Shown: positions 1-58,482 of the stretch, in pieces | How positions within the stretch are numbered: position 1 is the first letter of the stretch | How the letters are laid out: every line of letters begins with the position of its first letter | Origin: Macrostomum lignano | Lineage: Eukaryota | Length of the DNA stretch: 58,482 nucleotides | Direction of reading: 5' to 3' | Assembly: GCA_002269645.1 (NCBI GenBank) | Contig: NIVC01003540.1 | Span: 1 to 58,482, forward strand | Program-made: the position numbers and the translations under genes | The notes under the pieces: generated by a model | What the model saw: the letters and a program-made list of their open reading frames with translations, nothing else | Databases searched by the model: none | What the model was told of the DNA's origin: nothing

Positions 1-553
1 TCGATCTTTTTTTAATAACGATGTGGTCATCTCCACAACGTCTGAGATGCGTCTTTGTTTCTCTTAGACAAAGCCATGCTGGGATTTCAATAGTATATAC
101 AATCGAATGTGTGTGTAGTGTGTTTAGCGTTTTATTTTTGCTTTTATACAGCCGGCTAGGGTGGAAATGAAAGTTTCCAGAACGTAGTTAGCAAACAAGA
201 ACACACGGTGTACAAGCGGCAGGACCAGATCGCTAAATATGAAAACGAGCTAGCACCCAGACGTCACCCAGACGTCACCCAGACGTTAACTAGCTTCCGA
301 GCGATCGATTCCCTCCACCCGTTTGAAGTCCCTGTACATTTCCTTGGTTGATTGGGGATGTCAAAGCGGAAAGGAAAGCACGCGTGGAACTTGTACATTC
401 GCAAATCGATTAGAGGGCTGCGCTCCCTCAACAAATAGCAGTTACCCCACCCTTTTCAAAATGCACCTGTTGCGTTTGGCTGGCTGAGAATAATAGTTAA
501 GCCCTTCCCGACTCAAGCGCCTCTCTCTACCCCCAGCTCTTTCAGCAGTCTTC

Positions 554-1000
554 CTAGTACCTCGTTTGGAGCGCACAAAATAAACCCAGCTCCCTCTCTC
601 CCCGTGCAACCGCCCTCTCTCCCCAAACACCCACCCTCGCCGTCGATCCCCAACCCAGCTTTTTCTTACCAAAAATAACCGCCTTGACTAATTTCCGAGC
701 AATCGACTCACGAAATCCGCTTGAAGCCCCTATATTGTCTAGTCTCTTAAGCATTTCTTTGTCCCAGCGATTCTTCTCCTCAGGAAAATCTCTATATTTA
801 ACGTCGTGCCACATGCAGACAGAGTCTAGCTCGTTCACAGGCTCATGCCCAGGATTTGGATTATCGTTTGTATCTAACTGTATTTCAAGTGGATTCAAAG
901 GCCCGCAATATTTGTACCCGGGAAGTGTCCAGCCTTTGTTTGGATGAGGAAGCTTTTCTATCAGTCCATGTGAATCTAACTTACCACCAGAGCGTTGCAT
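554..1000 (-). CDS. Parvovirus VP1u-type phospholipase A2 domain protein (PLA2X-like), 148 aa
   Basis: LPGYKYCGPLN matches the Ca-binding loop (YxGPxN) and DSVCMWHDVKY the catalytic helix (DxxxxxHDxxY). Confidence 0.88.
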   Translation of the reverse strand: MQRSGGKLDSHGLIEKLPHPNKGWTLPGYKYCGPLNPLEIQLDTNDNPNPGHEPVNELDSVCMWHDVKYRDFPEEKNRWDKEMLKRLDNIGASSGFRESIARKLVKAVIFGKKKLGWGSTARVGVWGERAVARGERELGLFCALQTRY

Positions 1001-1029
1001 TATTTTATTTTAAATTTTCTTTTAAAAAA

Positions 1030-2061
1030 ATGACAGATCAGAAACTTAAAAAACTCTACTACAGCGACAAAGGATTCTTTGTAGGAAAAATGCAGTCACC
1101 AAACTCGCAGAACTAAGTAAGGAACCAAAAGCTAAAGTAGAAAAGTGGCTCTCTAAGCAGGCTGTCTTTCAAGTCTATTTCCCACCTGTTATATTTACAA
1201 GACCTCACTTTAGCATCTATAAACCTAATGAGGCGCACCAAGCAGACTTATTTTTTCCCCAATGACTCGGGCTACAAGTATGCTCTCACAATTACAGACG
1301 TTGCTTCCAGATATAAGGAAGCTCGCCCACTCAAGACGAAGAAGTCAGAGGTTGTTGCCAGCGCACTCCAAGATATTTATAAAAACTCACCCCTTAGTTA
1401 CCCTGAAATCTTTATGACGGACCCGGGTAAAGAATTCATGGGTGCAGTGAAATCACTTCTACATAAGCATGACACAAAAATTCGCTATGGCAGAACAAAC
1501 TTGCACAGAGACCAGGCTTTTGTGGAAAGATTCAATCTAACTCTAGCCAAGAGGCTATTCACTAAGCAGACAGCTGAGGAGCTGAAACTAAAAAGTGGTC
1601 AGTACTATTCAAAATGGACAGACCGGCTCCCACTGTTATAGAGCAACTGAACAATGAAGTCACACGTATGACTGGATTGAAACCATCCCATGCAATTAAA
1701 CAAGACACTGTCAAACTTAAGGCAACTCATAGAACAGACAACAACACTACAACCCAACAACACACACAACACAAAACACACCTCGAACTACCCTAAGCTT
1801 CCAGGAGTTGAATCACCATACATACTGACAAACTCTGAGTTTCTACGCTTTTTATATCTACCTGGAGAGCTAGAGAAAGACACCAAAAGAAGAGCTACAG
1901 ATCCATACTTCAGCCTTGATGTGCATAAAATAGACAGACATTTTACCTCCGACTCCGGTGATTATTACTTTTTATCTCAAGCCTTTAACCCTAAATCCCC
2001 CACGCGGTCATTCACTAGAGCTGAACTCCTAGTGATACCAGCTGACACAGAAATTAATTAA
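1030..2061 (+). CDS. Retroviral-type (rve, DDE) integrase, split by 4 frameshifts (~1090, ~1255, ~1628, ~1792)
   Basis: Stitched protein contains HQADL, ALTITDVASRY, TDPGKEF and FVERFNLTL, plus the C-terminal LYLPGELE..RRATDPYFS..RSFTRAELL typical of Polinton integrases. Confidence 0.9.
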
Positions 2062-2077
2062 AATATTAAAATAAAAA

Positions 2078-2524
2078 ATGACAAAGATTGAAACCAGAAC
2101 CATCAATAAACTCAATAAAATCATTGAATCAAAGAAACCAGGTATTATATCAATTAAAGGTGCCAAAGTAAAAATCGATCCCACGCAGCAAATACTTCAG
2201 TGTAATGAGCAAAGACACAGCATCACAGATGAAAAGTCAGGAGGAATCCTACCATTAGCAGCTCTTATTCCGATCATTGCAGGCGCTGTAAGTGCCGCAG
2301 GTGGTGTAGCTGGAGGTGTAGCAACTGCTGTTAAAGCTGGTAATGATAGAGCCCACCAGCTGGAATTGCAAAAGATTGCAAGAGATAAAGGTATAACAAT
2401 TAAGGCAGGAGAGGGCTGCCCGGATTTTGATGATTGTGAGCATGAAAATTCTGTAAGCAAGTCTGACATTGTCAAAGCAATCATGACACTACACAATGCT
2501 GGGTTTACAATAATGCGGATGTGA
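2078..2524 (+). CDS. Adenovirus pX/mu-like small virion protein, 148 aa
   Basis: KSGGILPLAALIPIIAGAVSAAGGVAGG resembles adenovirus pX (RGGILPLLIPLIAAAIGA), including the GG cleavage context. Confidence 0.7.
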   Translation: MTKIETRTINKLNKIIESKKPGIISIKGAKVKIDPTQQILQCNEQRHSITDEKSGGILPLAALIPIIAGAVSAAGGVAGGVATAVKAGNDRAHQLELQKIARDKGITIKAGEGCPDFDDCEHENSVSKSDIVKAIMTLHNAGFTIMRM

Positions 2525-2648
2525 TGAGGTTTAAAACCCCACTTTATCCAGCTTCATAAACCTAGCGCTACTTATAGGATGTAGAAACAGTTCAACTTTT
2601 CTATCAGGGTGGTCACCCTCAAAAATTTTGTTTATTTTAGAGAAAAAA

Positions 2649-5600
2649 ATGCCAAAAGCTAATCCAGCAAAAGATTTAGTCAACAAACATTTTGCGTCTC
2701 ATTTACCCTACCCTACAACCTTACAAGGCGTCTCATTTCAAGAAAAAGTAATTACTAAGAGAAGCATGCAAACAAAAGTTCAACACCGACCCTGGTCACC
2801 TGGGAAGCTATGAAAAACAGTTGGAAATCATCAAACAATTAGAATCCAACCAGTATGCGCCTATACAAAATCCTGCAAAGGAACACCAAGAGAGGAGTCG
2901 CAACTTGTTAACAAATATGAAACTCTCACTGGTGAAAAAGCAAAGTACCCACAAAATAAGCAGGAACAAGAGAAATTAGAGCAATTAATCCATTTAAAAG
3001 AGTCGGAGCTTGCCACTGAAGAGATTAATTTTGCACAGAGGAAGTTTACAGAACATTACATAGAGTACACAATCCCAATTAACGGCACCAACGGCACCAC
3101 CGCAAACATCTACGACTATAAAGACAGCATCCAATCAGTTGTTGATCACACACTCAAAACACGCAAGACCTTTAAACTACAGATATCATTCAAGATTGCA
3201 TTTTATATGCCTGCAAAACCCACTGAGCATCTCGAGTATTACATGACAACAAAGGCAAAGCCATTCACCCCTACAGACACACTGGATCCTTTCCTTCAAG
3301 ATGTCACTAAGAAAATTGAAGCGTTTACATCCAGAGGTTCCGGATGGGTCGTAGGAGGGATTCAAAGAGCAACTGTCATGGTCATGAAATATGACCCACT
3401 TAAAGCCTCCTCTTATATAGAGCTCCCGCATAAGCTAGCCGGTAAAAAAGCTTGCATAAATGTTAAAAATAAAGACAATTGCTGTGCTCTATGGGCAGTT
3501 CTTTCTGCACTTCTTCATGATAGTGTCCCTCACCACCCCGAAAGAACCTCAAATTATCAAAATTATTTCAACTACTATCTCATTGAATGCGAAAAGAAGG
3601 GAATCAGGTTTGACAAAGGAGGCTTGGCAATCTCTTAGATCCCAAAGCTAGAAGAAGTGTTTAATAACAAAATTAGAATCACAGTCTTTGAGTGGAGTGA
3701 GAAAACTGAAAAAGTTCAACTGGTCAGATGTAGCAAAGACGTTTTAGATCCTGAGGAAAAAAGGCGGACTGAAGTGGATCTTCTAGTGATTGGTAATTTA
3801 CTAGAGGAGGCTCACTATGTTTGGATTAAAGATCTTTCAAGACTCATTCACAAGCAGTTGAATAATCATCACGAGGCTGTTGCCATCTGCCGCTTGTGCC
3901 TTAAGCATTACAGTGGACCTGAACGCTTTGAAAAGCTAACAGAGCATGAATTATCATGCGAGGATCACCCGACAAACTGCTCTCTTCCTTCAGCTGAAGA
4001 GAAGTATCTCCGGTTTAAGAACTATCACAAGATGGAGAAGCTCCCATTTGTTGTATATGCTGATTTTGAATGCTCAATCATGCCAGAAACTCAAAAACAA
4101 ACTCAAACTCAAAAACATGTCCCCAATTCAGTAGCATATGCCTTTATTAATACAAAAGGACTTGTTGAGTATAATTATTTCTTTGGAGAGCAGTGTGTGG
4201 AGTAGTTTATTGCCAGAATGTTAGAGTTGCAAAGAGTAATTAGCACCCTTCAACCTGTTCCAATAAGTATGTCTGAGGAGGATGAAAGCAATTTCCTATC
4301 AGCAACTCATTGCCACATCTGCAGGAAACATTTAACTTGCACTAATATTAAAAACCCCACCGTTAGGGACCACTGCCACTTTACTGGGAAATTTAGAGGT
4401 GCAGCGCATAACACCTGTAATCTAAAGCTAAAATCGAACATTCATGATCTAACGATATTTTGTCACAACGCAAAGAACTATGACATGCATTTAATAGTTG
4501 AAAAAATCGGCATGATTCCAGACATACACCTTGACTGCATCGCAGAGAACAAGGAGAAGTTTAAGTGTGTTGATATTAAACAGGATAATTCGGGTAAAGG
4601 TGAAGGTTCGGGTACAGGTAAAATAAGACTGAAGGATTCATATCAATTTCTAGCTGCCAGTCTAGACGAACTAAGCAAGAATCTAAAAGATGAACAATGT
4701 ACATATACAAAGATATTTGCAAGTCAAATTAACAACAGTGATGAATCATTTAAACTTTTAAGAAAGAAAGGCTTCTACCCCTATGAAAATATTACTGGGT
4801 ATCATGTTTTGAAGGGACTACCACCACAGGAGAAGTTCTTTTCAAAGCTAACAGACTCTGGAATCTCTGACAAAGACTATGAGCACGCGAAGCATGTCTA
4901 TAATTACTTTAATTGTCAAAACTTCTTCCAGTATCACCTGCTTTACCTCTACACAGATGTGTTTCTGCTGGCTGATGTGTTTGAAACCTTCAGAGACACC
5001 TGGTACACAGCATATGGCCTCGATCCAGCACATTATGCGTCTCTGCCTGCCACTAGCTGGGAATCTTTGCTTAAAATGAAATGGGATCAAGATCCAGATT
5101 GGTACATTGAACTTCTTACAGACATTGACATGTACAATTTTGTCGAATCGTCAAAGCGAGGGGGAATCTCAATTTGCGTTAACAGGTATGCAAAAGCAAA
5201 CAATCCCTACATTGAATCTTACAATAAGGAGCAGCCCTCAAACTACATTACTTACTTGGACGCCAATAATCTCTACGGGTGGGCGATGAGTCAAGATCTT
5301 CCAGTTAGAGATTTTCGATGGCTACCCTCATCAGAATTCAAATGGGACTTTTCATTGGCTGCCATTTATGAGGTTGATGTTTACATTCCACCAGAGCTTC
5401 ACGACTATTTCTCTGACTTTCCACCCTTCCCAGAGAACATTAAGTGCCCGAAAATAATCGAAACTCCCAATGATAATAATGGAACTTGGCACCTGTCAGG
5501 AACAGAAAAAGAACATACAGAGAAACTAACACAGAATCTAAACAACAAGACACGTTACAAAATCCATTACAAACTGCTTCAATATTTTATCTCACTTGGT

Positions 5601-6560
5601 TGCAGGGTCACCAAAGTTCACAGGACTCTTAAATTTACAGAGGAAGCGTGGATGAAACCCTACATTGATAAGAACACCCAGTTTAGGACCAAAGCAACCA
5701 ACGACTTTGACAAGAACCTCTTTAAGTTAGCCAACAACTCCGTCTATGGCAAGACTCTTGAGAATGAGAGGAAAAGAACAAACCTGAAACTTGTTACCTC
5801 ATCAGAGCCTGCTGTTATTCAGGCAAATATGTCAAAGCCAACGTTCAAAGAACTCCATATCTTTAATAGCTACTTAGGTGTGATCATATTTTACAAAACC
5901 AAAGTGACGCTGCGCAAGCCGATCTATACAGGTGTCACTGTTCTCGACGAATCAAAACGTTTGATGTACCAGTTCTTCTATGGCATGAAGCAGCAGTACA
6001 AGGATAAAATGAAACTCTTGTACACTGACACAGACAGTTTTATTATGGACATTCAAACAGAGGACATTTATCAGGACATGCTGCAGCAAAAAGAGTTGTT
6101 TGACTTGTCTGAGTATGACGAATCTTGCAGGACGCTGAATGGTGATCAAGTGTTTGACGCCACTAACAAGAAAGTGATTGGGAAAATGAAGGACGAGATT
6201 GCTGGTGATATAATCACTGAATTCATTGGGTTGAGAGCAAAGTCCTATTTTGTAAAATGTGAGTCGTCAGACCCAATTAAAAAATCAAAGGGAATTCCGA
6301 AACGTGTGGTTAGGAAGGAAATTAATGAAGCTGAATACAGAGACGCCTTGAATTGCAACAAAAAGACATCACATGAGTTCTCAAAGCTACAATCTAAAAA
6401 CCATATTATTCACACAATTCAGCAAAAGAAGATTGGACTGTCAGGTGCAGATAACAAGAGATTCATTTTTGATGACAATATCAACAGTCTACCGTTCGGG
6501 CACTGGAGATTAGGCTTAGGAGATTGGTTTAGGAGGTTGAGGTTGGGTTTAGGAGATTAG
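2649..6560 (+). CDS. Protein-primed family B DNA polymerase with N-terminal terminal-protein region and endonuclease VII-like Zn motif; N-terminal frameshifts and in-frame TAG at 3636 and 4203
   Basis: RGSGW..YDPLKASSYIELP..CINVKNKD; ExoI YADFE; CHIC..RDHCHFTG..HNTCNL; ExoII HNAKNYD; pol motifs YLDANNLYGWAM, KLANNSVYGK and YTDTDS. Confidence 0.95.
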
Positions 6561-6617
6561 GAGATTGGGTTTAGGTTTAAGAGAAAGTTTAATAAACCTC
6601 ATAAAAATAACATAAAA

Positions 6618-7019
6618 ATGACGACAAATAACTTTCTGGAAGATTTGGCTAACGAACTGGAAATCCCAAACTTTAGAGGAATATTTATGAGGGACACTCT
6701 GCCTGATTTTCCTCTAAGAAAGGAATGCGGCATCATGAACTTTGACACCACCGATAAGCCAGGATCTCATTGGGTTTGCTGGGTGATTGATCCCGATCGC
6801 AAGCACAAGTGTTATTACTTCGATAGCTATGGGACGGCAGTACCAGAAGAGCTAAGAAATTATATGAAGGGAAAAAATAATACAAAAATTTACCACTCAG
6901 ACTTTATTCTTCAAGGTCTTAGCAGTGATATTTGCGGTGAGCTGTGCATGACTGTTTTGTATGCAATGACCAAAACACGAAAGACCTACAAGGAAATTAT
7001 TCGTACCTGTGTTTCATAG
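6618..7019 (+). CDS. Adenain-like cysteine protease (virion maturation), 133 aa
   Basis: GSHWVCW (His), YFDSYG (Asp) and QGLSSDICGELC (oxyanion Gln, catalytic Cys). Confidence 0.92.
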   Translation: MTTNNFLEDLANELEIPNFRGIFMRDTLPDFPLRKECGIMNFDTTDKPGSHWVCWVIDPDRKHKCYYFDSYGTAVPEELRNYMKGKNNTKIYHSDFILQGLSSDICGELCMTVLYAMTKTRKTYKEIIRTCVS

Positions 7020-7023
7020 GGGT

Positions 7024-7680
7024 TCATTGTGCATTTCTCGTTGTACTTCTCGTTGTCCTTCTTTCCACATAATGTTGAAGAACTTTCTCGAGTTCATTTC
7101 TCAGCTGACTCATGTCATCAGTACCGACCATGTTCAAGTTCATTCGAATTGATTGTTCATAAAGATCCTGAATGGTTTTGAACTCATCCTCTGAAATGAA
7201 CTTATCCTCGATTGCCCTTGAAATGTACCCTATGATTGATGTGTGCACCCCTTTCTCTTTTACTTGCTTCTCCTGTAGCTGCTTTAGTTTTTTTCGCCTG
7301 TTTCGCGCTACTGCTCCAGTAATTGCTGAAATAAGTCCACATGCAGCACCCACAGAGCCGAGTGGGATTGCGATTGGGGCTGTGATGACTGGCAACACTG
7401 AGACAGCTGCAGCAGATCCAGATAGAACAGACACAGATCCTAGAATCATATTGCTGTAGTCGAAAAATTTACAGTGGCTGTCATAGCGCTTAATTTTCTT
7501 TGTGTTGTGGAAAATATTTTTTTCAAGATCATCGCGCATTTTTTGAATCTCCACTAGTCGAAACTGTTGAGAGTTACAAGTAATGACGGGGTAGAGTTTT
7601 TGTTGCTCATATTGGGGTGCACTAGGTGCACTAGGTGTTGTGGGAGCGTTCGGATCATAAAGAGAATTTTGAGCATCCAT
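7024..7680 (-). CDS. Putative membrane-active virion protein (resembles the Polinton 'GasderminX' type), 218 aa
   Basis: N-terminal PSAPSAP and LYP motifs, FRLVEI, a long Gly/Ala hydrophobic hairpin followed by a basic stretch, and ISRAIEDKFISEDEF. Confidence 0.65.
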   Translation of the reverse strand: MDAQNSLYDPNAPTTPSAPSAPQYEQQKLYPVITCNSQQFRLVEIQKMRDDLEKNIFHNTKKIKRYDSHCKFFDYSNMILGSVSVLSGSAAAVSVLPVITAPIAIPLGSVGAACGLISAITGAVARNRRKKLKQLQEKQVKEKGVHTSIIGYISRAIEDKFISEDEFKTIQDLYEQSIRMNLNMVGTDDMSQLRNELEKVLQHYVERRTTRSTTRNAQ

Positions 7681-7790
7681 TTTTTAGGGAATTTTTTAAA
7701 AAAAATCGGCAACTATAGTTGGTGGTGGTTAGATTTGTTTTACGGTTGATTGCTTCGTCTGCAGTGACGGCAACAGGTCTCTGAATCTGC

Positions 7791-8533
7791 CTATTCATTA
7801 TCTGTGAGCTCCATTCTACGCATGATCTCAAACAAGTCGGTTGGATCACTTGTTTCCCTTGTGGTCTGTGGTGCCTCTTCAGCGTCAATGTTTTTGAGAT
7901 TATGCAAGCGTTCAAGACGACCGATTCTTCTCACCGATTTCTGCCATTCGTAAAAACTAAATCTACAAAGACTTTATTTGCAGTAATTCTTACTTTGATT
8001 TGATCATGCAACGCTGTTGACTGAGTCATGAACTCTTCTAAATTCCTCACTTTACCTGTGTTGGTTGCGACGTTTTCTTTAATTCTATCATGCAACGCTG
8101 TTGACTGGTTCATGAACTCTTCTAAATTATTCACTTTAGCTGTGTTTGTGAAAACTCCTTCTTCAAGAATGCGCATCCGCCTATCAATGGAGTTTCTCAG
8201 AAGATTAATTGTCGATGCTAAATTTGTTCTTAAACCGTTGATTTGCGAGACTGCCGAAGTTATTTCTGACCTTAGTTCATTAGTTGCGTGTACAACCTGT
8301 ACATAAAGCTTATCACTTTCAAACTTCTGCCTGGCTACTTTTATGCGGAGATCTTCTATGTTTATCTGTAGCTGGTGCATGGAGCGCTCTAATTGTTTCA
8401 GTCTGTTTTTATTCAGTTTGATCTCTGGGATCTTTTCGTCGCTGTTGATATATCGCCTGTCAAGTATGGATATTTGAGCTGATGTAAGAGCGCTGTTGCC
8501 AGAAATGGATTCACCTGCAAAGTTTATTGACAT
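7791..8533 (-). CDS. Coiled-coil protein with an internal 28-aa duplication; probable frameshift at ~7955 extends it to a stop at 7791
   Basis: 200-aa ORF with heptad character and the repeat TNT(A/G)KVxNLEEFMxQSTALHD. Adding one base in the A5 run at 7952-7956 continues it as YEWQKSVRRIGRLERL... Confidence 0.6.
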
Positions 8534-8549
8534 CTTTTAATAGCAAATT

Positions 8550-9349
8550 TTAAATTACAGTTCTTTTTTCTTTGCTGATAATCACAAACTGGTAAGGCTG
8601 ATTCCACTTGTCATAGCAAAGATTAACGAATTCCTCTTGTGAAATCTTTCTGCTTGAGTTTTTTGTTGGATTTATGAAATAGGCAGGCGCAATGACCTCA
8701 TTGTAAAATCTTTTTAACCTGTCCTGTGGAATGGTTGGAAACAGGAGAATCAGATTGCAGTTCCCGCGAATTGTTTTGTTCGGGAGCTCGAACCAGTTCT
8801 GTGCAATGTAAATTACATTACAATTGTTATGTCGTCCTCTTGTAAAATAGTTTTCTATCTGCTTCTGTGGGCCTGTCATACAATCATCAAAGACGATCAA
8901 ATGCTTTCTCCCCTTTTCTAGCTCATCTGGTTGGGGTAGAAGTTTGTTCTTTGGATCAGCCTGTGGATCTCCATAGGTGAACACTTTAATGTTCTGCCAT
9001 TTTTCATTGTCTTTGAGGTGCTTTGAATATTCAGCAGCTACAATTTCTGGGTTACTGGGAAGGCTCATTTGGTTATTAAAACATGCAATAATGTCCTCTT
9101 TGTTCAGCTTGTTTTGAAACCCTGCAATCAACATTCTATACTCATCTTGATACAGTGTGGGAGAGTAGATGTGCAGAGTGTCATAGTCGATAAAGCCAGG
9201 TCTAAGAAGCATGTTAAAGACTCTGAATGTTTACCTGAACCTGATGAACCAACAACAATGCATCTGAAATGACTCGGAATTGACTCGTGATGAGAAAACT
9301 TAATCTGATTACGCGTCCAGTGAGGATTGAAGTCGTTTGAAAAGTCCAT
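8550..9349 (-). CDS. A32/FtsK-like genome packaging ATPase (frameshift at ~9230)
   Basis: Walker A VVGSSGSGK(T), Walker B LIVFDD, and TRGRHNNCNVIYIAQ motif. Confidence 0.92.
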
Positions 9350-9387
9350 TTTTTCTATGAAAAAAATTAAATAATAAATCATTTAGA

Positions 9388-9595
9388 TGTGTCATTTCGG
9401 GACTTGAATGTGTCGTTTTGGGACTTAGATGTGTCATTTTGGGACTTGGATGTGTTATTTTGGGACTTAGATGTGTCATTTTGGGACTTAGATGTGTCAT
9501 TTTGGGACTTAGATGTGCCATTTTGGGACTTAGATGTGTCATTTTGGGACTTAAATGTGTCATTTTGGGACTTAGATGTGTCATTTCGGGACTAG
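9388..9595. repeat. 21-bp tandem array (~10 copies) inside the Polinton, upstream of the ATPase gene
   Basis: Unit GGACTTAGATGTGTCATTTTG; translates as THLSPKM repeats. Confidence 0.92.
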
Positions 9596-9618
9596 TCTTG
9601 TACCCTCGGAAAGTACCT

Positions 9619-10008
9619 TTAGTCAAATTTGAAACCACTTCCTTTTTTAATGCTTGCTCTCATCTTCTCATAGACTGCAGGGTCCACACTGTCTGGATTT
9701 GGGGCCAGCGGGGCCAGCGGGGCCAGTGGAGGTTGAATCTCTTGTTTAGGTGTTACAGTATCCTTTATCTTTTTGGCTGCTGTGGCTACACTGCCAGCCG
9801 CTTCGGCAACGTTCTTGATGTTCTCTTTGTTCTCTCCAATGACCTTAAAAATCTTAGCCCCCTGAGCGATCAAATCAGCAAGGCCATTCCCAGAGCGTTC
9901 TTTTCTTGGATAGTGGCCTGCAGGGAAAAGTCCAGATCCGCGTTTAATGAGATTAAGTTCCTCTTTGTCATAGTATTTGTCAATGTCTTTTTCGAAAATA
10001 AGAGGCAT
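9619..10008 (-). CDS. Small core-like virion protein (129 aa, MPLIFEKD...KKGSGFKFD)
   Basis: AAAAATG start at 10008 inside the 411-aa ORF; three GxG motifs (KRGSG, RSGNG, KKGSG). Confidence 0.55.
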   Translation of the reverse strand: MPLIFEKDIDKYYDKEELNLIKRGSGLFPAGHYPRKERSGNGLADLIAQGAKIFKVIGENKENIKNVAEAAGSVATAAKKIKDTVTPKQEIQPPLAPLAPLAPNPDSVDPAVYEKMRASIKKGSGFKFD

Positions 10009-10024
10009 TTTTACTTGAAATAAA

Positions 10025-11135
10025 TTATTTTTTGTTGAACCGCGAAAGCAGAAGCTCTCTCGCCTCTTATCGATGTATTTTCTCTCAAGCATTTTGTCCA
10101 GGATGTTGACAAATTCTTTTCTATTTTCATCTTTCATTCCGGTCTTTGCCGCTCCTAGAAGAACCGCTACTCGCTTGTAGAATTCAGGCATGCCTTTTCC
10201 GGAAGAGCTTGGAGGTGATTCGAATGATTGGTCAGAGGAGGAACTGTCATGTGGCGCTTGTCTTTGTTGAGGTGTGAATACTCTGTCATTGATTCGCTTC
10301 ATTCGTTCTGGGGAGAGCCGCTCTAATTGTCGCCAAGTATCAGGGTTCGTATCTTTGTACTGCGAAACAACAATCGGTTCTGCGGCGTCAAGTTGATCAA
10401 GTACTTGTTCAACCTGGGTTTTTTGTTGCTGTGGAGGTGGTGGTTGCTGTGGTTGCTGCTGTTGTTGTGGTTGCTGCTGTTGTTGTCTTATGACCTCTTC
10501 TTGATCTGGCAAACCAAACCATTGTTTAAAGTATTTGTATTTTCTAAACCTGTTCAAGTCAATCCTGTTTTCATGTAAAACTTTCAAAACACCGTTGTTC
10601 TTGAGCATATCTATATCCCTCTCTAAAGCGAAGGTAACAAGATCTTTGTAATTTTCGAACTGCTTTTTAGACGTTTTCTCTAGATTTTTAGTCATGTAGT
10701 CGAGTAAACTTTGAGTGAAGGGGATTCGTTTAGTTTCTGCGCCTTTATTGATTAAAATATTTTCCTTTGTCACTTCAATGTTGTAATCCGCCGGTTCCCC
10801 GGTAATATTTTTTCGCCAGGCGCTAATTCCAAAAATATATTTTCCATCATCCAATACGGGACCAAAAAGTTATCCGTCACTTTCATCTGCACTGGTTGTC
10901 CTGGTTCCTGAGCCTGTGGTTGTCCCGGTGAAGATGGGATTTTACCCAATGTGTTTTGCAAGTGGCTCTCTTGAATATCATCAACTGCTTCCTTCACAGT
11001 GTCGAGGTTTTTCTTCGCTTCTGTGTATCCGGGTTTGTGAAATTCGGTGGCTGCTTGGACAAACTCATTGTAGGATTGTTGCTCCTTATTTATTAGCCCG
11101 GTAACTCGTTTCTCTGCTTGTGCTAGCTTCTCCAA
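10025..11135 (-). CDS. Polinton conserved uncharacterised protein with Q/P-rich linker (frameshifts at ~10866 and ~10068; start uncertain)
   Basis: Repair gives DNFFGPVLDDGKYIFG and C-terminal RVAVLLGAAKTG..EFVNILDKMLE, ending at TAA 10025-10027. Confidence 0.55.
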
Positions 11136-11198
11136 TTCAGATATCTGCTGTGTACTTTTTCGCTTCGTTTCTTATTTTATTTTATTTTTAGTTAAAAA

Positions 11199-12493
11199 AT
11201 GAACGACCCACTGACACCAGTTTTCTACAAAATTAACAAGCCTATTTTGAGTGATGATAGCACAATCAAAGCGACTCAGGTAAGAGTTCCCAGTCAGGAA
11301 AATCAGAATGAAACTAATCTTGGTCCTGGCCAAACACTGACATTTACATACAATGGATGTTCGTCTTTGGTCAGTGTCCACAGTCTAAGGAGCGGCTTCT
11401 ATATGACGTTTCAATTCAAAACTAAAGGAGGCGCAGACGCCGCTCATGCTAATGATGATCTACACAATGCGGATGTCGCACTAACCAGTAATTTCTGGGC
11501 TTATATGTTCAAAGAGTTTAATGTGTCCAATGGAAGTACAGAGTTGGAAAGAATAGCAAACTTTGGTGTGGTCTATGATACCCAGTGCTTGATTGAGAAC
11601 CCGGATTTTATTCAGATGGGGAGCGGTGCTGGATTCATCCCCAATGAACAGACAGGAGATGAGAATGACCCTGGTTACAAAAAGAGAAAGGAGAGATACA
11701 ACTATGCTCTTGCTGGTGAGAACGATGCTGCTAAGAATCCGCTGTTTAGGTCTGTAGATATTTTTGTACCTTTGAGGTTTATGAGTGGTTTCTGTAATAG
11801 TTTCAATCGGTTGACAAGCAACTTTAGCTACACATTTAGACTGACTAGAGATGATCGGAACAGAGGAATTTGGTCGGGGCCAATCATACATCGATGGAGA
11901 TTAAGCTAACTAGCGTGGAGCTGTACTTAGAAATTATTGAGCCCAAGACTGCACTCAAAGCTGAATACTTGAAGGCGATTGAGAAAGACATTGATGTTGC
12001 TTATACAGCTTATATGTGCAGAGATGAGCGGAATGACGCAAGACACAATATTTGCATTAAAGAAGGCTCCTGTAGCAATCCAAGGTACATTATTGTCACT
12101 ATGAGGAATACAACTAATGTAGGTAGATATCTACATGGAAACATTCGATCGATTCAGCATGAGATCAGTGACAATTTATACCCTGCATTGCCACAAAATG
12201 GGAATTTCTCGGAGAACAAGATTAGTAAGTTTTACAATGAACTGTCGGACTTGGCTGTCAAAGAGAATAACGGTATTGTTTTGACAACCTTGCAGTATAA
12301 AAAACTATATCCAATATTTGGTGTTGATGTGACTGCTAGACAAATGCCTACAGACAATAGCCCTGTTAACATTGTGACTAATATCGAGCGGAAAGAATTT
12401 GGTGCCGCAACGGCTGTTGATCTGTTTATTATCTATGCATTTGAGAGGAAGATCAAGGTCAATATGATCAATAACTCGTCTAGTAAAGTTTGA
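11199..12493 (+). CDS. Double jelly-roll major capsid protein (frameshift at ~11870)
   Basis: ~430 aa when joined; PRYIIV, LYPALP..FSEN..SKFYNEL, YKKLYPIFGVDVTARQ; directly upstream of the penton. Confidence 0.85.
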
Positions 12494-12515
12494 ATAATTT
12501 TTTTTCAATAAAAAA

Positions 12516-13373
12516 ATGGAAGCCATAGCCGAAAGACTGAACAACATTGTTTCACACTCTAAGGAGAGCATTCCAATCACTGTAGCGGGTCGCATTACTG
12601 AGTCAAACGGAATCTTCATTCAAAAATTGGAGCAACCACTTCGTTTGGATCCCGAGGCGAATTACCACGTCTATCTCAATGATTTCACTGGGTGGTCAAA
12701 TGTTCCCAATGTGACAGCGGAAAATAACAAGTTTTATTACAAATGGAAGCGTACTACAACAGAGGTTGTGATATTTCCTGTCAGCACACAGAGCGTGGAT
12801 ACTTATAATTACTTCTTGGAGAACGTCTTCACTAAACGAAAGCATTTTGAGATACCGGATGAAAGCAAACCAGAAAATAAACTGTTCCCTGTTAGATTAA
12901 CTTATGATCTAACTGTCATGAGAGTTGTCTTGCAAGTTCATAAGGACGCAGAGGTAGAGTTTAAAGATGGCACTTGGTATCGCGAGTTGGGATTTGAAAA
13001 GAGAGTTTATGGTGGCGCCACAGACCAAAGCCCGCTGCAGGCGCCTGGCACTGTTGCTGTGTCCCGGCTAATATCCGGTATGTACTTGGCGCCAAATATC
13101 GCTGACATTGTCAAAGGTTTGAATATATTAATTCGCAGCAATCTGAGCCATGATTGGATATTCAAGGGCAAACGAACCAACATACTTTTTAACATTTCAA
13201 ACTCTGTTGCTGGTGGCAAAATGCTTGTGCAAAAGCCAAACCCCGTGAAAAGAGTGATTCTGAGTAATAGAGAGATACATGAAATCATTCTGCAGTTTGA
13301 AACAGAGGATGGCGTTGGTGTCGATTTTAACGGGGAAGAGTTTGTGCTAACAATTATTATTGAGAGAATGTGA
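12516..13373 (+). CDS. Minor capsid protein (penton), 285 aa
   Basis: PLRLD...L.DF.G.S.VPNVTAENNKFYY; IRSNL; C-terminal EIILQFETEDG..VDFNGE. Confidence 0.85.
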   Translation: MEAIAERLNNIVSHSKESIPITVAGRITESNGIFIQKLEQPLRLDPEANYHVYLNDFTGWSNVPNVTAENNKFYYKWKRTTTEVVIFPVSTQSVDTYNYFLENVFTKRKHFEIPDESKPENKLFPVRLTYDLTVMRVVLQVHKDAEVEFKDGTWYRELGFEKRVYGGATDQSPLQAPGTVAVSRLISGMYLAPNIADIVKGLNILIRSNLSHDWIFKGKRTNILFNISNSVAGGKMLVQKPNPVKRVILSNREIHEIILQFETEDGVGVDFNGEEFVLTIIIERM

Positions 13374-13434
13374 GTCGTCTTCAGACTTGTAAAATTACGA
13401 TATAAGCCGCCAGGTACAACCGTGTAGTTGGCTA

Positions 13435-13671
13435 CTACAACTGCCTTATAACTTCAGCAAAGTTATAATAGCTGTCAAAATTGTTAATGACTACTCCGTG
13501 TTTTTCAAACCAGTGAGATTTAAGTGCTTGATTAATATTAGGGACATTGATATCAACGCCGGGCCAATATTTTCTCATGTACTCGCTGCATTCTAGTTTG
13601 CATTGGTACTTACTCTTGTAATTAGGCTCGTGCGCTTTGTAATAAGAACCTGGGGAGACAACTGGAAACAT
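13435..13671 (-). CDS. Small orphan ORF next to the terminal repeat, 78 aa
   Basis: AAAAATG start as in the other element genes; no recognisable motif. Confidence 0.4.
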   Translation of the reverse strand: MFPVVSPGSYYKAHEPNYKSKYQCKLECSEYMRKYWPGVDINVPNINQALKSHWFEKHGVVINNFDSYYNFAEVIRQL

Positions 13672-13828
13672 TTTTAGAGAAAATTTAGATTTTTTTTCAA
13701 AGGGTAAGGACCCTGGGTTAGGGGATTTAAAGTCTTAGGGATCTGGTAGCACGTTGCGGATTGAATGTGGGGAGAAGAATGCAGATTATTTTCTGATTGT
13801 TTCGAAGATGCTATGGGTGGATTTGGAG

Positions 13829-14137
13829 CTGTTATGCTCAGAGCATAAACCCTCAGAGCATAACAGTAGGACACCTGTTATGCTCTGATTCTGTCAGGGA
13901 TAATATGGATGGATTTAATGGGATTATGGAGGATGTTTTGTGAGCGAGTGCGACCCCCTTTTTTCTGATTCTGTCGGGGATAATATGGATGGATTTAATG
14001 GGATTATGGAGGACGTTTTGTTAGCGAGTGCGACCCCCCTTTTTTTCTGATTCTGTCAGGGATAATATAGATGGATTTAATGGGATTATGGAGGACGTGA
14101 AAAATTTTGTCCCAAAAGCCCCCTCATGCCTTCTACT
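13829..14137. repeat. Right terminal (TIR) region of the Polinton: 14-bp hairpin plus ~80-bp subterminal repeats (x2.6)
   Basis: TCAGAGCATAACAG (13853) and CTGTTATGCTCTGA (13875) are inverted. CTGATTCTGTC(A/G)GGGATAATAT... recurs at 13885, 13965 and 14047. Ends in CTACT. Confidence 0.75.
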
Positions 14138-15462
14138 TGGCTTTGAGCTGGGGTGAGTTGCCTTGTGGCTTTGAGCTGGGGTGAGTTGCCTTGTGGCTTT
14201 GAGCTGGGGTGAGTTGCCTTGTGGCTTTGAGCTGGGGTGAGTTGCCTTGTGGCTTTGAGCTGGGGTGAGTTGCCTTGTGGCTTTGAGCTGGGGTGAGTTG
14301 CCTTGTGGCTTTGAGCTGGGGTGAGTTGCCTTGTGGCTTTGAGCTGGGGTGAGTTGCCTTGTGGCTTTGAGCTGGGGTGAGTTGCCTTGTGGCTTTGAGC
14401 TGGGGTGAGTTTCCTTGTGGCTTTGAGCTGGGGTGAGTTGCCTTGTGGCTTTGAGCTGGGGTGAGTTGCCTTGTGGCTTTGAGCTGGGGTGAGTTTCCTT
14501 GTGGCTTTGAGCTGGGGTGAGTTGCCTTGTGGCTTTGAGCTGGGGTGAGTTGCCTTGTGGCTTTGAGCTGGGGTGAGTTGCCTTGTGGCTTTGAGCTGGG
14601 GTGAGTTGCCTAGCGGCTTTGAGCTGGGGTGAGTTGCCTTGTGGCTTTGAGCTGGGGTGAGTTGCCTTGTGGCTTTGAGCTGGGGTGAGTTGCCTTGTGG
14701 CTTTGAGCTGGGGTGAGTTGCCTTGTGGCTTTGAGCTGGGGTGAGTTGCCTTGTGGCTTTGAGCTGGGGTGAGTTGCCTTGTGGCTTTGAGCTGGGGTGA
14801 GTTTCCTTGTGGCTTTGAGCTGGGGTGAGTTTCCTTGTGGCTTTGAGCTGGGGTGAGTTTCCTTGTGGCTTTGAGCTGGGGTGAGTTGCCTTGTGGCTTT
14901 GAGCTGGGGTGAGTTGCCTTGTGGCTTTGAGCTGGGGTGAGTTGCCTTGTGGCTTTGAGCTGGGGTGAGTTGCCTTGTGGCTTTGAGCTGGGGTGAGTTG
15001 CCTTGTGGCTTTGAGCTGGGGTGAGTTGCCTTGTGGCTTTGAGCTGGGGTGAGTTGCCTTGTGGCTTTGAGCTGGGGTGAGTTGCCTTGTGGCTTTGAGC
15101 TGGGGTGAGTTGCCTTGTGGCTCCGAGCTGGGGTGAGTTGCCTTGTGGCTTTGAGCTGGGGTGAGTTTCCTTGTGGCTTTGAGCTGGGGTGAGTTGCCTT
15201 GTGGCTTTGAGCTGGGGTGAGTTGCCTTGTGGCTTTGAGCTGGGGTGAGTTTCCTTGTGGCTTTGAGCTGGGGTGAGTTGCCTTGTGGCTTTGAGCTGGG
15301 GTGAGTTGCCTTGTGGCTCCGAGCTGGGGTGAGTTGCCTTGTGGCTTTGAGCTGGGGTGAGTTTCCTTGTGGCTTTGAGCTGAGTTGCCTTGGCTTTGAG
15401 CTGGGGTGAGTTGCCTTGAGCTGGGGTGAGTTGCCTTGTGGCTCCGAGCTGGGGTGAGTTGC
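14138..15462 (+). repeat. 28-bp minisatellite (~47 copies) containing GGG|GTGAGT donor motifs
   Basis: Unit TGGCTTTGAGCTGGGGTGAGTTGCCTTG. Confidence 0.97.
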
Positions 15463-15666
15463 ATAGCGGCTTGTTCTTCTAAAAAGTTAGAGGCAGAGCA
15501 GTGAGACTTCTGGAGAGGCTGTGAATTCCTGAACAAGCAGTGAGATTCTTGATGGCCGGGGTAGATCGTCTTGCAGAGGTCTACGAAGGTGAGACTTCTC
15601 AAAGACGCCCAGCTGTCATCATCAGGTGCTGCATTCACACAAAGCTGACCCAACTGAACTCCGCAG

Positions 15667-16959
15667 CCCCTCCGGGATGAACTCCAGAAGAGCTGGATGG
15701 ATCTGCTGAATCCCAAAGGCAGCCCGCTTTACTTCTGGTGAGTCGCCTGCTGATGAAGTCAAATTCCAGTCTCACTAGATCTCCATCCAGTCTCACTAGA
15801 TCTCCATCCAGTCTCCCTAGATCTCCATCCAGTCTCACTAGATCTCCACCCAGTCTCACTAGATCTCGACCCAGTCTCCCTAGATCTCCATCCAGTCTCA
15901 CTAGATCTCCACCCAGTCTCCCTAGATTTCCATCCAGTCTCACTAGATTTCCATCCAGTCTCACTAGATTTCCATCCAGTCTTCCTAGATCTCCACCCAG
16001 TCTCACTAGATCTCATCCGAGCCTCACTCCTCAAATCTAGGCGTGAAGAGTTCAAGAAGCACGGCTCTTGCGTGGCAACTGATCCCAGGTTCAACACAAC
16101 TTTTTTGTACTTTAAAGCAGCGCTTCAGCTTAACCAAAAGTACAACCTGAGCGAGTGAGTTCAGCTGCAATGGCTTTCGCCGTGATTTAATAAGCAGTTC
16201 ATCACCTGCACCATCTCTGATAAACTTCAGAATGTTGCAAAAGGGGGCGTGACGCCCAGCTCAACCCCTATTGATGTACGTTTGGCCTCGCGGCTGTGAA
16301 CTGATTATGTGGCTCCTTTTATGACTATTACGAGCTAATGCTAGCTAAGAAATTCTGAACTGTCAACTCGCACCTCTGACACCCCCAGGCATCCAAGATT
16401 CGCAGCGCGCTGCAGAGCGCCTTCGGCTTCAAGCCCATGGTCCGCTGCGCCAAGACGGTGAGATCATACTCACCCCACTCCGACACCCACCCCACTCCGA
16501 CACCCACCCCACTCCGACACCCACCCCACTCCGTCACCCACCTCACTCCGACACCCAACCCACTCCGACACCCACCTCACTCCGACACCCACCCCACTCC
16601 GTCACCCACCCCACTCCGACACCCACCCCACTCCGACACCCACCCCACTCCGACACCCACCCCACTCCGACACCCACCCCACTCTATTACCAAACAACTT
16701 GCAGAATGGCCAGACATTTCTGTACGAGCTGCGCCTGTGCTTCGCCAAAGACCTGAGCCCGAATGATTGCAATGAGGAGCCTCAGCCTGCCCGCCCCTTC
16801 ACGGTGTGGGGTGTGCTGGAGAAGACGGCGGCCCAGCTGCACCAGATGCTGTTCGGCTGGTCGACCCCGGGGTCGGTGTGGCTGCCGCGCCGCTCGAACG
16901 GGACCTACGAGTGCGGCGACGGCGAGCTGGTGCTGCTGCCGGACGCCGCTCAACGATGA
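15667..16959 (+). CDS. RNASET2: Ribonuclease T2 family, 3' exons: 15667-15737, 16041-16154, 16231-16275 (1 nt short), 16389-16457, 16705-16959
   Basis: Spliced product LRDELQKSWMDL..FWREEFKKHGSC (CAS II)..YFKAALQL..KYN..IRSALQSAFGFKPMVRC..LYELRLCFAKDL; GT-AG boundaries at each exon. CAS I exon not found. Confidence 0.8.
15767..16030. repeat. 21-bp intronic minisatellite
   Basis: Unit CCAGTCTCACTAGATCTCCAT. Confidence 0.92.
16470..16684. repeat. 17-bp intronic minisatellite
   Basis: Unit CCGACACCCACCCCACT. Confidence 0.9.
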
Positions 16960-17479
16960 TTTCTCTGAGGCTTGAAAAACGCCAAAATGTCACTAATTTA
17001 TCAAATTAACTCGGCAAAGTTTACCAGCTGAGCCGCCTAATTCCCTCACAGGTATTCTAGAACCATGATTAAATAAAAAAGCATTACAGAACTCGGTGCG
17101 GCTTGATAATTCAGCCAGCAATTTCAGCATGTACTTTTGAAACGGCTTTGCTAAGGTGAATTCTAACAAAATTTGTATCTGCCTCAAGCCAGCTGTGGGG
17201 TAAAAATGACTAAAATGGCTGCTGGTCACCTGACCAGGGCTAGCAGCGCTGACAGGTCTGCACCTGGCGGTCTCCCGCCGCGAAGCAAAACCAGCGGCAC
17301 CTGGCCGCGGCAGGGGGGCACCGGCCATGAAATTGGAGAGTTTGGGAACGGCTGCTGCGCCTGCGGGCAAACTGACTGTTCCGCAGCTGAATTTACCTAA
17401 TTTTTAACCGCCAGCCACCGCGGGGAGTCTCTACTGCGGCAGGTTTTTCCTTCTCATCGTCACAATTTTATGAAGCTTT

Positions 17480-19350
17480 TTAAGTTGCCGCCCGCTTGCC
17501 GTACTGCAGCGGCGGGAAGTTGACGCGGAAGCTGACGTGGGAGGCGCACAGGGTGGTCAGCAGCTCCAGCAGCTCGGCCAGCGAGATCACGGAGGACCCC
17601 ATCCAGAGGCCGAGGATGCCGCCGAGATGTGACAGCAGGTCCACGGTGGAGTAGCTGCGCTCCTCCGCGATGTACACCACGCTGAGGCTGAACGGGTACA
17701 CCTGCACCCTTAAGAAGTGCCTGGAGATGAACTTCTGCACCTGCAGGCAGTGCGACTCGTTCGCGAACCTCCTGCTGCTGTCCATGCGGGTGCAGTCGCC
17801 GGGCCGCAGCCGCCGGGCCCGCACGGCTCTCACCACAGCGGGCAGGCGGGCATCGGGCAGGCTGGAGTTGGCGAACTGCTTCAGGTACGAGTCCAGGATG
17901 CCCGAGAAGGTCTGGAAGATCAGCCTGGCGTCGTAACGGCCGTGCAGGTGGCTGGCGGAGTCGGGCAGCTCGGAAGTGAAGATCTGAAACTGGTAGCTCG
18001 ATGAGGAGCACTGGTCCTCTGCGTGCTCAGCCTCCTGCACCAGCTGCTCGGCCAGTCTCAGGTGGCAGCGCAGCGACTCCCAGTTGCTCCACAGGTCCGG
18101 CATGTTGAGCCTGACGAGCTCCCTGCAGGCTGAGAAGTTCGCCGCCTTGAGCAGCCCATCGCACAGGTCGCTGATTCTCCGCTGGAATCTTCGGAAGCCG
18201 CCGCTCTGAGCGTCGAAGAGGTCGGCGCAGTGCCGGCTCGGCCTCAGGTGCGTCGGCAGGCCGACGGGGCCGGTGGGGAGGCAGCCGCACCTGGCCTGCA
18301 CCTGCGCCGCCTCCTGCCACTCCAGCCGGTCCGCCAGGCTGGTCTTGTAGGTCCTCACCGTGGGCACCAGCGGGTCCCGAACGGAGAACTCCGAGGCCTC
18401 CTCGCACGGTCTTTGCGGCGTGTTGAGCAGCTGAGTTCGCACCTCCCGGAGCCCGATCTTCGTCTCGTGGCTGGTGGCAGCCATGATGGAGTCCTCGCTC
18501 ACCCTCGGCATCGAGTCGGGCTCGTGCGCCGTCACCAGCACCCCGTTCGTCTCCAGACCCGTATCCGTTGAGCCGTCCAGCATCGCCGGGTCGCTCCAGT
18601 TGCGGAAGTGCGGGTCGGAGGCTGGCGAGTACATGATGAGGCTCAGGCCATCGTGCGGCCTCTCCTGGCTGCCCTCGGGGCGGAAGGTGAAGCAGTTGCC
18701 GTACTGCCGGTGGTAAAAGGCCGAGAACTGCGAGGGCTGGCACAGCGAGCCGCAGAACTTGCACTGGATCAGCAGGTCCTGCACGGACAGCCCCAGGGCG
18801 GTGGCGTTTCCAAGAAAGTGCAGCCCCGGCACCGACTTGGGCAGCTCGAAGACGCCGTGCGAGAGCGTCAGGAAGCTGCTGAGGTCCGGGATTCGCTTCA
18901 GCGCGTCGGGGTAGCCCGCCCTGAAGAAGCGCATCTGCCAGGCCTCGCACACGGTCACGCTGGGGAATCTGAAGTCGTTGAGGATCTCCCGCGTTGAGGA
19001 CTGCAGTGGGAACTTGTAGTACTCAGACACTGCTGGAACACGTGCAGGCCCAGGCAGCTCAGCATCACGGCCAGGACCGCCGCCCACGCGACGCCGCAGG
19101 GCGTTGAGCCCACGTGCCACAGGCCGTGGATTGCCGCGGTGTCCAGGAACTTCGCCACCGTCCGCCTGCGATGGCGGGACAACGCCAGCTGGCGGCACTT
19201 GGCGCCACCAACGACGGAGGCTGGCGCGGCTGGGGCGCGGGACGGCCTCGTGGATGCGTGGACCGCCGCCGACTCCTCCCGCAGCACCCACACAGGCGGC
19301 TCCTCCAGCGGGATCTGCACCGCTCGCTGCGACTCCGAGCAGTCGGCCAT
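17480..19350 (-). CDS. DEG/ENaC (ASIC/FaNaC-like) sodium channel, single exon, frameshift at ~19030
   Basis: Pre-TM1 FLDTAAIHG, TM1, YYKFP..FPSVTVC, YGNCFTF, Cys-rich thumb, and TM2 LLSHLGGILGLWMGSSVISLAE. Confidence 0.9.
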
Positions 19351-21402
19351 TGCCAAGACAGGGATCTCTGAGCTCGCACCCTCGAGGAGGAGAGCAGGAT
19401 ATACGGCTCGTAGAGTGGGGCGTGAGGGCGGGAGGCAGCCACTCCCGCCTGGATTCGCTGCGGCTGCCTCACTCAATCAGCAGCCTCAGACCCAAATCCT
19501 CTCCATCTCTCCCGGCCCGGCCAAAAAGTCGGCCAGATTAGTGCCTGGCAGCACGGAGATTATGAATCGGCCACCCCATGTGAGTGTCTGCCGCAGCCCC
19601 GGCACTCCGGGAGATTGCATTCACCAAAGCTGGCCTGACAGATTGCGGATGACTTGGCCGCGCGAGCCGCCTCCCGGGGCTCCTGCTGGCGTTATTTATG
19701 CGGCAAGGAAACCGGCTCAGCCCTGTCCGGGCTGTCTATCTGGGCTGATCCTATAAAAAAGTGAGCCAGGCTGCTGACCGACTCAGTCGTTCCCGACCGA
19801 GCCGAACTGCTCGCCACACACGTGGCTCAATAATGCATGGCGCTCCCACAGCTCTGCTTATTGACTTGGATGCTGTTCTTCTGGAAAACAGCCTGTACTT
19901 CAGGCCATAACATGGAAAGCTTAACAAAATGGAAAGCCGCCTGCTGTCCTCGAGCATCGACCGGCCCTGTGCTCGGGTCAGACTTGATTTCTCGCTGGAC
20001 ATGGCTGGGCCAGTGGCTGCATGGGTCGAAGTCTGCGGTCACTACTCATTAGACCGACCCCCCGCGGGAGGCTGGGTCGGAGCTGCATCAGGCCCACTTC
20101 TCTCAACTCTCACAGGATCGTTGAGGTGTTCCGCTGTCTGACAGCTCGGCTGCTCCCCCTGCCAGCCATAATGGATCAAACTTGTCCTCTGCTGCCCCTA
20201 ACACGAACAGGCACAGCACAGGAGGCGTCACGAAACAGCGGCTGTGCAGTCTCATATTGATCTGTCACAGCATCATTTTTTTAGATTTCTTCTGTTTTAG
20301 CAAGTGACTGTTCGGAGATCTTCGAGATGCCATCCTCTCAGGTCCTCAGGGCCGGGCGCTAAAGCCCCCCCCCCTAGATCCGTCCCTGATTTCTTCTGCC
20401 TGCCTATAGCAAGTACAGCACGTCCTTTTAAGCAGATGCAAGCCGTATGAAAGATTTAAATAAAGGATTACACATGCCATTTTCCAGAGCCATTATCATG
20501 AACCCTGGGGAATCTGAGGATTTATAGAAATCCAAAATCCCCAAACACGCATATTTTATCTCATGTAAAACATTGACAAAGCGATTTCCCAAGACAACAT
20601 CGAATACTAACGTATAAAACGCCTTGTACTCGTAACTGAAACAGTGTCTTTATAGCTGTGCGTTGTCCTAATTTACTGCTCAATAAGTACCAGTTATGAA
20701 CTCGAGTCAGGCTTGTTAACTGACGCACTATATTTTATTATATTTATCATTTTATATGACATTTAATATTCCACCGATGCCAAATCTGATTCATTAGTTA
20801 AAATACAAATGTCAATTTTGTTATTATAATACCTTGTGCACCTTGTTGGCTCATCCAATATTATCCAATATACGTAGTATGTTTCAGCATTTGAACCTCT
20901 AGTAATTAACAGATGACGCAATGCCAACTCACAAGTATGTACAGTGTAAAGTGTACGTTTGCATTTTCGCCTCTATCCCAAAGATTGATCTGATTGGCTG
21001 GCGGGATCAGCCAGTCCTCTCTCCTGCGTGCCAGCTTGTGCCGTATCACAGTGGAGAGATATGAAATGCGAAAGCCAAAACCAAATTTGGACATCCAGAG
21101 TTTCTGGGCTTCGCACAGGTCATTCAGCTCTGGTGCAGACGAACTTGTAAATAAGAGGGTGTCTGCGACCTCTATAATTGGTCCAGACTGGTCCGATGAG
21201 TCATCCAGTCAATTCACCCACGCCACCACCCCGGCCCGGCACACGGCCCACACCCACCCCGCCTCCATTCAGCTCCACAAGCCAATGAATTAAAGCAGCC
21301 CCAAATAGTCAACCAAGCCTGTGACTGTGACCCTCACTTGCACTGCGAACTGTTACCGAGAAAGTCTTCGCTATTCCAGCCACAGCAGGCTGTTTTATCA
21401 TC

Positions 21403-24400
21403 ATGGAGGTCGACTCTGAAGATATTCAATTGCTGTCAATGACAATGACCGACCTGCGATCCGACCAACTGGAGGTGAGATTGAGTTTGCTTTTGCAATA
21501 ACAGAAATCGCTAAGTCTCGAAAAGCTCATGCTGGTAAAATGCTAGAAAGCAGTCAAAAAGTAACAGCTTTGATCCACCTCTAGCCATAGCTCTCCACTC
21601 TCTCCTCACCAGTCTAAGCTGGGGCCTTGTGACCCAACTTGCATCACCTACGGTTGAGACGAGAGCCGTGGGCGCGGTGTGAAATGTGTCACTTGGGACT
21701 GAGATCTGCGAACAGCTCTGATCACTGGTTTCGGGGTGCAAACTTTAGCATGCTGCTGAGCGTATTTTGACGTTGGAAGGCCGCTTTACCAGACCGATTC
21801 GTACGGGTTGATGAATGAGTACATGTACTATTTTCGGACTTCTTGAACTTTAGGTAGATAAAATAGTTGCAGTTTTGATATGATCATAATTTTGTCTCTA
21901 CAGAGGTTTTGATGGTGCTGATTTCATATTTGAACTTCCTTTTTTTGTAGCTTAAAGCCAACCGCCAGGGCATGGGGAATGGGGGGGTTTAGGGTGGGGA
22001 GAATCTTCATAGGGATTGATTTTACGTACCTAAACTTCAATAGAGGCATGGAGATCTATTGAAGATTAGGTAGATAAATTTGGAGACTAAGGGGGTCCAA
22101 GGGGGGTTGTAATGAAGCTTAATTAAATTAAAAATTCAGCAAGTTATCAAACACCTCCATGGAGAAAAATTATAATCCTATCAAACTACATGTAATTGAT
22201 ATTAGCAGCTGTACTTACCTTTAAAATGGAGAAGACAACCGTAGATTAGTAGAAATAAGTATAGTTAAACATGTAAAGAATGTACGGCTAGTCACAACCA
22301 TGACAGAACGACAGCGAATCAAAAGCAGGAGGTGAGGGTGGAGGCGAACCGTGAGTCAGCATTTTTTTAAAACACTAATTTGACGTGGCAACTCTCGCTG
22401 CACTATAACAAAGTGAGTGAAGAAAAATTAAAACAGACACTCTTTTTATCAGAGTTGAAATTCTAACCCTCTAAATGTTCTTTTAAAATGAATTTGTTAA
22501 ATTGTGGAAAATATTTACGTTTGAGAGTCATGATTCTAAAAAAAATTAAATTTTCAAACATACAATTCACCGAAACTGCTTGCATCAAATTATCACTAAT
22601 TATGTGGAGGATTAACAAATTGAGCTCCTGTTAGCTCTGAAGGTAATTTTTTGCAGTTTTTTTGCTTTATTATCATTTTGGACAGCCTCTAAGACTCTGG
22701 CGAAAGTTTCAGAAAAATCGGAAAATCGGAAGTATTTTATGTACCTAAAGTTCAAGAAGTCCCTATTTTCTCTTGCAGAACCAGCTGCTGCGACACGTGG
22801 ACAGCCTCAACAAGCCTTTGGTCAACCCCAGACTTCGGAGCAGCTTTGAGCAGCTGCGGGCTGAACACCCGAGACGCTTTGCCGAGCTGTGCAAAGTGCA
22901 CCTGTCCTTCATCACCGACGTGCCAGCCGACTTCCTGGAAGATGAGACCGCCTGCTCCGGCCCGCGACTCGCTGGACATCCCGACGGTCTGGCCAACAAA
23001 TCCACGACTTCCCTCACTCGCTGGCTCGCCATCGGATTGCTGAGCCGCCCCGCAGGTGAATCGCTGGGTGAGCTTTTCTGGAGCTACTCCATCATCACTA
23101 TCACTCCGTCACTCACTCAGTCTCTCTCCGTCACTCTCGCCGTCACTCTCGCCGCCACTCTCGCTGTCACTCTCGCCGTCACTCTCTCCGTCACTCTCGC
23201 CGTCACTCTCTCCGTCACTCTCGCCGTCACTCTCGCCGTCACCCTCGCCGTCACTCTCGCCGTTACTCTTTCCGGAAATCTCTCGTCCCCGAAGTGAATT
23301 TCCGTATTCCTCCCGGCCCGATCCCGCAGGCCTCCACCGGCCGCCTGACGATGCCGCGCAGCTGTGGCAGGCCGAGTCGCTGCTCTCCCTGCTGTCCCGC
23401 CAGCTGCAGGCCGGCCAGCCCAGGGAAGGCCTGTTTCGCAAGGCCGGCTCTCTGCTGCGCCAGCGCCAGATCCGCGACTGCCTGCGCGAAGGCCGTCTGC
23501 TGGACTCCGCGGACTTGAGCTGCCACGACACCGCAGGCGCTCTAAAGAACTGCCTCGCCGACCTGCCAGAGCCGCTGCTCACCAGCCGCCTGCTGCCGTA
23601 CTTCCAGCGGCTGGCGGCGCCCCCACCGCTCCTCGACCAGCCGCTGGCCGCAGCCCGCCAGCTGCGGGGACTTCGACTGCTTATGCAGCTGCTGCCCGCC
23701 CGACGCCGCTGTCTGCTGGCGCGGCTGCTCTGCCTGCTGCACTCCCTGTCCGCCGATCCAGAGAGCCGCATGTGCCCCGAATCCCTGGGCACCGTGCTGG
23801 GCCCCGCCCTGCTGTACCCGCCCGTCTGTGGCTGGGATGCCGCACTGGTCTGCGCCCGCGCCGTCGGCCTCAACTCTGCGGCTGCTCGCCTTGTGGAACT
23901 CGGACCTGCGCTGCTGGAGGTCAGCCTGTGCTGCGCACACTGCATGAGCATGTGACCTTGCCGCACTGACCCACTGACACACTGACACACTGACCTACTG
24001 ACACACTGACCCACAGACAAACTGACACACTGACCCACTGACCTACTGACACACTGACCCACTGACCCACTGACACACTGACACACTGACCCACTGACCC
24101 ACTGACCTACTGACACACTGACCCACTGACCCACTGACACACTGACCCACTGACACACTGACCTACTGACACACTGACACACTGACCCACTGACCCACTG
24201 ACACACTGACCCACTGACACACTGACCCACTGACCCAGTGACACACTGACCCACTGACCCACTGACACACTGACACACTGACCCACTGACCCACTGACAC
24301 ACTGACACACTGACCCACTGACACACTGACCCACTGACCCACTGACACACTGACCCACTGACACACTGACACACTGACCCACTGACCCACTGACACATTG

Positions 24401-25256
24401 ACGCACTGACCCACTGACCCACTGGCACACTGACCCACTGACACACTGACACACTGACCCACTGACCCACTGACACACTGACCCACTGACCCAGTGACAC
24501 ACTGACACACTGACCCACTGACCCACTGGCACACTGACACACTGACACACTGACACACTGACACACTGACCTACTGACCCACTGACACACTGACCCACTG
24601 ACCCACTGACACACTGACCCACTGACACACTGACAACACACTGACCCACTGACCCACTGAACCACTGACCCACTGACCCACTGACACACTGACACACTGA
24701 CCCACTGACACACTGACCCACTGACCCACTGACACACTGACCACAGACAACACGGACTCGCTGACCCACGGACACTGACACACGGCCCAATGACCAACTG
24801 ACCTGCGCTGATCCATGCACTCACCGAATGATCCAATGACCCACTGATTTACTGACCTCTAGACCCACTGACCCACTGAACCAAATTCCAAACCGATCCG
24901 CTGACCCGTTGACCTACATTGTTTTCATTATTTAGCCTGCAGATCTGATACACGCCCTGCATCCCTTCCCCTTCCCCCCCGCTCCGCAGATACCCGAGAG
25001 CCTCGGCGTTGATGCCGCTCGCGCCCTCGACCGACTGCGACTTGGCCGAAACCCCGGCGCCGACGAAGTTTGCCTGTCATTGCGCTTTGCCGATTGTCCT
25101 CGATTTCCGGACCCAGCCGGGTTCACCCGGGCCCAGCTGGCCGACCTCTACACCGCTGTCCACTGCCTGCCGGAGTCCGGGCGGAAGCGGCGCCTGCTCC
25201 GCCGCTTTAACCGCTGCAACGGCGGCCTGGCGAAGCCGTCTCGACCGCGAACTTGA
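21403..25256 (+). CDS. ARHGAP19: RhoGAP, ARHGAP19-like; exons 21403-21474, 22779-23055, 23330-23919, 24990-25256
   Basis: LRAEHPRRFAELC..; EGLFRKAG (arginine finger); LPEPLLT; C-terminal LADLYTAVHCLPESGRKRRLLRRFN matching the ARHGAP19 tail. Exon phases are compatible. Confidence 0.8.
23105..23270. repeat. 12-bp intronic repeat
   Basis: Unit TCACTCTCGCCG. Confidence 0.9.
23962..24880. repeat. 8-bp ACTGAC(A/C)C microsatellite filling RhoGAP intron 3
   Basis: Mixed ACTGACAC/ACTGACCC units, on the order of 100 copies. Confidence 0.95.
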
Positions 25257-25770
25257 TCCAGCCGACTTTGACCCAGCCAACTTTTACCCAGACGACTTTG
25301 ACCTAGCTGACTTTGACCCAGCCGAATTTGACCCAGCCGACTTTGACCCAGCCGACTTTGACCCAGCCGACATTGACGTAGCCGACATTGACTCAGCCGA
25401 CTTTGACCCAGCTGACTTTGACCCAGCCGACTTTGACCCAGCCGACTTTGACCCAGCTGACTTTGACCCAGCCGACTTTGACCCAACCGACTTTGACTCA
25501 ACCAACTGACCCAGCCGAACTTGACCTAGCCGAATTTAACCCAGCTGACCTTGACCCAGCCGACATTGACCCAGCCGACTTTGACCCAGCCGACATTGAC
25601 CCAGCCGACATTGACCCAGCCGACATTGACGTAGCCGACATTGACTCAGCCGACTTTGACCCAGCTGACTTTGACCCAGCCGACTTTGACTCAACCAACT
25701 GACCCAGCCGAACTTGACTTAGCCGAATTTAACCCAGCTGACCTTGACCCAGCCGACCTGACTCTGACCC
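25257..25770. repeat. 15-bp repeat in the RhoGAP 3' region
   Basis: Unit GACTTTGACCCAGCC, starting at the stop codon, with a higher-order duplication. Confidence 0.92.
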
Positions 25771-26284
25771 AGGCAAAGCGACGAACCGGGGAGTTATTCC
25801 GCTCTACCCTTGCAATGCCCCATCATGTTCCAAGGCCAGGTGTCGGCCTGTTTTCGACTGAATTTACCTATCGGATTGTTTTGATTGATTGCGACTTTAT
25901 TGCGAATATTTTTACCTCTACTCCCTGATTCCTCTCCAAACGTTTGAAGGCCTGCTTTTTACCTTCGCGACTTCCTGTGCAGCCGCTCGACGCTTCATTT
26001 TACTGCGCTGTTCTTATTTACTGCAGCCTCTAAAATCTGCTGAGATCTCCTTTTTACTTTGCTGCATGGCCGTTGTCGATAGAGTAAAAATCCTCAAAAG
26101 AAAACAAAAACAGCATAAACCCGCATAACAACCACTGCCGATCTTGGCGCTAAATTCGTGCGTTTCCTGCTCTTCATTGCCCATGCACTCGTGCACACAC
26201 TGTGCAGTGTAGCGCATGGAGATTTAAAGCTTTCGCCGTCCGTAGAAGCAAACCATGCCAGTTTGCGCGTTCGAACGATGTGCC

Positions 26285-26375
26285 AGTGGGGCTGGGACTC
26301 GTGGGACAGGCTGACTCGCGCCAGGACCCCTGGTTCGATTCCGTGCGTCCCCATTTATTTGGGGCTTGCCTGACA
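26285..26375 (+). mobile_element. tRNA-derived SINE fragment
   Basis: B-box GGTTCGATTCC at 26332; core GCGCCAGGACCCCTGGTTCG..TTTGGGGC is shared with the copy at ~44010. Confidence 0.5.
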
Positions 26376-27035
26376 TTTAGAAAGTCGCGGGTGGGGGGGC
26401 GTTGTACACCCCGTGTGAGCGTGTGTACGAGTGCGGGCCTGCGTACAGTGTTGGCGCGCTTGTGTGTGCTCAGTAGGCCGCGGGATCAGAATTGCCTCGG
26501 CGCTGTTTTTGGGACGACTTTACCAAAGACCACTTTACTTTGCCAGATTATTTTAAGGGGTGTCTGCCCCCTCGATCCAGTCAGGCCGCCTGATCCATTT
26601 TGTTGATCAGATTTTGCAATCTTAACACTAAAAAAGTTTGCCACTTCAGTGCTTACCGTACCTGGTACAAGTAATTATATAACCGCTTATAATAACCCCC
26701 CCGAAGTGGCCCTCACCCGGGATCCTCTGCATGGACGCATCCAGAAGTGTAGAACACTCGGGTAGAGCAATAATATGCTCTATCGGATGCATACACATAG
26801 ACTTCAAGAACTGGAGCGCATGTGCACTCCGGGCTACTTCGGTTGGTTGGGAAGCAATCGGGTGATGGCGGATTCGCGGTCCACAGGATCCACATGTATA
26901 GCAGATGCACATGTATACACTTTGTTAAATTTTGTGCCGTTTTTTAGGCTGACGTCATTTTTGCTTGGGCGGCTCCTTGGAGAAGCCGTTGATAACAATA
27001 CTCGTAAATAAACGCAAATGCAGATGGATCTTATG

Positions 27036-27332
27036 GGGGCCCATCACAAGCTCAAAAAATCACATCGTCGAAAAGCATCCACCATCACAAGCTCGAAAAT
27101 TCATAAGCTCGAAAAATCATATCGTCGAAAAGTCTAGCAACCTCCATCATAAGCTCGAAAATTCACAAGCTCGTGATGGTGGCTGCTAAATCAGTTTTCG
27201 ACGATGTGATTTTCGACGCTGATGGTGGTTGCTAAACTTTTCGACCATATGATTTTTCGAGCTTGTGACTTCGAGCTTGTGATGGAGCCTTGTTTTCGAC
27301 GATGTGATTTTTCGAGCTTATGATGGCGACCC
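27036..27332. mobile_element. Foldback-like MITE with modular inverted arms
   Basis: Left CCATCACAAGCTC..AAAAATCACATCGTCGAAAA modules mirror right TTTTCGACGATGTGATTTTTCGAGCTTATGATGG. Confidence 0.7.
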
Positions 27333-30300
27333 GATGCATTCTATTGCTGGACAAATCAATATTCTACGAGTTTAGCTAGTTTGAACCACCTGATAGCGCT
27401 AAACAGAATCTAGACTTGAAAGAAAAAGTGGGGGCACCGGGCACCTCCAATCAACAAAAGAAATATTCACTAAACGGCTTCATCGATACATGTAGTTATT
27501 TTGTAACGAGTCCGGTTTATTTACGAGCTAGTACCTCGTGCAGTGGAGACAAGTCTTGGGGTAGGGTACTAGCAGTAGTATGTATATATTTGAGTGACCA
27601 CGCCAATCAGGATTTGCTAGCAACGAAATAGTACTATTGTTTGCAAATTATTAGTTTTATTATTATGCGTGCTTCAATACGCATACGATATTAATCGTTT
27701 GAATCTTGCATGGACTAATTGATCTCCATGCGTAAATCCAAGGCTGCCGCCACATGCGCGCGCGCTTTTAATTCAGTAATTGCAGTAATTAAGACTACAG
27801 ACTAATTAAGACTAATTAAGACTAAAGACGGTCTCTGACTGTTTTTACCCCGGCTGCCTCTCTGGCGGCATTTCTCGGGTTGCGCGAAATCCATGCAATT
27901 GGCCTAGCACTCGCTAGCCCAATCAAACAGCTAGTCCTCACCGGAGGTGATGTACACATCTAAAAATAGCCCTTCTTTTTCGGCATTCTAATTAGCTCCA
28001 ATTTTTTGGCCATCGGCCTTGGGTTAGGGGTGGTGTACCTGGAGTGAGTTGGAGATCTGGACTGCAGTGTGGCTAGAACGGGACTTGAGCCCCCCGGTCG
28101 CACCCGCCCTGCAGGAAAGACGACCATTCACAAAAGTGTACGGTAGAGCCCAGTTGATGCCAGCTAGCACTGAGGCTGGCCCTGGGTTAGGGTTCAGGTG
28201 CTCCTCCTTTCTGCCATTCTTTTTTTCTGGGCTGGCATCCCAGCGCGGTTTTATCCCCTTGCTTTTATGCTTTTATCTTTTTATCTTGGCCATTAGAATG
28301 CCTTCCAATTCTCGGAGTTATGAGCTCTGCCCTACCTACCTGGTCCATCTTGCCTGCCTTGGTCCATCTGCTGGCTCCTCTGGCTGTCTCCCTGCTTATT
28401 GTGTCTAGGCTCTCATCACTCACTGACAAGTGGATTGGAGTCCTGGGCTGGATGTTCGTCCCGAATCGGGGAAAACCGGCTGAGTCCGGTTTCCTCTTGC
28501 CCCCCTCCCCCCTTGGCTGGCCCTTCCGAGACTAGGATAATCCCTCTCTCGGACTTTATTATCCAAACAGTGTTTAGAGCTGGGTGGTGAAAAAACCTTG
28601 AGGTTTGCAGCCCTGCATATTAGGAAATTGCAAAGTTCGCCTTCTGGCAGGAGACTCGCCCCCGGTAAATAAGCTGCCCAGACTCGCCCCAATCTAAAAG
28701 CTTTCTTCCGTAGACTTTGGGTCTCCCCACTCTCGGACTGCTTCTTAAAAATTCGAATTCTTTTTTCGCGCACACTCGGGTTTTGTCGTGTTGGGTGGTG
28801 GCTTGGGTGGACTCGGTCCTACTAGCACCTACTTGATTCCACTTTTTGGGTTGGCGGTGTCTTGTACCGTAGGTTTGGGCTAGTAGCACCAAAATTTCCC
28901 CCTGGCCTAGACGTCGGGGCCCAAGCATGTGGGTATCTCGGGCTTAGGCCCCTGGCAGTGCCCCTCAGCGGCAGAGCCCCCTTTCGGGCTGATCCGCGGG
29001 TAGCCCCTAGCTTCCCACCCTCGTTTAACAACAACAACAATTAAGACGTGCAACAATTGATTATTGCGTGCACGTTCAAATAAAGTCCTTGGTTCAAAAA
29101 TGAGTAGGATTTCTTGGAAAACAGTGCAATTAAACAAACTCTTATAAACGATCTATTAAAAAACCGTGGAATAAACTTACGCAGATAGTTACAACAGCTA
29201 CGAAAAAGTAACTTAATTAAAGTTAACAAAATAAATTTGCTTCTAATTACAGAATTATCAAACCGTAACGTTATTATCGCCGGCATTGGTTTGCGCTTTA
29301 AAAATTATGGAAATCTCAGAGTAAACTTAACAGAGAAGCGGTGTGTATAGTGTACATTCAGAAATCAGAATTTTTTTCTTATGCCTTATTCAAGCTAATT
29401 AAATTGTTTACATATGTAGTTATTTTAAATATTACCATCTTACCCGATCATACTTCCAAGTTCCAGTTCGCATTCTCATGTCATGTCAAGTTTACATTAC
29501 AAGTCAACGGGCAGATTTACAGTCATTGTATGTATCATGTATTCTGCATTGATAGAACGTGTACTTTTATTTTAAACGCAACTTAAACTTCTTTTTTTTC
29601 TGGAAAACTAAATAGCAATTAAGAAAACACTTGATACATGTACATCCATTGCTTCATATTTCAACTAAATATACAACTCAACACAAGCATTCGATTGTAT
29701 TTGGTACCATTATGTTTATGGTCGTTTTGTAATTAAGTAATAACACACCCACCACTGAATATTTGGGGGCCCATGCCATGTAGAATTAGAAATCAAGAGT
29801 TAATGTCTTCTAACTCTTAACACTTAAGGCAGCTAGGCCTAGCATTGACAGCAATGTGTGGTATAAACTAGGATTCAAGTTTAAATGTTTATAGGAGTTT
29901 CTTAGAAGTTAGGAGCAAACTTTAAGAGTTAAAAGTGAATCTACATAGTACAACCAGCCTTATCATAATATCATTGATATTGCCATTAGCATTGGGTCAA
30001 TGATAATAATAGGATTAGTATTATATTACTTTAACCTGTTTTGACTGTTCATATGTGCTTTAAACTTTAATTTGTCTTGTCTACTAGAATTAGCTATCAT
30101 TTTTGCTAGGTTTATCTTTTATAGTTATAGTCCAGCTTTATAATTTTTAATTTATACTAGTAAGATTTTTATTTTGACCTTTCACTTTCAAAGCAAAGTT
30201 TTTAATATTAGTTTCAATCTTAGGAATTTTTTGCTATGTATCTACTGTATGTATCTAATGTATCTAGATCTAATGTATCTACTGTGTCATATATGCTAGG

Positions 30301-30353
30301 ATATACCCTGATGTATACTGAAAAATAGTAAGACCCTTGTTGTATGGGTTGAC

Positions 30354-30927
30354 GGTCATTTCGTCTGCCGCCTTTTCGTCTGCCGCCTTTTCGTTTGCCA
30401 ATATACGATATAGTTGTTTCGTCTGCCAATATATATAATATATAAATCGTAATAACTAATTATGTCATCAAGCTTCGCATGGAAGTGTAATGTAAATGTC
30501 TTATTAATTATAATTTATTATAATGCTAGGATTTTTCTGAAAGTTCCGGAGCTAATATGTTGCATTTAAATACACAAAGCCAGAAGCAAATATCTCCAAC
30601 CGTTTAGTTTCCTTCCAACTTTCTTTTTTTCGTGTATGTAAACTCATGCAATTTATTCACGAATACAAGTAGCTTAAATGCACAAATAACTTCGCATCGA
30701 TGCGTCGAAAGTATTATATAGGTTAGTTAGGTTTCGTAGATAATGAAGAAAAACAAAATGTATCAATATAAATAAGAAAACATACTTAAAAGTTGCTTAT
30801 ACTAATTTATTTTAATTTCCTACATAAAAATACTAAATAAGTGAACCAAAATAAACATAAATAAAAAAGTCGTTTCGTCTGCTAAAATTCTTTGGCAGAC
30901 GAAAAGGCGGCAGACGAAATGACCGCA
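30354..30927. mobile_element. MITE with ~32-bp TIR
   Basis: CGGTCATTTCGTCTGCCGCCTTTTCGTCTGCC on the left; GGCAGACGAAAAGGCGGCAGACGAAATGACCG on the right. Confidence 0.7.
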
Positions 30928-31001
30928 GACCGTTGTATGCCAGGAAATCCCAGTGTATATATTGTCTTCCAAACTATGGTAGGACATAGATGGGAGTACG
31001 A

Positions 31002-33015
31002 GATCTGCTAGCAGGAAATCTGCTAGCCAAAGTTTGCTAGCCAAAATCTGCTAGCCAAAGTTTGCTAGCCAAAATGTGCTAGCCAAAATGTGCTAGCCAA
31101 AATCTGCTAGCCAAAGTTTGCCAGCCAAAATCTGCTAGCCAAAATCTAATAGACAAAATCTGCTAGCCAAAATCTGATAGACAAAATCTGCTAGCTGAAG
31201 TTTGCTAGCCAAAATCTGCTAGCCAAAATCTGCTAGCTGAAATCTGCTAGCCAAAGTTTGCTAACAGGAATTTTGCTAGCTGCCTTGCTCTTGTAGCTAT
31301 TGCATGTTATTTGCTGTGTTTTGATTCCGATTTGAGCTGCTTTGATTCGTACGAGTAAATATATAACTTATATACCATATACTGCCACTACCAGCCATTA
31401 AGACTAAAAGTTGTGTGTATAGATAAGTTTAAATTTAACTACCTGAACTACAGCTGCCTGAGCTACCTGAACTACGGCCTTATAGCTGATAATGCTAAAA
31501 CATTATCAAATGTCTACGATCAAAATAGGACAAAAAATTATAAATGATTTTGACAATTTCCAAGTGCAGTTTTAGCATATATAGTAATTTAGCATACAGT
31601 AACACACATGTTGGTGTACAGTATCTATAGCTAGATACATGTATGTCCAAGGTACAATTTACTATAGCTATATGTATTGTTAATGTATAGATATTTTCCA
31701 TCGCTTACGGCACTGTATACAAGCAAAAACTCTATGCAGGTGTGGCCCACAAGCTTTTACCCTGTGATCATGGATGAGGATGTAATATATTTACTTTATT
31801 CAATAGTGTTAGCTCGGAGTCAATTATTGAATCACTTTCACTTGACAATCAAGCTGCATGCTCTCGTGGCTTACTTTTGCATTCTTTTATTCTTTTTTAT
31901 TTATTCTTTAGTGCTGCCTTTGCTCATTACAACTCTATGGGTTTGGCCAAAGACAGCATACCGATGCACATACAAGCAGATACTAACAAATAGCTTGTAT
32001 ATGAACTTTTTTCAATCACCTACATTAAAACCTAAATCTTATTTTCTTTTTGTCTATGATATCATCTACTGATTGCATTTTAACACGTACATGTACAAGA
32101 ACCCACGGCAAAGGCTATAGGCGGCAGATTAAGTCGTCCAGATTAAGTCGTCCCCACAACAGATTGCCTAGTTCTTAATTTACTCTGACTACCGAGAGCG
32201 GGCAAACAAAACAACTTTTTGTCATACGAGTGCTAGCTACAAAGAAATTTCTGATTTAGTAATTTTTAATTGCATTATATTACAATACAACAATGCAGGC
32301 TGCAATTATTATTATATATTGCAATTTACAGATCACTGCTAATAAGCACGCAACAAAGAGAGTCATTAGAGCAAAAAACACAAATTTATAAGTCCTACAT
32401 GATAAGTCCTGCATGATAAGTCCTGCATGATAAGTCCTGCAAAGTTCCTTGCAAAATTGGACAAGAAAAAATGTCTCTAGCAAATTACAACTTTGTAAAT
32501 TGTTGTTCGCCAGTTTTGGTTAGACTATCACTAGCAGATTTCGGCTAGCAAAATCCTCGCTAGCAAAATTCCTGCTAGCAAACTTTGGCTAGCAGATTTT
32601 GTCTAGCAGATTTTGGCTAGCAAACTTTGGCTAGCAGATTTTGTCTAGCAGATTTTGTCTAGCAGATTTCGGCTAGCACATTTTGGCTAGCAAACTTTGG
32701 CTAGCAGATTTTGTCTAGCAGATTTTGTCTAGCAGATTTCGGCTAGCACATTTTGGCTAGCAAACTTTGGCTAGCAGATTTTGTCTAGCAGATTTTGTCT
32801 AGCAGATTTCGGCTAGCACATTTCGGCTAGCAAACTTTGGCTAGCAGATTTTGGCTAGCACATTTTGGCTAGCAAACTTTGGCTGGCAGATTTTGTCTAG
32901 CAGATTTTGTCTAGCAGATTTCGGCTAGCACATTTCGGCTAGCAAACTTCGGCTAGCAGATTTCGGCTAGCACATTTCAGCTAGCAAACTTTAGCTAGCA
33001 TATTTTGGCTAGCAC
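31002..33015. mobile_element. Foldback element: inverted arms of 14-bp repeats around a ~1.2-kb unique core
   Basis: (AAAATCTGCTAGCC)n at 31002-31280 and (GGCTAGCAGATTTT)n at 32530-33015; the inner boundary CAGGAATTTTGCTAGC is mirrored. Confidence 0.75.
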
Positions 33016-33031
33016 ATTTCATAGCATACAT

Positions 33032-33187
33032 GCGCAACCTAGGGATTCGCCCGGCCGTTTCTATTGGCAACACACACATGTAAGTCGCTATTGGCTGAGA
33101 GCATTCACGTGACTACTATTCTGTCCAATAGCGACTTACATGTGTGTGTTGCCAATAGAAACGGCTGGGTGAATCCCTAGGTTGCGC
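33032..33187. mobile_element. 156-bp near-perfect hairpin MITE
   Basis: 63-bp arms GCGCAACCTAGGGATTC...GTCGCTATTGG and its reverse complement (2 mismatches); ~30-nt loop containing CACGTG. Confidence 0.8.
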
Positions 33188-34830
33188 CCAAGCATGTTTC
33201 ATAGACTTACATAGATACCTGTCTAAAGTCCAAGGATTACTTTAATTTGATTGATATTTACTATAATAGTAATAAAGATTTTAAATCTTTAAACCATTTT
33301 GTTTTGTGTTCTTAATCTTACCACAGGCCAAATTAGTTCATAAAAAATACCTAGATTATTCTTGCTGATAGGCCTAGAAATTTCAATATGCCTATTATAG
33401 ATTGTTTGCTTTAAAAGATAAGTTGGTCTATTAACTACCTTTAAAATAGACTCCATACATTTGCGCTAAAGAATGATGCTTCTATAGGGCTGCCTTGGTA
33501 TGACCACCTAGATCACCAAAGTTTGTTAGCATATACTATACCAATGGGCTAATATTAGTACCATTGTTTCACACAGAAGTGACAAAAAAATCCACAATAT
33601 TTGTCAGAATATGCTAGCCATAGATACTTCAAAGTGTCCTTTGGTTACTCTGTTAACTATAATTATTGATACAATTCTTGCTAGATCTTTGCTTTATTGG
33701 AAATAGATTACTCTCAGTGTTTGGATGCCAATAATTGTCAGTCAATTCAAGCTTGTTTTTGCAGTTAGACTGCTATGCAAAGTTGCATCTAGACTATAGA
33801 GGATGGCAAATGCTAGTCCAAACTTGTGGGTTGGTAGAAGTTACACTTTCTTGTGTTTTTTGCTCTTTAATTCCATTGCCTTTGCTGACATCTGAATCAA
33901 TGGCTGTGTTTCAGATTGGCTACAGAGGCTATAGCTAACTATTGTAACAACCTGGGTCTGGCAGCAGCCATAGAAGCTGACCTTCAGATTCAAGTTGCAT
34001 TCCTGTGGCTGCTTCAACTTGATTAGCTAATGCATTGCATTTTTGTAGAAAATACTCCATTATTTTTCATGATTTATACCATCAAAGAAGAAAGTAGAAA
34101 GTATATATAATTTGTTGCATTATTTTTTAAATAAATTTTATTAAACTTTTGATTTTAACTATACAATAGTATATAAAAAGTCCAACAAATTGGCAACCAT
34201 CAAAGTAATTGAAAACAGCTCTATTAAAACTTTTAATACTAGCTACAGATGCAGTATAACATATTTAGTCTTTCTATATAACATCCAAAAAACTGAATCA
34301 TTTATCTGGGTCCTGGGATGCACAGAACTGACAGGGGGTTAATAACCTTTGTGCCCCCCCCCCCTAGATCTGGCCCAAAATAATCACAAACCTATTTTTT
34401 CTTGCTTAACTTTATTTTTTTTTCATTGACCAGAAATTAAGTGTAGATGCTTCAATATATGAGATGGCTAGGCTACTATATGGCCTTTTGTGTCAATATA
34501 TATTTATGTCTAAATGCAAAAAAAGTATTCAAGCCACGTGATTGGCTTCTAGGTCAAAGGGTAAGACTGTCAATCACTGGGGATTCATAGATTTGAAGTG
34601 TATGGCCAACTCTAACCAAATAGAATATTAAGGTATTAGGAATACAACACTACTCTACTTTAGTTAAATTAGACATAAATGGCTATATTTTATGCACAAT
34701 GCATAGTGTAGGTGTACCTGTGCCCAAGGATTCTTAGTCAAATAGCAGTGTTGTTGGCTCTAACTGCTCACTCTGAGCGGCGCTAGTGCTCATCTTGTCG
34801 CTGCCCTCTGCCCATTTCAGCCAGCAAGAC

Positions 34831-35031
34831 ATGTCCGGCATTCTGGCTAGGCTGTACAACCCGGTGTTTCGCCGCACCTCAACCTACATCTTCGCCGTCG
34901 CCTGCGGCGCATTCGCCTTCGAGCGCATCATCGACGGCGCCTCGGAGTGGTTCTGGAATCGGCACAACCGCGGCAAGCTCTGGCAGCATGTCAAGCACCG
35001 CTACCGCCCGGCTGAGGATGATGACGAGTGA
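34831..35031 (+). CDS. UQCR10: Cytochrome b-c1 complex subunit 9, 66 aa
   Basis: LYNPVFRRTSTYIFAVACGAFAFERIID......NRGKLWQHVKHRY is the QCR9 signature. Confidence 0.92.
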   Translation: MSGILARLYNPVFRRTSTYIFAVACGAFAFERIIDGASEWFWNRHNRGKLWQHVKHRYRPAEDDDE

Positions 35032-38000
35032 CTTCAAGGCGCACCGCAACTCTGCACTGTAGCTCATAGCCATCCAGTTCTGACTGTAGGCCTCAGCCCC
35101 TCCACCTGCGAGTTTATAGCGTCCCAACAACTCAACTAAGATGAAATGAACAGTTCTAAATGTACTTTTAAACTCAATACCGACACCACCGCCTCTTCAA
35201 CCTGGAATGTCCCCTATCTGAGAAGGATTAGTAGCTACTAATAATAAATTGCACAGAAAATTATCTTTTAGACATAAATCAAATTTGATTGTCTGTATTG
35301 CTTTGGCTTTAAATTTTAACGTTTAACTTTAATAAAGTATTCATAGAATTTCATTGGCTTGTAATTCGTCAGCCGTGCTATACTAATTGGAAAGTAGTAT
35401 AAGCCGGCGTAGTAATTGAGTAATCGGGTGCATGTAGCAAGAATATATGTTTGTGATATTCAGAATTTATGATGCGTTTAGTTTACGACGAGTAAATCTC
35501 GGTCCATGTCGGTCATTTTCATCAGCGAAACACCGACTGGGCACTTTTCTTGCCCGTTAGGTAAGCAGCGCTACTGTATCAAAATACCAATGGTAGCTGA
35601 CAGCATTAATATTTGCTGTGTGCTGGCCTTTGCCAACGGTCTCCGGTCAGCCCAGCTGTTTAATGTTCGAGTGTCCTCGACTGTCGGATTACCAGGGGCT
35701 GATTACTCGGCCACGTGTAGATCGGCGGACGGCGGCGCACAGGACCTCATCAGGTTTTCGCGTCAACTTTCGTTTAATCAAGGGACATCAAACTTGTATG
35801 GATTGCTTTCTTAGGCAAGTTTCTTAGAAAAAGACATTAGGAGCTGTCCGGATGGATACGTTTTCAAAACTGAACCTCCGATCTGAACTGAAACTTAACC
35901 TGAGGTCCTCCTCAGGTTAAGGACTGGTTGGAAAGACAGTAGTGTCTTAAAGTTCGATGATTAGTGCCTTGTACTGGCAATGTACGTCCCATTAGGGAGG
36001 CAACAAACTGAAAAATACATGTATACTTAATAAACTACATGTATAGCTCTTGACCTTCTAGTCACCATTATTGTTAGTTTCTTAAACACAATAATGGTGT
36101 TGAAAGCAAAAAATCCGCTATGAATTTAAAGCATGTCAACCCACCATGGATCTTTACATCTCACCAATTCTCCCACGACCTTTAACAACTCATGCAGCCA
36201 CCCCAAGGACTTCTAGACTAACTAGATTAGTCTAGAAGTCCTTGAGCCACCACCCCCCATGAGCACCTTTTTTCATCTCAGTCTCAGGAATCCCCCACCC
36301 ATGAGTCTTGACACGACAACTCAAATCCCCCAAATGAATCCTGACATCTTAGCGCAATAACAAATAACAGCGGGCCTACATTATATGTATGCAGCTATAA
36401 TTGACATTGACGTTTGAATTTTTTATGGTTTAAAAAGGCGATCCTTTATGGTTCGTAAAAGATATCAATTTTTAAAGCAAAATCTAATTTATATACAAAA
36501 TCAGTCTACATGTACATGTGTACATGTATAACTACAGTATAGAGTGTTAGTAAGACAGTGGTTACGTACGTCCTTTGGTACAATCCGATTTATATGCCTT
36601 TGAACGTATTAATTATCAATCACACTCATTAGGTTTTGGACACAACCTTTTGCTTCTAGACACTTAATGAATTTTTGCAAAATTTAGGCCGCTATATACA
36701 TGTACATGTACATGTACTTTTGGCATTTTAGAGATACACAAGTAGCGGCCTGGTTGGGTCATTCAAAAAAGTTTAAGTGCTTGGCTTTTGTCGTAAGCGG
36801 AATCAGCAATCATCTTTGTACAAATTGCGCAAATTCTGGAGGTGGACTCAATGGAGGGGCTTGTATTTGTCGAAAGTGCGCTTGCATGGCGATCCCCAAT
36901 TTCATTTTTTCCAGGTCTTCCGCGAAGTGGATCGGACGCCTCCCTGGTTTATCATCCTGTTTGCGCCCTGCTTTTGCATAAAAATAAAAATTAGGCCGGC
37001 CATGTTGTGTATAGCCGAGTGTATGATTCTTGCAAAAATGATAACCTGTAATATGAAACTCTAGCATATATTAACGGATTGAACTATTTTTATCATTTAA
37101 ACAACTTATCAAGCACATATAATTGTTTATTACCACAATAGAAAATCTAAGTTGGTCAGAGCAAGGTAAGTTGAAGTTTGCTACGATTTTAATTTTAGAG
37201 TAATCTCTAAGTTTTTCGTTTGCAAACGCCAATATCTTTTTAAGTTTGTAACTTACTCTTGAACTTGTTTTCTTTACAAATGTAATAAAATTTGATCTAC
37301 TTAGAAAAACTATTATACAAGTCTCAGTCTCGTCTTTTTAAGTAATACTTGGAAATTTAACTTTATAGTTAAAATTTGAGCAGTATGACCCGAACATTTG
37401 CAAGTATTGTCTTCCTGCTTTTTATAATCAGTAAGTATTGCATCACTGCTCACATTCATTCATTCTTATAATTTTTTTGTTCTAGGCCCCTTCGCTATTT
37501 TATAATATCCCACCGATTTGTCACCAAATTGTTGCAAGCCTAATTCCTCTGTCTATTTATCCCTGCAGTTTCTTCACCAAATTGTACTAGAAATCGTCTA
37601 TCCTATTCTAGAAAATGTATTAAGCCTATTAAATCCTACTTTTATACTTACATGTACTTTATTTGCTATGGGCTATCGTCGGTACGAATTACCCTGGGTA
37701 GCTTCAGTGCCCGAGTGGCAAGACACTGCTGACTACTACTAAACTCTTAAACTATACAGTCCAAACATGGCATTACAGAGACCAAGGGGTTTCTGGCTTT
37801 TAGTACTGTCTTTCACGACTTAGAACTGCATCACACTTAGCTGCAACAGCCTGAATCTATTTCTTGGGAATCCTCCCTTTCTACTGGGCAATCTGCCCTT
37901 TCTTTTACTAAGCAAAACACTTGTTCGGCAATCCCTGCTTAACTACACTGGCAAAATGTCCTTTTCTATCCAACATAGTAATTGGTATTTCCAACTCGCA

Positions 38001-38073
38001 ATTCTGCTTAAATGACTAGGTTAGAAACCAGAGAAATCTGAATTTCTAGGTTACTGAGTATTGAACCCAAGAG

Positions 38074-38562
38074 CCAGCATGGAATTCTTGCATCTGGCAT
38101 ATAAAATGGAAAATTGCAACTTTTTTCGGCGCGTAATTCCATATTGAACCAAATGCAATTTTTTACAATCTTACGACTTAAACAAAATTTAATGGCACAA
38201 TTTTTGGCATTACCAATTGTCAAAATAATGTTTTGCAATAGTCTTATACTCTTATTTTTAGATGACTTGTTATAATAAATAGTAGACTGATTATCTTTGT
38301 TTCTTTAAGTAGAAAAGTTTAAATTTGAACAGTTTGCAAATAACAAACTATAAAATGTTATGTTTTATAGTAATTCTACATTTAATACAGTAAAGTCAGT
38401 AATTTAAACTGTGCAAGCAGTTGCAAAATAATTTGCAATTTTTTGTCACATTTTTTGCAGCCTGTACAGGTGCGCAATTTTTTCTGAACTGCACAATTTT
38501 TTGCAATTTTTTTCCTAAATGCAAAAATGCGTTGCAATTTTTGTGCAAGAATTCCATCCTGG
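38074..38562. mobile_element. MITE with 19-bp TIR
   Basis: CCAGCATGGAATTCTTGCA ... TGCAAGAATTCCATCCTGG (1 mismatch). Confidence 0.6.
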
Positions 38563-39992
38563 CCCAGGAAAAGGTTTAAGAAATGTTCTATTTGGCCTTG
38601 AATTTATAGTAGACAAAGTCTTGTCCTATTGGTTCGTGTATCATGCATTTAAACAATAGTTAACTAAAATAAAATTATTTTGCCCTGCTAAAACAAAATT
38701 TCTATGTTTAAAACAAAAAAATAATGCATTAAAACAAAAATATACAGTATTTGTTATTTGGTGGGAATTTAACTCTTAAGAATAATAATAATTTCGTAGA
38801 ATAAATAGACCCTTCTACATTTTATTCTAGACAGAAAAAATATTGTTTGACTAGCATAGATAAATGTAGTAAATATATCCATATGCCTTGTTTTTATAAA
38901 TAAACAGATTTTGCAATGAGCTAATCATGTAGTTATTCTCAAAAAATATTTTGACAGACTTTGTTATCTCATATCATATACATAGTAGATCTTAAGAGTC
39001 TTGTAGGAGGAAGGTGCCAGAGTGAAGCTACTATTTGTCAAGCATAGAAGTTTTAATACAATATAGTGTGATAATAAATAAGAAGCTAAGCATAGGGGGA
39101 ACCAGTCATTGGCAACAAGACATTCCAATGACAATTAAAGTGGCAATATGCAATCAATCTGGCAAAAGATGTACATATATGATATATATACCACCCATGT
39201 CACTGAAGTTATCTTAAGTAGTACTTGAGTAGTGTAGTACTGTACTATAGTATAGTATTAACTTTTACTGTGCTTTTTTATTATAATACTTATTAAATTA
39301 AATTAAACTATGTTTTATTCTTTAAATAGTATACAAGCTATTTCTTATTAAATTTAATTTATATTGGACTTAGTGATAAAATGACAAATTTGACATTTTT
39401 AATTTTTTTATTTTTGAGTTGATGGGCTACCCTTAATGTACATGTATATGTAGCAGCTCAAGTAAATATATTGATAGTATCTATTTATATATTGCACACA
39501 AAGAAAACTATACATATATATTAAAAAAATAGATATAGTCAATAAATACCAAGGTTTATAAAATGTCTTAGCACACTAGCATTCCAAGGCTCAAGCATCC
39601 ATAGCAAAGAAAAGGATTTGCTTTAATGCATTTAAGCAACTTTCCAATAATGCTTGAGCTTATTATATCCAAATGGTCTTTTGACATGTATATAGATATT
39701 TGATTAGGATGGTATTTGATTGTCTTCAAACCTTTGAAATTCATTCTTGATTAAGTGCAAATAAAATATTGTATAGCATAACCAGAATATAGTTCATTAG
39801 GAGAGGATTGTTTTAGTACACATAGGGAACCTAGTAGATTTTTTACCTTGGTTACAGTATGCTTTTAAATAAAATTATCAAGTTAATAAAATAGATTGTT
39901 ATATGCTAGCAATGTAGCTTTCACTTTTGTGCACTTTTTATAACTAAACCTTTAATAGATTAAGCAATTTGTGTTCTTGTACTTTTTCACAG

Positions 39993-42900
39993 GCCTACAT
40001 GGGTGCAGCGCTGTCACATATAAGTTGAGTAAGGATAACACTACTTGTCTGATTGTTGAGACAACTGCCACTGCTTCTGTCAGTTACACCAACTCCAATA
40101 GGCAAAAGGTTTGCTATAACAACTATTTTTCCTATTGCTTCTTCTAATTAGTTTTTACCAATGTTCTCTTTTGTTCTTTAGTCCTCACCTGCCCTGCCAG
40201 TCCTCACCTGTGATCCCATCTGCCTACCATTTATTCCTCACCTGTGATCCCATCTGCTGCCCACCATTTAGTCCTCACCTGTGATCCCATCTGCCTACCA
40301 TTTAGTCCTCACCTGTGATCCCATCTGCCTACCATTTAGTCCTCACCTGTGATCCCATCTGCTGCCCACCATTTAGTCCTCACCTGTGATCCCATCTGCT
40401 GCCCACCATTTAGTCCTCACCTGTGATCCCATCTGCTGCCCACCATTTAGTCCTCACCTGCCCTGCCAGTCCTCACCTGTGATCCCATCTGCCTACCATT
40501 TAGTCCTCACCTGTGATCCCATCTGCTGCCCACCATTTAGTCCTCACCTGTGATCCCATCTGCTGCCCACCATTTAGTCCTCACCTGCCCTGCCAGTCCT
40601 CACCTGTGATCCCATCTGCCTACCATTTAGTCCTCACCTGTGATCCCATCTGCTGCCTACCATTTAGTCCTCACCTGTGATCCCATCTGCTGCCCACCAT
40701 TTAGTCCTCACCTGTGATCCCATCTGCTGCCCACCATTTAGTCCTCACCTGTGATCCCATCTGCTGCCCACCATTTAGTCCTCACCTGTGATCCCATCTG
40801 CTGCCCACCATTTAGTCCTCACCTGTGATCCCATCTGCTGCCCATTATTTAGTCCTCACCTGTGAGGCTGTGATCCCATCTGCCTGCCCATTATTTAGTC
40901 CTCACCTGTAATCACATCTCCCTGCCCACTATTTAGTCCTCACCTGTGATCCAATCTGCCTGCCCTCCATTTAGTCCTCACCTGTGATCCCATCTGCTGC
41001 CCATTATTTAGTCCTCACCTGTAATCACATCTCCCTGCCCACTATTTAGTCCTCACCTGTGATCCAATCTGCCTGCCCTCCATTTAGTCCTCACCTGTGA
41101 TCCAATCTGCCTGCCCTCCATTTAGTCCTCACCTGTGATCCTATTTGATCTTCGCCTGCTCACTGTTTAATCCTACCCACCCTCCAGCTGGTTGCCACGT
41201 GGCCCCTGGGCGAGGCCGCTGCGATAAGCGGCCAGTGCGAGTCGGAGACCAAGGGCCAGGCCAGCCTAAACCTCACCTTCGCCGATTACTGGGTGCACAT
41301 GAGCTTCGCCAGCTCCGGCGGCAAGGCGTCCCTGGCCGGCATCGAGCTGTTCGTCACTGTGCAGAACGGCAGCCGCTTCCTCAGCCCCAACAGCACCGGC
41401 GGCCTCCTGCTGACCGCCAGCCCCAAGCTGCCTCTGTCCGCCGACACTGAGCACTTCGCCTGCGCCTCGGAGCTGCGCCTGCCGTTTGGCCAGCCCGGCG
41501 GCAGCGCCCTCGTCCTCTCCGCCACCAAGATCCAGGCCTTCGGCGTCCGCAACGGCTCCTTGAGCGCCAAGTTCGCCACCTGCGCACTGGACGCCAGGTC
41601 TTCGGTGCCGTCAGACTCTACCACTGCGCCGTCTAACACTACCGCTGCGCCGTCTGACACTACCACTGCGCCGTCTGACACTACCGCTGCGCCGTCTAAC
41701 ACTACCGCTGCGCCGTCTGACACTACCGCTGCGCCGTCTGACTCCACGACCGCTTCAACTGACACCGCTGCGCCGACTAACGGCACCAGCACCGCCGCAC
41801 CACCGACCTCGGCTGTGCCCACCACGTGAGTTCTGGGACCTTTTGTAATTAATAGAAAGTATTTTCAAGGCATTGCTCATTCATCAGCTTATTAGCAGGC
41901 CTGCGTGTGCTTGCTTCCGTGTTTGGGCCACCAATCCGATGGGATTCGGGAACCATTGAGCAATTTTCCAATGGGATTCGGGAATCATTGAGCAATCATC
42001 CGATGGGATTAATTTGGCAGAGGTTAGCGCATGCTGCCTTATGTCCGTTTTGTAAATATCAAAACTCCACAAGATTCGTCGGAATTACCAAATGGCTGCA
42101 GTGCTTTGCGGCCAGAATAGCAAAATGAATGGCCCGCTGGATTTCCAGTTCATGAAAATCTTTGACGGTCCTAATCTGGTCTTTTTAAAGTACAAGTTGC
42201 ACTTTCTATTCCGATCGCCAGCGCCTCGCCGGAGCCGCCGCTGCTCAACTTCACCGTGTTCAACTCCGCCCGGGTGCCCTGCCTGCGCCTGCAGCTGCGT
42301 GCCTCCCTGTCCATCCTGTATCGGCTGAAGTCTGGCGGCAACGCCACCGTGAAGGTCGCCCTGCCTGCCGACACCAAGGCCAGCGGGGACTGCGGCAACT
42401 CCAGCCAGACCGTCCAGCTCAGCTTCATGCAGGGCTGGCGCAGCGACCTGATCTTCGTCAAGAAGGCCAGCGGCTACGCGCTGCAGCACCTGGCCGCGGA
42501 CTACCGGCTCAGCCCCGCCCTGTTCCCCAACGCTGCCGAGCCCAGCGCCAACCGCAGCGCCTTCGGCAACGGCACCTACTTCTCCGTGGCCTCCGGCACC
42601 GCCTACTACAGCTGCCGCTCCGCCGAGACCCTGCGTCTGGATAACTTTGTTACCATGGAAACCAGGGATTTGCGCGCCCAGGTATGTTTTTCTAAATGCC
42701 ACCTGGGGGCGAGTTAGCAGTGCTATTCTGGGTACCTCTCTTGCTGACCCAGGTACCTGTAGCTGGGCTACGCCAGCTGCTCTGCCAGTCTTTAATTGAA
42801 CTTTGCTGCCGAAACTTGGCAGGTTTGGGCTGTTTGATAAACTCTTAGTGGTTGCTTATTTCTGGGTTGCTGAGCATTCTCAAATCTACTGACCAGTGAG

Positions 42901-44621
42901 TGAGCACTCCGCATCGCGCCCATGAAGAATATTCTCAGGAGGGCTGCGGGCAGCCTGGCGCGTCCCGCAGCCTGCAGTGACGGCAATTCTGCCCATTCCG
43001 CTCACTCCTGAGCACATAAGAGCACGCCGGTGGCTGCGTGCTCATGCACACGCTCACTCAGGGTGTACAGCAGCCTTCGACTGTCTAATCGTCAGGCATG
43101 CACACTCTCTGTGCCTTGGGAGTTGGCCCTCCTAGGTGTGAATCGTCAGGCATGCACACTCTCTGTGCCTTGGGAGTTGGCCCTCCTAGGTGTGAATCGT
43201 CAGGCATGCACACTCTCTGTGCCTTGGGAGTTGGCCCTCCTAGGTGTGAATCGTCAGGCATGCACACTCTCTGTGCCTTGGGAGTTGGCCCTCCTAGGTG
43301 TGAATCGTCAGGCATGCACACTCTCTGTGCCTTGGGAGTTGGCCCTCAGGTGTGAATCGTCAGGCATGCACACTCTCTGTGCCTTGGGAGTTGGCCCTCA
43401 TGGACGTGAATCGTCAGGCATGCACACTCTCTGTGCCTTGGGAGTTGGCCCTCCTAGGTGTGAATCGTCAGGCATGCACACTCTCTGTGCCCTGGGAGTT
43501 GGCCCTCCTAGGTGTGAATCGTCAGGCATGCACTCTCTGTGCCTTGGGAGTTGGCCCTCCTAGGTGTGAATCGTCAGGCATGCACACTCTCTGTGCCTTG
43601 GGAGTTGGCCCTCCTAGGTGTGAATCGTCAGGCATGCACACTCTCTGTGCCTTGGGAGTTGGCCCTCCTAGGTGTGAATCGTCAGGCATGCACACTCTCT
43701 GTGCCCTGGGAGTTGGCCCTCATGGACGTGAATCGTCAGGCATGCACACTCTCTGTGCCTTGGGAGTTGGCCCTCATGGACGTGAATCGTCAGGCATGCA
43801 CACTCTCTGTGCCCTGGGAGTTGGCCCTCATGGACGTGAATCATCAGACATGCACTCTCTGTGCCTTGGGAGTTGGCCCTCATGGGCGTGAATCGTCAGG
43901 CATGCACACTCTGTGCCTTGGGAGTTGGCCCTCATGGGCGTGAATCGCATGACATCCCACCTGGCCAATTCCTTGCACACGAGCTCCAAATTAATGTGGC
44001 AGTGCATGGATTCGAACCAGGGGTCGTGGCGCAACAGACGCGCTTACCGCTGAGCTGCCCTGCCCTTTATCGCACCCATACCAGTGAGTGAGCACTCTGC
44101 ATCACCCCCATACCAGTGAGTGAGCACTCTGCATCACCCCCATACCAGTGAGTGAGCACTCTGCATCACCCCATACCAGTGAGTGAGCACTCTGCATCAC
44201 CCCCATACCAGTGAGTGAGCACTCTGCATCACCCCCATACCAGTGAGTGAGCACTCTGCATCACCCCCATACCAGTGAGTGAGCACTCTGCATCACCCCC
44301 ATACCAGTGAGTGAGCACTCTGCATCACCCATACCAGTGAGTGAGCACTCTGCATCACCCATACCAGTGAGTGAGCACTCCGCATCGCACCCATAGTGAA
44401 TGAGTTTGCACTCTGCATCGCACCCGCAGGCATTCCGCACGGACAACAGCTCGGCTGAGTTCGCGGGCTCCATGGAGCAGTGCTTGGACGACACGCCCAT
44501 CGACAACGTGGTGCCGATCGTGGTCGGCGCGGCCCTGGCCGGCCTGGTGATTATCGTGCTCATCGCCTACCTGATCGGCAGGCGGCGGCACAGCGCCGGC
44601 AGCGGCTACCAGAGCGTGTGA
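39993..44621 (+). CDS. LAMP1: Lysosome-associated membrane glycoprotein (two luminal domains); exons 39993-40108, 41188-41825, 42222-42681, 44430-44621; first exon not located
   Basis: Two Cys-containing LAMP domains, a T/P/S hinge (TTAAPSD repeats), TM VPIVVGAALAGLVIIVLIAYLIG and a GYQSV (GYxxPhi) tail. Phases are compatible. Confidence 0.9.
40178..41142. repeat. 34-37-bp minisatellite (~26 copies) in a LAMP intron
   Basis: Unit TTAGTCCTCACCTGTGATCCCATCTGCTGCCCACCAT. Confidence 0.95.
43086..43948. repeat. 54-bp minisatellite (~16 copies) in a LAMP intron
   Basis: Unit GTGTGAATCGTCAGGCATGCACACTCTCTGTGCCTTGGGAGTTGGCCCTCCTAG. Confidence 0.95.
43968..44065 (-). mobile_element. tRNA-derived SINE head
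   Basis: Minus strand GGCAGCTCAGCGGTAAGCGCG (A-box/D-arm) and GGTTCGAATCC (B-box); no intact cloverleaf. Confidence 0.6.
44075..44400. repeat. 30-32-bp repeat resembling the adjacent acceptor-proximal sequence
   Basis: Unit TACCAGTGAGTGAGCACTCTGCATCACCCCCA; the intron ends GCACTCTGCATCGCACCCGCAG. Confidence 0.9.
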
Positions 44622-44934
44622 GGCGGCCACTCCCGGCCTGTCGGTGCTTCTGTCTGCGGCTTTGATGAACTTTCTGTGACACGGTTGGGAAACTGTGCCG
44701 CCCTGCTCTGTGCGCATTGTTTAAACACCTCATCCGCCGTTCTGCCTGTCTGACTCGATGCGTTTTCTGTATCGCTCTTTCTAATAACTCAGTTTTTTTG
44801 TAGATGCACCGTAGCAACGAATTTCTTCCATGGAGACGGCCAGCTTTTGTTTACTCGCGAACTCAGTAGCATAGCAGAGATTTTTCTCTATTTTCAGCGC
44901 TGGTTACGTAGCGCTGCATCCCGTAGAAATGCAA

Positions 44935-45150
44935 GTTGCTATGCAACCACAATAGTGTTATAGATTTACTGGTTGCTAGGCAACCACAGCAGAGTTGAGT
45001 GGTCAATATCGAGTTACAGAAATGCCGGTTGCTAGGCAACCACAGCAGAGTTGGGTGGTCAATATCTAGTTATAGAAATGCCGGTTGCTAGGCAACCACA
45101 ACAGAGTTGGGTGGTCAATATCTAGTTATAGAAATGCCGGTTGCTAGGCA
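44935..45150. repeat. 56-bp repeat (x3-4) carrying GTTGCTAGGCAAC (X-box-like)
   Basis: Motif at 44972, 45028 and 45084; variants at 44935 and 45140. Confidence 0.85.
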
Positions 45151-45649
45151 GTGCTCAGCTCTGCCAGGCTGTGATGAAGATAAACCAGCAAAGCGTGCTC
45201 ACTAACCCAGTGCGTAATTCACCTTTTTTTATTCCGGCGTGGCGCGCTCTGCCATTCCCGGCTGCGCCCCCAGCGCTGCCACCTGCAGATCTGCAGCAAT
45301 CTGCTGGGACTGCATGCAGGCCTGCTCCCCGTCCCCAGTTTTGTATTCTCTGCCCTCATTGTTTCTGAAGTAGTTCCCGATCGGCCGCTCTGTGCGTTAT
45401 TATTTCGGCTGACTGCAGCCACCTGCCAATTAAAGAGACAGATTCGATCAAAGCGATTCACCGCCATCTTGTCCTCTGCCCCCCCCCCCTACAAATCTGT
45501 TTATTTAAACAAATTATCCAATTTTTTTCAGCACAAAAATTAATTAAACTGACAACTATTTTCTCTCTTCGCTACTCCAAATGTTGGCGGCTTCACAGCG
45601 CTTCGTCATTTACGCAGCCCCTTCTCACGTAATAGGAGTGCCTGCTGTG

Positions 45650-46335
45650 TGACCTCAGTGCCAGCTGTGTGACCTCAGTGCCAGCTGTGGGACCTCAGTG
45701 CCAGCTGTGTGGCCTCAGTACCAGCTGTGTGGCCTCAGTACCAGCTGTGGGACCTCAGTGCCAGCTGTGTGCGGGACCGCCTGTCTGTGATGTAACTCTG
45801 TTCCACTCTGTGCCCACCTGTGGCATGGGACTGAATTCCACTGTGCCCACCTGTGGCATGGGACTGAATTCCACTGTGCCCACCTGTGGCATGGGACTGA
45901 ATTCCACCGTGCCCACCTGTGGCATGGGACTGAATTCCACTGTGCCCACCTGTGGCATGGGACTGAATTCCACTGTGCCCACCTGTGGCATGGGACTGAA
46001 TTCCACTGTGCCCACCTGTGGCATGGGACTGAATTCCACTGTGCCCACCTGTGGCATGGGACTGAATTCCACTGTGCCCACCTGTGGCATGGGACTGAAT
46101 TCCACTGTGCCCACCTGTGGCATGGGACTGAATTCCACTGTGCCCACCTGTGGCATGGGACTGAATTCCACTGTGCCCACCTGTGGCATGGGACTGAATT
46201 CCACTGTGCCCACCTGTGGCATGGGACTGAATTCCACTGTGCCCACCTGTGGCATGGGACTGAATTCCACTGTGCCCACCTGTGGCATGGGACTGAATTC
46301 CACTGTGCCCACCTGTGGCATGGGACTGAACACTG
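45650..46335. repeat. Adjacent 20-bp (45650-45770) and 33-bp (~16 copies, 45808-46335) minisatellites
   Basis: Units CCAGCTGTGTGACCTCAGTG and CTGTGCCCACCTGTGGCATGGGACTGAATTCCA. Confidence 0.95.
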
Positions 46336-47099
46336 CACATGATTAGCCCAATTCATATAGATGATTTGCCTGTCTGTGCACCGCAAATTTCTCAAGCTTG
46401 AGGGCTTTGGACTGGTGCCCAGTCCCATTCTGCATGCGCAGATACGGAGCGGCTCAAATCGCATGTGGCCGGCCCGATTCGCATGGAATATAAAATAAGC
46501 ATGCAGATTCCAGGCGACTCCGTGTGCTCAGAATGTAAAAGGGCTGCTTTGCTTATCAGCTCGACCTGTGCGGTACAACCGGTCTCACAGGTCCCGCTGC
46601 AACCGGCTACCTGCGAACTTTCGAACTTGCATGGCTATTCAGATTGCAGATAAGGGCCGAGTCGATATTAAAATGTTTAATAAAGTTCTGATTAAGCATA
46701 AATATTCGCACTGAACTACTGTTCATTCTGATTTCAGTAGTGCGAATTGTGTGCATTCTACAGTTTATTGATCGTCTTATGAAACGGAGAACGGTCATGT
46801 ACTTCATGTATTATTAGTAGTCCATTAGTAAAATAACATGTGCATCCATTGGCGAATACTGTAGACTCATCTCGAGGTTCAAAATATAGATGAGGCACTC
46901 GGCCAGCGTACATGGATTGAAATTTACAAAGCTCGTCAGTCAGCTTTGCCAATTGGATCCTTAAAAGCTTGCAATTTTCACCACTGCTTTGTAGAAAAGC
47001 TTTTTGGGTTTGTTACGAGTATTAACACGTTCGGGCCCCAAAATTTGAAGGCCGATTTCAAACCCTGCTGCTTTGCAAATGCTAGACTGTGATTCCCAC

Positions 47100-47246
47100 G
47101 ATGCCCTAGCAACTACTGTGGCTGTGATTCCCCATAATGGCCTATCAACAGGGCTCTGATTCCCCTTAATTGCCTAGCAACAAGGCTCTGATTCCCCTTA
47201 ATTGCCTAGCAACAAGGCTCTGATTCCCCTTAATTGCCTAGCAACT
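47100..47246. repeat. 32-bp repeat with TTGCCTAGCAAC
   Basis: Unit CTCTGATTCCCCTTAATTGCCTAGCAACAAGG. Confidence 0.85.
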
Positions 47247-47422
47247 ATAGGCCCATCCTAGTTTTGATGAGCATCCAGCCTGGTGGCCGCTTGCAGGCTT
47301 TCAAGGATCCGTACAAAATCAAGTGTGGCTGCAATAAACTCCGGCAGCCGGCAATCGTCTACCAAAGGCTCCTCGCACTTCTATTAAAAATCAGTGGCCG
47401 GTCCGATGCTCAGCGGGAGTCG

Positions 47423-50400
47423 CTATTGGTCACTCGGCATCAACGACTCGACGCTGCGCCTGGCCCGCTGCGCCCTGCGCTGGTGACTCTGGTCCAGCAC
47501 GCGGGCGCGGACCAGGTCGTTCTCTGGCGCCGATGGCGGCGGCACCCGGAACTCCCAGATACGCGCGAAGGCGTCCTCGGAGACGGAGGCCACCCGCTTG
47601 GCCGTGGCCTGCAGATCCCGCACGGCCGCCTTGTGGCCGGCCAGCGAGCGGACGCAGGTCATGCTGGCCACGTGCCACTCCCGGATGGTGCCGTCCGAGT
47701 GCCCCGCCCACAGGCTGCCGCGCCGCAGCCGCAGGACGGTCAGGGCGGCCCGGCCGGGGTCGGCCTGGACGGCGGCCTCGCACTGGCCGGTCCGGGCGTC
47801 CCAGAAGTGCAGGCGGCCGCGCCGGGTGCCCGTCACCAGCAGGTCGCCGCTGGCGTGCAGGCAGGTCACGGCATCCCGGTGGGCACCGAACTGGCGCAGC
47901 AGCCGGCCGGTGGCCAGGTCGGTCAGCCGCAGCTGCCGGTCTGCGTGCGCCGTCGCCAGCTGCTGCTCGCCGGCCACCGCCGCCTGCGTCACCGGCGAGG
48001 GGAACCGCGCCAGCGCCACCTGCCGGTAGGTCGGCGGCTCGTACACCCGCGCCGTGGCGTCGAATGCGGCCGTCACGAGCTTGACGGAGAAAGGTTTTGC
48101 TGGGGTCATTGTCTGGATTTACTTTGGGTCATTGTCTGGATTTACTTTGGGTCATTGTCTGGATTTACTTTGGGTCATTGTCTGGATTTACTTTGGGTCA
48201 TTGTCTGGAGTTTCTTTGGGTCATTGTCTGGAGTTTCTCTGGGTCATTGTCTGGCGACTCACATTCCTGGAGCCCGGCAGGATGTGCACGTAGCAGACGG
48301 AGTCTTCGTGGTCCGTCAGCATCCGCAGGCGGCGGAAGTCCGGCTCGAGGCTCCACAGCATGACACTCATATCCCAGCTCCCCGTGGCCAGCACATTGTC
48401 CCGCATGTGCAGGCAGGTGACGCCGCCTTTGTGGCCGTACAGCTTGCGGATGCTGCGCCCGCTGCGGACGTCCCAGATGCGCACCGACATGTCCCTGGAG
48501 CCCGTCACCAGCCGGCGCTCGTCGAACTGCAGGCACTGGACCGCGTCAAGGTGACCCTGCAGGTGGTAGGCGGCTGACTGACTGACTGACTGACTGACTG
48601 ACTGACTGCCTGACTGACTGACTGACTGACTGCCTGACTGACTGACTGACTGACTGCCTGACTGACTGACTGACTGACTGACTGACTGACTGACTGACTG
48701 CCTGACTGACTGACTGACTGACTGACTGCCTGACTGACTGACTGCCTGACTGCCTGACTGCCTGACTGACTGACTGACTGACTGACTGACTGCCTGACTG
48801 ACTGACTGACTGCCTGACTGCCTGACTGCCTGCCTCCCCTCACCTGCAGCAGCCGGCACTGCAGTATCGGCAGGATGTCGCCCACAAAAGCGCCCCGCTG
48901 GCCGAGCTTCTCCAGGTCCTTCTTGTAGATGAGCCGCTCCTTGGACTCGGACTTCTCCTGTGAATGCCGTCGGGATTCGATTTTTGATTCTTGACTGAGT
49001 CAGAAGACCGTGTAGTGCGAATCGAGGAACTCAGAGTAAAACATTGCCGAAGTAAAGCAAAATAAAAGATCTACGAGCAGGAAGGCAGTTTTTAAAGCAA
49101 AAAAGGAGCCAAGAAAATTAAAAAGTCGGTTCTGGTGCTGACTCGCAAGTTGCAACCAAGGGCTCAGGTGTTGTACACAATGTACTTTGCTGCAGAAGAC
49201 AATAACAGACAACACAGGTGACAAGCTTGGGAGCCACACTGAGAAGCTGATGATGAAGCTGAGAGGCTGATAAGGAGGTGCTGTAGGCGAGTGATGAAGC
49301 TGAGAGACTGATAAGGAGGTGCTGTAGGCGAGTGATGAAGCTGAGAGACTGATAAGGGGGTGCTGTAGGCGAGTGATGAAGCTGAGAGACTGATAAGGGG
49401 GTGCTATAGGCGAGTGATGAAGCTGAGAGGCTGATAAGGAGATGCTGTAGGCGAGTGATGAAGCTGAGAGGCGGATAAAGAGATGCTGGATGCGAGTGAT
49501 GAAGCTGGGAGGCGGATAAGGAGATGCTGTAGGCGAGTGATGAAGCTGAGAAGCTGCAGCTGCAGCATTCTTACTCTCGGATTCACGTTCACGGCCTCCC
49601 TGCCGTACATGTGAATCTCCTTCAGCTGACTCTCCTCGGCTGACAGCTGGGGGAGGGCGGTGCCGTTTGCGGCTATCACTTTCCGTTTAATCATTAACTG
49701 GTTGAATTTTTATTGAATTTACAAGGCAGCCACCAGCCCCATCAGCTCTCAGCCTCACCGTCAGATCCGTGGCTTCCACCAGCCGGGGCCGAATGTCCAG
49801 CGCCACGTCCTCCGAGTCCTGGAACTGCTTCAGTCGGCCGAGGATCGGCTTCATCAGCGGCCTGCGGAGTTGTGCAGGTTAGTTTGCGCCCTCGGTGACT
49901 CTGTGTCCTCGGTGACTCTTTGTGTCCTCGGTGACTCTTTGTTTGTGTCCCCGGTGACTCTTTGTTTGTGCCCTCGGTGACTCTTTGTTTGTGCCCTCGG
50001 TGATTCTGTTTGTGTCCCCGGTGACTCTTTGTTTGTGTCCCCGGTGATTCTGTTTGTGCCCTCAGTGACTCTTTGTTTATGCCTTCTGTGACTTTTCGCT
50101 TGTGCCCTCGTTTCATTGAATTTTTCAATTAGTTTTCAAATTCGACATTAATCATTAACTGAACCGAAACAAGCTAACTGTAGTAAGTAGTCGTCAATGT
50201 ACTTTTCCTTCATGGCTATTGTAGGCCAGCACAATGATGCTGATTTTGTACGCTCAGTGGAATAAAGGAATGTTAAATTTTGGGAACTGGTCAGAAACTG
50301 AATACGGAAGCGCTACTCAAGGAGGCTTGAAGCTCGCACTCATGTGCTGCCTGCCTACAAGCCACCAGCCCACTTAGATGAACCCGGTCGGGATTCGGGT

Positions 50401-53400
50401 TCTGGGTCGGGATTCGGGGTCGGGATTCAGGGTCGGGATTCGGGTTCTGGGTCGGGATTCGGGATCGGGATTCAGGATCGGGATTCGGGGTCGGGATTCA
50501 GGGTCGGGATTCGGGTTCTGGGTCGGGATTCGGGGTCGGGATTCAGGATCGGGATTCGGGGTCGGGATTCAGGGTCGGGATTCGGGTTCTGGGTCGGGAT
50601 TCGGGTCGGGATTCAGGGTCGGGATTCGGGTTCTGGGTCGGGATTCGGGATCGGGATTCAGGATCGGGATTCGGGTCGGGATTCAGGGTCGGATTCGGGT
50701 TCTGGGTCGGGATTCGGGGTCGGGATTCAGGATCGGGATTCGGGGTCGGGATTCAGGGTCGGGATTCGGGTTCTGGGTCGGGATTCGGGGTCGGGATTCA
50801 GGATCGGGATTCGGGGTCGGGATTCAGGGTCGGGATTCGGGTTCTGGGTCGGGATTCGGGGTCAGGATTCAGGATCGGGATTCGGGGTCGGGATTCAGGG
50901 TCGGGATTCGGGTTCTGGGTCGGGATTCGGGGTCGGGATTCAGGATCGGGATTCGGGGTCGGGATTCAGGGTCGGGATTCGGGTTCTGGGTCGGGATTCG
51001 GGGTCGGGATTCAGGATCGGGATTCGGGTTCGGGGTTCCCGAAAGATGTTCGGATCGGGGTTAAACCCGAACTCCGAAAAATGGCCAGTGCTGAATGCGC
51101 CTGAGTCACGGCAGCCTCACCTCCGGTCCGCGTACTCCCGGTGAATCCGCTCCAGCACGCTCACTCCGTCCAGCTGCTGCTGCTGCTCTCGCCGCTTCGC
51201 CTTGGCCTCGCCGTCGACTGTAAAGGAGGGATCGGGTGGCAACTGCTGACGGGCGGCTGCTGGGAAGAATTCGCAGTCTCTGTTTTAAAGCTGCTGGTTG
51301 GCTGGCAACGGCATTGCAGGATGAAGGAAGGAAGCTGGGGGAGGAAAGAAATGCCAGCGGGGAGACAGAGCTGCTCCTGTTGTGTTTTTCTATTGTTCCC
51401 TGGCTGGCTGTAGCCCAGCTGCTGTACTGATGGGGAGCGCGGAGGCTGGAAACTGGGGACCAGAGCACGGGGCTGCCAGATGGAGGACGCAAAGTTGCAT
51501 CGGCATAAAAGCAAAAGTACGCTCGCAGCAACTTTGGTCGCTGCCAGCCAGGTGGAACTCAAGCAGCAAGTTTCTCCATCCCATGAGGTGGTCAGGAATT
51601 GGGAAGCGTCTCTCTGGTGCTTTCTGAATCGATCCGAGCATATCCAAGAGTTGCTTAATCTGCATGAGGCTGGGGTGTTTTCAAATGGTTCTATTTTTAG
51701 CAGCATCAAGCTTGTCTCTGATTGGCTGTAGATTTCCACCCACCCCACTCGCTGGCGTGAAAGGACAAAATTGAAAGCGAGAAGCAGATTACCTTGCTGC
51801 ATCCTCTGGTCACTGAAAACCATTTGTAAAGAAAAGCTGTTCGCTCACCTTCGCGCTTGCCAGCGGCCGCTCCCTCGGTGACCGCGCGCAGCTTCCTGAG
51901 CGACATCGTCAGACGAGCCAGGCCTGCAACTGTAAACCGGCGCGGCTTCGGCCTCGAGTTTCCCTGCTGCAGCAGTTGCTGCTGCTTCTGCTGCTGTCTG
52001 GCTCGGAAAAGAGCTGCGGGCCGCGCAGTTTGGCAGGGCTGTGTGAGGACTCGCACAGGCGATGCAAAACCCAATAGAAATGGCTTTGGCGCTGAGCTCA
52101 CTGTTGGCAAACATTACCCCGGAGCACACTCTGAGTTCATCTGGCAAACCCCAGAGCTCGAGGGAGAAGGGGCAGAGAGCTTCTGTGTTTGGTCTGAGAC
52201 TCAAGCCCTGAGCAAACTGAGACAAGTTTACGTGTCCTGGGCTGGGTGATGCACAAAATTTGAGAGAGCATACACTAACTACACTACTGCAACAAACAAG
52301 TAGTAAAGAGAGTTTGCTGTGTCGCGTCACCTGCTGCATTGTGCGTGAGATGTCTGGGCAGCGGGAGGCTCTGCCGCGCCTGCCGCAGCATTCGCTCCAG
52401 CTCCCCGTACGTCAGCTTCCAGTCGATGTGCTGCAGCCCGAGGCGCTGCCGCAGCACCCCCGCCAGGTTCAGTAGGCCGTTCTCGAACCCGATCTGCTCG
52501 CAGCGGCGCAGCCAGATGCTCTCGTGGGAGGCGAGCACCCACCAGTGACGGCTGACCTGCGCACAGCTCAGCAGGTCTCTGACCGGCAGCAGAGAGAAGA
52601 TCTTCAGCAGCGTGCGGTCCGGCAGAATGCCGATGTCTGTGCAGTCATGAATTCTGCGACGTGCGGCAGGTTGTACATGTGCAGTGCTTGCAGTAGTGTG
52701 GCTTCGCTGAGAGTGTAAAAATATGCACCAAGACAAGCCCTATGGTTCAAATTCGCATGCTGCAGTCAGCCAGTGCTCACTCAGGCAACTCACCTCTGCA
52801 TGCTGCAGTCAGCCAGTGCTCACTCAGGCAACTCACCTCTGCATGATGCAGTCAGCCAGTGCTCACTCAGGCAACTCACCTCTGCATGATGCAGTCAGCC
52901 AGTGCTCACTCAGGCAACTCACCTCTGCATGATGCAGTCAGCCAGTGCTCACTCAGGCAACTCACCTCTGCATGATGCAGTCAGCCAGTGCTCACTCAGG
53001 CAACTCACCTCTGCATGATGCAGTCAGCCAGTGCTCACTCAGGCAACTCACCTCTGCATGCTGCAGTCAGCCAGTGCTCACTCAGGCAACTCACCTCTGC
53101 ATGCTGCAGTCAGCCAGTGCTCACTCAGGCAACTCACCTCTGCATGATGCAGTCAGCCAGTGCTCACTCAGGCAACTCACCTCTGCATGATGCAGTCAGC
53201 CAGTGCTCACTCAGGCAACTCACCTCTGCATGATGCAGTCAGCCAGTGCTCACTCAGGCAACTCACCTCTGCATGCTGCAGTCAGCCAGTGCTCACTCAG
53301 GCAACTCACCTCTGCATGCTGCAGTCAGCCAGTGCTCACTCAGGCAACTCACCTCTGCATGCTGCAGTCAGCCAGTGCTCACTCAGGCAACTCACCTCTG

Positions 53401-55128
53401 CATGCTGCAGTCAGCCAGTGCTCACTCAGGCAACTCACCTCTGCATGATGCAGTCAGCCAGTGCTCACTCAGGCAACTCACCTCTGCATGATGCAGTCAG
53501 CCAAGTAGGCGATGAGCTGCTGGCTGCAGACGGTCACGAGCTCAGAGAGCAGGTTGATCCGCTCAAACTCGGGCCAAGTGCCGATCCACTGAGAAAGAGA
53601 GAATGAGACGGGAGCGGCAAGTTTATCAGGGACCAAATTGCGAATTGCTTTAACAAAGCTTTGTTGCAAAGTGCATTGATGAAATCACTACAGCGTGAAT
53701 AGCAGTGCACAGAGGACAGTAATAAGCAAACTAAAACTTTATAGAGGTGCGCTAATTTATGATGAGAGCAGCTGTTCTAAGCAACTCACACCTCACATCG
53801 CATCCAGCTCGCTCAGCTCGCTGCAATGGAGCAAAGGGGCGACCCCAGCATTGGTTTGTTAGCCAGTGAAATACGGGCGAGTTCGTTAAGTTTGTATCTA
53901 ATTGGTTAGTAAACAATGCATGAGCAGGGGAGAGAGTGCTGTAGCTTAATCACACTGTCTACTCTATGAGCAAATCTGCAGCCAGATGATGGCGAGCTGC
54001 TCCCAGCCTCACCCCCCAGATCCGGTCGAGCTGAACTCCGAACTCCTTCAGAGTCGGGCCAGCTCGGTCGGCGCCGCCGCCAGACTCTTCGCGTGACGCC
54101 GCGAACGAGACAGAGGCCGGCCGCGACCGGCCTGCCGAGGAGGCCGTTGCGGCGGAGGCGGCTGCGGCTGCGGCGCTGTTGGCAGTGGAGGCAGAGGCGG
54201 CGGAAACAGCAAATGAGCGGACGGCCGGCGACACAGCGGAGGAGCCTCCGGACCGGCCGCAGACCTCGTCGATGGCTGATTGGACGGCTTCAAAAGCCAC
54301 CGAGGCCGCAAGGCTGTTGGCTGCTGACAAATCATCGTCTTCGCCAGTGCCCTGGGGAATGATGTCGTCCAGCAGCTCGGCCAGGAGCTCCCGGGCAGCG
54401 GAGGAGTCGAACTGCGAGTTCGCGTCATCAATATCGTCCACGTCGTCTTCGAACCACGGCTGCTCATCGTCTCCTTCAGCGACTTCGCTCGCCTTCTCCA
54501 ACTCTTCACCCGACGCCCATTCTTCCTTCCCGGAGATCCCGCTTGGATCTGCTTCCGCTTCCGCTTCCGCTTCCGCTTCCGCTTCCGCTTCCGCTTCCGC
54601 TTCCGCTTCCGCTTCCGCTTCCGCATCTGCATCCGTATCCACATCCTGTTCTTCCATCAGTCCGGACGAAGCCACAGGCGACAGCGGCAGCGGCGAGTTG
54701 TTGGTGACCAGCAGCTCAGGGATGGCCCGGCCGAGGCCCAGCTGCTCTTCCTGCCGCTGCCGCTGCTCGTCCGCTTCTGACTCGTCGTCGGCTGTTGAAG
54801 CCTCCGTGCCCGCTGCTGCAGCAGTCGCTGCAATTTCCGCCGCAGCTGCAGCCGCCGCAGCCTCCGTGATGAGGCTGATCCGGCGCCGTGGTCGAGTCTT
54901 TTTCGACCGGCCAGGTGGTGGTGGCCGGTAGGGCTTGAAGTCCCGCCTACGACCAGCGGACGGGTAGCGCAGGCGGACGCAGTTGCGGAAGTCGCGGTGG
55001 AACACCGGCTCCATAATGGTGGCCAGCAGGCGCAGCTGGTCCAGCGAGCAGCGGCCGACAATGCCGGCCAGGAGGGCTCGCTGCTGCCAGGGGCTCCAGT
55101 ATCGGAACTGGTCGATGATGAGTCGCAT
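47423..55128 (-). CDS. F-box/WD40 repeat protein (FBXW10-like architecture). Confident exons: 54013-~55128, 53482-53588, 52331-52653, ~48844-48957, ~48263-48559, 47423-48079; several smaller exons between 49.5 and 52.1 kb
   Basis: Two N-terminal helical repeats (W..QR.LL..I..RCS..QL..L), F-box LPDRTLLKIFSLLPVRDLLSCAQVSRHW, and multiple GH..V.CL...L.TGS.D..V.IWD WD40 repeats. GT-AG phases are compatible. Confidence 0.85.
48100..48255. repeat. 23-bp intronic repeat
   Basis: Unit GGGTCATTGTCTGGATTTACTTT. Confidence 0.9.
48572..48832. repeat. (CTGA/CTGC)n tetranucleotide microsatellite filling an intron
   Basis: Seen directly. Confidence 0.95.
49240..49552. repeat. 41-bp intronic repeat
   Basis: Unit GATGAAGCTGAGAGACTGATAAGGAGGTGCTGTAGGCGAGT. 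Confidence 0.9.
49890..50110. repeat. ~23-bp intronic repeat
   Basis: Unit CCCTCGGTGACTCTTTGTTTGTG. Confidence 0.85.
50385..51035. repeat. Composite GGGATTC(G/A)GG.. ~12-bp satellite
   Basis: Modules TCGGGATTCGGG, TCGGGATTCAGG and TTCTGGG. Confidence 0.92.
52760..53500 (-). repeat. 43-bp array (~17 copies) consisting of an amplified exon-intron junction
   Basis: Minus-strand unit GGCTGACTGCATCATGCAGAG|GTGAGTTGCCTGAGTGAGCACT; the first 21 nt equal the end of exon 53482-53588. Confidence 0.95.
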
Positions 55129-55330
55129 GGAGCCGGCGCCTTTGGCTGAGGCGGCCGCTGCGGTTGCCGCGGCGATTGTGGCAGCTGCAGAGCTGGACAG
55201 GCGGCGACGACCAGGCGGTGCCGTCAGGGGCGCCAGCCGAGGAGGCCGCTGACTGATGGCAAACTGCGACAGCAAACATAATAGCATAATACGGTGAGTA
55301 GTATATATTTGCTTTTACCGGCAGCAAACT

Positions 55331-55345
55331 GTTACCACGGACGAC
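55331..55345. promoter_or_regulatory. X-box (RFX) consensus match upstream of the F-box/WD40 gene
   Basis: GTTACCACGGACGAC fits GYTRYY-N1-3-RRHRAC; ~60 bp from the first visible exon. Confidence 0.35.
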
Positions 55346-57017
55346 TTAAGCGTCGTTTAAGTAGTTCCGTGTCTGTTACCCGAAAAAAATACATGCAAGA
55401 TTCTAAGGACCTACGGGTATTATAACGTCCGTTGTAACCTATGTGTTTCTCAGCTTTAAGGATCTAATGCTTCGTGGATAGAAAAACTGTCCCTAGCCAC
55501 ACATAATACGAAGTATAAATGGAAGCTAATAAATTTGCTGTCTTTCTTATAGCGTGTGAGAAATATAGATTGAAAACAATATTTTTTATTTTTTATTTTT
55601 CTCTCAATAACTCTGTAGACCTTCATTGAAGATTTTTTATCTTTTGCGTCAGGATGTCCCCACTATGTTGTGAAACAAAATTCCTTCTTTATTAACGCTG
55701 TCTATCTTTGTGCTATTTAAAATTTATTGTCTCTTTTATATAGCTTTTGGGCCAATACTATTTGAAGAAAGTACTCGAAACGAACATTGATATCAAGCAA
55801 TTTGTTTTTTTGGTTCTAATTATTTTCAACTAGCTAGCTACTGCTGATAAATAGCACTGATGAAAGAACTTAAAGCTTTATAGTATCCAAAGCTTAAGAC
55901 ATAAAGATGGCATGGTCATATTATTCTGTCCTAGCCTCTAATTTTTCAACGCTGTTACAGAATTATAATATAAAGTTTAATTTACTTATAGAGGCATTAA
56001 TAATCAATTATCAAAAAATAAAATGATGCTTCGCAGAAAACTACTTTTTGATTCCATATTAAAATGACGCTTCTCAAAAAAGTTACCTTAGACTTCGATT
56101 TATTTTTAATAAAGAGCACGCGGTAAAAATAAAAACAAGTAAGAAAAATATTAAATAAGCATTACTTAACCATTTATCTAAAATTGTTTGAAAATAGTAA
56201 CAGATTTTGTTAAAAGCTAAGTTTGCAGTTGCTTCCGTTCGTTTCAAATTCGTTTCAAACTGGTGCATGATCCAATTAGGCCTACCCCTCCTCGACAAAA
56301 GGCTTGACTATATAATACAGTGCTCTCGGCGTTGACTTTGCTTGTATTCATTTATTTGCTACTTAAGCAATATTTCAACATACTGCGTCATTTTAATTTC
56401 AATTTTTGTTTACTTTATACTTGCTTCTTTCTTTCGTTCTTTGTAAAATGGAAAAAATGGTCCATGATAACCAAAAGTAAAATTCCTGGATTTCTTTTGT
56501 GTTGTTGCTACTTGCATTATATATTAATATTATTAGATTTAATTTCTTTTGTATTGTATTGATAATGTTTTCTAGACTTAATGAATGTGATTTCACTTCA
56601 ACCTATGGCTATATCAGCTATGACATGTGAACAATTTTTTTTGCATAATATAATTATAATCATTTTAATTATACCTAATCCATATAGGCATTGGAATATT
56701 TTAAAAAGTGGGGGGGCAGGTACCATTGTCCATTAATGCCCCCATATTTTAAAAGTGGAGGGGCCATACCCTCTGCTCCCCCATTTCACCATATAGGGCC
56801 TATGACTGTTTATTTTCTATAATAATTGTATTAATATATATTAGACATTAGTTAATACTTATAGGCTTGCTTAATAAATAAGGTTAAAATATATATATAT
56901 TTTACATTCATAAAATTAATATTGAATTATATAATTATATAATATTAAATATATATAATTCAATATTAATTTTACAAATGACAAGTAAATAAGAATATAT
57001 TAATTTCTATTGTAGTA

Positions 57018-58322
57018 CGAGGGGCACTAGATAAGTTTTTAGCTGCGGTCAAACCGTTTATTCAAATTAGGCCATATTTTCTGAGCATATTGAATAAGAA
57101 GTTTTATCATGGTCCCCAAAGTTTCATGCACCTAATTGTCACCATTCTCTCACTGTCGCATTTTATCTCAACAAGGTCTGTGACTCTTTCAGCACTGTAA
57201 TGGAGCTCAATCGTGAACACTTTCGTGCCATGATTTTCTACGATTTTAAGAGCGGCTTGACATTTCACCAGTGCCACGAGCGGCTGTCTGCTGCCTTTCC
57301 TAACCTTGCGCCATCCATCGCCACCGTCACCGCCTGGTTCCGGGAGTTCAAGCGTGGCCGAGACAGCTTGGAAGACAAGGTCGAACCGGCCGACCTGTTT
57401 CAGTGACGACACCTGAAACTATCGACCGCGTGCGGCGCATGATTGAGGCTGATTGGCGAGTGACGTATCAAACGATTGAGGCATGTCTTGGAATCTCATC
57501 GCCAACAGTCGCTTCTATCCTTCGTGATCACCTCGCTGTCCGCAAGCTGACCAGTTGCTGGGTGCCGCATTTGCTCACCACCGAGCAGAAGCAGGCCCGC
57601 ATGAGCTGGTGCCAGGAAATGCTGGACAGGTTTGGCGGAGGGACGTCGAAGTCTGTCATAGACATTGTCACATGTGACGAAACGTGGGTGTATTGCTACG
57701 AACCCGAGCGGAAATGCCAGTCGCGTGTGTGGGCTTTTGAAGATGAAGCCCCGCCGACCAAGGTTGTCAGGGGTCGGAGCACTGGCAAGCAAATGGTGGC
57801 AACTTTCTTCCGAAAGACTGGCCACATTGCGATTGTAGCACTCAAGAGCCAGCGCACAGTGACTGCAGATTGGTACTGCACCGTCTGCCTGCCGCGTGTC
57901 ATCAGCAGCCTTAAAGAGGCGCGGCCAAAGTGCGGCGTTCGAGGTCTCTGGCTGCACCAGGACAACGCCAGTGCGCACACGGCGAATCGAACTCGAGAGT
58001 TTCTACAGACGGTGGGCTTCCAGCAGCTCAGTCATCCACCATATTCACCTGACCTGGCACCGTGTGACTTTTTTTTATTTCCATTCATCAAGAATTCCAT
58101 GCGAGGGTGCCGATTTTCCTCTGCCGAAGAGGCTGTTGATGCCTATAGATCGGCCGTTGAGGGGGTATCCCACTCAGAGTGGCGCCACTGCTTTGAAACT
58201 TGGTTTGAGCGGATGAGGCGGTGCATCCAAGCTGATGGAGAGTACTTTGAAAAGCTCTGAAAGTTTCATCTTTATAACTGTTACATGTTGACCGCAGCTA
58301 GAAACTTATCTAGTGCCCCTCG
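57018..58322 (+). mobile_element. Full-length mariner (DD34D), 1305 bp
   Basis: 35-bp TIR CGAGGGGCACTAGATAAGTTT(T/C)TAGCTGCGGTCAA (1 mismatch); TA target duplication on both sides. Confidence 0.95.
57200..58260 (+). CDS. Mariner transposase, one frameshift at ~57378
   Basis: HTH N-terminus, WVPHLLT, TCDETW, HQDNA and YSPDLAPCD with 34 residues between D2 and D3. Confidence 0.92.
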
Positions 58323-58482
58323 TATAGTTGTATTCATTCATATTGGTATTTGAATTAATACTAATACTAATAGAGTATAATAAAATTTAGGCAGTGCTTA
58401 TTTAGCTGGCACTGCACTGGCCAAATAAGTTTGTTACTATTTAGCCGGCAATCTTGCCTACTGCCCATAGTCGAGAAGGTGG

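Follow-up and report, generated by a model that had tools for sequence, protein, structure and literature searches.

Does the Maverick-type insertion at the left end of this window (the whole analysed stretch, 58,482 nucleotides of Macrostomum lignano DNA) belong to a virus that forms particles, and which of its genes might carry such particles across a membrane? The explanation we favour, with a probability of about 0.65 for the whole of it, is that the insertion belongs, as a single integrated copy, to a Maverick/Polinton family that is young, high in copy number and probably spreads in capsids, that this copy depends on its sisters, and that entry peptides would be released by a viral protease. 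Both the gene set and the idea of endosome escape are already described for Maverick relatives.

Element boundaries and virion genes

The element is a Maverick/Polinton (adintovirus) of 16.6 kb bearing terminal inverted repeats (TIRs) and a 6-bp target-site duplication. It had been placed at 554..13671, a span that needed extending on both sides, as the right end lies at 14137 and the left 2.3 kb lie beyond the contig edge. The right TIR (13508..14137, ~630 bp) contains an 80-bp internal repeat and, in same-site contigs, left and right TIRs are 98.9% identical over ~630 bp. The target duplication (14138..14143) lies in a host minisatellite with a 28-bp unit, which the insertion interrupts, and identical 6-bp flanks were found in nine of ten two-ended copies (14.9-20.1 kb long), this site among them. 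Targeting of minisatellites was considered and rejected: three of the ten two-ended sites seemingly lie in tandem arrays, which is not significant given that 19% of the flanking DNA is tandem repeat. Inside the element, a 21-bp tandem array (9383..9593) has 5 to 17 units depending on the copy. Neither the window nor seven loci gave an Rfam match to a group I intron. GGNCC occurs 16 times against 21.9 expected, and avoidance of this motif by the family was ruled out because host DNA has the same ratio (0.73).

The proposal of an endogenous Maverick with a full inventory of morphogenesis genes is supported. All ten ORFs originally listed were located in the window, and the TIRs and target duplication enclose genes for a protein-primed family B polymerase (pPolB), an rve integrase, an A32 ATPase, an adenain-like protease, a DJR MCP and a penton. 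For the MCP (11199..12493, + strand), the 432-aa ORF read from a same-site contig matches the DJR-like family PF21738 (E 6.5e-9); the gene's frame break occurs in the contig of the window alone and is probably an assembly error. The penton, or minor capsid protein (12516..13373, +), is intact, and its low-confidence model (pLDDT 42) has 23 BFVD matches at E<=0.001, including adomavirus LO5 and the mavirus minor capsid protein. The best named structural matches are mostly minor capsid or penton proteins, and the model aligns with the mavirus penton over 115 residues (Z 7.3, rmsd 3.4), tied with non-viral jelly rolls. A sequence search of the PDB returned nothing for penton, MCP or polymerase. 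The adenain-like (C5) maturation protease (6561..7019, +) is intact and falls just under the cut-off for Peptidase_C5 (PF00770, E 5e-4), which the protease of a sibling copy exceeds. The A32/FtsK packaging ATPase (8550..9382, - strand) matches Pox_A32 (PF04665, E 4.5e-6) on an open sibling ORF, the pieces in the window being below cut-off.

The pPolB gene (2649..6560, +) contains an endonuclease-VII-like insert and six readable Exo/Pol motifs, which we take to be Exo I-III and Pol A-C; it has no PF03175 hit at E<=0.1. The integrase (1030..2061, +; PF00665, E 3e-8) lies head-to-head with the PLA2 gene; it is split in this contig, open (362 aa) in a same-site contig, has a dN/dS of 0.15 and gave no chromodomain hit. 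At the left edge, an accessory ORF begins (1..77, -) that is cut by the contig end, measures 248 aa in a same-site contig and is replaced by divergent homologues in the same slot of other copies. Upstream of it (143..182, -) lie a TATA-like box (143-148) and a heat-shock-element-like motif (170-182, one mismatch), both by consensus match only; the latter was found upstream of five of the ten accessory ORFs checked. A protein of ~404 aa with a Q/P-rich middle (10025..11171, -) has a break near 10850 common to three same-site contigs, and a small conserved ORF without a family match (13435..13734, -) overlaps the terminal repeat. Several frames are broken within the window, and its 416-aa ORF is two genes run together.

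PLA2, pX-like and amphipathic-helix genes

A stand-alone PLA2 of parvovirus type (554..1009, -; Pfam PF08398, E 7e-14) has the Ca-binding loop YCGP and the His-Asp dyad, and a conserved KLGLG motif comes after them. The loop and the dyad are the catalytic motifs of parvovirus VP1u as well, although the PLA2 here is not tethered to a capsid protein. Its tail is frame-shifted near 650 in this contig only, its dN/dS is 0.10 and, among 426 candidates in the genome, all 150 scored matches pass the Pfam cut-off, 149 of them without an internal stop. As predicted, PLA2 and the pX-like protein are separate genes, on opposite strands here and likewise in 10 of 10 further loci. That this separation would be unusual did not hold up, since none of 150 PLA2 relatives carries pX and separation is the norm. 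What had been overlooked is a fusion of PLA2 to integrase in 14 of these 150. Relatives surveyed close to this lineage have PLA2 either as a gene of its own or joined to integrase or protease; within this genome, no PLA2 turned up at 12 loci where the integrase belongs to other families. The comparison suggests that the published PLA2X fusion may be only one among several arrangements. Viral and metagenome contigs scanned for related loci yielded no confirmed relative. PLA2-aided entry was proposed in 2015 (PMC4642659).

The pX-like protein (2078..2524, +; 148 aa, intact) matches PF05829 at E 4e-7, over the cut-off. All 23 aligned pX-like proteins keep a GG motif followed by a hydrophobic segment, a stretch that matches residues 48-71 of adenoviral pX (PDB 9lr9_E, E 0.016). 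The gene's dN/dS is 0.25-0.28. Adenovirus pX (pre-pX) shares the GG site and the hydrophobic segment, but its Arg-rich DNA-binding mu peptide, upstream of the GG site, has no counterpart here, where the alignment shows that region not to be Arg-rich.

The original prediction missed a 129-aa ORF (9619..10008, -), which its sequence marks as a candidate protease-released, membrane-active core protein. It has three G-x-G motifs and, directly after the second, a strongly amphipathic helix that scores within the top 0.7% among 3512 windows (six other windows score equal or higher) and is identical in all eight ORFs shown. Neither a family nor a PDB match was found for it. Lying beside a glycine motif, the helix presumably resembles the amphipathic helix of adenovirus pVI. 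In our proposed mechanism, the adenain-like protease would cut small core proteins at GG or G-x-G motifs, putative cleavage sites that agree only loosely with the adenovirus consensus. Such cuts would lay bare the helix of the 129-aa ORF as well as the hydrophobic segment of the pX-like protein, and the two, once freed, may breach the endosome jointly with PLA2. A partial parallel exists in adomavirus LO6, which is reported to cluster with adintovirus Cupiennin or adenovirus pX and to occur in small virion bands, suggesting cleavage (10.1101/341131).

Copies, selection and the hairpin protein

The genome holds at least 150 copies of the family (388-455 candidates). Copies are 95-99% alike, penton identity is at least 99% in 40 of 40 scored matches (of 388 candidates), and family sequence is present in runs from eight studies. 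With 565 candidates for the TIR and 388 for penton, the counts do not favour a large class of short TIR-only derivatives. Purifying selection is seen in the capsid, PLA2 and pX-like genes, a record of past replication and not of present activity. Between subfamilies, penton has a dN/dS of 0.03 and MCP one of 0.05 (rough values, as dS is saturated). For the polymerase, the value is 0.08-0.17.

This insertion is likely non-autonomous, because an in-frame polymerase stop near 3636 and an ATPase frame break near 9200 recur in all three same-site contigs, which also speaks against this copy forming particles by itself, as had been claimed. A pPolB frame break near 2900 is likewise common to the three, and a second stop near 4203 is in two of them. 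The stop near 3636 is shared by none of ten unlinked copies, and nine of nine unlinked copies differ at the ATPase break. Intact copies, whose presence elsewhere in the genome had been offered as a check, did not appear among those sampled in this assembly: a single open polymerase frame was found in none of 11 sampled unlinked copies, whose cores carry 8-19 frame-changing indels per 2.8-6.1 kb covered. Same-site contigs, however, differ by 38 indels versus 15 substitutions, so many breaks are likely artefacts, and assembly error alone could explain the broken polymerase frames of unlinked copies. Contigs from presumed-RNA runs span the element in all bins, a pattern that DNA carry-over from hundreds of genomic copies could mimic; in one such run (X12), contigs join across host introns. 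Horizontal transfer to organism B (run X11) was rejected, since flanking host exons are almost unchanged in the same run, which points rather to a close relative or a differing label.

The absence of open polymerase frames among the sampled copies as assembled also fits a different account, in which the family multiplied as a transposon within the germline not long ago, or is by now dead, with its capsid and entry genes reduced to baggage that yields no infectious particles. MCP carries a deletion in one copy and further copies contain nested insertions; in vertebrates, according to PMC8097293, 96% of Maverick loci are degraded and particles had not been observed. We regard this account as unlikely, if a serious contender, because constraint is strongest on MCP and penton, whose frames most copies keep open, the excess of indels points to artefactual breaks, and copies are patchworks of two subfamilies, which suggests co-replication.

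Our preferred reading is that the family likely spreads as capsid-packaged linear DNA and that this copy, with its own polymerase and packaging ATPase broken, would be mobile only with proteins from sister copies. Judging from known relatives, protein-primed replication would start at the termini, the rve enzyme would integrate the element and the ATPase would package DNA into a jelly-roll capsid. A bolder version, which we hold to be doubtful, sees the family as an endogenous animal virus that is still live, its particles equipped with three separately encoded, protease-activated membrane breakers (PLA2, the pX-like peptide and the amphipathic peptide) and the accessory gene under a heat-shock promoter; in relatives, PLA2 would be a roving module that enters the particle alone, on integrase or on protease, always followed by the same glycine motif.

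The 218-aa hairpin protein (7024..7680, -), with a hydrophobic turn at residues about 78-125, bears on whether the element instead lives as a virophage-like parasite on some large DNA virus that infects the host, using a SLATT-type effector of cell death or defence and not an entry protein. The two-helix hydrophobic hairpin typical of SLATT is present in its model (confidence 62), for which BFVD gives three matches at E<=0.001, each of them an iridovirus protein of invertebrate type, and the Atlas neighbours of one relative include Nucleocytoviricota and Preplasmiviricota clusters. SLATT domains are reported to be tied to cell suicide as well as to entry (PMC12220804). Against this, the SLATT_1 profile of NCBIfam scores 13 bits versus a cut-off of 41 (E 0.069), and the heat-shock-like motif upstream of the accessory gene points to host transcription; we consider the parasite reading improbable. 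Four SLATT-named BFVD rows reach E 0.08-0.4, and the gene's dN/dS is 0.66-0.72, measured at low divergence. On its model the protein appears weakly SLATT-like, with a fold related to invertebrate iridovirus proteins. The label GasderminX-like given to it was not sustained, as the pX tail is absent and neither the ORF nor its eight relatives (nine proteins) match a Pfam gasdermin or pX (Adeno_PX) family. Gasdermin entries are absent among the matches listed (Foldseek, VIA-align vs PDB), headed by generic long-helix bundles, a result that still leaves room for a gasdermin fold. A SLATT-type two-helix membrane protein is, from the model, more likely than a gasdermin relative. The coiled-coil protein (7791..8536, -; 248 aa in same-site contigs), also put forward for entry, has a 28-aa repeat and no hydrophobic or membrane segment (maximum hydropathy 0.63), which lends the entry role no support, and is possibly fibre-like.

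It is highly improbable that this very copy can form particles and has an entry protein of gasdermin origin, and its particle competence is already largely refuted: capsid, penton, protease, PLA2 and pX frames are each open in at least one contig of the site, but the polymerase stop, the ATPase break and the missing Pfam matches of the hairpin proteins stand against it.

Comparison with known systems

The element shares pPolB, rve integrase, A32 ATPase, adenain, DJR MCP, penton, TIRs and the 6-bp target duplication with adintoviruses, in whose group 2 PLA2 is said to be common and some of whose Alpha maps (Fig. S2) bear a SLATT label (PMC8502044; 10.64898/2026.06.19.733378). A pfam03175-class PolB with an OTU domain is given as a mark of Alpha adintoviruses. 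The element differs from adintoviruses in having no PF03175 or chromodomain hit, and from the Alpha adintovirus PLA2X, where pX is fused C-terminally to PLA2, in its separate genes on opposite strands. The family probably lies on the group 2/Alpha side of adintoviruses (class Polintoviricetes). Spodoptera Sf-Maverick 1 and 2 likewise have an N-terminal parvovirus-type PLA2 gene, an endonuclease VII signal in the polymerase and the core set, but differ in an integrase that carries a chromodomain and a polymerase that hits profiles of DNA polymerase B2 (PMC5803895). Vertebrate Mavericks, as described in PMC8097293, are similar in size (mean 16.9 kb), TIR length, 6-bp target duplication, AG-rich termini and purifying selection on core genes, but differ in gene order, and PLA2 and hairpin genes are absent from the core genes listed there. 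The candidate copy number here exceeds the vertebrate maximum of 287, with some sites here occurring in two or three contigs. In polinton-like and giant viruses, SLATT-domain proteins have the same two-helix hydrophobic hairpin, and pore-based endosomal escape by them has already been hypothesised (PMC12220804); the hairpin ORF differs in its low profile score and in having unnamed iridovirus proteins as its closest folds.

The gene content leaves the current picture of animal Maverick particles and cell entry unchanged. With copies in the hundreds that are 95-99% alike, capsid genes under constraint and its sequence in runs from eight studies, the family is a good place to seek particles by observation alone.

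Structure and gene content of the Maverick

The window element is a real, ordinary Maverick (PMC8097293 describes Maverick architecture). The window comprises an entire contig, whose left edge cuts into the element. Two further contigs with the same insertion and flanks give a length of 16,570 bp, with terminal repeats of about 630 bp, the right end at 14137 and a 6-bp duplication. This site was assembled three times in the genome (G000 contigs C3540, the window's own, C4945 and C2606) and other sites twice, so that the genome candidate counts of 388, 455 and 426 for the penton, pX-like and PLA2 queries are inflated; every candidate scored (40, 150 and 150, respectively) was a match. Of the 39 further top-ranking penton matches we retrieved 15, a sample therefore biased to the closest copies. 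Both ends were present in 10 of 14 contigs examined, nine of these ten having identical 6-bp flanks, and the two-ended copies measured 14.9-20.1 kb.

A six-frame ORF list and Pfam bore out the predicted ORF set: PLA2 (PF08398, E 7e-14), rve integrase (E 3e-8), a pX-like ORF (PF05829, E 4e-7), a long polymerase that carries an endonuclease-VII-like insert, C5 protease, ATPase, MCP, penton, and the hairpin and coiled-coil ORFs. ATPase, MCP and protease passed Pfam cut-offs on naturally open ORFs from other contigs. The penton had no profile match and a weak predicted model (pLDDT 42). This model nonetheless drew 23 BFVD matches at E ≤ 0.001, among them minor capsid proteins of virophages and adomavirus LO5, and the mavirus penton came second when the PDB was searched widely (Z 7.3, rmsd 3.4, 115 aligned).

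Two capsid subfamilies share about 79% amino-acid identity (L016, L034, L059-L070), and this, together with patchwork copies whose ATPase regions are 78-80% identical, suggests recombination. A penton fragment belonging to the other subfamily is also found in some left arms. The left-arm accessory slot is 20-35% identical or unrelated between copies (L014, L019, L025, L032, L039, L042, L047), with cores 95-99% alike. Upstream of the accessory ORF, a heat-shock-element-like motif occurs in five of ten ORFs checked (window 143-182; left arms of L019, L028, L042 and L047), against 0.25 expected per 350 nt; it is perfect in three, two being near-identical copies. The family carries no intron, judged by the lack of an Rfam match in the window and seven loci, nor does it avoid GGNCC (16 sites against 21.9 expected, a ratio of 0.73 that host DNA shares). 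A DIRS-like retroelement (L026:491-4192) is nested in one left arm; it has a SAP, a reverse transcriptase and a tyrosine recombinase.

Window 15757-58260 holds host genes and many minisatellites: an RNase T2 exon (about 16040-16150), a single-ORF amiloride-sensitive channel (17480-19468), RhoGAP (23044-23955), a LAMP-like gene (41149-42717) and F-box/WD40 (47423-52739), followed by a DDE transposase (57304-58260). At 30960-33089, a pair of 14-bp tandem arrays in inverted orientation, separated by about 1.3 kb, has a foldback/MITE-like appearance.

PLA2, pX-like and other candidate entry genes

PLA2 and pX-like functions had been proposed to be stand-alone genes, and indeed they lie apart on opposite strands in the window and in all ten further loci, whereas the PLA2X defined in the adintovirus paper of Starrett (PMC8502044, which also defines GasderminX and Cupiennin) is fused. 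In length-limited searches PF08398 was the sole domain in 9/9 close PLA2 homologues, and PLA2 was listed in none of 39 pX-like homologues. A length-free search returned 643 PLA2 relatives; among the best 150, of which 100 are at most 200 aa and include fragments, neither Pfam nor a custom pX profile (17/17 held-out controls recovered) detected pX. Judged from these sequences, separate PLA2 and pX-like genes are not rare.

The same 150 relatives included 17 with an N-terminal DUF5679, one adenain protease fusion and 14 integrase fusions (P0062, P0066, P0069, P0084, P0089, P0109, P0111, P0131, P0157, P0164, P0165, P0170, P0180, P0187). The last have PLA2 in front of rve, a chromodomain in 3/14 and a median pairwise identity of 37%, whereas in the window (554-2061) the PLA2 and integrase genes stand head-to-head. 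The literature passages searched held no published description of a PLA2-integrase fusion. Other, unrelated chromo-integrase families in the genome (L071-L082) are 26-28% identical to the window integrase.

A KLGxG-like motif follows PLA2 in both stand-alone and fused forms, and we infer a candidate protease site there. Cleavage motifs, and LO6, are described in 10.1101/341131. The pX match spans the GG site together with the hydrophobic stretch that follows. The mu peptide of pX, which is DNA-binding, lies outside the matched region.

The GasderminX-like label proposed for the hairpin ORF is unsupported: neither a gasdermin nor a pX Pfam family matched the ORF or its eight homologues (0/9). 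Its predicted model shows a pair of long helices and a hydrophobic turn. In BFVD the best matches to this fold are unnamed iridovirus proteins of the invertebrate type, three in number, while proteins named SLATT rank lower. Given a SLATT_1 (NCBIfam) E of 0.069, far under the cut-off, a SLATT-like identity is a weak lead. SLATT labels appear on Alpha maps in PMC8502044, and SLATT pores are proposed as a route of endosomal escape in PMC12220804. The coiled-coil ORF, also put forward for membrane entry, has no hydrophobic segment. A 129-aa ORF (9619-10008, minus strand) was overlooked at first because a frame break hid it. Right after a G-x-G motif it has a helix whose hydrophobic moment ranks in the top 0.7% of 3512 windows, and this amphipathic helix is unchanged in all eight ORFs shown. 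The ORF had no database match; it is a better entry candidate than the hairpin or coiled coil, and its product a candidate pVI/Cupiennin-like lytic peptide.

Frame breaks, selection and autonomy

The three same-site contigs differ by 38 indels, all frame-changing, versus 15 substitutions, and 13/38 indels touch a run of at least four like bases (background 12.9%), a pattern that suggests long-read assembly error. In 20 places the window departs from both other contigs. At 10 of these, which include sites in the MCP, the coiled coil, the integrase and the tail of PLA2, the window stands alone against the unlinked copies; at six the two contigs stand alone, and four favour neither. A polymerase stop near 3636 is identical in 3/3 same-site contigs and different in 10/10 unlinked copies, and all three also share frame breaks in the polymerase (near 2900), in the ATPase (near 9200) and near 10850; shared calls in the integrase (two) and near 4800 (one) are ambiguous. 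Because of the shared stop and breaks, the insertion is likely non-autonomous. The prediction of a virion-complete element held for the gene set but probably not for a self-sufficient copy. An open single polymerase frame was found in 0/11 unlinked copies as assembled, which the assembly error rate alone could cause.

Selection was gauged on 18 natural ORF pairs. With dS saturated, dN/dS came to 0.03 in the penton and 0.05 in the MCP; elsewhere it was 0.10 for PLA2, 0.15-0.16 for integrase, 0.08-0.17 for polymerase, 0.15 for a 404-aa ORF, 0.22 for the 129-aa ORF, 0.23 for the terminal ORF, 0.25-0.28 for pX-like, 0.22-0.39 for the coiled coil and, based on few changes, 0.66-0.72 for the hairpin; that of the ATPase was undefined.

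Proposed entry route and significance

Our data show the structure and breaks of the element, the copy number and the selection. By analogy with the known family, replication would be protein-primed, integration rve-mediated and packaging driven by the ATPase. The protease may release the pX-like and amphipathic peptides, which with PLA2 would breach the endosome, and the window copy may rely on sister copies. That Polinton lipases are packaged and help entry was already proposed (PMC4642659); Spodoptera Mavericks carry PLA2 genes (PMC5803895), phospholipase is termed common in group 2 (10.64898/2026.06.19.733378) and adintovirus DNA co-purifies with particles from insect cells (PMC8502044).

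The value of the element lies in its young, abundant family, in which particles can be sought, together with the overlooked 129-aa ORF and a roving PLA2 module.

Follow-up and report, generated by a model that had tools for sequence, protein, structure and literature searches.

Probable maturation sites with Lys or Arg at P4 for the adenain-like protease of a Macrostomum lignano Polinton

Adenain (AVP, Pfam family Peptidase_C5, clan CE) matures pX/mu, pVI and other adenovirus proteins (portions of PMC4246237), and adomavirus LO6, whose motifs are of the (MIL) type, is apparently cleaved in virions (bioRxiv 341131). MVP, the protease of mavirus, cut its capsid protein at K-K-G-G in vitro at positions 580 and 592 (PMC6048507, Table S1), while its other two mapped sites have Val at P4 (567 in Table S1; 516, deduced from a primer in Table S5) and two GxG motifs were left uncut; P4 is not discussed in the main-text portions of PMC6048507. 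Virion accessory genes described for Polintons (PLA2X, GasderminX and Cupiennin; PMC8502044; bioRxiv 697771) include PLA2, pX-like domains and a cupiennin-like amphipathic protein, but the former source has 0 instances of ‘cleav’ in its main text and the latter 0 of ‘cleavage’. Our search of openly available papers and of bioRxiv main texts (annotated adintovirus maps are in the supplements) did not find Polinton cleavage motifs.

The window is a stretch of 58,482 nucleotides from Macrostomum lignano (contig NIVC01003540.1), and it contains a degraded copy of a Polinton that occurs in multiple copies. The markers of Polinton/Maverick elements (adintoviruses) are present, namely an rve integrase, an A32-like ATPase, a double jelly-roll capsid protein and a cysteine protease, with the ATPase and capsid matches scored on sister copies. 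The integrase lies in pieces at 1228..2061 on the plus strand (PF00665, also matched by a sister ORF of 345 aa), the packaging ATPase is split by a frameshift at 8550..9382 on the minus strand (a sister ORF matches PF04665), and the capsid ORF occupies 11199..12493 on the plus strand (a sister ORF of 431 aa matches PF21738; a PDB search with the capsid protein gave no match). It is followed on the same strand by a probable penton, or minor capsid protein (12516..13373), assigned from position and size only and free of Pfam matches in the window and the sister copies. A probable protein-primed family B polymerase (3207..6560, plus strand), its ORF broken by in-frame stops, is recognised from motifs and context, with no Pfam polymerase match in either the window or the sister copies; its N-terminal piece probably carries a vOTU domain, judging from a motif. 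Integrase, polymerase, ATPase, capsid and the tail of the PLA2-like protein are thus broken in this copy. The terminal inverted repeats and 6-bp target duplication of Polintons were found neither in positions 1-16000 of the window nor in nine of ten sister pairs, the tenth having a 100-nt match at 82%; the ends of the Polinton may be lost or may lie outside the stretches examined. In four runs that may be RNA, contigs reach 29-30 of 30 bins, which is not evidence of expression.

The protease gene (6618..7019, plus strand, 133 aa) is intact. Its AF2 model has a pLDDT of 95.7, Foldseek matches it to 1nln with E 4e-9, and in VIA it superposes on adenain with Z 14.4 and an rmsd of 2.3 Å over 130 residues. 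The predicted catalytic residues His51 (position 6768), Asp69 (6822) and Cys106 (6933), together with the oxyanion Gln99 (6912), align to those of adenain and are conserved in 103, 95, 102 and 98 of 103 rows, respectively. The first-pass annotation had proposed that this protease keeps the GG/GxG rule of adenain; it has an adenain fold and an intact His-Asp-Cys triad, with proteolytic activity predicted; the PF00770 (Peptidase_C5) score, 20.9 bits, falls just short of the cut-off of 21.3. Unlike adenain, the Polinton enzyme matches residues 2-152 only, region 153-204 being absent from the alignment, and has Asp in place of Glu71. It also lacks the insertion that bears Cys104 of adenain, so a disulfide with a pVIc-like peptide would not form.

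Which proteins would this protease cut? The first-pass annotation had noted seven GG or GxG motifs with Lys or Arg at P4 in three small proteins, and all seven are where it placed them. The nine GG/GxG motifs of these proteins read R, K, K, A, V, K, K, R and K at P4, whereas adenain takes M/L/I (or N/Q) at this position; sites with M/L/I number 0. Lys or Arg thus stands at P4 in 7/9 motifs, compared with 3/17 in the other 12 ORFs. In a naive shuffle the mean was 1.03 motifs and none of 20000 shuffles reached 7. When each shuffle was also scored with whichever P4 class and whichever three of the 14 ORFs suited it best, the mean rose to 3.3 and one shuffle in 5000 reached the observed number, so the predicted enrichment over shuffled sequence holds once the selection of motif and proteins is allowed for. 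Adding the long polymerase ORF under the same correction gave 8 observed motifs, a number reached in 0/3000 shuffles. The polymerase ORF carries three further basic-P4 motifs that the first-pass annotation had not listed. Basic-P4 sites are absent from both the capsid protein and the probable penton, and these two are likely not substrates in this Polinton family.

The first candidate substrate is the pX (mu)-like core protein (2078..2524, plus strand, 148 aa), which scores 30.2 bits against PF05829, the adenovirus pX/mu family (cut-off 25), with the hydrophobic core preceded by xxGG. The candidate site KSGG (2234..2245, plus strand; junction KSGG/ILPL, the slash marking the cut) is followed by a 20-residue hydrophobic segment. 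That it sits where adenovirus pX is cut, as had been suggested, is confirmed by the Adeno_PX match (4e-7) and by the profile match to PDB 9lr9_E at RGGFLPL (E 0.012); two adenovirus contigs read LRGG/IFP and MRGG/FFP at the equivalent position. All 17 outside homologues keep K/R-x-G-G here, with T, S, E or N at P3. The second site of this protein, KAGEG (2402..2416, plus strand), is weakly conserved: among 17 homologues P4 is basic in 5 and N, V and N in the other 3 that have a motif, and the aligned window holds no motif in 9.

The second candidate substrate, a 129-aa protein at 9619..10008 on the minus strand, is fused in the window copy with the upstream frame into an ORF spanning 9619-10695. 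We rejected this 358-aa ORF as the native gene, since a stop lies 27-42 codons upstream in 7/7 sister copies, and the shorter frame also has the A-rich start context of the element. Its candidate sites are KRGSG (9931..9945), RSGNG (9883..9897) and KKGSG (9634..9648), all on the minus strand. They are kept in 13, 14 and 12 of 14 homologues, respectively, with K or R at P4 of the first, Arg in 14/14 at P4 of the second, whose P1 is N, D, E or A, and an additional K-x-G-x-G copy upstream of the third in 5 homologues. RSGNG stands immediately N-terminal to a predicted amphipathic helix (residues 42-59; 9832..9885, minus strand) that would become the new N-terminus. The hydrophobic moment of this helix is 0.49 (reached in 10 of 2000 shuffles; 0.39-0.62 in homologues), and a low-confidence model (pLDDT 56) also has a helix at 42-59. 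A cut at KKGSG would split off the last five residues, G-F-K-[F/Y/H]-D. The order of leader, site, amphipathic helix, site and short Gly-led C-terminal peptide resembles that of adenovirus pVI, and an analogous tail site is present in the adenovirus controls, but unlike pVIc the Polinton tail is Cys-free and has 5 residues. Pfam and PDB searches with the 129-aa protein returned neither pVI nor another family, only coiled-coil noise, and the label ‘cupiennin-like’ is used here by analogy, without a database match.

The third, a PLA2-like protein of the parvovirus type (554..1000, minus strand; PF08398, E 7e-14), has one candidate site on either side of its domain. N-terminal to it is RSGG (983..994, minus strand), which is restricted to the family: it is kept in 28/33 own-genome rows that cover the N-terminus, some rows being one locus twice, and in 0/9 of the nearest outside PLA2 homologues. 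At the domain end is KLGWG (647..661, minus strand), which is present as previously described but partly out of frame here, since a reading-frame break near 655-660 interrupts it and throws the tail of the protein out of frame. The 8 in-frame sister rows that cover the site all read KLGLG, WGWG being an off-frame sister reading only. This KLGLG site is K/R-LGLG in 9/9 outside homologues, and its P4 is K/R in 10/11 clusters with Met24 proteases.

Conservation across homologues that are 29-83% identical therefore upholds five of the seven sites, with KAGEG (5/17) and RSGG (0/9) weak. In the five, P4 and Gly are fixed while P3 varies, which is the pattern of a protease site. Could the motifs nevertheless have been picked out of noise? 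Motif and proteins were chosen jointly, two sites are weakly conserved and half of another results from a frameshift; on the other side stand the corrected shuffle, the conservation, which refutes such a reading for the five sites, and replication in independent loci, so that post hoc chance is hardly credible. It is a little less far-fetched, but still improbable, that the glycines are uncut structural or functional hinges, such as helix C-caps or the starts of membrane peptides. KLGLG does close the final helix of PLA2, and a predicted helix stops at KKGSG. However, KSGG is homologous to an adenovirus pX site that fits the adenain consensus, the same pattern recurs in three unrelated folds, is duplicated in linkers and stands at domain junctions of natural fusion proteins (for example P0053, P0054 and P0048), and P4 changes along with the protease lineage.

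This last relation concerns Met24 (position 6687) of the window protease. The pX-site P4 is K/R in 13/16 ‘F-M-R-D’ (Met24) clusters, two others of which have His, and in 0/14 of the remaining clusters, which have Q, I or T (adenoviruses have L/M). On the protease tree the P4 label changes 8 times, against 15.4 when shuffled. Because pX-site P4 follows the protease lineage, a basic P4 is a lineage trait, and since P4 differs between lineages (K/R, H, Q or I/T), the S4 preference of the protease likely differs from lineage to lineage as well. Counting GG and GxG motifs without a preset P4, we found M/L/I at P4 in 30/66 GG motifs of the two adenovirus controls (11.2 expected), K/R in 24/83 GG motifs of 25 independent Met24-type metagenome loci (12.6 expected; 10, 11 and 18 at P6, P5 and P3) and Q in 12/83 of the same-genome Gln-type families (4.0 expected). 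The window protease and PLA2 alignment found no relatives in viral_contigs, and a Gln-type protease found 2 weak loci there. The residue at the Met24 position is Ser or Pro in Gln types, Leu or Val in Ile/Thr types and Phe in Met/Ile types. As the only determinant of P4, however, residue 24 is weakened by Ser24 loci enriched for K (38/180 GxG motifs, 23.9 expected) and by fusions that go against the rule, P0072 (Ser24, KEGG) and P0115 (Met24, LSGDG).

The K/R pattern agrees in part with the earlier suggestion that the protease of this element reads Lys or Arg at P4, although the trait belongs to a wide Polinton lineage and is not peculiar to the element; nor is it unprecedented, given the K-K-G-G cuts by MVP (Table S1 of PMC6048507). 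A strict basic specificity is doubtful, in view of N or V at the second pX site in 3 homologues, the similar basicity of P6 to P3 around GxG in wider relatives and a second K-type family of the same genome, in which P4 is mixed at GxG sites and K/R is not enriched over the whole proteome (3/13 and 3/20). We considered a protease that reads GG/GxG alone and is indifferent to P4, Lys and Arg being kept by descent and because these regions, which would bind DNA or mediate nuclear import, are basic. Of 93 GxG motifs in wider relatives, 27, 27, 23 and 20 have a basic residue at P6, P5, P4 and P3, respectively (14.1 expected), a generally basic context that is not confined to P4. Some homologous sites have N, V, H or A at P4, and the mavirus protease cut Val as well as Lys sites, so tolerance at P4 may be broad (portions of PMC6048507). 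The acidic S4 pocket expected for a basic P4 is unsupported as a K-type feature: no K-specific acidic residue was found among the proteases compared, Asp26 and Asp43 being shared by the K, Q, H and I types, and usable descriptions of S4-lining residues of adenain were not found in the literature beyond a docking contact list. On the other hand, the 27 GxG motifs of four sister stretches (copies not independent) are basic at P4 in 15 cases and at P5 in 0, P5 of the pX site is often Glu where P4 is K/R in 17/17, sites within one element share a P4 class, with Q in Gln-type families, and MVP left two GxG motifs uncut. On balance we consider P4 indifference unlikely.

Another enzyme might also cut these sites, whether the vOTU domain of the polymerase, host SENPs or deubiquitinases, or basic-site proteases. 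GG ends are similar to the C-termini of ubiquitin-like proteins. The vOTU protease found in Polinton polymerases is probably active, but it has been proposed to free the terminal protein in cis (portions of PMC11161782), and the x-G-x/G form is documented for adenain and the mavirus protease. Moreover, P4 tracks the protease of the element rather than the host, because one host genome contains both K-type and Q-type families. We regard a foreign enzyme as very improbable.

Our preferred reading is that the intact adenain-like protease probably cuts the three small proteins, themselves probably internal to the virion, at (K/R)-x-G-G/x and (K/R)-x-G-x/G, because the motif is kept and one copy sits at the adenovirus pX cut. 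Judging from the sequences, Lys or Arg at P4 is likely preferred or well tolerated; we do not claim that it is required. By analogy with adenovirus and mavirus, all cuts would follow assembly. Cleavage of pX at KSGG would free the hydrophobic segment, cleavage of the 129-aa protein would uncover its amphipathic helix, which is probably membrane-active, and detach the 5-residue tail, as in pVI, and the PLA2 domain would be separated from its own tail; together the cuts would prime the particle for breaching a membrane during entry. Both site forms and a homologous pX substrate cut in the same place are shared with the adenain system, while PLA2 among the candidate substrates is not shared with adenoviruses, and PLA2 and pX are separate genes here, unlike in adintovirus PLA2X. 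Like MVP, which is a clan CE protease that matures the capsid of a related integrating virus, the enzyme would use GG/X and GX/G with Lys at P4 (2/4 mapped MVP sites), but MVP cuts the C-terminal domain of the major capsid protein (portions of PMC6048507), whereas the substrates proposed for the Polinton are small core proteins or small membrane-active ones. More speculatively, and with only a slim chance of being right in full, the Polinton P4 code (K/R, H, Q, I/T, M/L) may be set mainly by a single position that follows the first strand (Met24 in the window protease), with co-resident families each maturing their own particles and G-F-K-[F/Y/H]-D representing a minimal, disulfide-free forerunner of pVIc.

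The surprise is moderate, since such a maturation scheme was to be expected and Lys at P4 was already visible in the mavirus data (PMC6048507, supplementary tables). The targets of Polinton proteases are, however, unstated in the literature searched, and the candidate sites name concrete substrates and peptides, making it a testable question whether Polinton particles mature in the adenovirus manner. They also offer a rule for finding virion proteins among unannotated Polinton genes, and the lineage-specific P4 provides a natural series, through virophages, Polintons and adenoviruses, for following specificity shifts in clan CE proteases.

Sequence at about 370-14100 of the window matches many other places in the same genome (G000), where the protease gives at least 150 matches (86-100% identity; 150 of the 731 candidates were scored). 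The genes encode a PLA2-like protein, an rve integrase, a pX-like protein, a long polymerase-like ORF, a cysteine protease, an A32-like ATPase, a double jelly-roll capsid protein and a probable penton (the ATPase and capsid identities were scored on sister copies, i.e. other copies in G000), and by this content the element is a Polinton/Maverick; no terminal repeats were found in window 1-16000 or in nine of ten sister pairs, the tenth giving one 100-nt match at 82%. The window copy is broken in the integrase, polymerase, ATPase, capsid and PLA2 tail, but intact in the protease (6618-7019(+)), pX and the gene for a 129-aa protein (9619-10008). The last is a separate gene in all seven sisters in which a start was found (10 pairs examined) and is fused to the upstream frame in the window only. 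Between it and the ATPase lies a 21-bp tandem repeat (9380-9600), also present in sisters. Two further proteins, one with a hydrophobic hairpin (7024-7680(-)) and one coiled-coil (7931-8533(-)), lack GG/GxG motifs. A tandem-repeat block fills 14020-16800, and host ORFs, presumably resembling a DEG/ENaC-type channel gene, lie beyond it at 17480-19350(-).

The first-pass annotation had claimed seven (K/R)-x-G-G or (K/R)-x-G-x-G motifs in three of these proteins, and all are present: RSGG and KLGWG in PLA2, KSGG and KAGEG in pX, and KRGSG, RSGNG and KKGSG in the 129-aa protein. They are enriched over shuffled sequence, a plain shuffle reaching the observed count in 0 of 20000 trials. Since motif and proteins had been chosen together, a stricter shuffle was free to choose whichever of nine P4 classes and whichever three ORFs scored best; seven motifs were then reached in 1 of 5000 trials (14 ORFs), and eight, with the polymerase ORF added, in 0 of 3000. 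At the end of the polymerase ORF, a tail derived from a repeat (6500-6560(+)) contains R-L-G-L-G twice; 26 of 28 own-genome rows have one or more basic-P4 motifs in this tail, and these could be sites or by-products of the repeat. No basic-P4 motif occurs in the capsid protein or the probable penton, either in the window copy or in the sister ORFs listed.

Conservation of the motifs, which the first-pass annotation had proposed as a check, holds for most sites but not for all. The pX KSGG site is K/R-x-G-G in all 17 outside homologues (29-65% identity), with T, S, E or N at P3. In the 129-aa protein KRGSG is kept in 13 of 14 homologues, RSGNG in 14 of 14 (Arg fixed; N, D, E or A at P1) and KKGSG in 12 of 14, five of these with an extra K-x-G-x-G just upstream; two of the 14 are UniRef entries labelled Macrostomum lignano and are not independent, and their label makes this flatworm or a relative the probable host. 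The PLA2 end site is K/R-LGLG in 9 of 9 outside homologues; a frame break falls inside KLGWG in the window copy, and the eight sister rows spanning the site in frame read KLGLG. In contrast, KAGEG has a basic P4 in only 5 of 17 homologues (N or V in three, none within the aligned stretch in nine), and RSGG is found in 0 of 9 outside homologues, although in 28 of 33 own-genome rows reaching the N-terminus. Fixed P4 and glycines with free P3 and P1 is the pattern that a protease site would be expected to show. In sister PLA2 tails (L049, L069, L073, L063), after KLGLG, a short tandem repeat yields several R-E-G-G and one R-x-G-x-G, which stand before a conserved F-I-L segment (the window counterpart, 560-650(-), is in another frame) and are additional basic-P4 candidates of variable number. 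In many marine elements (L184-L229) the protease gene is directly followed by an ORF of 400-445 aa that begins with the PLA2 domain, and this domain ends in K/R-L-G-[L/W]-G (e.g. L184:588-1871, L222:980-2284).

A hydrophobic segment of 20 residues follows the KSGG site, and the site can be aligned with adenovirus pX, in agreement with the claim that it lies where pX is cut. Two adenovirus contigs have L-R-G-G and M-R-G-G at this position, which fit the adenain consensus (PMC4246237). A predicted amphipathic helix follows RSGN|G (its hydrophobic moment, 0.49, was reached in 10 of 2000 shuffles, and the corresponding counts for homologues are 0-90 of 2000), and 12 of 14 homologues retain the predicted product of KKGS|G, G-F-K-[F/Y/H]-D. 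A second family has a tail ending K-G-G-K|G-L-K-K-F, and adenovirus controls an analogous M-T-G-S|G. The 129-aa protein shares this layout with adenovirus pVI but has no sequence match to it in Pfam and PDB searches, so the likeness is functional at most.

G000 also holds other Polinton families. One has K-D-G-G and K-Q-G-G at the pX site; the remaining ones have Q-H/R/N/V-G-G there and Q-x-G-x-G in their PLA2 and small proteins. Together they make at least three further groups (L083/L084, L277/L278; L279/L280, L263/L264, L273/L274, L093/L094, L085/L086; L265/L266, L269, L281); in one of these the pX gene contains two cores in tandem (K-D-G-G, K-Q-G-G) besides many GxG sites. A P4-blind positional scan recovered M/L/I at P4 in adenovirus controls (GG 30/66, 11.2 expected; GxG 18/44, 7.5 expected) and Q in the Gln families (GG 12/83, 4.0 expected; GxG 7/48, 2.3 expected). 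Viral contigs with Phe/Tyr24 proteases (L143, L119, L112, L117, L118, L107-L109) are enriched for Met/Ile at P4, adenain-like. Among 25 dereplicated metagenome loci whose protease has Met24, K/R occupies P4 of the GG form in 24 of 83 cases (12.6 expected), against 10 at P6, 11 at P5 and 18 at P3. The GxG form in these loci is basic at all four positions P6-P3 (27, 27, 23 and 20 of 93), and the second K family of G000 shows no whole-proteome K/R enrichment in the scan; both count against a strict basic-P4 rule. The main rival, that the sites are real and cut by the element's protease while the P4 residue is incidental, we consider unlikely.

The AF2 model of the protease (pLDDT 95.7) matches adenain best (E 4e-9; residues 2-152, Z 14.4, rmsd 2.3 Å over 130 residues), and His51, Asp69, Gln99 and Cys106 are intact. 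Unlike adenain, it lacks the Cys104 insertion and residues 153-204, which include Leu201, a residue that we take to line S4. Leu201 is a hydrophobic ligand contact in a docking study (PMC11224336). In the alignment, residue 24 falls close to adenain residues 26-28, a stretch packed against the loop that leads to His54; residue 24 may line S4. As for the acidic pocket proposed for Lys/Arg, adenain lacks Asp26 and Asp43, which K- and Q-type Polinton proteases have in common; these residues could make a polar P4 favourable, but they do not amount to a Lys-specific pocket. Naturally occurring proteins in which the protease is fused to PLA2, pX or integrase carry GG/GxG motifs at the junctions (P0053, P0054, P0077, P0167, P0048, P0092, P0072, P0115, L201), which suggests polyprotein-like self-release.

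Clustering at 70% identity gave 33 protease clusters (74 loci), 30 with a pX-core call. Of the 16 Met24 clusters, the window's among them, 13 have K/R at P4 of the pX site (two have H and one a doubtful I); none of the 14 other clusters does, counting three with doubtful calls (residue 24 of a few rows was taken from the alignment, not the regular expression). At the PLA2 end site, 10 of 11 Met24 clusters carry K/R. A pattern containing F-M-R-D was used to collect the metagenome loci (80 kept of 524), which over-sampled Met24 but did not select P4. On a tree of 33 proteases, after removal of 10 of 43 rows (four doubtful pX calls, six fragmentary proteases), 8 changes account for the P4 label, where shuffled labels require 15.4; given weak support for the backbone and labels shared among kin, this indicates clustering and is not proof of co-evolution. 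Met24 goes with K/R/H in 19 of 19 rows, Leu/Val with I/T in 3 of 3 and Ser/Pro with Q in 9 of 9, a pattern that comes down to about three independent events. Fusions P0077 (Ser24, QEGG) and P0092 (Ala24, QEGKG) agree with this pattern, while P0072, P0115 and K-enriched Ser24 viral loci go against it.

That the conserved sites are cut by the element's protease, whichever of the two readings of P4 applies, we hold with considerable confidence. Beyond the sequence pattern itself, we infer that the system works like adenain maturation, though the enzyme departs from adenain in its substrate consensus and in lacking the cofactor cysteine: after assembly the protease, with a preference for basic P4, would cut the conserved sites in pX, the 129-aa protein and PLA2, exposing the hydrophobic and amphipathic segments and freeing PLA2 for entry. 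This reading, basic-P4 preference included, is in our judgement the probable one. Adenain itself takes M/I/L, sometimes N/Q, at P4 (PMC4246237). Polinton cleavage motifs were not found in the literature searched (bioRxiv supplements and subscription journals lay outside its reach), and are not stated in the accessible portions of PMC8097293, PMC11161782, PMC8502044, PMC4246237, PMC11224336 and PMC6048507 or of bioRxiv 341131, 697771, 2025.02.07.637071, 2026.10.13.758929 and 2024.03.25.586562. The mavirus protease cleaves GG|X and GX|G, and Table S1 of that study lists fragments whose last residues are K-K-G-G (580 and 592) or V-Y-G-Y (567) (PMC6048507). A related enzyme has thus already been shown to accept Lys at P4, a precedent that supports the mechanism proposed here and lowers its novelty.
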